Assembly (NCBI GenBank): GCA_950097015.1
Contig: CATNEN010000012.1
Span: 310,001 to 374,000, forward strand
Direction: 5' to 3'
DNA: 64,000 nt
From: Macrostomum hystrix
Lineage: Eukaryota > Animalia > Platyhelminthes
Below, piece by piece: positions 1 through 64,000 of the stretch (its first letter is position 1; the number at the start of each line of letters is the position of its first letter). The notes beneath the pieces are model-generated. The model was not told the DNA's origin. It worked only from the letters and a program-made list of their open reading frames with translations, and searched no databases. A program made the translations under genes and the position numbers.

Positions 1-975
1 TTCTGTAGCGCCTCAGACGCTTCTCTAACGAATCAAACGCTTCTGTAGCGACTCAGACGCTTCTCTAACGAATCAAACGCTTCTGTAGCGACTCAGACGC
101 TTCTCTAACGAATCAAACGCTTCTGTAGCGCCTCAGACGCTTCTCTAACGAATCAAACGCTTCTGTAGCGACTCAGACGCTTCTCTAACGAATCAAACGC
201 TTCTGTAGCGCCTCAGACGCTTCTCTAACGAATCAAACGCTTCTGTAGCGCCTCAGACGCTTCTCTAACGAATCAAACGCTTCTGTAGCGCCTCAGACGC
301 TTCTCTAACGAATCAAACGCTTCTGTAGCGCCTCAGACGCTTCTCTAACGAATCAAACGCTTCTGTAGCGCCTCAGACGCTTCTCTAACGAATCAAACGC
401 TTCTGTAGCGCCTCAGACGCTTCTCTAACGAATCAAACGCTTCTGTAGCGCCTCAGACGCTTCTCTAACGAATCAAACGCTTCTGTAGCGCCTCAGACGC
501 TTCTCTAACGAATCAAACGCTTCTGTAGCGACTCAGACGCTTCTCTAACGAATCAAACGCTTCTGTAGCTCCTCAGACGCTTCTCTAACGAATCAAACGC
601 TTCTGTAGCGCCTCAGACGCTTCTCTAACGAATCAAACGCTTCTGTAGCGCCTCAGACGCTTCTCTAACGAATCAAACGCTTCTGTAGCGACTCAGACGC
701 TTCTCTAACGAATCAAACGCTTCTGTAGCGACTCAGACGCTTCTCTAACGAATCAAACGCTTCTGTAGCGCCTCAGACGCTTCTCTAACGAATCAAACGC
801 TTCTGTAGCGACTCAGACGCTTCTCTAACGAATCAAACGCTTCTGTAGCGCCTCAGACGCTTCTCTAACGAATCAAACGCTTCTGTAGCGCCTCAGTCGC
901 TTCTCTAACGAATCAAACGCTTCTGTAGCGACTCAGACGCTTCTCTAACGAATCAAACGCTTCTGTAGCGCCTCA
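1..975. repeat. 40-bp tandem minisatellite (TTCTGTAGCGCCTCAGACGCTTCTCTAACGAATCAAACGC)n, runs off window start
   Basis: About 24 near-identical units read directly; mainly a C/A variant at one position. Confidence 0.98.
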
Positions 976-1166
976 AACGTGTCTCTCACACTGAGGCAAA
1001 CGTGTACAAACGTGAAAGCGTTTCGCGTTTAAAACACTTTGTAATGTGACACCCAGGTGTCTTGGCATCGTTCTCTTCCCTACTTTTGATGTGACTCAAG
1101 CGTTTCTAAGTCTGTCTAAGCTACGCCGATGTATTGATTTTTATTGATCTATTTAGAGTTCAGGTC

Positions 1167-2629
1167 ATGCAAATTCAATGTGGCATTTCCAGGTCCCTAC
1201 GATCTTCGAGAATGAAGAAGGCCGCACTGAAAGACCACAACAACAGCAGCAGCAGCAAAACAAGCCAGACTCGGGCCGCTAGTGCCCAGGTGGGCGGCAG
1301 CAAAGGTGTCTCTGAAGTGACAAAAAAGGTCATCCAGCAGGCCAGCAAGGCTGTCGGGCCAGACAGCGGGGTGGCCCTGCTCAACGAGCTATGCGATCCA
1401 CTGCTCACCGCCTGCTCAAACTGCGGCGGCGGTGCCGGCACGTGTCGCCGCTGCGGAGACTGCGCCAATCGCTGGTACTGCAGCCGGCAGTGTCAGCGCC
1501 AGGACTGGCCTGAGCACAAGCCAGAGTGCCAGGTGATAGTGCGCCTGCGCTCGCAGAGCCTATTCGCTGAGCAGCTAGGCGCCAGCTATTGCAAGCAGGA
1601 CGAGCCGGCTATTGCTAAGGATCTAGGCGGTGACCTGCTTCGCCGCTCTGCAGCCTTCGCTCTGCCTAACATGTTTGTGGGCAGGTGAGCAGCGACTATT
1701 AAATTGACGTGGCCCTCTGAACTGATTCTTTTAGGAACTGTTAAACAGTAGAACTACCAAGTGAGGATTCCCCCCCCCAGAAATATTTTGTTGCACTCAG
1801 GAACACGGGCCAACTTTTTGTTGCGCATCTTCTGAAACAATAATCAAGTCGCCAGCTCTTTAGACCGTCGAGATATTCAATGTTTCTGGCAGGTCAGATT
1901 TTTCGCATAAGCTAGTGTATTTCATACGCCCATATACACAAATTAGCACTGCGCCACAGTGCGGCCTTGCCAGGCCTTCAAAACTTATCACCATGTCACC
2001 CGAATGCGCCTGCATCATCTCCGTCTTCGGTGGTCACCTACCTTTATTTAGACGGATTTGCTGGACCTTCAAGGGCTACAACAGTTGAAAATAGGCCACG
2101 ATGGACACCCTGACGCGAATTTCTCCAATTTCACTAATCAAGCCTCAATATAAGGGGCAGCTCAACCACAGTACACCATCGCCTAGTCTGTCAACCAATC
2201 AGTCACCAGCCAACGCTGTTAGCATTCAGACACTGCCAAACAATTTCAGTGGGGGGAACTTGGTATAGAACGGGCGGCAAAATGGCTTGGTAGTCCTACT
2301 GTTAAGTTACTTTGATTGTTTCATCGTCTCTATCAATCACTTCCAGGCTGCTTTCAGGACAAAAGCCAGATGAAATCTATTTGCTAACCTGGCCGATGGG
2401 CGACGTAATTAAATTTGCCAGCTTTCGCGTCTTTATCTACGACAGCGTCAAGAAAATGAGAATCGAAGAAGTTGCTAGACTAAAGTCGGCGTTTCATCGC
2501 CTGCTTGGCCAGCCGCTATCGAAGGTGATAGGCGAACTTGACGTGGCAATTCGGCGCACCAGGCTAGTGGAGGATTTCTTGCTACTACCGTCTGAGCCTA
2601 GCAATCCGCCTGATATTTACGTAGCCTAG
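1167..2629 (+). CDS. MYND-type zinc-finger protein, 2 coding exons (1167 or 1212..1684; 2347..2629)
   Basis: CSNC..CRRCGDC..WYCSRQCQRQDWPEHKPEC is a MYND finger. Donor AG|GTGAG at 1685 and acceptor TTCCAG| at 2346 are both phase 2 and fuse the two ORFs (..FVGR|LLSGQK..). Start codon uncertain. Confidence 0.8.
1746..2301. mobile_element. TTAA-flanked MITE (non-autonomous DNA transposon), intronic copy 1
   Basis: Terminal inverted repeats CAGTAGAACTACCAAG / CTTGGTAGTCCTACTG with TTAA adjacent to both ends; interior matches 6780-7345 and 23517-23765 in reverse complement. Confidence 0.8.
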
Positions 2630-2768
2630 TTACAGCTGCAATCTCTTACTCCTTGAGCTGGTCTATTTTTACAAATAGAGGATTCCAGTGCCATTAACTT
2701 GAATTTAATATTCTCTGCTAATGAAAAATTCCACTTTGCTGCCTTGTTAAACTTGAGTGATTTTCGAG

Positions 2769-3012
2769 CGGAAAATTCCACTCAGCTACCCATTAAGCTT
2801 CGTGTTTCAAGGGTGGAAAATTGCACTCAGCCACCCATTAAGCTTCGTGTTTCAAGGGTGGAAAATTCCACTCAGCTACCCATTAAGCTTCGTGTTTCAA
2901 GGGTGGAAATTGCACTCAGGCACCCATTAAGCTTCGTGTTTCAAGGGTGGAAAATTGCACTCAGCTACCCATTAAGCTTCGTGTTTCAAGGGTGGAAAAT
3001 TCCACTCAGCTG
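2769..3012. repeat. 45-bp minisatellite A (GGAAAATTCCACTCAGCTACCCATTAAGCTTCGTGTTTCAAGGGT), about 5.5 copies
   Basis: Direct repeats; explains ORFs 2699 and start of 2947. Confidence 0.95.
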
Positions 3013-3048
3013 TCTTTAAATTTGTCTAACATATTTCATTCTTATGTT

Positions 3049-4010
3049 AGAGGAATATTCCGCTCAGCTTCTCTACAAAGGTCATGTATTTTGAGTGGAA
3101 TATTCCGCTCAGCTTCTCTACAAAGGTCATGTATTTTGAGTGGAATATTCCGCTCAGCTTCTCTACAAAGGTCATGTATTTTGAGTGGAATATTCCGCTC
3201 AGCTTCTCTACAAAGGTCATGTATTTTGAGTGGAATATTCCGCTCAGCTTCTCTACAAAGGTCATGTATTTTGAGTGGAATATTCCGCTCAGCTTCTCTA
3301 CAATGGTCATGTATTTTGAGTGGAATATTCCGCTCAGCTTCTCTACAAAGGTCATGTATTTTGAGAGGAATATTCCGCTCAGCTTCTCTACAAAGGTCAT
3401 GTATTTTGAGTGGAATATTCCGCTCAGCTTCTCTACAAAGGTCTTGTATTTTGAGTGGAATATTCCGCTCAGCTTCTCTACAAAGGTCATGTATTTTGAG
3501 TGGAATATTCCGCTCAGCTTCTCTACAAAGGTCATGTATTTTGAGTGGAATATTCCGCTCAGCTTCTCTACAAAGGTCATGTATTTTGAGAGGAATATTC
3601 CGCTCAGCTTCTCTACAAAGGTCATGTATTTTGAGTGGAATATTCCGCTCAGCTTCTCTACAAAGGTCATGTATTTTGAGTGGAATATTCCGCTCAGCTT
3701 CTCTACAATGGTCATGTATTTTGAGTGGAATATTCCGCTCAGCTTCTCTACAAAGGTCATGTATTTTGAGTGGAATATTCCGCTCAGCTTCTCTACAAAG
3801 GTCATGTATTTTGAGTGGAATATTCCGCTCAGCTTCTCTACAAAGGTCATATATTTTGAGTGGAATATTCCGCTCAGCTTCTCTACAAAGGTCATGTATT
3901 TTGAGTGGAATATTCCGCTCAGCTTCTCTACAAAGGTCATGTATTTTGAGAGGAATATTCCGCTCAGCTTCTCTACAAAGGTCATGTATTTTGAGTGGAA
4001 TATGCAGCTC
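3049..4010. repeat. 45-bp minisatellite B (GGAATATTCCGCTCAGCTTCTCTACAAAGGTCATGTATTTTGAGT), about 21 copies
   Basis: Direct repeats; explains the 15-aa periodic ORFs on both strands. Confidence 0.97.
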
Positions 4011-4439
4011 ACTTGTCCGGTAAATTTCGGTGATTTGAGAGTGAAAAAAATCGCTTAGTTTCTGGTTGCCTTTATTATGTTATTGTTTTATTACTAAATT
4101 AAAGCTCAAATTTCGATGCATTTTCGATTGTTTATAATGTATTTCTATTTTCTAAGCACAGGCATTTTACGACGAGTTATTGTTGTTTTTAATATCTTTT
4201 TTCAAAACTTTGTTGCTCAGTTACTCTATTTACTAGCTCCGTTTGTAAATCCATTGAAATCAGTCAGTTAAGAGAACTAAGTCTTGCTATCTTCTTTGTG
4301 AAAACCATTTTACCTTTGAAAGTATATTCATGCATACGTAGTTGTTGTTTATTTTCTGAATGGGTCTCTTTTTGCTTTAGTAATTTTCTTTAATAGTTTT
4401 TAGATTGCAGGTAGATTAGATAAAATAGATAAAATCTAG

Positions 4440-4530
4440 AACACGGGTTAAAGTTTCCCGCTCAATCCAATGTATCAACTTCCTTAATCACAAAACATCG
4501 GCATTGTCGAGATATCCCACGATTCTTGTC
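4440..4530 (-). mobile_element. Unclassified interspersed repeat fragment (related copies at about 44400-44560 and 49100-49250 on +)
   Basis: Reverse complement GAATCGTGGGATATCTCGACAATGCCGATGTTTTGTG..AACCCGTGTTC aligns with 44403-44490. Confidence 0.55.
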
Positions 4531-5013
4531 GGTGTGTCTGGTGGCAGAAACCACCAGTATAGGCATCATTATTTTATTAAAAATGAGTCAAAATATATAA
4601 CCTTGTTGGCTATTATTGTTGATTCATTTTGAACCAATAGGGATTCGCCATAGAGGTTTATACAGAGAAATGTTTGTTGTCCTTGTCACCAGGCTCTTTG
4701 ACAAGAATCGCTGAATAACTCGACGATGCTGACGTCGGACGTCTTTGAAATTTAGTTCATTGTAAATGGCGGAAACTTTTGATCCAAATGGTTGAGTTTC
4801 ACTAAAATCAGTAATTCGGTTTGGGAGCTATCGTGGTCACGAAATAGCGTGCTATTTTATTGTTAATCAGAGTTGTCAAATGTGACTTACTGCTATCAGT
4901 AGCACAGTCGGCAAAAAACTTCTTAATTTAGGAATGCAGAAAATAAAATAACGCGATTCCAATATGTTTCTTAAATAACAGCAGCGGGAAGAAGCTGCGA
5001 TCAGCAGTTCATC

Positions 5014-8000
5014 ATGCAAGAGCTTACCAGGCCGCACCTGGAGTCCTTTAACTTTGCCGCTCAGCACGGCCTGTCCTTGGCCGCTCGCAGCCTGCCCCCA
5101 GTCTATGCCGATGCGCACGCTGGTCGTTCGCGAGTTCAGGTTGGTTGCAAAGTTAACTCCGACGCGAAATGCTACAATCCCTTATTTTACCTGTATTTGA
5201 AATCCCCTCAAATCCCATCTCAGAATTTTCCAGTTTCACATATTTTTAACCTATATATAGAATCCCGTCAGATTCCATTCCGCATTTCCCCAATTCTTCT
5301 TTCTTTATCTTTTTTAAAATCCCCCCCAGATTTTCCTGTTTCCCTTATTTTTGCTTATTTTCAAAATCCCCTTAGATTTCATCCCCGATTTCCTATTTCC
5401 CCTTATTTTTACCTATATTTTAAATCGTCCCTAAGGCGGTCGGTGGCAGAGCGGTTATCGCGTTTGCCTCTCGCACCAAGGTCCCTGAGTTCGATTCCAC
5501 AGCGAGGCCACATTTATTTGGGGCGCAGCCGCGGAGAGAAGGCTTGAGGGCTTGTCGTGCAATTTATGGCCTTGTGGGCCAGCCTCCAAGGCACAGTTAA
5601 GTGCACACTGCCTGACGATGAGAAAGTCAGGGCAGATGTACACACACACCTGTGTGAGTGTGTGCCTGCGTACAGTATCTGTGTGCGTGTGTGCTCAGGA
5701 GTCAGCGAAATGCGCAGAATTGCCTTCTCGCTGGCCGCGGGTCTAGTGTCACTAAATGATGTGCCATTGCCTGCAGCCCTCCTGCAATTATTATTATTAA
5801 ATCGTCCCTAGATTTCCCAGATTTTTATCTGTATTTAAAATCCTTTCAGATTCCATCTCTGATTTCCCAGTTTCCCTCATCCCTTTACAGGTGTCCATCG
5901 CTAGCCTTGAACTCACTCAGCCGATAGATGAGCAAAGCCAGCGCCCCCTGCTGCCCAGCCAGTGCCGTCGGGCCGGCCTCACATACTCCGGCGGCCTGGT
6001 TGGACGGCTTGAGTTTCGAGTCAACGGCGAACTGATCGAATCTCTGGGCACTCGGCTTGGCAGCGTGCCAATCATGGTGCGGTCCCTGGGCGTGCTGCCT
6101 GTTCGGCAAGTCCAAGGCGGAACTAGTCGCCGCCAAGGAGGAACACAACGAAGCTGGTGGCTATTTTATTGTCAATGGCAACGAGCGCATCATTCGCATG
6201 CTCATCATGCCGCGCCGCAATTATCCCATCTCGGTGTGTCGGCCTTCATTTATGAAGAAAGGCAAATGGTTCAGCGATAAGGCTGTCATTGTGCGCTGCG
6301 TCACCGATGATCAGGTGAGGCTTCTGCCGATGTGCCAGTGCCGAATTCGCTGCTTAGATAGGTCAAGGCTACGGGACTTGCCGGTCTTTATTTGCAGGAG
6401 GGCTGCGGGCAATGGCTCATCATTTGGTGTCAGTAGACCCGCAGCCAGTGAGGAGGCAATTCTGCCCATTTCGCTGACTCAGTGAGCACACACGCACACA
6501 GACGCCGTACGCAGGCATACGCTCACACAGGTGTGTACATCTGCCCTGACTTTCTCATCGTCAGGCAGTGTACACTTCACTGTGTCTTGGGGTTGGCCCT
6601 CAAGGGCGTAGATTGCACGACAAGCCCCCAAGCCTTCTCGCCGCGGAATCGAGCTCAGGTAACTTGGCGCGAGAGTAAAACGCGTTAACAGCTCTGCCAC
6701 TCACACCCGCGTTGGGGCTCAGCGGAGTCGGACATTCTTGTAGACACCTTTTAGCTGCTTGGCACATAATGTTTAATATTAGACTACCAAACCATTTTGC
6801 CACCCGTTTTTATACCAAGAAAATATTTCTGCCTCCGGTAATTTTTCGGCAGTGCCTGAGTGCTAAATGGTGCCTGATTGGTTGACAGACTTGGCGATGG
6901 TGTCCTGTGGTTGAGCTGCGCCTAGTATTTAGGCTTGATCAGTGAAATGAGAGAAATTCGCGTCAGGATGTCCGTAGTGTCCAGCAAATCCGTCTCGATA
7001 AAGGTAGGTGACCACCGAAGACGGAGATGATGCAGGCGCATTCGGGTGACATGCTGATAAGTTATGAAGGCCTGGCAAGGCCGCACTGTGGCGCAGTGCT
7101 AATTCGTGTATAGGAGTGTATGAAATACACGAGTTCTTACGGCAAAAATCAGACCTTAGGCCAGAAACATTGAATATCCAATATCCAATTGAATATCCAC
7201 CGGTCTGAAGAGCTGGCGACTTGATTCTTGTTTCAGAAGATGCGCAACAAAAAGTTGGCCCGTGTTCTTGAGTTTCGTGTGCTTGTGTTGCTCCGTTCGG
7301 GTGTAACACAAGAAATCGTCAGCCGGAAATTTCCCTAGGTAGTAGTTATATTGTTATTGATGAAATTAGTCACTAAGCAAGAAATATTAAAGCAATGTTT
7401 TTAAGTTAAAGCATCGTTTAAAAAATTGTCTATCAGTGATAGATTATTTCGGATCAATTTTTCGCCTTCGCTCCGACATAAAAAGCCTTTAGAGATATGG
7501 GCGACTATTCGTTTCGGTTTGTTTTTTTTAATCTTCTGTTGCTACTTTTTACTGTTAAAAAATCGACGATGCAGACAATCTGGAAAGATGAAAATCTGCT
7601 CGTCTACAGGTGTATCCCAAGACACAAAGCCCAGTGAGAGTGTACACAGCGGCACGTAACTAATCCAAACTCCGCCCCCGCACCCAGACTGCCAGCGTGA
7701 ATATTCTGCACTGGCGCAATGCCTGCGATCCTGTGATGGGCTTCACCTACGAGAAAGAGCAGTTCTACGCGCCAGTAGGCCTACTATTGCGCGCCTTATT
7801 TGACGGCTCGCCAGCGGAGATGTACCAGGCCATTGTGCTGAGCCATACTGGCAGCGAGAGCGGGGATCCATCTTTGCTGTTCATGGCTAAGCAGGCTCTG
7901 CTCTATCTGCAGTCTTCCGACCAGTTTAAAACCCGACAATCTGTTCTAAAGTACATTGGCGGCTCATTCAGGTGTGCTGGCTTATCTCTTATTTAAAGCC

Positions 8001-11000
8001 TAATTATTGATTAATTTTTTTAAAGTCTGACTCCTTCCTCTCCTCTGATTGCTGTACAGGCAACGCCTACGTTTACCTGCCGACGCCAGCGATTTGGAGT
8101 GCGGCCGTCATCTGATGCAGCGTTCCGTCCTGACCCACTGCCAATCGGATGCGGACAAATTCTATCTGCTCTGCCTGATGCTCAGGAAATTGCACGCCAG
8201 CGCTAGGGGCCTCTGTACAGTTGAGTCCAATGACAGCCTCATCTTCCAGGAGCTGCTGCTTCCAGGACACCTCTACCTGCAGGTTTGAACTGAAAGGAAT
8301 CTAATGTGGCTAGTTCTATTCGGGGTGAGATTTCATGGTAGATCTCTCAGGGTGAGATTTCAGGGCAGCTCTCTTATGGGTGAGATTTCAGGGCAGCTCT
8401 CTCAGGGGTGAGATTTCAGGGCAGCTCTCTTATGGGTGAGATTTCAGGGCAGCTCTCTCAGGGGTGAGATTTCAGGGCAGCTCTCCTATGGGTGAGATTT
8501 CAGGGCAGCTCTCTCAGGGGTGAGATTTCAGGGCAGCTCTCTCAGGGATGAGATGTCAGGGCAGCTCTCTTATGGGTGAGATTTCAGGGCAGCTCTCTTA
8601 TGGGTGAGATTTCAGGGCAGCTCTCTCAGGGGTGAGATTTCAGGGCAGCTCTCTCAGGGGTGAGATTTCAGGGCAGCTCTCTCAGGGGTGAGATTTCAGG
8701 GCAGCTCTCTCAGGGGTGAGATTTCAGGGCAGCTCTCTTATGGGTGAGATTTCAGGGCAGCTCTCTTATGGGTGAGATTTCAGGGCAGCTCTCTCAGGGG
8801 TGAGATTTCAGGGCAGCTCTCTCAGGGGTGAGATTTCAGGGCAGCTTTCTCAATGCGAGATTTCAGGGCAGCTTTCTCAATGCGAGATTTCAGGTTAGCA
8901 TTCTCAATGTGAGATTTCAGGTTAGCTTTCTGAGGGATGAGATGTCAGGGCAGCTCTCTCGGGGGTGTAGATTGAGTTAGAGAATGTTTATAAACTCTTA
9001 GCAAATATTTCACAACCTGCTGATCCAGGTGCTAAGGGACGTACTCTACCGCTGGTTGCTCACCCTGCAACGCCTGATGGAGAAGAAGCTGGCCAAAGCG
9101 CAGGCAGGCAATCCGGCCGCTATTAGCGACGCGATAAAAACCGCCGTTGGCCTGTGCTCGCATGACATCACTGCCGCTATGGACAACTTCATGGCCACCG
9201 GCAATTTGAACAGTCAGAGCATGCTGCTGCTTCAGAACACAGGCCTGGTTGTGCCCGGCGACAACATCAATCGGCTGCGCTTCGCCGCTCATTTTCGGGC
9301 TGTCCATCGTGGCGCCTTCTTCACCGAGATGCGGACCACAGCCGTGCGCCGCCTGCTGCCGGAGACCTGGGGCTTCATCTGCCCGGTGCACACTCCCGAC
9401 GGAGCGCCCTGCGGCCTGCTGAATCACCTCACCGCCGCCTGCTTAGTAGTCAGCTCGCCTGAGCGGCCGGATCGACTGGCCCTGACCGCCGAGATGTGCC
9501 TCCGCGGCCTGGTGCCGCTGAATGAGGCATCCGCCCTCAGCCAGGACCTGCAGGCCTGCCTGCCAGTGATGTTGGACGGTGTGCTGTGCGGCCTGGTGCC
9601 GCCCAGACTGGCTGTTGGCCTGGCCAACTGGCTCAGACTGCAGAAGGTGCGCTGCCTATGCTCAAGCATGTACTCCACCTCCTGCCTTGTCAACAACACC
9701 TACAATCGGAATCAACAGCACCCACCCAAACCTCCGGAATCAACAGCACCCACCCAACCTCTGAAATCAACAGCACCCACCCCAACCTCCGTAATCAACA
9801 GCACCCACCTCAACCTCCGGAATCAAGAGCACCCACCCCAACCTCTGATATCAACAGCACCCACCCCAACCTCCGTAATCAACAGCACCCACCTCAACCT
9901 CCGTAATCAACAGCACCCACCCCAATCTCTAAAATCAACAGCACCCACCCCAACCTCTGAAATCAACAGCACCCACCCCAACCTCTGAAATCAACAGCAC
10001 CCACCCCAACCTCCTGTAAATCAACAGCACCCACCTCAACCTCCGTAATCAACAGCACCCACCCCAACCTCTGAAATCAACAGCACCCACCCCAACTTCC
10101 GGAATACCTGCACCCGCCCCATCCGCTCTCCACAGACATCCAAGCTAAGTGGGTCCGACCGCTCCCGCCTGGTGCCGCGGACCCTGGAGATCGCACTGGT
10201 GACGCCTCGAGGCGCTGGCTCTGCCGGTCCCTATCCTGGTCTCTACCTGTTCAGCGACAGCGCCCGACTTCTTCGACCTGTGCGCAATCTAATTAGCAAC
10301 TGCGTTGAGTATATTGGCCCATACGAGCAGTGCTTCCTTGGCATTGCCATCGATGAGCAGTCGCTGCAGCCGGACTCCACCCATTGCGAAGTGAATAATA
10401 ATGCTATTTTTAGCTTCGTCGCTGGCCTAACGCCGTTTCCGGACTTTAATCAGAGTCCTAGGAATATCTATCAGTGCCAGATGGGCAAGCAGTCTATGGG
10501 TCACAGTTACAATAGCTACAGGCACCGCTCCGATAATAAGCTCTATCGACTGTTGTGTCCTCAAAAACCCATGGTTAAGACTGGCACCTATGACAAGTAC
10601 GGCATGAGCGACAATGCATTAGGATTCAATGCCATCGTGGCTGTGGTGTCCTACACTGGGTGAGTTCCCAGACAATATCATAAATCCTATCTGTGTCAGT
10701 CAAACTGGGAGGATAAAGCTTTTCGACTAATATTTCACTAATACAATAGTCCTTAAGTCGATAATCCAAATCTTCAGGCTTGATAATCCATAACCTGTGC
10801 CCTTCAGATCTTCAGGCTTGATAATCCATAACCTGTGCCCTTCAGATCTTCAGGCTTGATAATCCATAACCTGTGCCCTTAAGATCTTCAGGCTTGATAA
10901 TCCATAACCTGTGCCCTTCAGATCTTCAGGCTTGATAATCCATAACCTGTGCCCTTCAGATCTTCAGGCTTGATAATCCATAACCTGTGCCCTTCAGATC

Positions 11001-13741
11001 TTCAGGCTTGATAATCCATAACCTGTGCCCTTCAGATCTTCAGGCTTGATAATCCATAACCTGTGCCCTTCAGATCTTCAGGCTCGATAATCCATAAACT
11101 GTGCCCTTCAGATCTTCAGGCTCGATAATCCATAACCTGTGCCCTTCAGATCTTCAGGCTCGATAATCCATAACCTGTTCCCTTCAGATCTTCAGGCTCG
11201 ATAATCCATAACCTGTGCCCTTCAGATCTTCAGGATCGATAATCCATAAACTGTGCCCTTCAGATCTTCAGGCTCGATAATCCATAACCTGTGCCCTTCA
11301 GATCTTCAGGCTCGATAATCCATAACCTGTGACCTTCAGATCTTCAGGCTCGATAATCCATAACCTGTGACCTTCAGATCTTCAGGCTCGATAATCCATA
11401 ACCTGTTCCCTTCAGATCTTCAGGCTCGATAATCCATAAACTGTGCCCTTCAGATCTTCAGGCTCGATAATCCATCTATCATTTTGGCTATTAGTGTCTA
11501 GGCCAATTAATCTAAATCTATATTATCCTTGCCTCCCTCGTCCAGCTATGACATGGAGGACGCGATGGTCATCAACAAGGGGGCCTACGATCGCGGCCTG
11601 GCAGACGCTTGCATCTACAAATCCCAGATTATCGACCTCAGCAAGGTAGAAGGCGGTGGCGGCGGTCGGCGTCAGCAGCCGCAGTCTGGCAGTTCGGCCG
11701 CATCAACAGCGCCCGCCTGTCCGCTGCGCTTCGGTGTTTTCGGCCCCGAGCCGCCATCGCCAGGGATTGACGCCGACGGCTTTCCGCCGATTGGCACGCC
11801 TTTGCTACCTGGCGATCCTATCTATTGCTACTACAGGTAACTGCCAATCTAGACTATTGTCACTTCACTTTACTCCGCAAGTGTCACTCTAGATGTCTTT
11901 CACTCAACTTTCACTCACTGAGACACTCCACAGGTGTCTCATTCTAGACGTCTCACTCTACAGGTGTCACTCTGGTGCACTGCTGGTCCACAGGTGTCAC
12001 TCTAGGTGTCTTTCCCTCCCCAGGTGTCACTCTAGGTGTCTTTCACTCCACAGGTGTCACTCTAGATGTCTTTCACTCCACAGGTGTCACTCTAGATGTC
12101 TTTCACTCCACAGGTGTCACTCTAGATGTCTTTCACTCCACAAGTGTCACTCTAGATGTCTTTCACTCCACAGGTGTCACTCTAGGTGTCTTTCTCTCCA
12201 CAAGTGTCACTCTAGATGTCTTTCACTCCACAGGTGTCACTCTAGATGTCTTTCACTCCACAGGTGTCACTCTAGGTGTCTTTCACTCCACAGGTGTCGC
12301 TCTAGGTGTCTTTCACTCCACAGGTGTCGCTCTAGATGTCTTTCACTCCACAGGTGTCACTCTAGGTGTCTTTCACTCCACAGGTGTCACTCTAGGTGTC
12401 TTTCACTCCACAGGTGTCGCTCTAGATGTCTTTCACTCCACAGGTGTCGCTCTAGATGTCTTTCACTCCACAGGTGTCGCTCTAGATGTCTTTCACTCCA
12501 CAGGTGTCGCTCTAGATGTCTTTCACTCTCTATGGCATGGTATATCCCTACCCACCTGCACTCCGCAGCGATGAGACTCGGCATCACACAGTAGTCCGCT
12601 ACAAAGGCGATCCCGGCTACCTGGACTGCATCAGCATGGCCGGCCAGCCGCACCGGGCCACCCTGACTGTCCGCCTGCCGCGCCGGCCAGACATCGGAGA
12701 CAAGTTCAGCTCTCGCCACGGCCAGAAGGGCGTCAACAGTCTGCTGCTGCCGGCCGAGGATATGCCCTTCACGCCTAGTGGCATTGTGCCGGACATCATA
12801 TTCAATCCGCACGGCTTCCCGTCTCGTATGACCGTCGGCATGATGATAGAATTCTTAGCCGGCAAAGCGGCCGCCTTGACCGGCGACAGCGTCGATGCCA
12901 CCGCGTTTCAACGCGACGGCGAGGTTGACTCGCCTCTGTTTGAAGACTACGCCGCTGTGCTGCAGAAGCACGGCTTCGATCGCTGGTGCACTGAGCCGAT
13001 GTACTGCGGCATGACTGGCCGATTGTTAGAGGCCCAAATCTTTGTTGGCATGGTCTATTATCAGCGGCTGCGCCACATGGTGGCCGACAAGTTTCAGGCG
13101 AGTCAATCTTTAGTCACACAATCTTTGAACTGGACATTTGCCTGTTCTCTGTCACTAAACTGCTATTTCACCTGTTCTCTGTCACTAAACTGCTATTTCA
13201 CCTGTTCTCTGTCACTAAACTGCTATTTCACCTGTTCTCTGTCACTAAACTGCTATTTCACCTGCTCTCTGTCACTTAATCAGCCTCTCACCTGTTCACA
13301 GTTAATCATTCCCACCGTTTGCAGGTGCGATCCACCGGTCCCATAGACAACACCTTTCGTCAGCCGGCCAAGGGTCGCAAAATAGGCGGCGGAGTTCGCC
13401 TTGGCGAGATGGAGCGCGACTCTCTGATCTCGCACGGCGCCGCCTACGTCATCCAGGATCGCCTTGTCGACTGCTCGGACGGCGCATTTGTTCGAGTCTG
13501 CTCAGCCTGCGGCAGTCTGCTGACGCCCGTGTTTGCCCCAGTTGGCGCCAACGACGGCGCCGATGAGGACGGCTGGGTGTGCGGCTCCTGCGTTGGAGAA
13601 GAGAAAAAGCAACAGGATGAAGTCGGCTGCGGCAGTCAGGGCATTGTGACGGTACGGGTTGGCCACGTGTGGCGCTACCTTTGCTCCGAGCTGGCTGGCC
13701 AGGGTATTCGGATTATTATGGACGTCAAAGCCAAGCAGTGA
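5014..13741 (+). CDS. POLR1B: DNA-directed RNA polymerase I second-largest subunit (RPA2/RPA135). Exons 5014-5139, 5891-6314, 7688-7971, 8060-8282, 9029-9646, 10136-10659, 11546-11836, 12569-13097, 13325-13741
   Basis: Motifs [115 protein letters not shown] and a C-terminal zinc ribbon. All 8 intron phases match. Summed exons are 3436 nt, or 1145 codons after removing one extra G at 6088-6090. Confidence 0.96.
5434..5796 (+). mobile_element. tRNA-derived SINE family 1, full-length copy with 14-bp TSD
   Basis: A box TGGCAGAGCGG, B box GAGTTCGATTCC, (ATT)n tail; TTAAATCGTCCCTA duplicated at 5420-5433 and 5797-5810. Confidence 0.9.
6386..6712 (-). mobile_element. SINE family 1 copy 2 (inverted relative to copy 1)
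   Basis: Reverse complement of 5434-5796 including the tRNA head and the CTGCCTGACGATGAGAAAGTCAGGGCAG hairpin. Confidence 0.88.
6780..7345. mobile_element. TTAA-MITE family, degenerate copy 2
   Basis: Reverse complement similarity to 1746-2301 over most of its length; terminal repeats eroded. Confidence 0.75.
8325..8965. repeat. 28-bp minisatellite in POLR1B intron 4 (GGTGAGATTTCAGGGCAGCTCTCTCAGG)
   Basis: Direct repeats with CTCAGG/TTATG variants. Confidence 0.95.
9700..10110. repeat. About 28-bp C/A-rich minisatellite in POLR1B intron 5 (ATCAACAGCACCCACCCCAACCTCCGTA)
   Basis: Direct repeats; explains the spurious tail of ORF 9029. Confidence 0.93.
10770..11476. repeat. 38-bp minisatellite in POLR1B intron 6 (CTTCAGATCTTCAGGCTTGATAATCCATAACCTGTGCC)
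   Basis: About 18 direct repeats. Confidence 0.96.
11880..12530. repeat. 30-bp minisatellite in POLR1B intron 7 (GGTGTCACTCTAGATGTCTTTCACTCCACA)
   Basis: About 20 direct repeats; most junctions read CACAG|GTGT. Confidence 0.96.
13138..13275. repeat. 30-bp minisatellite in POLR1B intron 8 (CCTGTTCTCTGTCACTAAACTGCTATTTCA)
   Basis: About 4.5 direct repeats. Confidence 0.93.
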
Positions 13742-13904
13742 CTCACTTCTTTTGTGGTGGTTGGACTGGGAATTCTCGTTGCCCCCTTTAGTTAACTAAA
13801 GCAACTGGATTTCTGTTTGCTAGTGATCACCTGATCGCTTACACTGCGACAATAATTTAAGCGTCTGGCGAATGAGTTATCCATTTGTCCATGAGTTATC
13901 GTCC

Positions 13905-15385
13905 AGGATGCCCATTTCTCCCTGAGATCTGTCACTCCAGGATGCCCATTTCTCCCTGAGATCTGTCACTCCAGGATGCCCATTTCTCCATGAGATCTGT
14001 CACTCCTGGATGCCCATTTCTCCATGAGATTTGTCACTCCAGGATGCCCATTTCTCCCTGAGATCTGTCACTCCTGGATGCCCATTTCTCCCTGAGATCT
14101 GTCACTCCAGGATGCCCATTTCTCCATGAGATCTGTCACTCCTGGATGCCCATTTCTCCCTGAGATCTGTCACTCCTGGATGCCCATTTCTCCCTAAGAT
14201 CTGTCACTCCTGGATGCCCATTTCTCCCTGAGATCTGTCACTCCTGGATGCCTATTTCTACCTGCGATCTGTCACTTCTGGATGCCCATTTCTCCCTGAG
14301 ATGTTACTCCAGGATGCCCATTTCTCCCTGAGATCTTTCACTCCTGGATGCCCATTTCTCCCTGAGATTTGTCACTCCTGGATGCCCATTTCTCCCTGAG
14401 ATTCGTCACTCCTGGATGCCCATTTCTCCCTGAGATTCGTCACTCCTGGATGCCCATTTCTCCCTGAGATCTGTCACTCCTGGAAGCCCATTTCTCGCTG
14501 AGATCTGTCACTCCAGGATGCCCATTTCTCCCTGAGATCTGTCACTCCCGGATGCCCATTTCTCCCTGAGATCTGTCACTCCTGTATGCCCATTTCTCGC
14601 TGAGATCTGCACTCCTGGATGCCCATTTCTCCCTGAGATCTGTCACTCCTGGAAGCCCATTTCTCGCTGAGATCTGTCACTCCAGGATGCCCATTTCTCC
14701 TTGAGATCTGTCACTCCTGGATGCCCATTTCTCGCTGAGATCTGTCACTCCTGGAAGCCCATTTCTCGCTGAGATCTGTCACTCCAGGATGCCCATTTCT
14801 CCTTGAGATCTGTCACTCCTGGATGTCTATTTCTCCCTGAGATCTGTCACTCCTGGATGCCGATTTCTCCCTGAGATCTGTCACTCCTGTATGCCCATTT
14901 CTCGCTGAGATCTGTCACTCCTGGAAGCCCATTTCTCGCTGAGATCTGTCACTCCTGGATGCCCATTTCTCGCTGAGATCTGTCACTCCTGGATGCCCAT
15001 TTCTCCCCTGAGATCTGCCACTCCTGGATGCCCATTTCTCCCCTGAGATCTGTCACTCCTGGATGCCCATTTCTCCCTGAGATCTGTCACTCCTGTATGC
15101 CCATTTCTCGCTGAGATCTGTCACTCCTGGAAGCCCATTTCTCGCTGAGATCTGTCACTCCAGGATGCCCATTTCTCCTTGAGATCTGTCACCCTAGGAT
15201 GCCCATTTCTCCCTGAGATCTGTCACCCTAGGATGCCCATTTCCCCCTGAGATCTGTCACTCCAGGATGCCCATTTCTCCCTGAGATCTGTCACTCCAGG
15301 ATGCCCATTTCTCCATGAGATCTGTCACTCCTGTATGCCCATTTCTCGCTGAGATCTGTCACTCCTGGATGTCTATTTCTCTTGA
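13905..15385. repeat. 34-bp minisatellite downstream of POLR1B (GATGCCCATTTCTCCCTGAGATCTGTCACTCCTG)
   Basis: More than 40 direct repeats; AATAAA follows at 15454-15459. Confidence 0.96.
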
Positions 15386-16034
15386 CATAACTAAGGTTTT
15401 ATTTTCAAAATCATGTTTTCGCTGACTAATGTTAAACTGTTATTTATTAATCAAATAAACTGTTCTAGATCTAGAAGTCCCATCGCAAATTACAATGACG
15501 CGTGCATTTCAGCAGTTCTCTCAGCTCAGTCAGCTGTCGGCATTTTTGCGATCACCATTTCTTGTCGTTGCCTTCTCTACCCAATTTAAATACTCGTTGA
15601 TTGTCTAATTATGACCACTAGTGCTGGCCAGTTGATGCACAGAATTCATTTAACTACAGAATTGGCGCTTTTTAAAACTAAACTAATTGCTGAAAGAGAG
15701 CAAACTAAATTACACTGTGGCCAAAACTAAATAATTTTGCCATACTTATTTTGGAAAATTTAGTCTCGCTTTCTGTGTTCTTCTTATTTCATTTAAGTTG
15801 TCATTAAAATCGTGAATTGCCATTTTTATGTCCCACCTTGAAATCAATCAAATCCTAGCGTTAGTCGCCTTAAATTAGTTCCTGAGATTTCCCTCTAGAT
15901 GATTCTCCAAGAAAACCCGGGACTTCCTTCGATAGAGTTTTCCTTTAGATCTTCAGATTTCCGTCTACAGGGCTTCCTTTAAAATTGCTAAATTATTATC
16001 TAGATGGGTTTTTTACTTCGCATTACTTCTATGC

Positions 16035-16875
16035 GATTCTCTCTAAAAGCTTGGGATTTCCCTCTAGACGGTTCTCTTCGAAAGCTTGGGATTTCCATCC
16101 AGACGTTTCTCTTCAAAAGCCTGGGATTTGCCTCTAGACGCTTCTCTTCAAAAGCCTGGGATTCCCATCCAGACGGTACACTTCAAAAGTCTGGGATTTC
16201 CCTATAGACAGTTCTCTTCAAAAGCTTGGGATTTCCCTCCAGACGGTTCTCTTCAAAAGCTTGGGATTTCCCTCTAGACGTTTCTCTTCAAAAGCCTGGG
16301 ATTTGCCTCTAGACGCTTCTCTTCAAAAGCCTGGGATTCCCATCCAGACGGTACACTTCAAAAGTCTGGGATTTCCCTATAGACAGTTCTCTTCAAAAGC
16401 TTGGGATTTCCCTCCAGACGGTTCTCTTCAAAAGCTTGGGATTTCCCTCTAGACGGTTCTCTTCAAAAGCTTGGGATTTCCCTCCAGACGGTTCTCTTTA
16501 AAAGCTTGGGATTTCCCTCCAGACGGTTCTCTTTGAAAGCTTGGGATTTCCCTCCAGACGGTTCTCTTTAAAAGCTTGGGATTTCCATCCAGACTTTTCT
16601 CTTCAAAAGCCTGGGATTTGCCTCTAGACGGTTCTCTTCAAAAGCCTGGGATTTGCCTCTAGACGGTTCTCTTCAAAAGCCTGGGATTTGCCTATAGAGG
16701 GTTCTCTTCAAAAGTCTGGTATTTCCCTCTAGACGTTTCTCTTCAAAAGCCTGGGGTTTCCCTATAGACGTTTCTCTTCAAAAGTCTGGGGTTTCCCTAT
16801 AGACGTTTCTCTTCAAAAGCCTGGGATTTCCCTCTAGACGTTTCTCTTCAAAAGCCTGGGATTTCCCTCTAGATG
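16035..16875. repeat. 35-bp minisatellite (GGGATTTCCCTCTAGACGGTTCTCTTCAAAAGCTT)
   Basis: About 24 direct repeats; reverse-complement relative of the 17310-20030 array. Confidence 0.95.
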
Positions 16876-16957
16876 GCTTAGATAATAAGGATTTTTAACA
16901 TGTTTTGCCTAGATAAACCAGTATAGAATTCGCGCAAGTTTTAACCGTCACTTGCAG

Positions 16958-17177
16958 GAATCCTCGTCAGCTGCCAGATCCCAGCAGTCGCCGAGACCTG
17001 AAGATAAGGCCAAGCCAGCCGTCTCTGATAGCCAAATCCCAACTAGTCGGCCTCTGGATCAGCAGACGGCGGCTTCGGCGTCCGCGTCTGCAGCCGACTT
17101 CGAGGAGCCCATGGATCAGGAAGATGAATACGACTGTGATGGGGCCGAGGATGAAATCGATATTCCTATAGTGCGGG
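16958..17177 (+). CDS. Isolated acidic low-complexity exon, probably the first coding exon of the DCAF8-like gene
   Basis: Acceptor CACTTGCAG| then open frame ESSSAARS..DIPIVR. Donor either GTGAGA at 17178 (phase 1) or GTGCGG at 17171 (phase 0); only the latter joins 20315 in frame. Confidence 0.5.
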
Positions 17178-17309
17178 GTGAGACTTTGATTTGTGCGAAC
17201 TTTTACCGATGCAACCACTAAGTCTTGCCAGGAAAAATAAAAGCCCCGTTGTAAGAAATTATGTAATTACAATTGAATCCCAACCTGGGACCAGGGAGGT
17301 AAACCAGGC

Positions 17310-20030
17310 AGAGGAGAGTCCCATAAATTTAAAGAGAACCCAACAGAGGAGAATCCCATGAATTATAATAGAATCCAGTATAGGAGAATCCCGTGAACTT
17401 TAAGGAACCCACTAGAGGGGAATCCTATGAATTTTAGAAAACCCAGTAGAGGGGAATCCCATGAATTTTAAGAGAACACAGTAAAGGGGAATCCTTAAGA
17501 GAACACATTAGACGGGAATAGGGGTGTTCGGGGTTCGGGGTCGGGTCGGGTTTCGGGTCGGGTTTTGGTACCGGGTTCGGGGTTCGGGGTTCGGGGGTAG
17601 GTGTCCGGGTCGGGTTCGAGGTTCGGGGTAGGGTGTTTGGGTTCGGGTTTCCGGGTCGGGTTTTGGCATCGGGTTCGGGGTTTCCGGATTTTTTAATATT
17701 ATTTCAGTTTTACTTAATTAGTATTGCCTTATTATGTGATAAAGCGTCTTTCAGAATCGCGCCAATTAAAAAAAAATTACCTCGTGAACTAAACTGGCGT
17801 ACGCATAATGCACTGCACTAAGGAAGGACTTAATAATCGTGATCCAGTAATCATTCTAATGTAAATATATCATTCAACGAATTTTCGGCCCTGCATTATA
17901 ATATTCCATAGTGAAAGGAATGATCTATTATATATCTGAAGTCTAAACTGCATTATGTCTTATGTATTTAATTATGTATTATTTTTACCTAGCCAGCTAG
18001 TTAAGTAGGTAATCCCACATCCAGGGTAACAGAGAACTTGTAGACCTTTACTAAACAGAGCAAATCATATTAATGATTATCTATTCTCTATATAGCAGGT
18101 TCGTTTACTGTCATCCATTCATTAAAGTTTTTTAGCGAATTATTTTTCTAGCATATAAGCTCTAGCCTTAGCCTTGCTTTTAGCCTTAGCTTATAATTTA
18201 TGTACGAGAGTACGACTGAGGAGTTAAGTAGTGTAGTCATAGTGGGAGAAGAGTTAACAATTGAAAAGTAGAAAGAGGAAAAGGCGGAATACTGGTATTT
18301 TAGGACAAGCATACTGTCCTCAACCATGACTCCAAGTCCAGGAGATAGTCGGGTTAAGTTCGGGGTCGGGTCGGGTTTTAAGTCCGGGTCGGGTTCCTGG
18401 TTCGGGGTCAGTGTACCGGGTTCGGGGTACCCCGAACCCGGAAAAATGGAAACCCGAACACCCCTAGACGGGAATCCCATAAGTTTTAGAGAACACAGTA
18501 GAGGAGAATCCCATGAATTTTAAGTGAACACAGTAGATGGGAATCGCATGAATTCAAAGAGAATCCTCTAGAGGGGAATCCCATGAATTTTAAGTGAACA
18601 CAGTAGATGGGAATCGCATGAATTCAAAGAGAATCCTCTAGAGGGGAATCCCATGAATTTTAAGTGAACACAGTAGATGGGAATCGCATGAATTTTAAGT
18701 GAACACAGTAGATGGGAATCGCATGAATTCAAAGAGAATCCTCTAGAGGGGAATCCCATGAATTTTAAGTGAACACAGTAGATGGGAATCGCATGAATTC
18801 AAAGAGAATCCGCTAGAGGGGAATCCCATGAATTTTAAGTGAACACAGTAGATGGGAATCGCATGAATTCAAAGAGAATCCTCTTGAGGGGAATCCCATG
18901 AATTTTAAGTGAACACAGTAGATGGGAATGCCATAAATTTTAGAGAACACAGTAGAGGAGAATCCCATGAATTTTAAGTGAACACAGTAGATGGGAATCG
19001 CATGAATTCAAAGAGAATCCTCTTGAGGGGAATCCCATGAATTTTAAGTGAACACAGTAGATGGGAATCCCATAAATTTTAGAGAACACAGTAGAGGAGA
19101 ATCCCATGAATTTTAAGTGAACACAGTAGATGGGAATCGCATGAATTCAAAGAGAATCCTCTAGAGGGGAATCCCATGAATTTTAAGTGAACACAGTAGA
19201 TGGGAATCGCATGAATTCAAAGAGAATCCTCTAGAGGGGAATCCCATGAATTTTAAGTGAACACAGTAGATGGGAATCGCATGAATTCAAAGAGAATCCT
19301 CTTGAGGGGAATCCCATGAATTTTAAGTGAACACAGTAGATGGGAATCCCATAAATTTTAGAGAACACAGTAGAGGAGAATCCCATGAATTTTAAGTGAA
19401 CACAGTAGATGGGAATCGCATGAATTCAAAGAGAATCCTCTAGAGGGGAATCCCATGAATTTTAAGTGAACACAGTAGATGGGAATCGCATGAATTCAAA
19501 GAGAATCCTCTAGAGGGGAATCCCATGAATTTTAAGTGAACACAGTAGATGGGAATCGCATGAATTCAAAGAGAATCCTCTAGAGGGGAATCCCATGAAT
19601 TTTAAGTGAACACAGTAGATGGGAATCGCATGAATTCAAAGAGAATCCTCTAGAGGGGAATCCCATGAATTTTAAGTGAACACAGTAGATGGGAATCGCA
19701 TGAATTCAAAGAGAATCCTCTAGAGGGGAATCCCATGAATTTTAAGTGAACACAGTAGATGGGAATCGCATGAATTCAAAGAGAATCCTCTTGAGGGGAA
19801 TCCCATGAATTTTAAGTGAACACAGTAGATGGGAATGCCATAAATTTTAGAGAACACAGTAGAGGAGAATCCCATGAATTTTAAGTGAACACAGTAGATG
19901 GGAATCGCATGAATTCAAAGAGAATCCTCTAGAGGGGAATCCCATGAATTTTAAGTGAACACAGTAGATGGGAATCGCATGAATTCAAAGAGAATCCTCT
20001 AGAGGGAAATCCCATGAATTTTAAGAGAAA
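17310..20030. repeat. 35-bp minisatellite with 70-bp higher-order dimer (CAGTAGATGGGAATCGCATGAATTCAAAGAGAATCCTCTAGAGGGGAATCCCATGAATTTTAAGTGAACA), interrupted by a MITE
   Basis: Degenerate units at 17310-17518, homogeneous dimers at 18475-20030. Confidence 0.94.
17519..18466. mobile_element. hAT-type MITE (948 bp) with 8-bp TSD
   Basis: Terminal repeats TAGGGGTGTTCGGGT / ACCCGAACACCCCTA; GACGGGAA duplicated at 17511-17518 and 18467-18474; subterminal GGGTTCGG/CGGGTC arrays; no transposase ORF. Confidence 0.92.
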
Positions 20031-20314
20031 AAACCGTGTAAAGGAGAATCAAAATGACTACAAGGATGGCCTAGTGTCTAGCCTAGCAGAAGGTAATTCC
20101 TATGCTATAATTATAAGTGATCGTTTTTTATCCTTTCAGATCCTAGCAGAAGATTATGTAAAGTGTCATGAAATGAAAGCTAAAATAATTTTTCTCTTGA
20201 AGCGGAAATTAAAATCCCAAGATGGATAATGCCTTCCATTCTCCCAACTTTATTAGATTTTTAAAAGTGCATTACCTGTCTTCATCGTTGTTTATCACTG
20301 ACCGCATCCCTAAG

Positions 20315-23976
<3,662 letters not shown>

Positions 23977-24289
23977 TGTGTGACCGGTTTCTCAATTCAA
24001 GTACTTAAATATTTCGTCGCATCGTCTTCTCTGTATAAAAAAAGAATTACCATATTTTTGCCGACTATCAGTTTTACTTTAAAATGCATTCACTTTGCTG
24101 TTCACTAATTGAAACAAGTTGCACATAAATTCAGCAGTTTATCTGCCTTTCTTCGAGTCATGTGCTGCGATTTTTAGTATTTTGTTTTAAAAACTCTAGT
24201 GAACTGTTTAGTATATTCTCCTTTTCCCAACATATGTTTCATCTTGAATTTTTTACGATTATAAATAAATAACAGCCCCCTCTGACAAT

Positions 24290-25355
24290 CAGATCGCAGC
24301 TGCCCTAGCTTAATAGTCTCAGTCAACCAATCATATCGCAGATGCCCCAGCTTGATCATTTCAGTTAACCAATCAGATCAAAGCTGCCTCAGCCTGATAA
24401 TTTCAGTCAACCAATCAGATCACAGCTGCCCCAGCTTGATAATTTCAGTCAACCAATCAGATCACAGCTGCGGCGAGCTGCCCCAGCTTGATAATTTCGG
24501 TTAACCAATCATATCGCAGATGCCCCAGCTTGATAATTTCAGTCAACCAATCAGATCACTTCTGCCCCAGCTTGATAATTTCGGTTAACCAATCATATCG
24601 CAGATGCCCCAGCTTGATAATTTCAGTCAACCAATCAGATCACAGCTGCCCCAGCTTGATAATTTCAGTTAACCAATCATATCGCAGATGCCCCAGCTTG
24701 ATAATTTCATTCAACCAATTAGATCACAGCTGCCCCAGCTTGATTATTTCAGTCAACCAATCAGATCACTTCTGCCCCAGCTTGATAATTTCGGTTAACC
24801 AATCATATCGCAGATGCCCCAGCTTGATAATTTCATTCAACCAATTAGATCACAGCTGCCCCAGCTTGATTATTTCAGTCAACCAATCAGATCACTTCTG
24901 CCCCAGCTTGATAATTTCGGTTAACCAATCATATCGCAGATGCCCCAGCTTGATAATTTCAGTCAACCAATCAGATCACTTCTGCCCGAGCTTGATAATT
25001 TCGGTTAACCAATCATATCGCAGATGCCCCAGCTTGATAATTTCAGTCAACCAATCAGATCACTTCTGCCCGAGCTTGATAATTTCGGTTAACCAATCAT
25101 ATCGCAGATGCCCCAGCTTGATAATTTCGTCAACCAATCAGATCCCAGCTGCCCCAGCTTGATAATTTCAGTTAACCAATCATATCGCAGATGCCCCAGC
25201 TTGATAATTTCATTTAACCAATCAGATCACAGCTGCCCCAGCTTGATAATTTCAGTCAACCAATCAGATCACAGCTGCCCCAGCTTGATCATTTCAGTCA
25301 ACCAATCAGATCACAGCTGCCCCAGCTTGATAATTTCAGTCAACCAATCAGATCG
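24290..25355. repeat. 42-bp minisatellite (CAGCTTGATAATTTCAGTCAACCAATCAGATCACAGCTGCCC)
   Basis: Direct repeats with alternating variants; explains the SLIISVNQ ORFs. Confidence 0.95.
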
Positions 25356-25809
25356 CTGGTGATCCAGTTTTATAATTATATCTGTTTGAGCTCTCTTAAC
25401 GTGGTAAGGCTAAGCTTTCTGAATTTTCGCAAAAATTGTGGTTTGTTAAAAATTCTGTATCGATTGCTTTGATATTATTATAAAATCGTTGTAGAAATAA
25501 ATTAGAACGAATGCTTTTGATGCAATCATTTTTTAGACCAATCTGTATTACCAAAAAGTTTTTCTAGCGAGCACGATAAATATATCACAGCAATGTTATG
25601 GAATGGTATATTATTATAAAAAAATCTGTTACTAGTTGGACTGTGGCTTCAGGCTTCAGGCTAGAATATATTTGCCTAGAATGCACTAATCAAGTGGTTA
25701 ATTACCTATTTCGATCTGTGTTTTAGCCTCGTGTTGGGCTTTTCATTTATTTTATTTTTCGCTGCAAACATTTTCCAAGAATGTATCACACTTCACTTCG
25801 ATTGAACCA

Positions 25810-27236
25810 TCAATCTTCCCAGATCCTCAGTTTGGGCAGCCAACATTCCCAGATCCTCAGTTTGGGCAGCCAATATTCCCAGATCCTCAGTTTGAGCAGC
25901 CAACATTCCCAGATCCTCAGTTTGGGCAGCCTATACTCCCAAATCCTCAGTTTGAGCAGCCAGCATTCCCAGATCCTCAGTTTGGGCAGCCAATATTCCC
26001 AGATCCTCAGTTTGAGCAGCCAACATTCCCAGATCCTCAGTTTGGGCAGCCAACATTCCCAGACCCTCACTTTGGGCAGCCAACATTCCCAAATGCTCAG
26101 TTTGGGCAGCCAACATTCCCAGATGCTCAGTTTGAGCAGCCAACATTCCCAGATCCTCAGTTTGGGCAGCCTATATTCCCAGATCCTCATACTGAGCAGC
26201 CAATATTCCCAGATGCTCAGTTTGGGCAGCCAATATTCCCAGATCCTCAGTTTGGGCAGCCAATATTCCCAGATGCTCAGTTTGGGCAGCCAATATTCCC
26301 AGATCCTCAGTTTGGGCAGCCAATATTCCCAGATCCTCAGTTTGGGCAGCCAATATTCCCAGATCCTCAGTTTGGGCAGCCAACATTCCCAGACCCTCAG
26401 TTTGGGCAGCCTATATTCCCAGATCCTCAGTTTGGGCAGCCAATATTCCCAGATCCTCAGTTTGAGCAGCCAATATTCCCAGATGCTCAGTTTGGGCAGC
26501 CAATATTCCCAGATCCTCAGTTTGGGCAGCCAATATTCCCAGATCCTCAGTTTGAGCAGCCAATATTCCCAGATCCTCAGTTTGAGCAGCCAACATTCCC
26601 AGATCCTCAGTTTGGGCAGCCAATATTCCCAGATCCTCAGTTTGGGCAGCCAACATTCCCAGATGCTCAGTTTGGGCAGCCTATATTCCCAGATGCTCAG
26701 TTTGGGCAGCCTATATTCCCAGATCCTCAGTTTGGGCAGCCAACATTCCCAAATGCTCAGTTTGGGCAGCCAACATTCCCAGATGCTCAGTTTGAGCAGC
26801 CAACATTCCCAGATCCTCAGTTTGGGCAGCCTATATTCCCAGACCCTCAGTTTGGGCAGCCAACATTCCCAGATCCTCAGTTTGGGCAGCCAATATTCCC
26901 AGATCCTCAGTTTGGGCAGCCAACATTCCCAGATCCTCAGTTTGAGCAGCCAACATTCCCAGATGCTCAGTTTGGGCAGCCTATATTCCCAGATCCTCAG
27001 TGGGCAGCCAACATTCCCAAATGCTCAGTTTGGGCAGCCAACATTCCCAGATGCTCAGTTTGAGCAGCCAACATTCCCAGATCCTCAGTTTGGGCAGCCT
27101 ATATTCCCAGATCCTCATACTGAGCAGCCAACATTCCCAGATGCTCAGTTTGGGCAGCCAATATTCCCAGATCCTCAGTTTGGGCAGCCAATATTCCCAG
27201 ACCCTCATACTGAGCAGCCAATATTCCCAGATGCTT
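25810..27236. repeat. 30-bp minisatellite (TTCCCAGATCCTCAGTTTGGGCAGCCAATA)
   Basis: About 47 direct repeats; explains the 485-aa periodic ORF. Confidence 0.96.
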
Positions 27237-28237
27237 AGATCTTATAGTGAAAAAAAATCCTCACTTCGAGTAGCTTGGCTCCCAAATCCTTAAAACATTC
27301 ATTTTTGTTTAAAAGTACAAGTATATAGTTTATAACTGACATGAATTCGTCAGCAGTGGATCGCATTTCTATTATCAGATTGTTCAATTTTACCCATTAT
27401 TCAATGCAGGCTAGCGAGGCTTACTCGCTTTTAAGCCTGCAGTCGTGTTTACTTTGCAAGCATGCAAGCATTGCATAAATGATTTAAAAAGTGCAAAATA
27501 TGCTTTCGAGGATAATCGGCTTAACTAGAAGAATGCTTTGAGCTTTTTATAGCTAGTCGAAGTACGTTTAGCATTCATATATGCTCATATACATGTACTT
27601 CAGAACATGTACTTTTATTTGCTTGGCATTTTTGCTGACAATCACGTGACAAAGGTTTTAAGAGGTGATACAATTTTGTAATCTATGCACTACTCCCAAC
27701 GCGGTGACGTACGCAAATTGACGGGAGCGTTAATGAGAAGAGGCTGCAATACAAGGGCTAAATTGGATAAAGCATGATCATATCTGTTTTTGTGTGTGGT
27801 TGCAGCACAGTTAAGTGTGGAAGTGTGGAATAAAATATTCCTTCTGTCATTGAGCTGCATTTGGAGTGTTGAATAATTAATTAATTGTTTCTCAGGAAAA
27901 TAATGAATTTCCTGAGATGATGAATTGCCAGCTGAATGTCTCTGCCTGCAGGCCTGATGGATGCCTGAGCAGCAACGCTAAAAACTGATCCTTACTCCCC
28001 TCCACCAACCCGCTAAGCGCGTTGCTTTCAGGCAAGGCTACAGCAGCCACCTGTCACATGTTGAATTGTACAGGCATTTTTACAAAACCTGCTCTGCCAC
28101 TAACCAGCCAATCAGCGAATGCCAGCCAAGCAGCCACCCCCTGCTACAATGGTACTCTGCGATGGCGGCGTCAGCCGCTTATTATAAAGCATGCTTTAAA
28201 ACAGACTACTACAGGTGGAAGCAGTGGCAGACCCGAA

Positions 28238-31200
28238 ATGACTTCGCCAGTTGTGTCGAACCTATTCAACAGGTCCGTTGGCAGCTCCGCCAACGTCAAG
28301 CCGGACGACCGAGGCTCTGATGGTAGGCAGATTCTCGATGTCTAATCTAGCCGATTATAAGTGAGAATTATAATCCTTTTTATGGTTAGAATTCTCAATT
28401 CGACTGTACAGGATGAACTGGAAGTGGCTAAATTACGGTAGCCCTTTCCTAATCCACAGAGCCATCAGCTACCGCTTTCAACTGGCGTGTCCAGCTGTTC
28501 GTGAGCATTTCAGTTCTAGCCTATCTGCTTCTTGGCGGATTGATGTTTCATTTTTTGGAGCTGCCAAACGAGGTGTCAAGTCAAGATGGGATCAGAGCGG
28601 CTTTCCGACAGTTTTTAGGCATTTCTGTGTTTCTACTGTTTTTAGAAAAGCTAAATCCTAAACAAGATACAAGCTCCTTACGTTCTTATTTCTGAAATTA
28701 TGGGATAGGAAGAACTTTTGTGCACTCCCTTAGTTAAATAGTAGGAGCTACCTTCCATATTCTTACCGTCTTGCTTCGTAATTCCTCTTGTACAACCACC
28801 GCCTCTATAACGCACATTTTCGGAGGCTGATTGGCTGGAAAAAAGCGTCGAATCAGCCTTGCGTCTTTTCTCTCCCTCCCTGTGCAGCCACCTCACTACA
28901 CCGTCTGTTATCGGAAGCTGATTGGCTGGCACGAATTTTGTTGCAGCCTTGTGTTTCTTCTCTCCCTCCGTAACCCTGTGCAGCCACCTCACTACACCGT
29001 TTGTTATCGGAAGCTGATTGGCTGGCACGAATTTTGTTGCAGCCTTGTGTTTCTTCTCTCCCTCCGTAACCCTGTGCAGCCACCTCACTACACCGTTTGT
29101 TATCGGAAGCTGATTGGCTGGCACGAATTTTGTTGCAGCCTTGTGTTTCTTCTCTCCCTCCGTAACCCTGTGCAGCCACCTCACTACACCGTTTGTTATT
29201 CGGAGCTGATTGGCAGAGCAAAAGTTTTGAAGCAGCCTTGTGTCTCTACTCTCCCTCCCTTGCATTCAATGCATTCTTAACTCAACTTTCAGACCAGAAT
29301 CCAAATGTAGACTCCAAGAATCTGAGCGCATTGCTAGCCCAGATGGGCAAAGCGTTCAGCTCGGGCTTCACTCTGGGTGAGAATGACACACTGATAGCTC
29401 CACCGTCCAAGTGGGACTACGCCGGCTCCGTGTTCTTCTGCTTAACCGTGGTCACGACCATTGGCTACGGCAACCTGGCCCCCGCCACGCCAGTGGGCCA
29501 GTCAATCTGCTGCCTGTACGCCCTGATTGGCATTCCGATGCTGGCCGTGTTTCTCAGCGGCATCGCCGATCGAGTGAAGGCGGCTCAGGTGCGCTGCCAC
29601 ACGCTGGCCTGTTGGCGCGGTCGGGGCCGACTTCCGATCGCTGCCACATCGATTTTGTACAGCCTGGGAGGCCTTGTGTTGTTCTTTATTGTGCCGGCAG
29701 CAATTTTCACAACTACCGAAGGTTGGAGCTTTGGTCTGGGCATGTATTATAGCATGATTACGCTGGCCACTATTGGCTTTGGTGACTATGTGGCTGGTAA
29801 GTCTATCTGGGGTTCGTGGGATCTGGGATCTGGGATCCGTGGGATCTGGGATCCGTGGGATCTGGGATCCGTGGGATCTGGGATCCGTGGGATCTGGGAT
29901 CCGTGGGATCTGGGATCCGTGGGATCTGGATCCGGGATCTGGGATCCGTGGGATCTGGGATCCGTGGGATCTGGGATCCGTGGGATCTGGGATCCGTGGA
30001 TCTGGGAAAAGAAGCATTGTCTTTCTAAAAAAGCGTGCCTTTTTCTATAGCTGTTTTGGCTACTGCAAACTCAATATCCCACTCGTAACGTTTACAATGC
30101 TACATCCTAAATTGTTGATTTCCAGCCTGTCACCTGTTTGTCATGCAACTCCCCTTCAGCCTCTGCTTCGCGAACTCTGACTTTGACTATGAATCTAGCT
30201 TAAGGATTTAAGGTCCTAGTACAGTATCTTTTCGCTGGTGCTGCATGGCCATTATTTACACAGTGGGTTCCACACATGAGACCGACTGACTGACTAAGTG
30301 TATTTAGCTAGCTAATAGACACTATTGAATGAGTTAACAAATGACAGAAGGGTACACATATCGCGCATTGTTAGCCGTAGCTCGTATTAGCTACCTTTTG
30401 TGAGTCAGCGGGTTTTGAGTCTTAGCAACGAAGTAACAGTCAGTAAGCCAAGAATATACCAAGAATATTGATAATCTTATAAAGCTTTATCGGGTCGCCT
30501 CAAAAGCAGTGAAACAAATTCACGTCGTCTAAAGTCTTGTTGATCACTCTCCCATGATCAAAACGTCATGAGCTAGACCTTTCGCCAGCTCGACCCTTCA
30601 CCAGCTCGACCCTTCACCAGCTCGACCCTTCACCAGCTCGACCCTTCACCAGCTTGACCCTTCACCAGCTCGACCCTTCAACAGCTCGACCCTTCACCAG
30701 CTCGACCCTTCAACAGCTCGACCCTTCAACAGCTCGACCCTTCACCAGCTCGACCCTTCACCAGCTCGACCCTTCAACAGCTCGACCATTCACCAGCTAG
30801 ACACATCGGAAGCTTGAAACGGAACAAAATCTATAGGGCTTTTCTTGTTTTCAACCATGCAGAAGGAACTGCAAGCCAATCACAAAGCGACTAAAGCCAT
30901 TCCGTTCATGCAGGCCAGACTTACAAATCGGACGTGTACAGGTTCAGCCTGGTGTGCTGGATCTTCCTGGGCATGGTGTATGTATCTGGCCTGATCCACG
31001 CGGTGCAGGTCACCATGGAGAAGGGCACCCAGGCGGTTCACGCCAAGAGCCTTAAGGCGCACGGGCACAATGGTCAAGGTCAAGAGGTGGATGAAGGAAC
31101 CGACATTTTCGCCACGAGCCATGAGATAAGCAAACAGGAAATTGTGGACAATGGCTCTGGCGGTGTCTGCGAATTTTGTGAGCCCGGAGCTTCGAAATGC

Positions 31201-31275
31201 GGTGAGCAGCAGTTGCAGGCAGGAGCTACAGGTGATAAAGCTGCAGTTCTTGAGAAGATTGAAGGCTCGACTTAA
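28238..31275 (+). CDS. Two-pore-domain potassium channel (KCNK family, TREK/TALK-like). Exons 28238-28322, 28460-about 28618, 29293-29796, 30914-31275
   Basis: M1 (SVLAYLLLGGLMFHFLELP), cap, P1 WDYAGSVFFCLTVVTTIGYGNLAP, P2 YYSMITLATIGFGDYVAG, M4 YRFSLVCWIFLG. Introns are phase 1; the donor of intron 2 is uncertain (GC at 28619). Confidence 0.9.
28800..29250. repeat. 96-bp tandem repeat, about 4.5 copies, in K2P intron 2
   Basis: CAGCCACCTCACTACACCG recurs every 96 bp (28981, 29077, 29173). Confidence 0.93.
29808..30006. repeat. Compound GGGATCT / GGGATCCGT short repeat in K2P intron 3
   Basis: Direct observation. Confidence 0.93.
30585..30800. repeat. 16-bp minisatellite (CCAGCTCGACCCTTCA) in K2P intron 3
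   Basis: Direct repeats. Confidence 0.94.
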
Positions 31276-31639
31276 ATGGAGAACTGCCCTAAAGTTGCCG
31301 ACGGCAGAAAATTTGCGAATGCATGCCAAATCTTTGCATAGCAACAGTCAGAGAGAATCAACTAAAGGCTGCAGCATCTGATTCTTGCTTTGAATAATTA
31401 TCTAATGAGTCAATTTTTATTATCTGATAGCCTGTTAAATGTTTGAGTGACAGATTATATTGTTACGCGACCAAAATTGTTGGATATTGATATGATATTG
31501 ATATGAAGACATGTTACAATTAACACAATAAAACTAGCTAACTATTCTCAGAGTTTCACGTACACGAGAATCTGACTTATGATTCTCATTGTTTGGATTC
31601 TTGTATCCACGGGTTATCTAGACTTTGTGGTTACTTTCA

Positions 31640-31830
31640 GACTCACGAATTGAAGGTCGGTAGTTCGAATTCTAATTACACTGGAACAATTTGTGTCTAT
31701 TATTAAGACACAGACTTTACTCTGCATTGCTTCAGCTCACCTAGCTGTTAGGATTAGCTAACACCATGGGCACCTGCATTAGCTTGTGCATAAATTGAGG
31801 GTACCCACATTCCATGAACTGAACAGCAGT
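31640..31830 (+). mobile_element. SINE family 2, degenerate copy
   Basis: GAAGGTCGGTAGTTCGAAT B-box region followed by CACTGGAACAATTTGTGTC and ATGGGCACCTGCATTAGCT, as in the 44590-44815 copy. Confidence 0.55.
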
Positions 31831-32121
31831 CTTGAGCAGCCTGCAATATATGCGCCCAGCAATAACCTTTTGTTCACTTTTGGGGCACAATACTCATTAA
31901 TGACAAACACTCAGGCCAGTTGTGGCGCTTTCTATTACCAGGATTTTTTAATAGCATTTCCGAACGTTTGTATTCTATTGTAAAAGCTAAATATATAGAT
32001 CAGCCTTAACTCTAATCCCTAACACTTTCTAGCGAGAACCTAGAAGTAAGCTATAAAAGGACATTTCCAAAAAGGTAATCCGTTTTTAGTTATAACAACA
32101 AAATTGTTACTTCAGTGCTCA

Positions 32122-32203
32122 GACGAGGTGGCCGAGTGGTTATGGCGATGGACTGCTAATCCATTGGGGTTTCCCCGCGTGGGTTCGAATCCCATCCTCG
32201 TCG
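32122..32203 (+). tRNA. tRNA-Ser(GCT): tRNA-Ser, anticodon GCT
   Basis: 82 nt; acceptor stem GACGAGG/CCTCGTC, anticodon arm ATGGA-CTGCTAA-TCCAT, long variable arm, GGTTCGAATCC T-loop; T run at about 32211 as Pol III terminator. Confidence 0.96.
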
Positions 32204-34049
32204 AGCAAAATTTTTGATCGACGCATCGAACTTCTCTAGAAATTTGCTATTTTTATATAAGCAACATTTTTCAAACGTTCGTCAAAAGCTAAACTAATGG
32301 GGATTATATGATAAAACTTTTTGATCACCACTGCTAACTCGTTTGGATGTGAATACACGTTTTACACAACATATCGGTAGGCGAATTTCGATTTGTGAAT
32401 TTCTCATTTCTGGTAAGGTGAGGAAAACCTGAAGTAACAAAGAATAGCAAAATGGTAATACAACAGTAAACGTTCTGCTAAAAAGAATGCGCTTTTTCGC
32501 AAAACGAAAATATCTCTCATAAAAGATTATGGTTTAGTGAGATGGTTGTTTATAAATAAAGTAGTATCCTACGTGTAAACATAACATTTTATAGTATATT
32601 TTTTCTTTAGCTATCAGAATATATAGTAAAACATTTTATCATACTAAAAACATAAAATATATAATTTCAAGCCAAAAACTACACTAAAAGCTTTGTATTT
32701 TTGTTTTACGACTTATTAAGTTTTTCACGCATTGTCCAATTTAAAAGGGATTCGTTTAAAACCACAAAAATGTATAATTCTACGAATAGCTACATTTACA
32801 GACAACAGCGGAGTCTAAATGACAAGTCATTTCAGTGACATTATGTTTTGGTGTTAACTGTTTCTTGCATACAAATGCCATTTCGGTCACTAAATTAGTT
32901 TTAAGCAATTTATTCGTTTCTTAGCTATAATTTTTACTTTGACTGTTGCATATTGTAAATTACTGTAAGAATTAGATTGTCAAAAATCTTTAATTCCAGA
33001 GACCAAAAAAATTTCCTTAATTTAAGACTACTGAACTAATTTGTTTGGTCATAGATACAGAAAAGTACTAATGTTTCTAGTGAAACAGTTAAAAACTTTT
33101 AAGCATTATTTCTAGAATCTATAAATTTCTGAAAATTGTATTCAATTTTCATTTTAGTAGGCCTACTATACTAAGACTACTGGTAAGTTATCAAGTTTTT
33201 ATTGGCTTTTAGGCTTTAAATACATAATTATTACGATTTTGTTTGTTCTCTAATCGCCAAATATTATATTCATTGTGATGATAACTCATAACAGAAGTTC
33301 AATTTATTGCTGAAGCATTTGCATTAGCTATTTCTGTTCACTAAGAGCAAGCCATATTTTGCAAAAGTATAATACTTAACTTTACAACCTTTCATGTTTC
33401 GTTTTTTTCTTGTATTTTAAACTTATTGTACAAAATCTGATTTATATGTTGTAAACATCTTATATTACAATATAGTCACTATAAATTAGGCCTATATTTT
33501 AAATCAAACCCAAAATAGACATCAATGAAATTCACCAAATAAACTTTTTTAAGTTGGTATCATGCTAGAATTAAGTTGAGATGCATTCTTCATTTTATGA
33601 TAAATTATACCAGACAGAATAATTGCTTTAAGGCTCTATTCTAAATTGTGCCAAGTTGTTTAATTTGCAGTTTTACAACTGTAATTATTAAAAAGTTTTT
33701 TCATCATTATAACAAGCAAAAGCAGAAAAGAATAGCTGAATATAAAAAAGTATACTTTATGTAAACAGACTTTGTTTATGATATTACGTTTTCAGTTGAC
33801 AACTATATATTCATAGTGGCTTGGAAGTCTAATTTAATGTGTTGCATTAAATGCTACCATTTTTGCAACATAACATATACACAATTACACAAATCTTACA
33901 TTAAGGCACTTAAGCAGACATTTTATCTGCTAACTATGCCAGGATTGTATTGATATTTTAACTTTATGCTAGAAATTTCCTACATAAACTAAATAATCTA
34001 GTCTATTCTTTATAGAATAGCTTTATTATCAGTTAAGGTTAGACTAGAA

Positions 34050-34372
34050 CAGGGGTAGGCAAACTTATTTGATGGCAGGCCAAAGAGAGAACCTAAAAGA
34101 TAACAGCAGGCCGCATTGACTGTATAAATATGAGATAAGGGAGAGATGGGACATGAGAGAGATGAGACACGGGAGAGATAAGACAGGGAAGAGATTAGAC
34201 ACGGGAGTGATAAGACATGGGAGAGATAAGACAGGAAAGAGATTAGACACAGGAGAGATTAGATACAAGAGAGATGAAACAGGACACTGTCAATGTCAGA
34301 AAGGGCAACGGGCCGGATTTGGGAGCTTCAAGGGCCACATCTGGCCTGCAGGCTAGAGTTTGCCAACCCCTA
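34050..34372. mobile_element. hAT-Charlie-like MITE (323 bp) with 8-bp TSD
   Basis: Terminal repeats CAGGGGTAGGCAAAC / GTTTGCCAACCCCTA; GACTAGAA duplicated at 34042-34049 and 34373-34380. Confidence 0.88.
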
Positions 34373-35067
34373 GACTAGAATTACAAATAAGGCCTGTATA
34401 AAAGTATCAAGATTATATAAAAACAAAAAACTTTGAAGTGTCAAAAATACTGTACAAAAACCTGTAATCTTTTGTCTTTGTCTTTTGCCTAGAAGCTTTC
34501 AAAATAACCAACGCTTAACATTGTTTTAGAAAAAGCATCACTTCTGGCTTTGATAATAACATTTTTCAAAGCAAATTTTGGTTTCAGTTAAGGAAAATTT
34601 TCACTTTTGATTAAACACTTAAATGTCCATATTGAACATTCTAAGATTATAGCCTTAATACATTTTTGCTTTAGAAATATGTTTGTTGTGTTTTTTTTTG
34701 CTTTTTGGTTGTCATATTTTAATGCTGAGAAAACACTGTTGGTAAGTGACATTAAAAAAAAGAATACAATTTAGTTAATCAATATCACTAGATAAATAAA
34801 ACCAGTTGTGCTGGAAAAAAAATAAATAAACCATTGATAGGGTTGATACTTTACTTTTGACTTGAATGTAAATTGTGTGATTAAATGAGTATAATATGAA
34901 TCACAGGGTTCTATCCGGTATTTTTTGAGTCCTAATTTTTACTTGATTTTATTGCAGCTACCAGCTTAGCTTCCCACCACAGGCAAATAGAAATCCGCTT
35001 TTAATCTCTAAATTGAACCTAGCAGAAAAATAACACAACACATCCAGTCGTTTCGGAGTTCACCAAA

Positions 35068-38000
35068 ATGGCTTGTGAAATTGCACAATTCAGTGGAAAC
35101 ATTGCTGGCAACAGTGGCGCCTCCTCGGCTAACTTTTCTCCCCTGACCCTATTTGAATGTACCATCACTAACGCCCAGATGCTGATCGAATCCATGGCCG
35201 ATAGGGAATTGCTCACAGCCCTGCGCATAGCCAGCGGCCTGCACACGCACATTGTTGGCATTATCGAGCCTCGCTGCGAGCGGGCCTTTGCCCGCAGTGA
35301 CGCCCACTCTGCCTGCTTATTGGCCGCGGCCGCTAATACCTCGTCAACTTCGTCTTCGCCCCTGCCTGCCGCCTTGTCCACTGTCCTAACAAAGACGGCT
35401 AATGGTGGCGCTTCCACTCGACCGAAATCTGAATTCGATAGCTCGGTACTGGCCGCGGCAGCTTCAGCCACCGCCGCTCGGAGCATCTCATTGTTTGGCA
35501 GCAGCAGCGTCAAAGAGGAACAATTACTTATCGAAGACGAAGAGGACTCGATGGACGACTGCCTGATTATGGAAGAGGACTCCTCCTTGCCAGCCGCCGC
35601 CGCCACATCGGCTTCAGCTATTGCCGCGGTGCCCACCTCAAGGAAGCGACCTCGACAGGAGGCGGCCGCCGCGGTCGCTGCTCCTAGTCTGCAGGAACTG
35701 TCGTCTGGCGCGTCTCTGGGCGGCGGCAATAACGAGTGCCGCATGGCTCTGCGCAACTCCTACAAAGAATTGAAGGGCAACGGACCGCATCTGTTCAACT
35801 TCTCTTTGCCGTACGCTACACGAATGTGGTCTCTTGATTCTTTTTTTAACCCCTCATCTGATCGTTTAAGTTTGTGGGTTCGAAATCTATCCCACCAATT
35901 AGTATTTCATCTATAAAAAAGCGAAATTAATTTATTCTTTCTTCAATCTAATCCTCCTAGACGTGCCATGCATATTTTCCCTCCAATCGCTTTGTAGCTA
36001 CACGGATCCCGTTAACCAGCGCGTGGCGGAGCAGGTCATGACGCACGCCCAGAAACAATTAAAGAGTCCCGGAATGCCGCAGGACATCTGGCTGAGTGAG
36101 CCCTGACTATTTTAGTGTCTATTTTTATACTCATACACAGAAGCAAATAGTCTTTAGATAGAATTTCAGATGTTGATAGTCTGGCAAGCCTTTGTTTGTA
36201 CACTAAAATGGGCCTTTATCCTTGCATTTGGTGACCTTCAGTTGATTAATTAAATGGTGCCGTTCGAATATAGTAATTATCCTATTTTTGTCTGCATAAT
36301 CGTGGATTATTAATCCATTGATTGAGCTAGCCTATTATGAATTAATCAGCCAATTAAACTTTACTTGAATTTTTTGCTAAACAGTGAGTGTTTGCTTGCC
36401 TTTCACTTTTGTTCGCACGTTTAACAATTTAACAACGCAGCTAATTAAAAATGAAGGTAACCTATCTACGTTTTGATTGGTCACGATATGGCAAGTATTC
36501 GATTAAAAAAAGAAACAAGAATATTATTTCTATATTTTGAATACTTTTAACACAAAATAATTTTAGCATTGGCGAGCGAATATTACTCTGTGATTAAAGA
36601 CGATCTGCATAAAAATAAGCTGCGCATTCGAAGAATCCGCTACAAACAGAAGGTAGCACGGCACAGCGTTTTCTGCTTTAAACCTTCTAACCAGTTCGTG
36701 CTTGCTTATCACGACACTGTCTGACAGTCGGTAATCACCCCTTCCCACTGTCTGTCATTACCCCTTCCCACTGTCTGTCATTACCCCTTCCCACTGTCTG
36801 TCATTACCCCCTCCCACTGTCTGTCATTACCCCCTCCCACTGTCTGTCATTACCCCTCCCACTGTCTGTCATTACCCCTTCCCACTGTCTGTCATTACCC
36901 CCTCCCACTGTCTGTCATTAACCCTTCCCACTGTCTGTCATTACCCCTTCCCAATGTCTGTCATTACCCCCTCCCACTGGTTGTCATTACCCCTTCCCAC
37001 TGTCTTAATCACCCCCTCCCACTGTCTGTCATTACCCCCTCCCACTGTGTTAATCACCCCTCCCACTGTCTTAATCACCCCCTCCCACTGTCTTAATCAC
37101 CCCCTCCCACTGTCTTAATCACCCCCTCCCACTGTCTTAATCACCCCCTCCCACTGTCTGTCATTACCCCCTCCCACTGTGTTAATCACCCCTCCCACTG
37201 TCTTAATCACCCCCTCCCACTGTCTTATCACCCCCTCCCACTGTCTTATCACCCCCTCCCACTGTCTTATCACCCCCTCCCACTGTCTTATCACCCCCCC
37301 CTATCCCCCCCACTGTCTTATCACCCCCTCCCACTGTCTTATCACCCCCTCCCACTGTCTTAATCACCCCCTCCCACTGTCTTAATCACCCCCTCCCACT
37401 GTCTTATCACCCCCTCCCACTGTCTGTCATTACCCCCTCCCACAGTCGGTAATCACCCCTTCCCACTGTCTGTCATTACCCCTTCCCACAGTCGGTAATC
37501 ACCCCTTCCCACTGTCTGTATCACCCTAATCCCTAACTACAGTCAGCAACTGCATCTTTCTACTGTCTCATTACTGAAACTGTGGCTAAGACCTACACAA
37601 CCATTATCTGAGCGGAAGGTAGTTTAAATCTAGTCTAAGTCACAGTTCCCATTTGTTTATTTTATAACAGCTATTTCTATAGCTTTTTTAGTTGATTAAA
37701 TTTCTGAGTGTTCTAAACTCGATGTAAATTTTATTTTTTTCCCATCAACTCAAGCGACACCATTCGACTGTTCAATTGCCAATTGCACACTACTCATCAG
37801 AAGTTAGTAGTAGACAAAGTATAATGCATGAACATTTTTACATAAAGACAGACAAATCGACACCTGTGTAATATTTGTAGGTTCGTATTTTGAGTTTTAC
37901 TGCACCATGCAGCGAGTTGTGCAGAGCAGGCGCTGCAGCAACAAGCTCAACATGTGCCGACTGCGTAGCCGGCAGAAGGTCCGCTTATAAAAGCTTGGAA

Positions 38001-38872
38001 TCTCTTTGTCTGGGGTTTGGTCCTACTATTGTCACCGAAATGTCTGTTTTTAATATTGGCACCTGGCGTGTGTTACCGACACTGGCTTAGCTTAGTTTAT
38101 CTACGTATTATAGGCCGTATGAAAATAAAGCAAAGGCAACTCAATTTGCAACACATTTTTGCAGGTGAACTGTTTGATTTTGCGCAAGATCTGAGCTCTT
38201 TTGCGCTGAAAATGCGAGAAAAATTTGCCACTGAAAAGCGTCGGCAAAGAAATCGCCAAAGAGTATGTTGCGATGGCCCTGCACCGATTCACGTTCGCCT
38301 TGTTGGCGTTTTTCGTCAAATAAATGTTATAAGTTCTAGGAAAATTACAATTTTCAAAATATGCTACTATTGCTACTAAAAGTAGAAATAGAAAGAATCT
38401 ACAAAATTTTATGACAAATTAAAAGAAACCCATTTCCCCCCACTAATTTACGGAAACAGTTGTATCAGTTCCCTCATTCTCAAATCCTAACCTTTATGCA
38501 TGTCGCCTTTAGAAATTAGCCCGTCGTCAGAAGAGCTTCGAACTTCTCGCTAGCAGCCTGTCTACTAATATGTTCGACAAGTACCGCATCCTATTGTCTA
38601 AGGACTACACATCATCAGATGAGGACGCAGCGGCTACGGACTCAACTAGCGAAGATGCTGGCGGCCTGCGCGTTCGCACCCTAGCCTGGGAGTCTGCCGA
38701 GATGGCCGATATGAAGCGTCAGCTTGACGACGCTTTCTTAGAAACCTGCGCCAATCAGAAGCAAGCTCAACAGTTGCGTAAGACGGTGCGCGACGGGGCC
38801 TGCGTCAGTAGCCGGCCGCCGCCTTCCGACTGTCCGGATTGGGCTCTTTCGGAAGACTTCAAAACTGCGTAG
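35068..38872 (+). CDS. Paralogue A of an uncharacterised protein resembling C14orf93-type proteins. Exons 35068-35810, 35998-36095, one of three alternative exons, 38513-38872
   Basis: Shares SPLTLFExTITNAQMLxESMAxREL, ECxxxxRxxYKxLKGNGPHLFxFSxP, a 98-nt exon and KLxRRQKSFEL..YTSSDE..VRxLxWES..LD..RPPP with paralogue B; splice phases consistent. Family resemblance is from memory of the motif order, not a search. Confidence 0.85.
36567..36652 (+). CDS. Paralogue A alternative exon A1 (86 nt): (T)LASEYYSVIKDDLHKNKLRIRRIRYKQK
   Basis: TTTTAG| ... AAG|GTAGC; phase 1 to 0; open frame; ends in basic RxRxKQK. Confidence 0.7.
36725..37520. repeat. 21-23-bp C-rich minisatellite (CCCACTGTCTGTCATTACCCCTT and variants)
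   Basis: Direct repeats between exons A1 and A2. Confidence 0.95.
37881..37978 (+). CDS. Paralogue A alternative exon A2 (98 nt): (S)SYFEFYCTMQRVVQSRRCSNKLNMCRLRSRQK
   Basis: TTTGTAG| ... AAG|GTCCG; phase 1 to 0; open frame. Confidence 0.72.
38165..38262 (+). CDS. Paralogue A alternative exon A3 (98 nt): (S)ELFDFAQDLSSFALKMREKFATEKRRQRNRQR
   Basis: TTTTGCAG| ... AGA|GTATGT; phase 1 to 0; if read in phase 0 (after A1 or A2) it hits TGA. Confidence 0.75.
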
Positions 38873-38939
38873 TGAAACAGTCTGTAACACTAATAGGAAT
38901 CTATCAGCTGTCTAAGCTAGTGGCAGACCTTATACTTTA

Positions 38940-39980
38940 CTGTGTGCACAGGTGAGACAGTGTTCTATTTCACATGTGAGCACAGGTGAGACTGTTCTAT
39001 TTCATATGTGTGCACAGGTGAGACAGTGTTCTATTTCACATGTGTGCACAGGTGAGACAGTGTTCTATCCCACTGTGAGCACAGTTGAGACAGTGTTCTA
39101 TCCCACTGTGAGCACAGTTGAGACAGTGTTCTATCCCACTGTGAGCACAGTTGAGACAGTGTTCTATCCCACTGTGAGCACAGTTGAGACAGTGTTCTAT
39201 TTCACATGTGAGCACAGGTGAGACAGTGTTCTATTTCACATGTGTGCACAGGTGAGACAGTGTTCTATTTCACATGTGAGCACAGGTGAGACAGTGTTCT
39301 ATTTCACATGTGTGCACAGGTGAGACAGTGTTCTATTTCACATGTGTAGCACAGGTGAGACAGTGTTCTATTTCACATGTGATGCACAGGTGAGACAGTG
39401 TTCTATTTCACATGTGTGCACAGGTGAGACAGTGTTCTATTTCACATGTGAGCACAGGTGAGACAGTGTTCTATTTCACATGTGTGCACAGGTGAGACAG
39501 TGTTCTATTTCACATGTGTGCACAGGTGAGACAGTGTTCTATTTCACATGTGTGCACAGGTGAGACAGTGTTCTATTTCACATGTGTGCACAGGTGAGAC
39601 AGTGTTCTATTTCACATGTGTGCACAGGTGAGACAGTGTTCTATCCCACTGTGAGCACAGGTGAGACAGTGTTCTATCCCACTGTGAGCACAGTTGAGAC
39701 AGTGTTCTATTCCCACTGTGAGCACAGGTTGAGACAGTGTTCTATCCCACTGTGAGCACAGTTGAGACAGTGTTCTATCCCACTGTGAGCACAGTTGAGA
39801 CAGTGTTCTATCCCACTGTGAGCACAGTTGAGACAGTGTTCTATCCCACTGTGAGCACAGTTGAGACAGTGTTCTATCCCACTGTGAGCACAGTTGAGAC
39901 AGTGTTCTATTTCACATGTGTGCACAGGTGAGACAGTGTTCTATCCCACTGTGAGCACAGTTGAGACAGTGTTCTATCCC
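38940..39980. repeat. 33/34-bp minisatellite in two variant blocks (GGTGAGACAGTGTTCTATTTCACATGTGTGCACA / GTTGAGACAGTGTTCTATCCCACTGTGAGCACA)
   Basis: Direct repeats arranged in domains. Confidence 0.95.
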
Positions 39981-40782
39981 GCTATAGTGTGTGTATGCGT
40001 GTTTGAATTGGAAAGCCTGGGTTATAATTTTTTCAGATCTGCCATTAGTTTGCTTCCGTTTGTGTTAAAATATATAGTTTTAGTATAAAAGCCAACGTTT
40101 TATTGAGGCGGTGTATTTCTACGGAGTGAAAATGTGGCTGTTTAAGTTTAAATGCTGTAAAGTTGTGTCTTACCATTATTATTGAAGTAAGTGTATATTT
40201 ATTCGTTTTATCACAATCTCTTGTTTCAATTATATCAGATGTTAAAAAAGATTTGTAATCTGAGATTTGTGTTTTGTTAAACTTTGATAACATGATCACG
40301 ATCATAACAATATCAATTGCACAAACTGTATCTGGTAGCCTTTAATAGTAAAATCTGTACTACTATTTTGTGTGCTTTTATAAGCTAAAATTAAACATTG
40401 ATAAATTATGCGCAATTGTTTGTATGTACAACTGGCATTTACTGTGGTGTTTCACTCAACATTAACATTTGCTTTTCACATAAATGTATCTTGTTTCTAA
40501 TATAACGACGCTTCAAAACTATAAAACGCTCTTTTACTAATCGAATAGCTTTATTGTTCTAGCTGTTAATATGGTATGCTCATTTATACAATAGCACACA
40601 GTGTCGCCTAATATAAAAACTGTTTGTTATCATTATAAATTGTATTTGTTTTTATTTCACAGAAACTTTATTACTCGTAGTTCTTATGTCGATACATTAT
40701 AAGTTGTGCACAGTAAGGATTTAGGTTAGGGTTGCACGATTTTTTTGTTTTATTGTCGATGGTTCTAATGTCGAAGGATCGA

Positions 40783-42845
40783 TGGATTTAGGGTCGCAGC
40801 ATCCATGTGAGGGGATTTAGGGTCGCAGCATCCATGTAAGGGGATTTAGGGAAGCAGCATCCATGTGAGGGGATTTAGGGTCGCAGCATCCATGTGAGGG
40901 GATTTAGGGAAGCAGCATCCATGTGAGGGGTTTTAGGGAAGCAGCATCCATGTGAGAGGATTTAGGGTCGCAGCATCCATGTGAGGGGTTTTAGGGTCGC
41001 AGCATCCATGTGAGGGGTTTTAGTGTCGCAGCATCCATGTGAGGGGTTTTAGTGTCGCAGCATCCATGTGAGGGGTTTTAGGGAAGCAGCATCCATGTGA
41101 GGGGATTTAGGGAAGCAGCATCCATGTGAGAGGATTTAGGGTCGCAGCATCCATGTGAGGGGTTTTAGGGTCGCAGCATCCATGTGAGGGGCTTTAGTGT
41201 CGCAGCATCCATGTGAGGGGTTTTAGGGAAGCAGCATCCATGTGAGGGGATTTAGGGTCGCAGCATCCATGTGAGGGGTTTTAGGGAAGCAGCATCCATG
41301 TGAGGGGATTTAGGGAAGCAGCATCCATGTGAGGGGTTTTAGGGTCGCAGCATCCATGTGAGGGGTTTTAGGGTCGCAGCATCCATGTGAGGGGTTTTAG
41401 GGAAGCAGCATCCATGTGAGGGGATTTAGGGTCGCAGCATCCATGTGAGAGGATTTAGGGTCGCAGCATCCATGTGAGGGGATTTAGGGTCGCAGCATCC
41501 ATGTGAGAGGATTTAGGGTCGCAGCATCCATGTGAGAGGATTTAGGGTCGCAGCATCCATGTGAGGGGATTTAGGGTCGCAGCATCCATGTGAGGGGATT
41601 TAGGGTCGCAGCATCCATGTGAGGGGTTTTAGGGAAGCAGCATCCGTGTGAGGGGTTTTAGGGAAGCAGCATCCATGTGAGAGGATTTAGGGTCGCAGCA
41701 TCCATGTGAGGGGATTTAGGGTCGCAGCATCCATGTGAGGGGATTTAGGGTCGCAGCATCCATGTGAGGGGATTTAGGGTCGCAGCATCCATGTGAGAGG
41801 ATTTAGGGTCGCAGCATCCATGTGAGGGGATTTAGGGTCGCAGCATCCATGTGAGGGGTTTTAGGGTCGCAGCATCCATGTGAGGGGTTTTAGGGTCGCA
41901 GCATCCATGTGAGGGGTTTTAGGGAAGCAGCATCCATGTGAGGGGATTTAGGGTCGCAGCATCCATGTGAGAGGATTTAGGGTCGCAGCATCCATGTGAG
42001 GGGATTTAGGGTCGCAGCATCCATGTGAGAGGATTTAGGGTCGCAGCATCCATGTGAGGGGATTTAGGGTCGCAGCATCCATGTGAGGGGTTTTAGGGTC
42101 GCATCATCCATGTGAGGGGTTTTAGGGAAGCAGCATCCATGTGAGGGGATTTAGGGAAGCAGCATCCATGTGAGGGGTTTTAGGGAAGCAGCATCCATGT
42201 GAGGGGTTTTAGGGAAGCAGCATCCATGTGAGGGGATTTAGGGAAGCAGCATCCATGTGAGGGGTTTTAGGGAAGCAGCATCCATGTGAGGGGTTTTAGG
42301 GAAGCAGCATCCATGTGAGGGGTTTTAGGGAAGCAGCATCCATGTGAGGGGTTTTAGGGAAGCAGCATCCATGTGAGGGGTTTTAGGGTCGCAGCATCCA
42401 TGTGAGGGGTTTTAGGGTCGCAGCATCCATGTGAGGGGTTTTAGGGAAGCAGCATCCATGTGAGGGGATTTAGGGTCGCAGCATCCATGTGAGGGGTTTT
42501 AGGGAAGCAGCATCCATGTGAGGGGATTTAGGGAAGCAGCATCCATGTGAGAGGATTTAGGGTCGCAGCATCCATGTGAGGGGATTTAGGGAAGCAGCAT
42601 CCATGTGAGGGGTTTTAGGGAAGCAGCATCCATGTGAGGGGATTTAGGGTCGCAGCATCCATGTGAGGGGTTTTAGGGAAGCAGCATCCATGTGAGGGGA
42701 TTTAGGGAAGCAGCATCCATGTGAGGGGTTTTAGGGTCGCAGCATCCATGTGAGGGGTTTTAGGGAAGCAGCATCCATGTGAGGGGTTTTAGGGAAGCAG
42801 CATCCATGTGAGGGGTTTTAGGGTCGCAGCATCCATGTGAGGGGA
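40783..42845. repeat. 29-bp G-rich minisatellite (GCAGCATCCATGTGAGGGGATTTAGGGTC) containing TTAGGG
   Basis: About 70 direct repeats. Confidence 0.97.
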
Positions 42846-42998
42846 GAGTCGCACTATTCGTTAAGGGTTTTAGGGTTGCAGTGTTTTTGAGTCGTTTTTT
42901 CAATGTTGGTGTTTACAGTGGGATTCTAATATAATATTCGCAGAGCAATACTCACGCCAGCAAACTATTGGCACTTATTCTGTTTGCAGCCCGCACAC

Positions 42999-45900
42999 AT
43001 GGCAGACGTTCTGGCGCCTCACTCTAGCCTTCTGCCTCCGGGCAATAGTTTCTCTCCGCTGACGCTATTCGAGTCCACCATCACCAACGCCCAGATGCTG
43101 GTGGAGTCCATGGCCGAGCGGGAGCTGTTCTCCGCCTTGAAGATTATCGGCAATCTGCACAGCCACGTGGTGCACTCCATGGAGCCGCGCTACTGTCGCG
43201 CCTTTGATCGTAGCGACCGCCTAGCCGAACTGGAGGCAGCTGGCCTTGTTGCCAGCGTCTCCGGACAGCAGCAGCAACATCAGCAGCAGCTGCTGCATCG
43301 AGAATCGACAGCCGCTTCGTCCATGTCTGTGGGGATCAGCGCCAAGGAGGAGAAGGCCGCCTCGCTAGGTGATCTTGGCGGCGCTAGCAGCGTTCTTGGC
43401 GCCGCTCTTGGCGCCATTAAGGTCAGCTTTGCTTAATTTAGTATTGCTCAGACTGTATGTAATCAGTGGGTCTTTGACCTCCCAGGTAATAGTCGATGGA
43501 TAATCGATCTGGGTCTTTGTCCTCCCCAGGTAATAATCTAGGGATAACTGATCTGGGTATTTCTCCTCTCGGTTAATAGTCTAGGGATAACTGATCTGGG
43601 TATTTCTCCTCTCGGGTAATAGTCTAGGGATAACTGATCTGGGTCTTTGTCTTCCTCTGGTAATAGTCTAGGGGGAACTGATCTGGGTCTTTGTCTTCCT
43701 CTGGTAATAGTCTAGGGGGAACTGATCTGGGTCTTTGTCTTTCTCTGGTAATAGTCTAAGGATAACTGATTTGGGTCTTTGTCCTCCCCAGATAATACTC
43801 GAGATAGTCTGTGTGTTCTTGACATCCTCTTGTCATTGTTACTAAGGATCATTGACCTACCTGTCTTGCCCTTGTACTGCTTTGGCTACTAAATATTGAG
43901 CCTACAAATATAATTAGAATTCCCCTAGCGCTGCACTCGCCACTGCCCGCCAATCTTCAGGTTGAAGGCGACGAATACGAAGCGGACGAGGAAGAAGAAG
44001 ATGATTGCATGATCACGGAAGAGCTGAACGACGACAGTCTTAGTGCCGGATTCCCCTACGCCAAGATGCCCCGACTGGACTTATCCGCTGACTATTCCGG
44101 CGCCGGTGCTAGCGCCTTTGGCATTGGCGGCGGCGGTGGAGGCGTTGGCGGAGACGTGCCAGCCGAATGCAAGACAATCATGCGACGCGCCTATAAAACA
44201 CTGAAAGGAAATGGACCGCACCTGTTCGACTTTAGTATGCCGTGAGTTGGCCTTCGAAACTTGTGCAATTTTTCATGAACCAGCCAGTGAGTAATCGCAA
44301 TTATAATCAACAACAATGGCCGACATGATTATGTGATTAAATTTTGTGAGCATAAATGTTTTGCTTATATCGATGGTTTTTTGTCACCGGGTCCCCGACG
44401 GGAATCGTTGAATATCTCGACGAAGCCGATGTTGTGTGATTCTGGAAGTTGTCTCTTCGGATAGAGCGCAAATTTTAGCCCGTGTTCTGCATTTTCACGG
44501 CGATTGGTTGAATATTTTGAGAGAATATTTTCAGTTTAACAGTAAAAAATGTGGATATTTGAAGCACCAATGGTCTTTATACAGTTGAGCTTTGCGACGT
44601 TTTCGCCCCATTGGGCCAAATGTGCAGCCATTGCGCGGCGCATATCAAGGCTGCGTACGGCTGTTCAGTCCACGGACTGGGGGGACGCCACACCCACCCT
44701 CAAGTACCCCAGCTAATGCTGGCACCCATTTAAGGACACAGATTGTTCCAGTGGAGTCTCGAATCGAACCCCCGACCTTCAAGTCGAGATTCCGACACTA
44801 TAACCACTAGGCTACAACTCCTAAGCATCTACGCAGATTTGTGTTATTTTCTGCGCCATCTCACACCGCAGATTCTCTGCCGAGGCCAATCAACAAGTAG
44901 CCGCCATGGTCATGTCCAAGGCCAAGGAAATGGCGGAAGGCAAAGGCTGGCCGGATGACGTTTGGCAAAGTGAGTCTCAAATTGCTGTATTTCTATCACC
45001 TGTGTACTAGCCAACTTAGTTTCATAAATGCAGGAGGTGCGAGAGGCTGTTAATTGCATACCTTAGTTTAGCGAATCAACATTTGTCCTTTGTTATCGAT
45101 TGATAAAATCATTAAAAGTGGAGAATAAAATTTACTTATTGCAATTAAGTCATAGCCTGAGTCTAATTATCCCGGCTAGAGATTTTCAATTGCGTCTCTT
45201 GCACTGCCTGCATAGCAAATAAAAGTATTAGCTTAGTACATACCATTGTGCATTTGAAATACTCTCTTAATACTACTTGCAAGTACAGGCACTATATTGT
45301 TGCTAAAAAGTAAAAACAAGTCTTCTAACCCACTGTTTATTGTCTTTCTCCTTGCCTACACTTGGTCTGGAAACGTCGCAAGTTCTTTGGCTTGAGCAAA
45401 TTTTATCTATAGTGTTAGGCTTTTAGGTTTAGAAAAAATTAATAACTACCGAAATTTCTGTTTCATCTCCTTTACTTGAGTTCATAAATTAATTTTGTCT
45501 CCATGCGTGCTCTAATATTTATTAAATTGTTGCCTAAAGACTGACGCAACATTTTGCGATCAAAACTAAACTAACCTGTATGAATTAATTAACTAATCAA
45601 TCATTAATTGCTAAATTGTTGACCTATTCTCTTTGCCAGGTCTGACGTGTGTTTTTGCTCGAATTATGCAATATAGCTGCATTGTACTTCTGATCGCTGA
45701 ATATAAAGCTGTATTTGTTACGGCCTAGATAGAACTTATAATATGCAACACCCTGTGTTGTAGGATTGCTAAGGCGCTGTGTAGCCATGTTCGCTGAGTT
45801 CCGTCGGGACATGCGGCTTAGATTGAGAAATTCAGTAAGTGTTTTCAAGTGTGGCGCTTAATTGATCATGTTTAAATGGACTCAGCGGCTGGGTAGGTGT

Positions 45901-48900
45901 GGCCAAAAATACTGGGTTACCAGGCTAAATCTCGAATGTAATCATTTCTTCTTACTACAAACGGTACATCTGCACATCGCACAGCCAAATGGTTCAATTA
46001 ATTTACAAGCAAAGTCAAATCAACTTTGTTGGCTTTGAAACTCAATAATATAAGCTCAGTGTGCAATAGTGCACGCTGCTTATGTACGGTGACATTGGCT
46101 TAAGGGATTCCTAGTTTAGATGTCCTTTAGCGATGAAGGAAACTAAGGCTGCTGCGTTTCCAGAAAATGTCTGGCTTCCCTTGGTCCAAGCAACAACCTT
46201 TATTTTAAGGTCGTTACCTTGTGTCAAAATTAATTTCAGAGCTACCCAAAGACGGCCGTATTAGTTTTATATTTTCGTCTTTTAGATTAAATGCGAGAAA
46301 TCGTCTAAAATCTTATGTAAGTAACTCAGTAAAGGTCTATTGAGCAAGCTATGTAAAATAGTTAAACTGTCCTTCTACCACTGAGACAGCTCAAACGATG
46401 AGGTTCCGTTTCCAGGCGAAGTTAAATTTCAAAAATTAAAATAAACCTTTTGCTGCACCGTTTTCTAAACAAACTAAGGCCGATTACACACCAAAATCAC
46501 CATGCAACAACAACGCATTGAATTTCAGAACTGCCTAAAGAGGGTCGCATACCTATTATTTTCAAATCGTTTAGAACTGACGCTAAGAAACGTTTTAAAG
46601 CTCTTGTAAGTTGGCCTTGTCGGAATCTGCTTCAGAAATGCGAGCATTTAATCCTTATTTGCTGTCTTTGTTGCTTCTTAATTTCTTGCTTTCTTTATGA
46701 TCTTGCCGCTGCATTTCCTCTTAAGTAGCAGTTCTGCTGTGTAACTTAGGATTTCAGTCGAGAGGGTGATTTTTGTGTCCCTGAGCAATATGCTTCATTT
46801 CCAATGGCTTCGGTTTTACCCGGCATTAGCTTTAGTAGAAAAAATTCAAGAGAGTTTGGCTGCCTCCAGTCCATGGACTGAACAGCTGTACATAGCCTTT
46901 AGATGCGCCGCGAACTAGCTGCGGCAGCGTCACTGGCTGTACATCAACCTATATGGTGCTAAAAGTACATGCAAGTGTTTAGAAGAGTCATCGTTTTCTA
47001 TTAAATATCCCAGAAAATGTATTAAGCATTGAAACTATGATTTCAGGACTGCCGAGTGAAAACCGAACTTCCACAGTGTTTTCTAAGTTGCGCTTCAGCT
47101 CTAGACACACACTGAAACTCAATGTGAGAGTTTAGTTCTCTTTCTCACCAGCTCATTCTCACATTTGCTTTGTCATTTTCAAACTTTAAGCAAAGATATT
47201 TCGGGGCTTTTCGGACAAAGTACAGGATTGTAGAATGCAGGCTTCATGTGCACTGAAATCTAAAAATAGTCCATCTTTCTTGTGACGTTTCTGAGGTAAA
47301 GAGAATGAACAGAACTACCCCCCTTGGACTATTACGTCGCTAATATCTGACAGCCGGAACACATGTGTCAAACTCCGATTGCAGATTTGCCGTACAAGGC
47401 CAGACCGGACAGAGTATTTTGTCATATACGCAGCGCACTTAGGGCAAAGTACAGAGAAAATGTAAGGATTGCCGCCTATTATTTGTATAGTGTTGCGAGC
47501 TAATTGTTGGTCCTCTAAAGTTGACGCAGGTGGAAATGGGATTTTGAATCTCCGCCTTAGGAGAAATTGCTCGTGTCCTTGAATTAAGACGCCAAATTCC
47601 ACTTTACTTTATTCAGTTCAGCCAGCTGCAAAATTGGTAGGTCTTACCCAACTGATAAGTCTCATTTCTGTCTTATCTATTTACTGATTTCTGTTGTAGC
47701 CTTCTAGAAAGCTAATAAAATTCGCAGTTTAATTGGGATCCATTGATTTCTTCATCTGAGCTATGACGACGTTTTCAGCGCTAGACATCATCATTAGGCA
47801 GTGAATTCTTCGTATTTTATTAGCCATGTTATTGGCAATTTGCAGAGCTGCCCTACGCGTCTCGCACTATATTCCTGTTTATTGACTTGCGCAGGAAGAT
47901 GCGTTTCCGATTTAGAAGCTTTGTAAGCTCTGCTTTGTCATGCTTTAGCTTAGAATAATGGCATTTATTCTAGGGCGGGATACTGCGTGAGACTGCGGAC
48001 AGAGATGAAGCCTCAGCAGCTTGCGATGTTTGCCCCCCCCATACCCCCACCTTGTTAGCAATTTTCACAAATATTCATCCTGATTATACAAACAAAATAC
48101 TGATCCCGCTTGCAGACCTCCCCAAGGACAGTCGTATTAACTATCTGCACTCTAATTTTGGTACTAAAATTCGTGCAAAATATCGGATTAGCGTAAGTCC
48201 AGCGTAATTAGAAAAGAATTTGCGACTTTCATTGCAGCCTTCTTTAGAAAGAATCTTACAATAAAGATCGAGTTTTCAAACCGCTTTTACTGCCGCTCAT
48301 TCCATTCCGCTTCCTAAAAAGGGATTCCTACCCCGTGTAGGCCGCTGTACATATTTCAAAACTTTCGCTCAAGAAGCCGCATGAAACTAAGGCTGAATGT
48401 AAGTAGCCTGTTGCGCGCATGCATGCTTTATTTGAGAAATTTCTAATTTAATTAGATCCACGTCTACTAAGCTACAACTGGCGCCGTTTCCAAACAAAAA
48501 CCAATTGAGGTCAAATAAAAGATTAAGAAAGTTTTTAAAAAATCCTCAGCTAAATAGCCTCACATTAGCTAGCAAAATACGAAATTTCTGCGCCTAATTT
48601 TCAGGGATTCCATGCCGAGGCCGCATACTATACATGTTCTCCGATTTTTCACTAAAGGCCCGGTCTAAATTCAAGCAGCTAGTGAGTAGTTTCGGCCCAT
48701 CAGAGTAGCCATATATTGCTGCGATTGTTTAAACACGCCTAGTTGACGTTTCCACTCCAAAACCAGAGTGCAAAATCCAATAGATGGTTAATGCGAACTC
48801 TCCATATTTATGCACATTCAATTGGAATAATATCGCATTGTAGACTTACCCAAGGCTGGCAGGTTGTCTGTAATATTTAGCGATTTCAAACGACAAGTGC

Positions 48901-51900
48901 ACGACAAGTACCGCGGTCTAGTAAGATTACACAATTTAAAGCATAGCTTTGTCTCTAGTATAGTTGCTGAAGCCAAAGACTCTGACAATGGATGTTGTCA
49001 GGCGACTCGCCTCCGAGGTTAACGGTAGAAAGACCATGCAATTTTACCCTTCAAATACCCACTGCGCTTTGCAATTAACTAACCTCCAAAGCCGTGCGAC
49101 GTCAGCATTGTCGATGCCGATGTTTTGTGCTTCTGGGAGGTTAGTTCATCGGATAGAGTGGAGAATTTTAACCCATACTCAGGATTTTCATGGCGATAGG
49201 TTTAATATTTTAGCAGATAAAATATTGAAAAATACTGAAAAATAATAAAAAGATGGGTATCTGGAATACCCCCTGGTCTTTCTACTGTTAATGATTTTCC
49301 AGTATTTTTCTGGCTGCTTTAGCGATTTCTTGCTGTCAATCTAGTCTTGCCGCTGTATCTCTGTCAGTCGCTACCTAATCATTTTGTTCTCTAATGCAGG
49401 GCTGCCAAAGGCTGGCCGACTCTGCGAGATATTCAGAGACTTTGGGAAACAGATTCGGACTAAACTGCGGCTAAGCGTAAATTGCGATTATCATCGATTT
49501 CATTGCTAAAGCCATAGGAATCCGAGCCCTACTTTATATATATAATTGCAGAAGAACTGCCCATTCTGCCTATTTCGCTGACTCCTGAGCACACACGCAC
49601 ATGGATACTGTACGCAGGCACACGCTCACCCAGTTGTGCACATCTGCCCTGATTTTTTCATCGTCAGGCAGTGTACACTCACTGTGCCGCCCTTAATAAG
49701 TGTGGCCTCGCCGCGGAATCGAGCTCAAGGACCTTGGTGCGGGGGGGCAAACGCGTTAGACCGCTCCGCCACTCGCCCCCCCTAAGCCCTACTATCAATC
49801 TTGTCACCTTTCATCTTTTAATTCCGCTTCGAGAGGCTAGAGCTTCGGACTCGGGCCGAGAAGTCGAAAGTTCGAACCTCAGACCAAGAGAGACAGTTTG
49901 TATGCTTGAGCACGGCAATTAATTTGCCTAGAGTGCTTTATTTCACCCAGCTGTAAAATGGGTACCAGCAATAGCTAGGGGAGAAATTTATCTGTGTAGC
50001 GGTCTCCCCTGTCCAGAATCCAGATTGAATATCTGTAAACAGCCTTTCGGTGCGTTGCACAATGGCTGTAGCTGTGCCACTGGCTGTACATCTGGCCCAA
50101 CTGGGCTAGGTGTCGTTTCTATATCTTTAATAAATAAGCTTTTTTACAATATCTTAGAATCCCAAATTAGTACTATTTCCCTAATTTAATGCCTTCTTAC
50201 TGCAGGGCTGCCAAAGACTGGCCGGCTGTGCGAGATTTTCTGGGACTTTGGGAAACAGATTCGACTCAAACTGCGGCTGACTGTAATTAGTTCCATCTGT
50301 GGCATCGATTTGCTGAATGCATGTGCCATGCCGCCAATGCGGGAAAGCTCTGACTGCCTCAATTCTGATTCCTTCCCGTATTTTCTCTATTTTCTATTTG
50401 ATGATCTGTCTGGAGACACTAGTTGTTTAAGACATTTGGTTAGCCGTTATTACAGACTCCATCCATTGCTGTTAATACTATTTATCATTACTTCCTGCAC
50501 AGGATTGCCAAGGACTAGCCGAATGATTGACATTTTCTGGGACTTTAGAAAGATTATGCGCTCCAAATTGCGCAACCAAGTAATTAATTGGGGTTAAGTT
50601 TCCAGTGGCACAGTTCTTTTATAGACGTATTATCTTCCTCTATTCGGTAAGAGTATCGTGCTAATTTGAAATGGTACGACATTTTCATGCCTTTCATCTA
50701 TCATACACTCATAATACACTATTGTACAGTCCCACCCCGTCCCTACCTGCAACCCTAATCCCTTGCCTCTGCAGTTTCATCCCATTTTAATCATTACCCT
50801 CCCTTCAGCTGAATCCCTTCCCTCCGTTCAGCTGAATCCCTTCCCTCCGTTCAGCTGAATCCCTTCCCTCCGTTCAGCTGAATCCCTTCCCTCCGTTCAG
50901 CTGAATCCCTTCCCTCCGTTCAGCGGAATCCCTTCCCTCCGTTCAGCTGAATCCCTTCCCTCCGTTCAGCTGAATCCCCTCCCTCCGTTCAGCTGAATCC
51001 CTTCCCTCCGTTCAGCTGAATCCCTTCCCTCCGTTCAGCGGAATCCTTCCCTCCGTTCAGCTGAATCCCTTCCCTCCGTTCAGCTGAATCCCTTCCCTCC
51101 GTTCAGCCTAATCCCTTCCCTCCGTTCAGCTGAATCCCTTCCCTCCGTTCAGCTGAATCCCTTCCCTCCGTTCAGCTGAATCCCTTCCCTCCGTTCAGCT
51201 GAATCCCTTCCCTCCGTTCAGCTGAATCCCTTCCCTCCGTTCAGCTGAATCCCTTCCCTCCGTTCAGCTGAATCCCTTCCCTCCGTTCAGCTGAATCCCT
51301 TCCCTCCGTTCAGCTGAATCCCTTCCCTCCGTTCAGCGGAATCCTTCCCTCCGTTCAGCTGAATCCCTTCCCTCCGTTCAGCTGAATCCCTTCCCTCCGT
51401 TCAGCCTAATCCCTTCCCTCCGTTCAGCTGAATCCCTTCCCTCCGTTCAGCTGAATCCCTTCCCTCCGTTCAGCTGAATCCCTTCCCTCCGTTCAGCTGA
51501 ATCCCTTCCCTCCGTTCAGCTGAATCCCTTCCCTCCGTTCAGCTGAATCCCTTCCCTCCGTTCAGCTGAATCCCTTCCCTCCGTTCAGCTGAATCCCTTC
51601 CCTCCGTTCAGCTGAATCCCTTCCCTCCCATCAGCCTAATCCCTTCCCTCCGTTCAGCTGAATCCCTTCCCTCCGTTCAGCTGAATCCCTTCCCTCCGTT
51701 CAGCCTAATCCCTTCCCTCCGTTCAGCGGAATCCCTTCCCTCCGTTCAGCTGAATCCCTTCCCTCCGTTCAGCTGAATCCCTTCCCTCCGTTCAGCTGAA
51801 TCCCTTCCCTCCGTTCAGCTGAATCCCTTCCCTCCGTTCAGCGGAATCCTTCCCTCCGTTCAGCTGAATCCGTTTTCCCCTTGCAGTAAAACCAATGTTC

Positions 51901-52415
51901 TGTAACAAAAACACTTTCTCATGGCCTGCAGTCTCCCTTTCCTTGCCCATCTACTCTTTTCCCCTGTTCCCCAGCCTCTCAGAGCGTCCCGGTGTAGGGG
52001 AACCCAATTCCAGAGTGCATTGTTAGTTTCATAACTCCTAAGCCTTCACCATTCGCCGGCGGTACAGAAGCTCAACCGGCGTCAGAAGAGCTTCGAACTA
52101 GTTGCCACCAGCCTGAGCTCAGATGAGCTAGAAAAATTCCGCGTCATCCTGACCCGCGACTACACCAGCTCGGACGAGGAGTGCGGCTCCGGCGGCTCCG
52201 ACCAGCTGCGGGTGCGCGAACTGTCCTGGGAGTCGGACGAGGTCAAACGATTGAAACGCCAACTGGATCAGGTCTACATGGACAATTGCGCCACCACCAA
52301 GCAGAAGCAGCAGCTGAGCCGCTGCATCCGGGATCCGCTGCGCTCCAGGTCGCAGCGCCCGCCGCCAGACGGCGCTCCCGACTGGGCGCTGAAGCCGCCG
52401 ATGAGGAAGACCTAA
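42999..52415 (+). CDS. Paralogue B of the C14orf93-like protein. Exons 42999-43421, 43961-44241, 44872-44969, one of 13 alternative exons, 52068-52415
   Basis: Homology to paralogue A; phases 0, 2, 1, then 0 after the cassette; the 98-nt exon matches A in length and phase; last exon KLNRRQKSFEL..YTSSDEE..VRELSWES..*. Confidence 0.87.
43470..43790. repeat. About 44-bp minisatellite in paralogue B intron 1 (GGTAATAGTCTAGGGATAACTGATCTGGGTCTTTGTCTTCCTCT)
   Basis: About 7 direct repeats. Confidence 0.9.
44590..44815 (-). mobile_element. tRNA-derived SINE family 2
   Basis: Reverse complement starts GTAGCCTAGTGGTT (A box) .. GGGTTCGATTC (B box), then AAATGGGTGCCAGCATTAGCTGG; related to 49830-50140. 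Confidence 0.75.
45764..45834 (+). CDS. Paralogue B alternative exon B1 (71 nt): (R)LLRRCVAMFAEFRRDMRLRLRNS
   Basis: TTGTAG| ... |GTAAGT; phase 1 to 0; two codons shorter but keeps FxxF..RxRxR. Confidence 0.7.
46240..46316 (+). CDS. Alternative exon B2 (77 nt): (K)LPKDGRISFIFSSFRLNARNRLKSY
   Basis: ATTTCAG| ... |GTAAGT; open frame in phase 1. Confidence 0.85.
46529..46605 (+). CDS. Alternative exon B3 (77 nt): (K)LPKEGRIPIIFKSFRTDAKKRFKAL
   Basis: ATTTCAG| ... |GTAAGT. Confidence 0.85.
47047..47123 (+). CDS. Alternative exon B4 (77 nt): (R)LPSENRTSTVFSKLRFSSRHTLKLN
   Basis: ATTTCAG| ... |GTGAGA. Confidence 0.82.
47385..47461 (+). CDS. Alternative exon B5 (77 nt): (N)LPYKARPDRVFCHIRSALRAKYREN
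   Basis: TTGCAG| ... |GTAAGG. Confidence 0.83.
47846..47922 (+). CDS. Alternative exon B6 (77 nt): (K)LPYASRTIFLFIDLRRKMRFRFRSF
   Basis: TTTGCAG| ... |GTAAGC. Confidence 0.84.
48116..48192 (+). CDS. Alternative exon B7 (77 nt): (N)LPKDSRINYLHSNFGTKIRAKYRIS
   Basis: CTTGCAG| ... |GTAAGT. Confidence 0.85.
48322..48398 (+). CDS. Alternative exon B8 (77 nt): (R)IPTPCRPLYIFQNFRSRSRMKLRLN
   Basis: Weak AAAAAG| acceptor, strong |GTAAGT donor; motif conserved. Confidence 0.75.
48605..48681 (+). CDS. Alternative exon B9 (77 nt): (R)IPCRGRILYMFSDFSLKARSKFKQL
   Basis: TTTTCAG| ... |GTGAGT. Confidence 0.85.
48844..48920 (+). CDS. Alternative exon B10 (77 nt): (N)LPKAGRLSVIFSDFKRQVHDKYRGL
   Basis: ATTGTAG| ... 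|GTAAGA. Confidence 0.85.
49400..49476 (+). CDS. Alternative exon B11 (77 nt): (R)LPKAGRLCEIFRDFGKQIRTKLRLS
   Basis: AATGCAG| ... |GTAAAT. Confidence 0.86.
49540..49785 (-). mobile_element. SINE family 1 copy 3 (partial) inside the exon array
   Basis: Same reverse-complement head and hairpin as 6386-6712. Confidence 0.85.
49830..50140 (+). mobile_element. SINE family 2 copy with a central CACCCAGCTGTAAAATGGGTACC block (resembles Deu/Nin-domain SINEs)
   Basis: tRNA-like head (GTTCGAACC), conserved central block, A/T tail; superfamily label is from memory. Confidence 0.7.
50206..50282 (+). CDS. Alternative exon B12 (77 nt): (R)LPKTGRLCEIFWDFGKQIRLKLRLT
   Basis: ACTGCAG| ... |GTAATT; 13 mismatches to B11. 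Confidence 0.86.
50503..50579 (+). CDS. Alternative exon B13 (77 nt): (R)LPRTSRMIDIFWDFRKIMRSKLRNQ
   Basis: TGCACAG| ... |GTAATT. Confidence 0.86.
50800..51872. repeat. 23-bp pyrimidine-rich minisatellite (CAGCTGAATCCCTTCCCTCCGTT) in the last intron of paralogue B
   Basis: About 46 direct repeats. Confidence 0.97.
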
Positions 52416-54564
52416 GAACCTCCTGCCCTTTGCAGCCTTCGATTTGACAGTTATTATCTATTTTATGGCTAACAAAAAAAATCTCTTCAGCCCTCTAAAT
52501 TCTGCCTATTTAACTAGCCCAATACTATTGAAGCCATCCTGTTTTATTTGCTTGTCCCCGATGTCTGCTAAGGCCGCATCTGATCGAGGTCAGTGAACTA
52601 ATTATGTTTCATTTTTAATTTATGTTTCAATTATACCGTAAAGAAGACTGATGCATATTTATAGGACATCATTTACAAATCTAGTTTTTTACAGTGAGTC
52701 ATGTGTAATTTCATAGTTTTACTACATTTTATTGCATATTCCCATATTAACTATGATTGCACTCGCTCTATCGTATGCCTATTAATGTGTGCCCCGTCTC
52801 TCAGTTTTATGTTTTTATTTTCTGGCGCGCTCACCTTCAATCTGACTAATAACATTATTAGCAATTGTTTGTTGTGCAATGCTCCTCACACATGTATTTG
52901 CATTTTCTATTCTCCTCTCTGTTCGTGGGTTTCAGTTTGTTTTACCGATCTTGTGCACGATATCCTTGAATCAGGCGTCAATTTTTGTTTATTAATAACA
53001 ATTCGTGCTTGACAGTCGGTCCAACTCATCCTACTCGGTAGTAGTATGCGCTGATTATTCTTGTTGTGGTCATTTGGCATTGTGTAATGCACACTCTGAC
53101 AATGCATTCATTCATTTCTTATACAAATAAATAATAACATTAAGGACACTGACAAGACACTGACATAGCAGACGGTTCGGCTATCTGGCGAAATTCTGGC
53201 AAAACCACGTAAAAGCATCGGTTTATTAAATTTATTAGCTTCAATTTGGTTTGGTTAATTCGTGCTGCTTTGCGCTCAGAGCCTGACAACTGTGCATACA
53301 TCCTCCTGCACCCAACTGGCGCCTCTTGAGTAGTACACTTGAGTAGTACACTTTCAATGCGTGCTTGGGAGGAAATGTACACAGCTGACCACTGCTGAGC
53401 TCGAGTCTGGGATTGCGCAATCTTGGATTGGGGAGGATTTCTCTGGGCCATGGGAAGAGCAATTTTTTTGCTATTGCGGTTGAGTACAACTCAGCCGAAC
53501 TTACCTCAAGGATCGAGTTAGTTTTGAGCAGCTGTGCCAGCTCAGGTGTCTAGCTATTGCGCCATTCTCTTTTAGCAGAGGCGAACTGGTGGGCTGGCAC
53601 TGGGACTGCTCCAGCGCATAAATACTCGCAGTAATGCCAGCAGCCACCCCGCCTCCACTGCGGTGCAATTGGGGCGGTCGTGTCCTAGCGGTCCCGAGCT
53701 AATAGCAGCAAGCTGGCAAACAATCTGTTGCCGCAAATTCTTCAAATTGGCTGTTATCGCGGTACTTGAAACTGCTTGGCCTCACTTGCATGACTGACTG
53801 GGCCTTGCGCTGATAAAGCCTATCTCTCGGGTCTCTGCAGTGTCTCCCTGCTATCTGGCCTGGGCTAGTGTGATCCTTCATTGTTGCATTGGGTTCAGGC
53901 TCAGCTTCAGATTGGCTCTGTGCAAGTGCACGCGCATATAGCCCCCCACATAGCCACAGGTCGACTTGGCACGCTACGCGCGCAATTCATTCCCCCTGTC
54001 TCTCAACAGCATTTCTATACTTTCTTCTCTTATCCTCTCTCCCCTTTCTTAAAAAAATTTCCTGCTATCTCGCGCTGCATATCTTTCTGATCGCGAAAGC
54101 GCTGCGGGTGTAGCGCCGATCATCGAAGACTGAATATAGTTGACACGTGTATTTCAGCTCTGGCGTGGTTGCGCTGGGGCGAGCTAGTACAGACTACCAC
54201 TTCTGAGCATAGGAGAGGTGGCTGGCAACTTGCTCACTGCATGCATGAGCAGCATTGTAGTTTTTACCTATCTGCTGGAATTTAGCCAAAGCTTACCTGA
54301 CAGCAGAAGCTGCTTACTCGTATCAGCGCGAGTGTGCCGATTAATTTTCAGGCTAAACGGCTAAGCAAGAATATCTTTAAGATTAGAAACAGTTCACTTT
54401 GTGGCTGTTAGCAGTTCTTCTTTTTGTTCGATTGCTTTGAGCACGTTGAGACTGCAACATGCCATGCAAACATGTTATGTTGTTATAATACTCGGAATTA
54501 TAGTGTATAAATATACCTCTCCTCCCTGTGCATCATTCATGTACAGGTAATAATGTATTTTTTG

Positions 54565-55722
54565 ACATGCTAGACAGGCACTGACATGTTAGACAGGCAT
54601 TAACATGCTAGACAGGCACTGACATATTAGACAGGTGCTGACATGTTAGACAGACACTGACATGCTAGACAAGCGCTGACATGTTAGACAGGCACTGACA
54701 TGTTAGACAGACACTGACATGTTAGACAGACACTGACATGTTAGACAGACACTGATATGTTAGACAGGCATTAACATGCTAGACAGGCGCTGACATGTTA
54801 GACAGGCACTGACATGTTAGACAGACACTGACATGTTAGACAGACACTGACATGTTAGACAGACACTGATATGTTAGACAGACACTGATATGTTAGACAG
54901 GCATTAACATGCTAGACAAGGCGCTGACATGTTAGACAGGCACTGACATGTTAGACAGACACTGACATGTTAGACAGACACTGACATGTTAGACAGACAC
55001 TGATATGTTAGACAGACACTGATATGTTAGACAGGCATTAACATGCTAGACAGGCGCTGACATGTTAGACAGGCACTGACATTTTAGACAGGCACTGACA
55101 TTTTAGACAGGCGCTGACATGTTAGACAGGCGCTGACATGTTAGACAGACACTGACATGTTAGACAGACACTGATATGTTAGACAGGCGCTGACATGTTA
55201 GACAGGCGCTGACATGTTAGACAGGCGCTGACATGTTAGACAGGCACTGACATTTTAGACAGGCGCTGACATGCTAGACAGGCACTGACATGTTAGACAG
55301 GCACTGACATGTTAGACAGGCACTGACATGCTAGACAGGCGCTGACATGTTAGACAGGCACTGACATGTTAGACAGGCACTGAAATTTTAGACAGGCACT
55401 GACATTTTAGACAGGCGCTGACATGTTAGACAGGCACTGACATGTTAGACAGGCACTGATATGTTAGACAGGCACTGACATGTTAGACAGGCATTGACAT
55501 GTTAGACAGGCACTGACATGTTAGACAAACACTGACATGTTAGACAGACACTGATATGTTGTATCAGTGTCTGACACAGACACTGACAGGCATTAACATG
55601 CTAGACAGGCGCTGACATGTTAGACAGGCACTGACATATTAGACAGGTGCTGACATGTTAGACAGACACTGACATGCTAGACAAGCGCTGACATGTTAGA
55701 CAGGCACTGACATGTTAGACAG
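54565..55722. repeat. 19-bp minisatellite (TGACATGTTAGACAGGCAC)
   Basis: About 60 direct repeats with block re-duplication. Confidence 0.96.
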
Positions 55723-57535
55723 AACCACTCGTTTTCTTTTGCCACCATTCAAACAGTCAAAAATCCCAGTTTAATCCAAAATTTTCCCTTTACTGACGTC
55801 CCCCATTTTTCAAAAGCGAAAACATCTTATAGTCTAATAGAAAACGTTTCTCTATAAACAAGCTATTGACACGCTATTCGGTTGCTTACTTGCATCAACT
55901 TTATAGATGTTTGGATTAAGTATAGCACTGTAGATTAGGCTTTGGACGGCATATCCTGCAGTGGTCACACTCGTTTGGATGCTAAATTGCTAATGCAGTG
56001 CGATTGCTGCCTGATGCAATGGCAGCATTCCATAAATGCGTTACCCTCAGGTGTGGATCAGCTCGTGTTGTGTGCGCGTCTGTTTGTGCTAAACTGTACG
56101 CATATGCTTAGTCTAAAACGATGTTTCCTTTTAAAGGAAGCCCTTTGCTAAAATGATGTTAGGAAGCAGATGCTGCAGTCAGAACTTATTGCGCGCATGT
56201 CAAGGCAGGAAAATACACAATATGAGCGTACACCGATTCTGTTTAGATTTGTAAGTTAGACAGTAATTCAAAATCTGTCGCTGAGATCAAATTCAAAGAA
56301 AAATTGTTGATAACTTTATCTTTGCCGTTTTAAGTAGATATTCCGTATACAATTTTTTTATAGCTAGATTCTATACTGAATGCCAGTTGCAGAAAAACGT
56401 GTGACAATGAGACATGTCTGAGCCTATGGGCAGTTCATTAAAGCTCGCAAATTCAAGCAAATACATTAATTTCCTTTGATTTTTTCTCGAAGGCAATGAG
56501 GGATATTGTATCAATCAGTGGGGTTTAGGACGTGTCATCTGTAATGATTCACTAACCTCAATATTTAAAGTTTGAAGTCTGGGATTACTCACGGACTAAA
56601 AGACAGCACTCTCGGTACAGCAAGATCATTCTCAAACATGCTCAAAACACAGCACATAATTGTAGTGTTGTGTTGTGTTTGTGTGGCTCTGTGAATTTTT
56701 TGCATACCTTTATGTCCAGAAAAACTGTGCGGCTTACGTCAAGCGCTACTATTAGTAGAGCTGAACGAGCTATATGTTTGTCTAATAAAGAAAGTCTTAA
56801 TTTACGCTATAGAAATAAAAACAGGGAACTATAAGCAAAATAAATATAGTTAAACAATTTAAAATCGGTAGTTAAATATTTCGTTTTTACATAATTTAAA
56901 TGGTTGATAAAATGAGTAAGATACAAATGGGACGAATCAAAGCAGAGGCGAGTCAAGGTCAGGAATGCAGGAAAGCCGAAAACTGTTTACTTAATCGCTA
57001 GTCGGAGATCGTCTAGTCGGAGATAAAAGACATTTGCTTTTGCTTGTTTTGCATCGTATCCCCCCAGCCTTTAAGAAAAAGGCTGACCAGAGGTCGGACT
57101 TCCCTTCGATTGTTTTTAAGCTGCCCAGATTCCAGTATCATAATACGAGCTTAATAGGACTTAAGGCTGGACTTGTTTATAACAACACTTCAATCTGTTA
57201 GTCCGCTTGCATTCTCTGGACATCTGTACTAAGATCCGAGGTGTCAGCTTCCCACAGTTTCCTGTCTAGCTCAAGGAGAAGAGCCTGTGGCTTTGTTTAC
57301 TTCTCGCCACATTTAAATTTTTCAAGCCACCAACCTAAGAGGGAAAGAAATGCCTAAGAGCGGATTGGTTGGATGAGATCCGACTTCTCGGATTGGCTGA
57401 GAACCAATTTTATGCCGAACTTGAATCCGCCATGGGGAAGGGCTGTTTGAGACTCACTTTCAGCACTCGGGTTTTTTAAGTCCCTTAGAGTTAGATTTGC
57501 CGGCATTTTAATTTTGTTGTCGCATCGAATAGAAG

Positions 57536-58696
57536 ATGTCTAGCGTTACTTACTGTGGGCAACTTAGCGAAGCTAAACAGCGTCAAGTGTGCGCTCTTGC
57601 TGTCAGAGAGCTACACCAACTCGGAATACAGCTTCCGAAGTCAAAGCTCTCAGCCCCAAATGAAAGCAAAACTAAGTGCTTTGGTCGACCGCTGCATCAG
57701 CAAGCTATGACATTAGTTGAAGGTATCGGTAAAGTTCCAACGGTTCTAGTCACCTGCTGCTCCTATATAACAGGCTTTCTAGAAACAGAAGGCCTGTTCC
57801 GAGTGGAGGGCTCAAAAGTGCGTCAGAGGGACCTGAAACTGCGCCTAGACAAAGGATTGCCTATTATGGAGACCACGCCTGTTCATGACGTCTGCTCAGT
57901 GCTGAAAGCGTGGCTCAGAGAGCTGCCTGAACCACTGATACCTCGCGAATTGTCCAAGATTTTGCTGCAGGCACCCAAAAAGCGAAAACTTGACATGCAA
58001 GTTCACATTCTGCGCCTTGGTTGCCTGCTTTTGCCAAGCTGCCAACTGTTCGCCTTACGCTATCTCTGCTTGTTCTTAAAGCGCGTTTCAGCAACTCGCA
58101 AAAATCGTATGCCAGCTCCCAATCTTGGCGCCTGTCTGGGGCCGAGCCTGATTCAACCGCTGGAAGGCACAATGGAGCTGCTAGGTCGCATTAACAGCAT
58201 TGCGACCCTGCTTATAGATTTCGCACACGAGATCGGCTTATGTCCAGCAGCATGGGTGGAGCCTTGGACAGAACAGTGGGCTGAGTTACCTCAGCAGCCG
58301 CAGCAGCGGGACATTAGTCAGCGTAGTCGCAGCGCTTCCTTCGGCCAACGCGCTCTTCGCCTAGTCGGCCGTGCGGTTAGCCGCATCGCTAGCCGATCGC
58401 GAAGTCGCAGCCCGCGAATGAAACAGCGGCAGAGCCTTGAAGACGATGATGACACCAGCGAGGCCGGTATGCCGCTAGTCGGCTCCAATCTCGCCTGCCA
58501 GACACCAGTCGGGACTTCCAAGCGTCGCCTTCCAGTGATAGTCCACCAGGGCCAGCGCGACTGTAGCACCAGTCCGGCTGCAAAGCGACGCCACTTCCTG
58601 ATGCGCCGGCTGGGGTCTGTTCGTCAAATCCACGGGCACGGCTTCATTGAAATATTGCCGGCGCCTCCGCTGGTTTCCTTTCGGCAAGGTGAATGA
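57536..58696 (+). CDS. Rho GTPase-activating protein, ARHGAP11-like, single 386-aa ORF
   Basis: CFGRPL..VPTVLV..LETEGLFRVEGS (arginine finger) ..HDVCSVLKAWLRELPEPLIP..LRYLCLFLKRVS..NRMPAPNLGACLGPSL. A possible donor AAG|GTGAAT at 58690 could extend the C-terminus. Confidence 0.88.
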   Translation: MSSVTYCGQLSEAKQRQVCALAVRELHQLGIQLPKSKLSAPNESKTKCFGRPLHQQAMTLVEGIGKVPTVLVTCCSYITGFLETEGLFRVEGSKVRQRDLKLRLDKGLPIMETTPVHDVCSVLKAWLRELPEPLIPRELSKILLQAPKKRKLDMQVHILRLGCLLLPSCQLFALRYLCLFLKRVSATRKNRMPAPNLGACLGPSLIQPLEGTMELLGRINSIATLLIDFAHEIGLCPAAWVEPWTEQWAELPQQPQQRDISQRSRSASFGQRALRLVGRAVSRIASRSRSRSPRMKQRQSLEDDDDTSEAGMPLVGSNLACQTPVGTSKRRLPVIVHQGQRDCSTSPAAKRRHFLMRRLGSVRQIHGHGFIEILPAPPLVSFRQGE

Positions 58697-60129
58697 GCTA
58701 AGTGAGACTTGAGTTATTTTGTAACTTTAAAATAAACTTCAAGTCAAATATTTGAAATATTCAAAACTGAATTGCACTTTTCTAATTGAGCGTCTTTTCT
58801 AAATTGTTAGCATCCTATTTTCCCGATTTTAATATAGAAAAAGCATGCAAATCAATTACACGTGTTAAATTGTTAATGCACATCCGACCTTTATTCTTTT
58901 AATCGTGTCTACTTATGTAGGAACTGTTGCATGCTGACTTTTTCATTGCAAAAAGGAAACTTTTCAATTTGATTGGCTTGAGGTATAGCCTCGCTGTCCA
59001 TATACATTATTTTCGTATATTTATTGTCCCAAATCAAGGCCACTGACGTATATATGCGTATGCTTGTTTGAAAGTCCTATTATGAATGCTTATAGTTGAG
59101 ACAAACTATAAATTTGACTGTGTCGATCACTTATTATGTGTTTTATTATTAAGTGTATTATTAGTAAGTTTTTTATCTTAAATACACGATCAACTGCCCT
59201 GTGTTTTGTTCTAGTTTTATATACAATTAGTAAAGCTATCTCTGCTTTGATATTTTGCTTCCATTGGGTTTTTAGAGAAAAATCGACTTTTAAAGACGAT
59301 AGGATTTCTGGCTTTGTTGCAAAATAGCATTGCTGACAGGTTCCTGGGTGCTATTCTGTGTCATTTTGTCTGAGGTATTTGCTGAGCATGCTCTGGAGTC
59401 TAGTGGACCTTATCGGGTATTGATCTCTTCGATGGGGCAAATTATTACACGCATATTGTGAGTGCTATTGCACTGTCAGGTCAAGACTCACAAATTATTG
59501 GTTTTAAGCTGATTGCATGAAAAATTTCACACCTTTCCTTAAATTTCCACCTGGCCTAAACCTTTGTAATTAGTTTTATTGCCAAATAAGTAGGTGTTAT
59601 TGTATGATTTACGATACAGGTGCGCGGGTATATTGCAGATAATTTTATTATCTCTTTGATCGCGCCGACGCACCAGACTTGATAACTCACGTTCTCTGAA
59701 AATTCAACTCTTCCAAATAATCTACTGTGACCCAAAATAAGATAATTGATATACTATATACAAATACTAATTTTAATTAGTTTAATTTTAATTTGACTAA
59801 TTGTGCCGTCTCAAATGGCTCTGAAAATATTGAATTGGAGCTGAATCGGATGCTGAAAGAATATATAATGGTCAAACTTGAAAGGGAGGATAGGCGTGGC
59901 TTTAAATACTTGTTATAGGAGGCGTACTAGCTCGTATTATATAGTACGCCATATGCAGTTTCAAAATTACTCTGGGGCCCAAAGGGCCCAGAACTCTCGA
60001 TTCGTGGAATGAAATAATAGTTCAATGTACAAGCTTAGCTGCTGCGTACAGAAGATCACGAATCTCTGTTCTTTTATGAAATCCAAACCTTTTATTATGA
60101 GCCATGTGAGACTGTTGCGATACTAATGA

Positions 60130-61320
60130 CGGGAGAGATGAGACAGGGGATTATTGAGAGGTCAGATAGGGGAGAGATGAGAAGGAATCGAGAGGTCAGT
60201 TAGGGGGAGATGAGAATGAGGATCAAAATTTCAGATTGGGGAGAGATGAGAATGGCGATCAAAAGGTCAGATAGGGAAGAGATGAGAATGGGGATCAAAA
60301 TTTCAGATTGGGGAGAGATGAGAATGGGGATCAAAATTTCAGATTGGGGAGAGATGAGAATGGGGATCAAAATTTCAGATTGGGGAGAGATGAGAATGGG
60401 GATCAAAAGGTCAGATAGGGGAGAGATGAGATGGGATCGAGAGGTCAGATAGGGGAGAGATGAGAATGGGGATCAAAAGTTCAGTTTGAGGGGAGATAAG
60501 AATGGGGATCAAAAGGTCAGATTGGGGAGAGATGAGAATGGCGATCAAAAGTTCAGATTTGGGGGGAGATAAGAATGGGATCAAAAGGTCAGATTGGGGA
60601 GAGATGAGACTGCAGGATCAAAAGGTCAGATTGGAGAGATGAGAATGGGGATCAAAAGTTCAGATTAAGGAGAGATGAGACTGGGGATCAAAAGGTCAGA
60701 TAGGGGAGAGATGAGATGGGATCGAGATTCGAGAGGTCAGATAGGGGAGAGATGAGAATGGCGATCAAAAGGTCAGATTGGGGAGAGATGAGACTGGGAT
60801 CAAAAGGTCAGATTGGGGAGAGATGAGACTGGGATCAAAAGGTCAGATTGGAGAGATGAGAATGGGGATCAAATGTTCAGATTAAGGAGAGATGAGACTG
60901 GGGATCAAAAGGTCAGATAGGGGAGAGATGAGATGGGATCGAGAGGTCAGATAGGGGAGAGATGAGAATGGCGATCAAAAGGTCAGATTGGGGAGAGATG
61001 AGACTGGGATCAAAAGGTCAGATTGGGGAGAGATGAGACTGGGATCAAAAGGTCAGATTGGAGAGATGAGAAGTGGGATCAAATGTTCAGATTAAGGAGA
61101 GATGAGACTGGGATCAAAAGGTCAGATTGGGGAGAGATGAGACTGGGATCAAAAGGTCAGATTAAGGAGAGATGAGACTGGGATCAAAAGGTCAGATTGG
61201 GGAGAGATGAGACTGGGATCAAAAGGTCAGATTGGAGAGATGAGAAGTGGGATCAAATGTTCAGATTAAGGAGAGATGAGACAGAGGATGAGACAGGGGA
61301 GAGATAGAGATGAGACCGTA
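60130..61320. repeat. About 33-36-bp purine-rich compound minisatellite (GAGATGAGAATGGGGATCAAAAGGTCAGATTGGGGA)
   Basis: Direct repeats with variants. Confidence 0.94.
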
Positions 61321-64000
61321 GGCCTTAATTTACCTATTTTTGGCATTACTGGCACGGCTTTGAAAAATATGCACACTAGGGTGACACGTTTTTATTGATA
61401 GCGGATGTCCGTAGCGAATAGAATTTGCCGGCAGATAATATATAGTAAAGTCACATTTTTAAATAGAATGTCAATACGAGGGTACATCTGTAAATTATGT
61501 TATCAATGCTTTGCGATCAACGTAAATAATACTCGCAAGTCTATATACGAGTACAAGCCTCCATGATATGTATATAGGTAGAAAAAAACTGAATGAATCG
61601 TGTTCCGAAAGCCTTAACTATGAAGTACGCACTTTTTAAAGTCTGTTATGGCTGCATCTGCCTGAGTAGCGAAAGTTTTCGTAATTCTAGTACTTACTGA
61701 CCACCCACTGGGAGTACACTGATAACTTTTCGGAGTAAAGTTAATTTTACTCGAAAAGTTATCAGTGTACTTGATTTGCTAGATAGTCAGACAAATTAAG
61801 TTAACCAATAATGTAGTAGTTGCATGTCTTCTTAAGTATGAGTCCTACAAAAACGCAAAAACGGTCACGGATTATATTAGCGAGAGCTGCTGTCTTTCGA
61901 GTCAGTCCAGAGCACTGAACAGTCCTAATTGCAGTTCTAAATCTTTACATGTACATGTATGAGGTCCCATGATGTTCGAGCACAGAGTTAGAATCAAGCA
62001 GAAAATTGACGGCCTTTAAGAATAAGTTAATCCCTTTTTTAAAGCTATCTTGAGGATCAAAAGTATCCGACCCCAAAGTAAGCAATTTATTTTTGAAAAT
62101 ACATACTGTTTATAGTTAAGGCAACTCAGCTAAGGTTAGATGTCTGAGTGCGACGTACGAGTGAGAGAGACAATCAGTTAATGCACAGTCTTGCGATGTA
62201 CACTGTTAGTGAGCATAGCGAAAGTAAAGTGAGTACGCGATACACAACACTATACGTATAGTCGTAATGTACGACATTCGCAGCTCACACGATTTCAGTG
62301 TTGCATGTGCTGAGGCAGCGTTGCCAAATGAAAATACGGAGCAGTAATAAGTGAGAAGATGAAAAGTAACGCGAGGCATAAAAAGGCCCACGCGCACTAT
62401 CATATATTTAGACTGTCAACAAGGCTGTCACGTCAACAACCAACCCCCACCCCGGCCTAAGCCGGTCTGGGACAGACAGTAAAACCCCAGTCAATCACAA
62501 CGCGCCACGTGCGCTTGCACTCTAGGCGACATGCAAGCTGCATACACAGCACTCAGATGTAACGTTCAGCTAGCTGCCTGTGTGCTAATGTAAAAGGGAA
62601 ATAAGGGTGTACAATATATTGTCTAATATAGGGGTTAAATTATGCATGTCTATGTGCTTAGAGAGGTGTATATTTACCGTCGTAATACGATGGCTGCATT
62701 AGGGTTCCATAGAAATCAATGATTGCGCTTGTAGATAGTTAGACAGCCACTTTTGTCACTTTCTCTTTTAAGTCTTTTTAATTATATCCTCTTTAGCACA
62801 ATAATTAGCCATTGCATTTAATTAATTGATCACGATTCCAAACCCAACACACTCAGATCACATTACTAAGCGCAAGCAAGTATTTGTATAAATAAAATTT
62901 TTCTAATTTGGTTAAAATACGCTGTGACGGAGAGCTATGACGCATTTTTTGTTTTACTTTCTACGTAATAATTTTTGCCATTTTTCTGCGACATCCTTTC
63001 CGCGATTCGCAGGGGCTCCGTCTGTCCTTCGGGGTGTGTATAAAGCCAGGGCTCGGCTGGAGGTCAGTGGCATTAAAACAAAGTTTAAAGAATAGTCGGG
63101 CAGATAAGTCGAAACATGAAGAATAAAATAAATTCATATGCGTGTATAAATTATGATTGTTTCTATAAATTTTTTATTTATCTTTACATCACGAAGTTAG
63201 TTACATAGAATTTTTTTAATTTCTTTTTTACCGGCGGTAATTACGTCAAATATTAAGTCATATATTAATATTAATAAATTTAAGTCAAATAGAGGCTATT
63301 CGAATTTTAAAACGGCGAAAGCTTTCGTATAAATATATTATCGTAGGGGCTTATAAACCGCTCATAAGCCCGTTATAAGCCGAAGTTTATTTTGAACGAC
63401 CAGACCAAGTTATAAGTAACATCGCTGCTTGAAGCAGTTAGTGGCGAATAAGAGTTACATCAAGATCTAGTTGAAAAGTAGTTTTTCATTTGTGGCGAAC
63501 GAGTTTAAAAAAAGTGGGTTTATAGCGAGTCGCTAGTGAAACGGGAGTGTAATCTTATCTAATCTTTCGCTTCCGCTTGAAATAATACGAAAGAGCCTTA
63601 GCAATACCAATGCTCGATTGTACACGCAATATTTTCTCAATATGCCTTTTCGTAATTCAATATCGAGAATCTTATTGCAAAACGATATTCTCAAAATTAC
63701 ATATTATAAAATTCAAAATGAAAAGAATTAAAAAATAAATGCCTTGATCAAGCCTTGTTTTGCAATAACATGGTGTTAAATTCTAGCAATTTTCGCAGTC
63801 TATAACTTCAACTGTGTATCTTAAAGATTTAAACTTAAAATGCAGCTGAAAGTAAAGTGTTAAAGCAGTTATAGTGACGTCCAGCTCGTTAATTTCCGAT
63901 GGCCTTTTGTCTAAGACGCTTGATCGTCTAGGACGCGTACACGACATTTTGGTTCGAATCTGACGGCAATACATTTTTGTCCGAGAGTGTTTTCGATCAA

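What the first reader, a model, noticed from the sequence alone, without database searches (positions are those of the whole stretch)
45764..50579. Hidden array of 13 tandem, mutually exclusive exons (Dscam/lola-like) in paralogue B
Seen: between the constant exon 44872-44969 (ends phase 1) and the last exon 52068 (starts phase 0) lie 13 short AG..GT-bounded segments starting at 45764, 46240, 46529, 47047, 47385, 47846, 48116, 48322, 48605, 48844, 49400, 50206 and 50503. Twelve are exactly 77 nt and one is 71 nt. All are stop-free in the required phase. The twelve 77-nt exons share the pattern [RKN][LI]PxxxRxxxxFxx[FLI]xxxx[RKH]x[KR][LFY][RK]xx with invariant P3 and R7 (F12 is H in one, position 22 is T in one), while nucleotides and flanks have diverged strongly. 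Since 77 and 71 are both 2 mod 3, including none, two or three cassettes breaks the frame; one keeps it (four, seven, ... would only arithmetically). Established: this is the architecture of mutually exclusive exon clusters such as arthropod Dscam1. Inference: an isoform-diversification system yielding at least 13 proteins from one non-immunoglobulin gene. I know of no description of such a cluster in this protein family or lineage. It is invisible in the ORF track.
Basis: partly seen in the sequence, partly recalled or inferred. Interest (0 to 1): 0.93.

Follow-up and report, generated by a model that had tools for sequence, protein, structure and literature searches.

The report
Flatworm gene with twelve swappable exons
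A Macrostomum flatworm gene of unknown function carries 12 (perhaps 13) alternative versions of one 77-base exon. RNA data show them spliced in one at a time, apparently chosen by the same RNA base-pairing trick that insects use in Dscam1, which I found described in no flatworm.

Summary
Twelve 77-nt segments and one 71-nt segment, all AG..GT-bounded and stop-free, lie between exon 44872-44969 and the last exon at 52068.

They are old protein-coding duplicates. Identity by codon position is 0.45/0.56/0.29, and no decayed copy exists elsewhere in the window.

Assembled RNA contigs give GT..AG joints from 44969 to five cassettes (46529, 47047, 47385, 48116, 48322). Cassettes 46529 and 48116 are also joined to 52068. 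One 135-nt contig is exon-cassette-exon. No cassette-to-cassette joint was seen.

New here: a 20-nt element (45367-45386) in the first array intron is complementary to sequences 66-112 nt upstream of the acceptor of nine of the twelve cassettes. It is 100% conserved in a paralogous M. lignano locus whose introns are otherwise unalignable. That locus has five collinear cassettes with their own selectors. This is the Dscam1 exon-6 docking-site/selector layout.

The gene belongs to a Macrostomum-expanded family with a C14orf93-like C-terminal module. The cassette encodes a basic helix with a constant buried face and a variable exposed face.

The mechanism is untested at the bench, and only 5-7 cassettes have RNA support. 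The scan found a similar nine-exon array before, on another piece of this genome (s1-273987). I found no published description.

The parts
42999..43421 (+). Exon 1 coding part of paralogue B (ATG to 5' splice site): N-terminal helical region FSPLTLFE..NAQML
   Evidence: Open frame and GT at 43422. Homologous to residues 1-132 of P0002. The boundary is not checked by RNA.
43961..44241 (+). Exon 2 (acidic stretch and start of the C-terminal module)
   Evidence: The loose end before 44872 in X3, X5 and X9 equals the last 30 nt up to 44241. The acceptor at 43961 is inferred.
44586..44606 (+). Extra selector-like element in intron 2, upstream of the constant exon; role unknown
   Evidence: Strongest complement to the docking 20-mer in the window (dG -25.1). 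Not conserved in L001.
44872..44969 (+). Constant exon 3, ends in phase 1 (last base A)
   Evidence: A contig covers exactly 44872-44969. All joints leave from 44969.
45367..45386 (+). Candidate docking site CTGGAAACGTCGCAAGTTCT
   Evidence: Best of 388 windows of the first intron for pairing with cassette-upstream regions. 20/20 identical in L001 and L003. Unique in the window at up to 3 mismatches, 0 expected.
45764..45834 (+). 71-nt divergent cassette (no LPxxxR, no selector)
   Evidence: AG..GT and open. HMM E 8e-4 over its last 17 residues. A contig starts 7 nt before 45764 and runs on into the intron. Selector dG -11.0, p 0.55.
46146..46164 (+). Selector for cassette 46240
   Evidence: dG -21.6, beyond all 1500 null windows; 75 nt before the acceptor.
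46240..46316 (+). Cassette, 77 nt
   Evidence: No joint seen.
46396..46416 (+). Selector for cassette 46529 (moderate)
   Evidence: dG -16.3, p 0.04; contains CGTTTCCAGG.
46529..46605 (+). Cassette, 77 nt, used
   Evidence: Joint 44969->46529 in X2, X3, X4, X5 and X9. The loose end behind 46605 equals the start of the last exon. One 135-nt contig is 29+77+29.
47047..47123 (+). Cassette, 77 nt, used; no convincing selector
   Evidence: Joint 44969->47047 in X3 and X5. dG -14.6, p 0.12.
47278..47296 (+). Selector for cassette 47385
   Evidence: dG -21.7; 88 nt before the acceptor. Paired to the docking site in one of six long-range MFE folds.
47385..47461 (+). Cassette, 77 nt, used
   Evidence: Joint 44969->47385 in X3.
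47757..47779 (+). Selector for cassette 47846
   Evidence: dG -24.3, 19 bp; 66 nt before the acceptor.
47846..47922 (+). Cassette, 77 nt
   Evidence: Best match of L001 cassette 16142. No joint seen.
48014..48035 (+). Selector for cassette 48116
   Evidence: dG -22.3; 80 nt before the acceptor.
48116..48192 (+). Cassette, 77 nt, used
   Evidence: Joint 44969->48116 in X2, X3, X4 and X9. The loose end behind 48192 equals the start of the last exon in X1 (144 nt) and X9.
48214..48231 (+). Selector for cassette 48322
   Evidence: dG -20.4; 90 nt before the acceptor.
48322..48398 (+). Cassette, 77 nt, used
   Evidence: Joint 44969->48322 in X5.
48475..48493 (+). Selector for cassette 48605
   Evidence: dG -20.0. 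Also found as an inverted repeat with 45362-45384 by the repeat finder (I8).
48605..48681 (+). Cassette, 77 nt
   Evidence: No joint seen.
48738..48755 (+). Selector for cassette 48844 (moderate)
   Evidence: dG -16.9, p 0.02.
48844..48920 (+). Cassette, 77 nt
   Evidence: No joint seen.
49400..49476 (+). Cassette, 77 nt; no clear selector within 150 nt
   Evidence: An X2 contig ends at 49476 with 27 further letters that were not identified. Candidate distant partners at 49095-49107 and 48964-48979.
50102..50122 (+). Selector for cassette 50206 (moderate)
   Evidence: dG -18.5, p 0.009; 83 nt before the acceptor.
50206..50282 (+). Cassette, 77 nt, probably used
   Evidence: An X9 contig has 19 letters before 50206 and runs on into the intron. 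83% identical to cassette 49400.
50503..50579 (+). Cassette, 77 nt; no selector found
   Evidence: dG -9.6. No joint seen.
50797..51871 (.). 23-nt minisatellite (47 copies) filling most of the last intron
   Evidence: It blocked read laying across the last intron.
52068..52415 (+). Last exon: conserved C-terminal domain (KLNRRQKSFE...) and stop
   Evidence: Loose ends behind 46605 and 48192 match its first 27-30 nt. 126 homologues at E<=1e-3.

Best explanation
This is a real cluster of mutually exclusive exons in a Macrostomum gene; every named homologue is M. lignano.

The gene belongs to a lineage-expanded family. It has an N-terminal helical region, a disordered acidic middle and a C14orf93-like C-terminal module.

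Between constant exon 3 and the last exon lie twelve homologous 77-nt exons and one divergent 71-nt exon. One is included per mRNA, giving 408-aa proteins (406 aa with the 71-nt exon). These differ only in a 26-residue basic segment, which forms the first part of a long helix leading into the C-terminal module. The conserved residues of the segment fall on one helical face and the variable ones on the other.

The choice most likely works as in arthropod Dscam1 exon 6. A conserved 20-nt docking site in the intron after the constant exon can pair with only one selector at a time. A selector lies 66-112 nt upstream of each variable exon. That pairing loops out the cassettes in between and activates the acceptor behind it. 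The 77-nt length (2 mod 3) is a second safeguard, because zero or two cassettes shift the frame.

Shown: the anatomy, coding constraint, use of at least five cassettes, single inclusion, complementarity and its conservation.
Inferred: that pairing causes the choice, that all cassettes are used, and what the variable helix binds.
For: Anatomy and coding constraint:
- Coordinates, frame and motif.
- Identity by codon position 0.45/0.56/0.29.
- Excess of the 77-nt length and leave-one-out HMM recovery.
- No decayed copies anywhere in the window.

RNA:
- GT..AG joints from 44969 to 46529, 47047, 47385, 48116 and 48322.
- Loose ends behind 46605 and 48192 equal the start of exon 52068.
- One 135-nt contig is 29+77+29.
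- No cassette-cassette joint in six runs from two studies.

Frame: a skip gives a stop 19 codons into the last exon, and all 78 double inclusions give premature stops.

Docking site and selectors:
- An unbiased scan puts the best pairing window at 45360-45368.
- The same 20-mer is the only alignable island between this intron and the intron of paralogous locus L001 (20/20, E 5e-7), and it is identical in L003.
- Pairing energy of the 150 nt upstream of the 12 cassettes averages -18.0 kcal/mol, against -11.4 +/- 0.76 for means of 12 null windows. Six cassettes exceed all 1500 null windows.
- Along the whole 64-kb + strand, every window with dG <= -19.5 lies between 44501 and 48600.
- Of the 16 matches to the 13-mer other than the docking site itself (up to 3 mismatches), 10 are + strand inside the 7.1-kb array. 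By my arithmetic on the tool's chance figure, about 0.7 would be expected there.
- Selector-to-acceptor gaps are 66-112 nt.
- Wobble-compatible changes are enriched, 26/53 against 34% in the null.

Paralogous locus: L001 has five 77-nt cassettes. Four are collinear with 47047, 47385, 47846 and 48116 (for 14543/47385 by order; its best sequence match is 48605), and three of the five have strong selectors.

Protein: AlphaFold model of the C-terminal module has pLDDT 90 and places the cassette inside helix 56-101. Conserved positions 8, 11, 12, 15, 19, 22 and 23 have helical periodicity. The module matches human C14orf93 residues 300-492 (Foldseek E 1.6e-4).
Against: - No listed joint for 45764, 46240, 47846, 48605, 48844, 49400, 50206 or 50503. 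Hints only for 45764, 49400 and 50206.
- Joints to the last exon are shown for two cassettes only, because a minisatellite blocked laying reads across the last intron.
- The RNA evidence is assembled contigs, which drop rare forms, so occasional multi-cassette or skipped mRNAs cannot be excluded.
- Three cassettes (47047, 49400, 50503) and the 71-nt exon lack a convincing selector, yet 47047 is used.
- The docking site is invariant, so true covariation cannot be scored. The wobble enrichment is modest (by my binomial estimate, p about 0.015).
- Minimum-energy folding of the long pre-mRNA pairs the docking site with a selector in only one of six sub-transcripts.
- The strongest complement of all lies in intron 2, upstream of the constant exon, is not conserved in L001, and the model does not explain it.
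- Nothing has been tested at the bench, and the protein's function is unknown.
Confidence: 0.66

Rival explanations
1. The array is a true mutually exclusive cluster, but exclusivity comes only from the reading frame (77 = 2 mod 3) with decay of wrong products, plus ordinary splicing regulators. On this reading the conserved 20-mer and the upstream motifs are protein-binding sites, or relics of duplication, rather than pairing partners.
For: Every skip or double inclusion gives a premature stop. Cassette 47047 is used without a good selector. Long-range MFE folds rarely form the pairing. Tandem duplication copies the adjacent intron along with the exon (PMC6071210).
Against: The upstream motifs are the reverse complement of the 20-mer, not copies of it. 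A shared protein site would be in the same sense. Flanking introns have otherwise diverged to random (0.31-0.32 identity). Even the youngest cassette pair shares only about 12 nt of flank. Yet selectors persist at a fixed distance from the acceptor. Changes are biased to G-U-compatible ones. For 17 of the 78 double inclusions the stop falls only in the last exon, where junction-dependent decay would not act.
Confidence: 0.17
2. Only the few cassettes seen in RNA are functional. The others are silent duplicate exons on their way to decay, so real diversity is about five isoforms.
For: Listed joints exist for only 5 of 13 cassettes. The last three cassettes and the 71-nt exon have weak or no selectors.
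Against: All 13 copies keep both splice sites and an open frame, and no broken copy exists. Third codon positions are saturated while first and second are kept. The unobserved cassette 47846 is the best match of L001 cassette 16142 in the collinear M. lignano array. The runs are small (43-50 million letters of contigs) and contigs lose rare isoforms.
Confidence: 0.12
3. Chance pseudo-exons: open AG..GT segments in a large intron with no role.
For: Seven further open AG-77-GT segments without the motif occur in the same intron.
Against: Spliced joints fall at the exact boundaries. The family signal is at E down to 1e-23. The array is conserved in a paralogous locus.
Confidence: 0.01

Closest known systems
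Arthropod Dscam1 exon 6 cluster: docking site and selector sequences (Graveley 2005, from my own knowledge; PMC3535345, PMC7430681, PMC8042237, PMC8791459)
   Same: - A tandem array of homologous, equal-length exons between two constant exons, one included per mRNA.
- One conserved docking site in the intron just after the upstream constant exon.
- A complementary selector upstream of each variable exon, so only one pairing can form at a time.
- An exon length that is not a multiple of three.
   Different: - Phylum Platyhelminthes, not Arthropoda.
- The protein is not an immunoglobulin-domain receptor. It is a C14orf93-like protein with no signal peptide or membrane segment noticed (not tested).
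- 12-13 variants, not 48.
- The variable unit is a 26-residue helix, not half an Ig domain.
- No repressor (hrp36) or locus control region is known here.
- The origin must be independent.
Other clusters controlled by competing RNA structures: Drosophila 14-3-3zeta, Mhc, srp, MRP1, PGRP-LC; human ATE1 (PMC4691838, PMC6191721, PMC7797038)
   Same: Exon choice through mutually exclusive base-pairing of intronic elements in non-Dscam genes. These are taken as evidence that the mechanism evolves repeatedly.
   Different: Those clusters have 2-8 exons and often downstream or bidirectional docking. None is reported from flatworms in the papers I could search.
Model for the origin of competing structures by tandem duplication of an exon with one arm of an intronic stem (Ivanov and Pervouchine 2018, PMC6071210)
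   Same: It predicts exactly this layout: each duplicated exon carries a copy of the arm next to it, and all copies compete for the single unduplicated arm. It also predicts that docking/selector control is more widespread than known.
   Different: It is a model, not a system. Here a single-cassette relative (L002, P0021) lacks the docking sequence, so the ancestral stem was not found.
Human C14orf93 (RTFC) and mouse 4931414P19Rik
   Same: The predicted fold of the 194-residue C-terminal module matches residues 300-492 of C14orf93 (Foldseek E 1.6e-4, probability 1.0). Uncharacterised cnidarian, brachiopod, amphioxus and fungal proteins also match.
   Different: No Pfam or sequence-level match. 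TM is only 0.42. No cassette array is known in C14orf93. Its biochemical function is itself unclear (PMC5322522, PMC10163356).
Schistosome micro-exon genes (from my own knowledge)
   Same: A flatworm way of making protein variants by alternative use of very short exons.
   Different: Micro-exons are symmetric (multiples of three) and are skipped in combinations in secreted proteins. Here the exons are asymmetric, homologous and used one at a time.

Membership tests
Mutually exclusive exon cluster | Tandem, homologous exons of the same length and phase between two constant exons | tested here: met
   Twelve 77-nt exons and one 71-nt exon, all 2 mod 3, with a shared peptide motif.
Mutually exclusive exon cluster | Exactly one exon of the cluster in each mature mRNA | tested here: inconclusive
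   One contig holds exon-cassette-exon. Five cassettes are joined to the upstream exon and two to the last exon. No cassette-cassette joint was seen. But the data are contigs only, eight cassettes have no listed joint, and rare forms would be lost.
Docking-site/selector control (Dscam1 exon 6 type) | A single intronic docking site next to a constant exon, conserved among relatives | tested here: met
   45367-45386 is 20/20 identical in paralogous M. lignano loci L001 and L003, whose introns are otherwise unalignable. It is unique in the window.
Docking-site/selector control (Dscam1 exon 6 type) | A selector complementary to the docking site beside every variable exon | tested here: inconclusive
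   Nine of twelve cassettes have one 66-112 nt upstream: six beyond all null windows and three at p 0.009-0.04. Cassettes 47047, 49400, 50503 and the 71-nt exon do not. In L001, three of five are strong.
Docking-site/selector control (Dscam1 exon 6 type) | Disrupting the pairing changes exon choice, and compensatory mutations restore it | not testable with these tools
   Needs minigenes or transgenic worms.
Dscam (immunoglobulin superfamily receptor) | Ig and fibronectin domains | tested here: not met
   No Pfam domain in any exon or homologue. The predicted fold is mainly helical, with a few short strands.
lola / mod(mdg4)-type alternative 3' exon sets | Alternative terminal exons (often trans-spliced), each ending the transcript | tested here: not met
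   The cassettes are internal, have 5' splice sites, and are joined to one common last exon at 52068.
C14orf93-like proteins | Shared C-terminal module | tested here: met
   The match is between predicted structures only: Foldseek E 1.6e-4 and 1.8e-4 to the human and mouse proteins, over the whole 194-residue model. An amphioxus C14orf93-like protein is among the AlphaFold DB cluster hits. There is no sequence-profile support.

The most novel reading that the evidence does not exclude
Docking-site/selector RNA competition arose independently in a flatworm. There it drives a 12-13-way choice of a surface helix in a lineage-expanded, C14orf93-like, possibly nucleic-acid-binding protein family. 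Several paralogous loci each carry their own array (12-13 here, 5 in L001, 9 reported on another piece of the genome). The family as a whole would then form a combinatorial recognition repertoire, with stochastic or cell-type-specific choice comparable to Dscam or protocadherin diversity, but inside the cell.
Probability: 0.25. Interest if true: 0.92.

Novelty: new member of a known kind. Interest (0 to 1): 0.8.

Why it matters
Large mutually exclusive exon arrays run by a docking site and selectors are textbook only for arthropod Dscam1. Smaller cases are known in a few insect and mammalian genes.

A 12-13-exon array with the same RNA logic, in a flatworm and in an unrelated gene, would be clear evidence that this mechanism evolves convergently from tandem exon duplication, as predicted in PMC6071210.

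It also offers a compact test case: a 7-kb array and a 20-nt docking site. From my own knowledge, transgenesis is available in M. lignano.

It further points to a function for a conserved but unexplained protein module shared with human C14orf93. One helix face has been diversified and kept under selection, which marks it as a specificity surface.

Gene predictions miss the array or read through it. Database proteins P0001 and P0003 contain two or more cassettes in a row.

Tried and rejected
- Pfam on the exons and on ten homologues: nothing.
- ESM Atlas look-alikes for paralogue A: no score above 0.70.
- Rfam on the window: only a tRNA.
- PDB by sequence profile and by Foldseek: nothing.
- VIA-align gave only Z 4-6. 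This included a recurring but weak resemblance (Z about 4) of model residues 82-178 to integrase core-binding domains. I treat it as a lead only.
- A docking site in the last intron, with selectors downstream of the cassettes: no outlier.
- Shared intronic k-mers of 10 or more: none.
- My first duplex scan timed out.
- Searching the last exon among proteins of similar length found no transcript-derived fragments with other cassettes.
- A Pol I exon did not settle the species; the best M. lignano hit was 92% over 23% of the query.
- A Logan contig with a relative gave no DNA.
- The exact docking 20-mer in metagenome contigs hit two prokaryote-like contigs without cassettes, the number expected by chance.
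- Single-cassette relative L002 has no docking sequence.
- Long-range MFE folding paired the docking site with a selector in only one of six sub-transcripts.

Full report
**The observation**

I read the window directly. Twelve segments are followed by GT after exactly 77 nt. The first (45764) is followed by GT after 71 nt.

Each segment is stop-free in the phase left by exon 44872-44969, which ends with a single A. The first codon of every cassette is therefore A plus two cassette bases, giving K, R or N.

The peptide pattern is as described. P3 and R7 are invariant in the twelve. F12 is H in 48116, and position 22 is T in 47047.

**Is it more than chance?**

- The 7.1-kb intron holds 19 open AG-77-GT segments, against 0-10 for every other length from 65 to 89 nt.
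- A profile built from eleven cassettes recovers the twelfth at E 6e-5 to 1e-23 for ten of them. Cassettes 47047 and 47385 are weak, at E 0.6-0.9.
- Pairwise identity is 0.45, 0.56 and 0.29 at codon positions 1, 2 and 3. The 60 nt on either side of the cassettes are at 0.31-0.32, which is random. These are therefore old duplicates. Their synonymous sites are saturated and their protein sequence has been kept.
- A profile of the twelve finds no further copy on either strand of the 64-kb window. The one exception is the last 17 residues of the 71-nt segment (E 8e-4), which lacks the LPxxxR half.

No homologous copy has lost its frame or its splice sites.

**RNA evidence**

Two look-ups found runs that hold this DNA: one run of 'organism A' (X1) and several of 'organism B' (X2-X5, X9), from two studies. 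All are kept as assembled contigs.

Laid on 44860-50790, they give GT..AG joints from 44969 to five cassettes:

| Cassette | Runs with the joint |
|---|---|
| 46529 | X2, X3, X4, X5, X9 |
| 48116 | X2, X3, X4, X9 |
| 47047 | X3, X5 |
| 47385 | X3 |
| 48322 | X5 |

The letters that run on behind 46605 (X3, X5) and behind 48192 (X1 for 144 nt, X9) are AAGCTCAACCGGCGTCAGAAGAGCTTCGA(A). That is the start of the last exon at 52068.

One X3 contig of 135 nt is 29 nt of exon 3, the 77-nt cassette 46529 and 29 nt of the last exon. This is a single inclusion.

The letters before 44872 equal the end of exon 2 at 44241. No joint between two cassettes appears in any run.

There are weaker hints. One contig has 7 letters before 45764. 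Another has 19 letters before 50206. Both run on into the downstream intron. A third ends at 49476 with 27 further letters. These short ends were too short for the tool to place, and I do not count them.

Intron depth is zero in 45058-45651. It then rises along the array from about 3 to about 11. That would fit removal of the upstream intron before the downstream one, but this is inference.

I could not lay reads across the last intron. A 23-nt minisatellite (50797-51871) made the tool refuse.

**Reading frame**

With one cassette the protein is 408 aa, or 406 aa with the 71-nt exon. With none, the frame shifts and stops 19 codons into the last exon. All 78 pairs of cassettes give a premature stop. 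In 61 pairs the stop lies before the last junction, and in 17 it lies only in the last exon.

**The gene**

No Pfam family matches any exon or homologue.

A full HMMER scan with the last exon found 126 proteins. Every named full-length hit is a hypothetical protein of Macrostomum lignano. The nearest (P0001) is 97% identical. It is a mis-prediction that strings two cassettes together. The window therefore comes from a Macrostomum flatworm. I could not settle the species.

Sixteen family members align over three regions:
- an N-terminal helical region;
- a low-complexity acidic middle;
- a C-terminal module of about 200 residues.

Between the invariant W of exon 3 and the KLSRRQK of the last exon, every member has a 26-35-residue basic segment. 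It is the least conserved part of the module. In paralogue B this segment is the cassette.

**Predicted structure**

AlphaFold on the C-terminal module of P0002 gives mean pLDDT 90 and pTM 0.72. It places the cassette (model residues 62-87) inside one 46-residue helix, 56-101.

Across the 17 cassettes of the window and L001, conserved positions are 2, 3, 7, 8, 11, 12, 15, 19, 20, 22, 23 and 24. Positions 4-6, 9, 10, 13, 14, 17, 18, 21, 25 and 26 vary freely. From position 8 onward this is helical periodicity. I read it as a constant face that packs on the domain and a variable, exposed face. Each cassette has 6-9 K+R and 0-2 D+E.

The module matches human and mouse C14orf93 (Foldseek E 1.6e-4 and 1.8e-4). 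It also matches uncharacterised cnidarian, brachiopod, amphioxus and fungal proteins. No solved structure matches convincingly. Function remains unknown.

**How the choice is made**

I looked for a docking site by complementarity alone. A 12-mer scan of the first array intron against the inter-cassette introns put the best site at 45367-45383. A later scan of all 388 20-nt windows against the 150 nt upstream of each cassette put the top three at 45362-45366.

Only afterwards did I compare the intron with the paralogous M. lignano locus L001 (Mlig_3_7 contig NIVC01001693.1). L001 is the gene for P0002, which is 88% identical to the window's protein in the last exon. By blastn, only exons of the two loci align. 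A short-word search of the two first array introns found one significant island: 45367-45386, CTGGAAACGTCGCAAGTTCT, identical 20/20 to L001 12282-12301 (E 5e-7). It is also identical in a third locus, L003. In the window it is unique at up to three mismatches, with none expected.

With that 20-mer as probe, these results follow:
- The 150 nt upstream of the twelve cassettes give a mean duplex energy of -18.0 kcal/mol. Means of twelve random windows from elsewhere in the window give -11.4 +/- 0.76.
- Six cassettes (46240, 47385, 47846, 48116, 48322, 48605) exceed all 1500 random windows.
- Three more (46529, 48844, 50206) have p 0.009-0.04.
- Cassettes 47047, 49400, 50503 and the 71-nt exon are not distinguishable from background.
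- Sliding along the whole + strand, every 150-nt window at or below -19.5 lies between 44501 and 48600.
- Of the 16 matches to TGCGACGTTTCCA other than the docking site itself (up to 3 mismatches), ten are + strand inside the array. By my arithmetic on the tool's chance figure, about 0.7 would be expected there.
- The paired segments end 66-112 nt before the acceptor.
- Where selectors depart from the perfect complement, 26 of the 53 changes that could be G-U-compatible are so, against 34% in the null. By my binomial estimate, p is about 0.015.
- The repeat finder independently lists 45362-45384 with 48476-48498 as an inverted repeat.

L001 and L003 each have five 77-nt AG..GT cassettes. Four are collinear with the window's 47047, 47385, 47846 and 48116. 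For the second pair the match rests on order, since its best sequence match is 48605. Three of the five carry near-perfect selectors 58-80 nt upstream, with dG -23 to -24, beyond all 800 null windows.

This is the layout described for Dscam1 exon 6 (PMC3535345, PMC7430681, PMC8042237). It is also what the duplication model of PMC6071210 predicts.

**Weak points**

- The pairing is computed, not observed.
- The docking site does not vary, so covariation cannot be scored.
- Three or four cassettes lack a selector, and one of them (47047) is used.
- Minimum-energy folds of 1.2-3.6-kb stretches pair the docking site with a selector (47279-47292) in only one of six cases.
- The strongest complement in the window (44586-44606, dG -25.1) lies in intron 2, upstream of the constant exon. 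It is not conserved in L001. I cannot explain it.
- Eight cassettes have no listed joint.

**Prior knowledge**

Full-text searches found no paper that links Macrostomum, flatworms or Platyhelminthes with such a cluster or with competing RNA structures.

The scan's own notes record a nine-exon array in a C14orf93-like gene on another piece of this genome. A follow-up there reached the same kind of reading (s1-273987). That is a lead, not independent evidence. The analysis here was done on this locus and on L001/L003.

**Verdict**

| Claim | My estimate |
|---|---|
| A real cluster with at least five cassettes in use | about 0.9 |
| Docking/selector pairing is the selecting mechanism | about 0.65 |
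| All 12-13 cassettes are used | about 0.5 |

It is a new member of a known kind of system, in a new phylum and a new gene family.

Noticed in passing
window 35068-38869: Paralogue A of the same family lies just upstream, in tandem. Its cassette is 98 nt (38165-38262). A second open AG..GT segment of the same length lies at 37881-37978, and another candidate starts at 36567. This may be a small array of its own, as note s1-291391 says. L001 also has an A-like gene upstream of its array gene.
   Followed up: partly
window 44586-44606: The best complement to the docking 20-mer in the whole window (dG -25.1) sits in intron 2, 265 nt upstream of the constant exon. Pairing would loop that exon out. 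It is not conserved in L001.
   Followed up: partly
window 44605-44731, 46863-46922, 49956-50106: Copies of one dispersed repeat: one in intron 2, and inverted fragments inside the array (60 nt at 83% complementarity). RNA/DNA contigs cover these stretches at depths up to about 5800, so it is a high-copy element. Such inverted pairs could also form long-range duplexes.
   Followed up: no
window 45058-50790: Intron depth in organism B runs is zero for the first 600 nt after exon 3. It then rises stepwise along the array from about 3 to about 11. This would be expected if the upstream intron is removed first and the downstream one lingers.
   Followed up: no
window 45384-45399 and 48964-48979: A 16-nt inverted repeat (94%) directly abuts the 3' end of the docking site. 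It pairs with a site 421 nt upstream of cassette 49400, which has no ordinary selector. This may be an extended docking site.
   Followed up: no
window 50797-51871; also 42000-42844, 43467-43797: Minisatellites of 23, 29 and 44 nt sit inside or next to the gene. The 23-mer (47 copies, 96% matches) fills most of the last intron and contains the palindrome TTCAGCTGAA. Open-frame listings suggest many other such arrays in the window, for example 2657-4079, 16000-16900, 18500-20000 and 36691-37449.
   Followed up: no
window 49400-49476 and 50206-50282: The youngest cassette pair is 83% identical, but the similarity stops about 12 nt outside the exon on each side. This points to exon-limited gene conversion or fast intron turnover.
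   Followed up: partly
window about 5000-13740: A DNA-directed RNA polymerase I subunit RPA2 gene, in many exons. Homologues carry PF04565, PF06883 and PF00562.
   Followed up: partly
window 32122-32203: A tRNA gene (Rfam RF00005, 64 bits) in an A+T-rich stretch (GC 0.29 over 32001-34000).
   Followed up: no
P0001, P0003 (database proteins): Public M. lignano gene predictions for this family string two or more cassettes together or read into introns. Current annotation therefore hides these arrays.
   Followed up: partly

What the first reader, a model, noticed from the sequence alone, without database searches (positions are those of the whole stretch)
45764..52415. The variable cassette is a basic amphipathic helix, a possible switchable DNA-recognition module
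Seen: each cassette ends in R-x-[KR]-x-[RK]-x-x and continues into constant KLNRRQK, giving one long Arg/Lys-rich stretch. Scaffold positions (P3, R7, F12, hydrophobic 15 and 23) are fixed while positions 8-11, 13-14 and 16-19 are hypervariable. Inference: the surrounding motif order (F..S.....N..V, basic helix, YTSSDE, VRxLxWES..LD, RPPP) resembles C14orf93-type nuclear proteins, from memory. A fixed scaffold with variable exposed residues suggests altered nucleic-acid or partner specificity, by analogy with Drosophila lola and mod(mdg4), which swap DNA-binding modules. In such a repeat-rich genome the targets could be different satellite or transposon sequences (speculative).
Basis: inference. 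Interest (0 to 1): 0.75.

Follow-up and report, generated by a model that had tools for sequence, protein, structure and literature searches.

The report
Swappable basic helix in flatworm protein
A Macrostomum flatworm gene splices in one of 13 alternative mini-exons, each giving a different, species-conserved version of one basic helix inside a folded domain of an uncharacterised animal protein family; what that helix binds (DNA, RNA or protein) is still unknown.

Summary
Thirteen tandem exons (45764-50579; twelve of 77 nt, one of 71 nt) all have AG/GT sites and the same phases. Each encodes L-P-x3-R-x3-aliphatic-F-x2-aromatic followed by a basic ladder that runs into the constant KLNRRQK exon (52068).

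AlphaFold2 on the near-identical public M. lignano protein puts the cassette in one continuous 36-residue helix inside a confident 205-residue domain (pLDDT 91), not in a linker.

The M. lignano orthologue keeps the array almost one-to-one. Cassette dN/dS is 0.07 at dS 1.1, so each variant is individually maintained.

RNA-like contigs join exon 3 to four different cassettes and never join cassette to cassette.

An invariant 17-nt intronic docking site (45367-45383) occurs exactly three times in the 220-Mb genome, once in each B-type paralogue. Complementary selectors lie 80-135 nt upstream of nine cassettes, as in Dscam exon 6.

In five other phyla the cassette is a single ancient exon of a metazoan-wide uncharacterised family.

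Three parts of the reading are not supported. "Amphipathic" fails a hydrophobic-moment test. The Pfam model DUF4616 (by my recollection the C14orf93 family) gives no hit. No DNA-binding fold is recognised. DNA recognition remains one untested possibility.

The scan had already noted this array (s1-291350).

The parts
42999..43421 (+). Paralogue B coding exon 1 (ATG to AIK|gt), N-terminal helical hairpin motif FSPLTLFE...
   Evidence: matches M. lignano P0006/P0005
43961..44243 (+). Paralogue B exon 2 (acidic stretch to NGPHLFDFSM-P), ends in phase 2 at gtgagt
44872..44969 (+). Paralogue B exon 3 (98 nt, ...NQQVAAMV...GWPDDVWQ), donor used by all cassette joints
   Evidence: GT..AG joints from 44969
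45367..45383 (+). Docking site, invariant 17-mer CTGGAAACGTCGCAAGT in the intron after exon 3
   Evidence: exact copies only in the three B-type paralogues of the 220-Mb genome
45764..45834 (+). Cassette 1 (71 nt, two residues shorter, no P3)
   Evidence: orthologue L035:12876-12946
46240..46316 (+). Cassette 2; selector core 46151-46163
46529..46605 (+). Cassette 3; selector 46396-46423; joint 44969>46529 in three runs
47047..47123 (+). Cassette 4 (no M. lignano counterpart, no clear selector); joint 44969>47047 in one run
47385..47461 (+). Cassette 5; selector 47278-47302; joint 44969>47385
47846..47922 (+). Cassette 6; selector 47757-47785; protein identical in M. lignano despite 10 synonymous changes
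48116..48192 (+). Cassette 7 (H at position 12); selector 48014-48042; joint 44969>48116 in three runs; used in public protein P0006
48322..48398 (+). Cassette 8; selector 48212-48248
48605..48681 (+). Cassette 9; selector 48475-48510
48844..48920 (+). Cassette 10; selector 48738-48771
49400..49476 (+). Cassette 11 (no clear selector); a contig leaves the genome at its donor 49476
50206..50282 (+). Cassette 12; weaker selector 50102-50126; a contig starts exactly at the acceptor
50503..50579 (+). Cassette 13 (no clear selector)
52068..52415 (+). Constant terminal exon (KLNRRQK...YTSSDEE...WES...RPPP...stop). It supplies the second half of the long helix and the C-terminal subdomain.

Best explanation
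The cassette is the flatworm-duplicated version of an ancient, discrete penultimate exon of a metazoan-wide, functionally uncharacterised protein family.

Structure. In the protein the cassette supplies a short L-P cap and then the first about 21 residues of a 36-residue helix. The constant exon completes that helix. The helix is the spine of a compact, roughly 200-residue alpha/beta domain with no recognisable relative among solved structures. Invariant cassette positions are the cap (L2, P3, R7), a hydrophobic anchor (11, 12, 15, 19, 23) and a fixed basic ladder (16, 20, 22, 24). With the constant K/R residues, part of that ladder forms a positive ridge along one face (inferred from a helical wheel). 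The remaining positions differ between cassettes, but each is held constant across species.

Switching. The transcript must carry a number of cassettes equal to 1 modulo 3 to stay in frame. An invariant intronic docking site can pair with one selector upstream of a cassette at a time (inferred mechanism, Dscam exon 6 type). The gene therefore makes 13 proteins that differ only in one surface patch of one domain, that is, in binding specificity.

Ligand (inferred, not shown). A polyanion such as RNA or DNA is the single most likely class (about 40%). A protein partner is next (about 35%).
For: Gene model and cassettes.

Helix and fold: the full-length model of P0006 (near-identical to paralogue B, with cassette 7) has helix 189-224. 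The domain-only model has pLDDT 91.4, pTM 0.78 and the same helix.

Selection, window versus M. lignano L035: 12 orthologous cassette pairs give dS 1.13, dN 0.081, ratio 0.072. Flanking introns are only about 60% identical under forced global alignment. Constant exons give ratios of 0.02. 'Variable' positions differ in 19% of orthologous comparisons but 85% of paralogous ones.

Splicing: GT..AG joints run from 44969 to cassettes 3, 4, 5 and 7, and no cassette-to-cassette joint is listed. Public proteins P0005, P0006, P0003 and the pair P0008/P0012 each carry one cassette.

Docking and selectors.

Ancient single exon in amphioxus, starfish, sea cucumber, brachiopod and mussel. Family breadth.

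Charge: +7 to +10 over cassette positions 16-26 plus KLNRRQK.
Against: No binding activity of any kind is shown.

No coordinates were available, so which cassette residues are exposed is inferred from conservation and a helical wheel, not read from the model.

Only the cassette-7 isoform was folded. In the alignment used, the homologues have a longer and different segment here, and the first half of the cassette helix has the lowest confidence in the domain (pLDDT 77-83).

Positions 8-15 are hydrophobic on nearly all faces, so some 'variable' residues may be core rather than surface. Acidic residues are common at positions 10 and 14, which is unusual for a DNA-contacting face.

The RNA evidence comes from contigs of runs of unrecorded type. 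It cannot show rare double inclusions or usage levels, and six cassettes (1, 2, 6, 8, 10, 13) have no transcript-level trace in the output I saw.

Four cassettes (1, 4, 11, 13) have no convincing selector.
Confidence: 0.6

Rival explanations
1. One reading: the cassette is a DNA-recognition helix, and the isoforms read different DNA sequences (for example satellites or transposons), as lola/mod(mdg4) isoforms do.
For: There is a fixed basic ladder next to variable residues and a net charge of +7 to +10. Many relatives in other phyla have an N-terminal coiled coil, so they may be dimers. Weak but recurring structural matches of the C-terminal subdomain to DNA-binding core-binding domains of tyrosine recombinases (Z 3.6-4.3). 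The possible distant relative C14orf93/P19 localises to the nucleus (PMC10163356).
Against: No Pfam, PDB-sequence or fold match to any DNA-binding family. All structural Z scores are below the tool's stated noise level. Acidic residues are frequent at variable positions 10 and 14. The kinship with C14orf93 is unproven, and that protein is also reported as secreted. The architecture differs from lola/mod(mdg4).
Confidence: 0.25
2. The variable helix is a protein-protein interface. The isoforms differ in the partner they bind, or in homo- versus hetero-oligomer pairing (an isoform code like Dscam or protocadherins, but intracellular).
For: The first half of the cassette is hydrophobic and aromatic with variable residues. 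Strong cassette-specific constraint. There are about 25 paralogues in the genome, several with their own arrays, which suggests a combinatorial family. Coiled-coil N-termini occur in relatives.
Against: No partner is known. The strongly basic second half is constant in character across isoforms, so it is not obviously a specificity element.
Confidence: 0.3
3. The cassettes are functionally interchangeable. The array matters only for regulation of expression, or is a neutral by-product of tandem duplication, and the basic stretch is merely a nuclear localisation signal or linker.
For: All cassettes share the same basic pattern, so a localisation signal would work in every isoform. Bipartite NLSs are predicted in C14orf93/P19.
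Against: Cassette-specific residues are conserved across species at near-saturated dS (ratio 0.07; two cassettes have 8-10 synonymous and 0 replacement changes). AF2 places the cassette in a helix of a confident domain, not in a linker. The array, docking site and selectors are conserved in three paralogues and two species.
Confidence: 0.08

Closest known systems
Dscam1 exon 6 cluster of arthropods (docking site / selector sequences; Graveley 2005; PMC4691838, PMC8791459, PMC6071210)
   Same: A tandem array of same-length, same-phase exons. There is one highly conserved docking site in the intron after the upstream constitutive exon. A complementary selector lies about 100 nt upstream of most variable exons. 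Exon length is not a multiple of three, so the reading frame enforces exclusivity.
   Different: The animal is a flatworm, not an arthropod. The protein has no Ig-domain match and no Pfam domain at all. There are 13 variants, not 48. Four cassettes lack a clear selector. No mutational test was done. The swapped unit is a helix, not half an Ig domain.
Drosophila lola and mod(mdg4)
   Same: One gene yields many isoforms that share a common part and differ in a putative recognition module.
   Different: By my recollection those genes use alternative 3'-terminal exons (partly trans-spliced), each encoding a complete zinc-finger or FLYWCH domain. Here an internal 26-residue piece of a single domain is exchanged, and the C-terminus is constant.
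C14orf93 / RTFC / mouse 4931414P19Rik (Pfam DUF4616, PF15394, by my recollection)
   Same: ESM-Atlas clusters that look like this domain by features and by shape include 12-17% members with DUF4616. It has predicted basic bipartite NLSs and nuclear localisation. It is equally uncharacterised.
   Different: The PF15394 model hits no family member and nothing in this genome. No alignment to a real C14orf93 sequence could be made here. C14orf93 is also reported as secreted.
Mutually exclusive exons that swap part of a folded domain (Drosophila Mhc, 14-3-3 zeta, MRP1; human ATE1, PMC7797038)
   Same: An internal structural element of one domain is exchanged, with competing RNA structures choosing the exon.
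   Different: Those proteins have known biochemical functions and mostly 2-8 variants. Here the domain is of unknown function and fold.

Membership tests
C14orf93-type proteins (Pfam PF15394, DUF4616) | Significant match to the PF15394 profile | tested here: not met
   No hit at E<=0.01 in 149 family members. None at E<=10 in 19 diverse members. None at E<=1 in a six-frame search of the whole genome.
C14orf93-type proteins (Pfam PF15394, DUF4616) | Remote homology shown by profile-profile or structure comparison with a true C14orf93 | tested here: inconclusive
   Atlas look-alike clusters carry DUF4616 in 12-17% of members (feature score 0.90-0.93; TM 0.63-0.67 normalised by the smaller protein). 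No C14orf93 sequence could be obtained from a tool. The third word search returned only four unnamed proteins (two of them already in the query alignment), none carrying a Pfam domain.
Mutually exclusive exon cluster with docking/selector RNA pairing (Dscam exon 6 type) | Tandem homologous exons of equal length and phase with intact splice sites | tested here: met
   13 exons, 77 nt (one of 71), phase 1 in and phase 0 out, AG/GT.
Mutually exclusive exon cluster with docking/selector RNA pairing (Dscam exon 6 type) | Exactly one variable exon per mRNA | tested here: inconclusive
   Joints run from exon 3 to cassettes 3, 4, 5 and 7, and no cassette-to-cassette joint is listed. Public proteins carry one cassette each. 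By arithmetic, only 1, 4, 7... cassettes keep the frame. Contigs cannot exclude rare double inclusion.
Mutually exclusive exon cluster with docking/selector RNA pairing (Dscam exon 6 type) | One conserved docking site next to the constitutive exon | tested here: met
   The 17-mer at 45367-45383 is identical in five loci from two species. It has three exact copies in 220 Mb, all in B-type paralogues; the tool's control pattern gave 0 matches.
Mutually exclusive exon cluster with docking/selector RNA pairing (Dscam exon 6 type) | A selector complementary to the docking site upstream of each variable exon | tested here: met
   Nine of 13 cassettes have a selector 80-135 nt upstream. Duplex energies are -20 to -28 kcal/mol against about -17 for shuffled sequence. 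The selectors are conserved at orthologous M. lignano cassettes. Cassettes 1, 4, 11 and 13 have none that is convincing.
Mutually exclusive exon cluster with docking/selector RNA pairing (Dscam exon 6 type) | Disruption and compensatory mutations change exon choice | not testable with these tools
   Needs minigenes or genome editing.
lola / mod(mdg4)-type isoform genes | Alternative 3'-terminal exons, each encoding a zinc-finger/FLYWCH DNA-binding domain | tested here: not met
   The cassettes are internal, 24-26 residues, have no Pfam domain, and the terminal exon is constant.
Basic-region DNA-binding helices (bZIP/bHLH) | Profile match, with the basic region directly followed by a zipper or HLH | tested here: not met
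   No Pfam hit for the domain. The only PDB-sequence hint is a bHLH-zipper chain at E 0.53. The helix is followed by an alpha/beta subdomain.
Tyrosine-recombinase core-binding (SAM-like) domain | Structural match clearly above background | tested here: inconclusive
   Five to nine of the 50 rows in each search are such domains, but Z is only 3.6-4.3, below the tool's noise level.

The most novel reading that the evidence does not exclude
A nuclear 'isoform code'. The three B-type paralogues (13, at least 6 and at least 3-4 cassettes) and further paralogues with their own arrays would produce dozens of versions of a new nucleic-acid-binding fold. Each version would have a different recognition helix, and the exon would be chosen by a Dscam-like docking/selector RNA switch that arose independently in flatworms. 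The targets could be different repeat or transposon families in these repeat-rich genomes.
Probability: 0.15. Interest if true: 0.9.

Novelty: new variant of a known kind. Interest (0 to 1): 0.72.

Why it matters
Large mutually exclusive exon arrays controlled by docking/selector pairing are documented mainly in arthropod genes, with simpler competing-structure cases in vertebrates. A full-text search found none in flatworms.

This case is a 13-exon array with an invariant docking site. It is kept across species at saturated synonymous divergence, and it sits in a protein family that exists across animals but has no known function or fold.

It gives the family its first functional handle. Evolution has singled out one helix as the place where diversity pays, which points experiments straight at the binding surface.

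By my recollection Macrostomum lignano can be made transgenic, so both the RNA switch and the isoform specificities could be tested directly.

Tried and rejected
- Pfam on every exon and on 149 relatives: only coiled-coil noise.
- PF15394 against the genome: nothing. PF26792 is not in the tool's library.
- Third word search with a 33-sequence profile: four unnamed proteins only, two of them already in the query alignment and none carrying a Pfam domain.
- PDB by sequence: nothing below E 0.07.
- Foldseek against the PDB on both models: best E 0.7.
- VIA-align wide search: best Z 4.7 and 5.3, below the noise level.
- Complex prediction, homodimer of the C-terminal domain: 'no answer'. This is evidence neither for nor against.
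- Hydrophobic moment: the whole helix is never above shuffles. Positions 8-19 are significant in only 2 of 13 cassettes. The label 'amphipathic' is dropped.
- The 13-mer selector motif is not enriched window-wide (15 matches against 11 expected). It is enriched only locally: 6 plus-strand matches inside the 4.8-kb array, where about 0.4 are expected by my scaling.
- Transposon origin of the family: only 1 of 6 outgroup loci has a transposase (Transposase_21) neighbour. Not supported.
- dN/dS between young paralogous cassettes (11/12, 12/13, 2/3): pN is below pS, so there is no sign of positive selection, though power is low.
- Literature: nothing on Macrostomum mutually exclusive exons or on DUF4616/DUF8263.
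- The public M. lignano proteins P0001-P0008 served as spliced models instead.
Full report
WHAT IS THERE

The window holds two tandem paralogous genes on the + strand.

Paralogue B has three constant coding exons: 42999-43421, 43961-44243 and 44872-44969. It then has an array of 13 short exons between 45764 and 50579, and a constant terminal exon at 52068-52415.

Every array exon is flanked by AG and GT, needs one base from exon 3, and ends in phase 0. Twelve are 77 nt and the first is 71 nt.

Conserved positions are L/I2, P3 (12/13), R7 (13/13), aliphatic 11 (13/13), F12 (12/13), aromatic/aliphatic 15 and 23 (13/13), R/K/H20, K/R22 (12/13) and R/K24 (13/13). The strict ending pattern fits 10 of 13 cassettes.

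Paralogue A (35068-38872) has three longer cassettes at the same place: 36567-36652, 37881-37978 and 38165-38262.

WHOSE GENE IT IS

Word searches found only Macrostomum lignano proteins. P0006 is near-identical to paralogue B and carries cassette 7 letter for letter. P0005, P0003/P0001, P0004, P0007 and P0008 are paralogues, each with a single, different segment at that place. P0008 and P0012 are the same protein apart from the cassette.

The window's own genome is 220 Mb in 42 contigs. It holds 25 copies of the terminal exon, often in tandem pairs. It is a Macrostomum species other than the sequenced M. lignano: dS between orthologous exons is 0.65-1.5.

A profile search of 1.84 billion representatives found 385 relatives. 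Named ones come from starfish, sea cucumber, acorn worm, amphioxus, brachiopod and mussel, and all are labelled 'uncharacterized'.

In five outgroup genes the segment homologous to the cassette is one discrete exon of about 37 codons. It is directly followed by a terminal exon that begins at the same KL.RRQ boundary, and there is no second copy in the locus. So the cassette is an ancient exon that was tandemly duplicated in the Macrostomum lineage.

IS IT USED, AND ONE AT A TIME?

Contigs of three runs of the window's own species were laid on the region. The run type is not recorded, but exon depth is about five times intron depth. They contain GT..AG joints from the exon 3 donor (44969) to the acceptors of cassette 3 (three runs), 4, 5 and 7 (three runs).

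Contigs also break exactly at the donors of cassettes 7 and 11 and at the acceptor of cassette 12. No cassette-to-cassette joint is listed.

By arithmetic, 1 + 77k is divisible by three only for k = 1, 4, 7..., so skipping all cassettes or including two shifts the frame. Contigs cannot exclude rare exceptions.

HOW THE CHOICE IS PROBABLY MADE

An inverted-repeat scan showed one site in the intron after exon 3 pairing with several sites further down.

The site is a 17-mer at 45367-45383. It is conserved 27/29 in M. lignano at the same distance from exon 3. The 17-mer is identical in all five B-type loci examined, three paralogues in two species, while its flanks differ. It occurs exactly three times in the 220-Mb genome, once in each B-type paralogue, and the tool's control pattern gives none.

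Complementary stretches lie 80-135 nt upstream of cassettes 2, 3, 5, 6, 7, 8, 9 and 10, and more weakly cassette 12. Duplex energies are -20 to -28 kcal/mol against about -17 for shuffled sequence. The selectors are conserved upstream of the orthologous M. lignano cassettes and of cassettes in the other paralogues.

This is the architecture described for Dscam exon 6. No such case in flatworms turned up in the literature search. Pairing itself is inferred, not shown.

WHAT THE CASSETTE IS IN THE PROTEIN

I used the public spliced protein P0006 instead.

With 148 relatives as alignment, AlphaFold2 gives a disordered acidic middle and a confident C-terminal part. The C-terminal 205 residues alone give pLDDT 91.4 and pTM 0.78.

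The cassette is residues 184-209. After the L-P-K-D turn, a single helix runs from residue 189 to 224. That covers cassette positions 6-26 plus KLNRRQKSFELVATS of the constant exon. pLDDT is 77-83 in the first half of the cassette helix and 91-98 further on.

Partial structural alignments treat residues 120-195 and 205-322 as separate units. From this I infer that the helix bridges two subdomains and that the cassette's hydrophobic positions pack on the exon 2/3 helices. I had no coordinates to verify this.

The helix is not amphipathic by the usual measure. It is bipartite. Positions 8-15 are hydrophobic or neutral (charge -2 to +1). Positions 16-26 plus KLNRRQK carry +7 to +10.

On a helical wheel the fixed basic residues 16, 20 and 24 line up with K27 and R31 of the constant part as one ridge. 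The variable positions 17, 18, 21 and 25 lie beside it (my inference).

ARE THE VARIANTS FUNCTIONALLY DISTINCT?

The M. lignano orthologous locus (L035) has the same array in the same order. There are two exceptions: cassette 4 is missing there, and cassette 2 is duplicated there.

Over 12 orthologous pairs (298 codons), dS is 1.13, dN is 0.081 and the ratio is 0.072. Flanking introns are only about 60% identical under forced global alignment. Cassettes 6 and 7 have 10 and 8 synonymous changes and no replacement. Constant exons give ratios of 0.02.

Positions that differ in 85% of comparisons between cassettes differ in only 19% of comparisons between orthologues. Each cassette's own sequence is therefore under selection. 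That is hard to reconcile with interchangeable isoforms.

WHAT IT BINDS IS OPEN

No Pfam family, solved structure or fold matches the domain. A weak recurring resemblance of residues 205-322 to the DNA-binding core-binding domains of tyrosine recombinases (Z 3.6-4.3) is below the noise level and is only a lead.

The Pfam model DUF4616 (by my recollection the C14orf93 family) hits nothing. ESM-Atlas look-alikes include clusters with 12-25% DUF4616 or DUF8263 members, so a remote link is possible but unproven.

C14orf93/P19 itself has no known biochemical function. It is reported to be both nuclear and secreted, with predicted bipartite NLSs (PMC10163356).

VERDICT

The family assignment and the DNA-recognition idea remain untested.

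The combination is a new variant of a known kind of system and is well worth experiments. It consists of an ancient exon, a flatworm-specific 13-fold array, a docking/selector switch, and strong cassette-specific constraint in a domain of unknown fold.

The scan had already flagged the array (s1-291350) and the paralogue A array (s1-291391). I re-derived both independently.

Noticed in passing
window 36567-36652, 37881-37978, 38165-38262: Paralogue A has three longer alternative cassettes (86, 98 and 98 nt) at the homologous position. Each has an M. lignano orthologue (L035:6210-6295, 6502-6599, 6814-6911). The third is the one used in public proteins P0001/P0003.
   Followed up: partly
G000:C2:6198000-6207000 (L036) and G000:C34:7401400-7411399 (L037): Two further B-type paralogues carry their own arrays (at least 6 and at least 3 cassettes of 77 nt), with the same 17-nt docking site and selectors. 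The genome holds about 25 copies of the family's terminal exon, mostly in tandem pairs or triplets.
   Followed up: partly
window 47129-47229: Between cassettes 4 and 5 there is an open stretch ending ...FSNFKQRYFGAFRTKYRI|gt. It looks like a decayed or divergent extra cassette without a proper acceptor.
   Followed up: no
window 50593-50605: A selector-like match to the docking site (GTTAAGTTTCCAG) lies 14 nt after the donor of the last cassette, with no cassette following it. It may be a relic of a lost exon or a regulatory pairing.
   Followed up: no
window 50630-51900: About 1.3 kb of a 23-nt tandem repeat fills the last intron, between the array and the terminal exon. A similar 22-23-nt repeat lies in the paralogue A array (36730-37520).
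   Followed up: no
window 46866-46912 and 49563-50118: Two related interspersed repeats inside the array introns attract very high contig depth (hundreds to thousands) and many loose ends in the laid runs. They are a highly repeated, transcribed element, possibly a tRNA-related SINE.
   Followed up: no
window 29193-30050: A long ORF with two pore signatures (TIGYGN ... TIGFGD) looks like a two-pore-domain potassium channel gene just upstream of the two paralogues. Its 3' part runs into a GS/WD-rich simple repeat.
   Followed up: no
L047:1-4370 (Apostichopus japonicus CM075708.1): The sea-cucumber family member sits next to a 1047-residue Transposase_21 (PF02992) gene. Five other outgroup loci have ordinary neighbours, so a transposon link is not supported, but it was checked in only six loci.
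   Followed up: partly
public proteins P0002, P0021, P0024 (M. lignano): Several deposited M. lignano gene models read through a cassette donor into the intron, or chain two cassettes. These are annotation errors caused by the unrecognised array.
   Followed up: no
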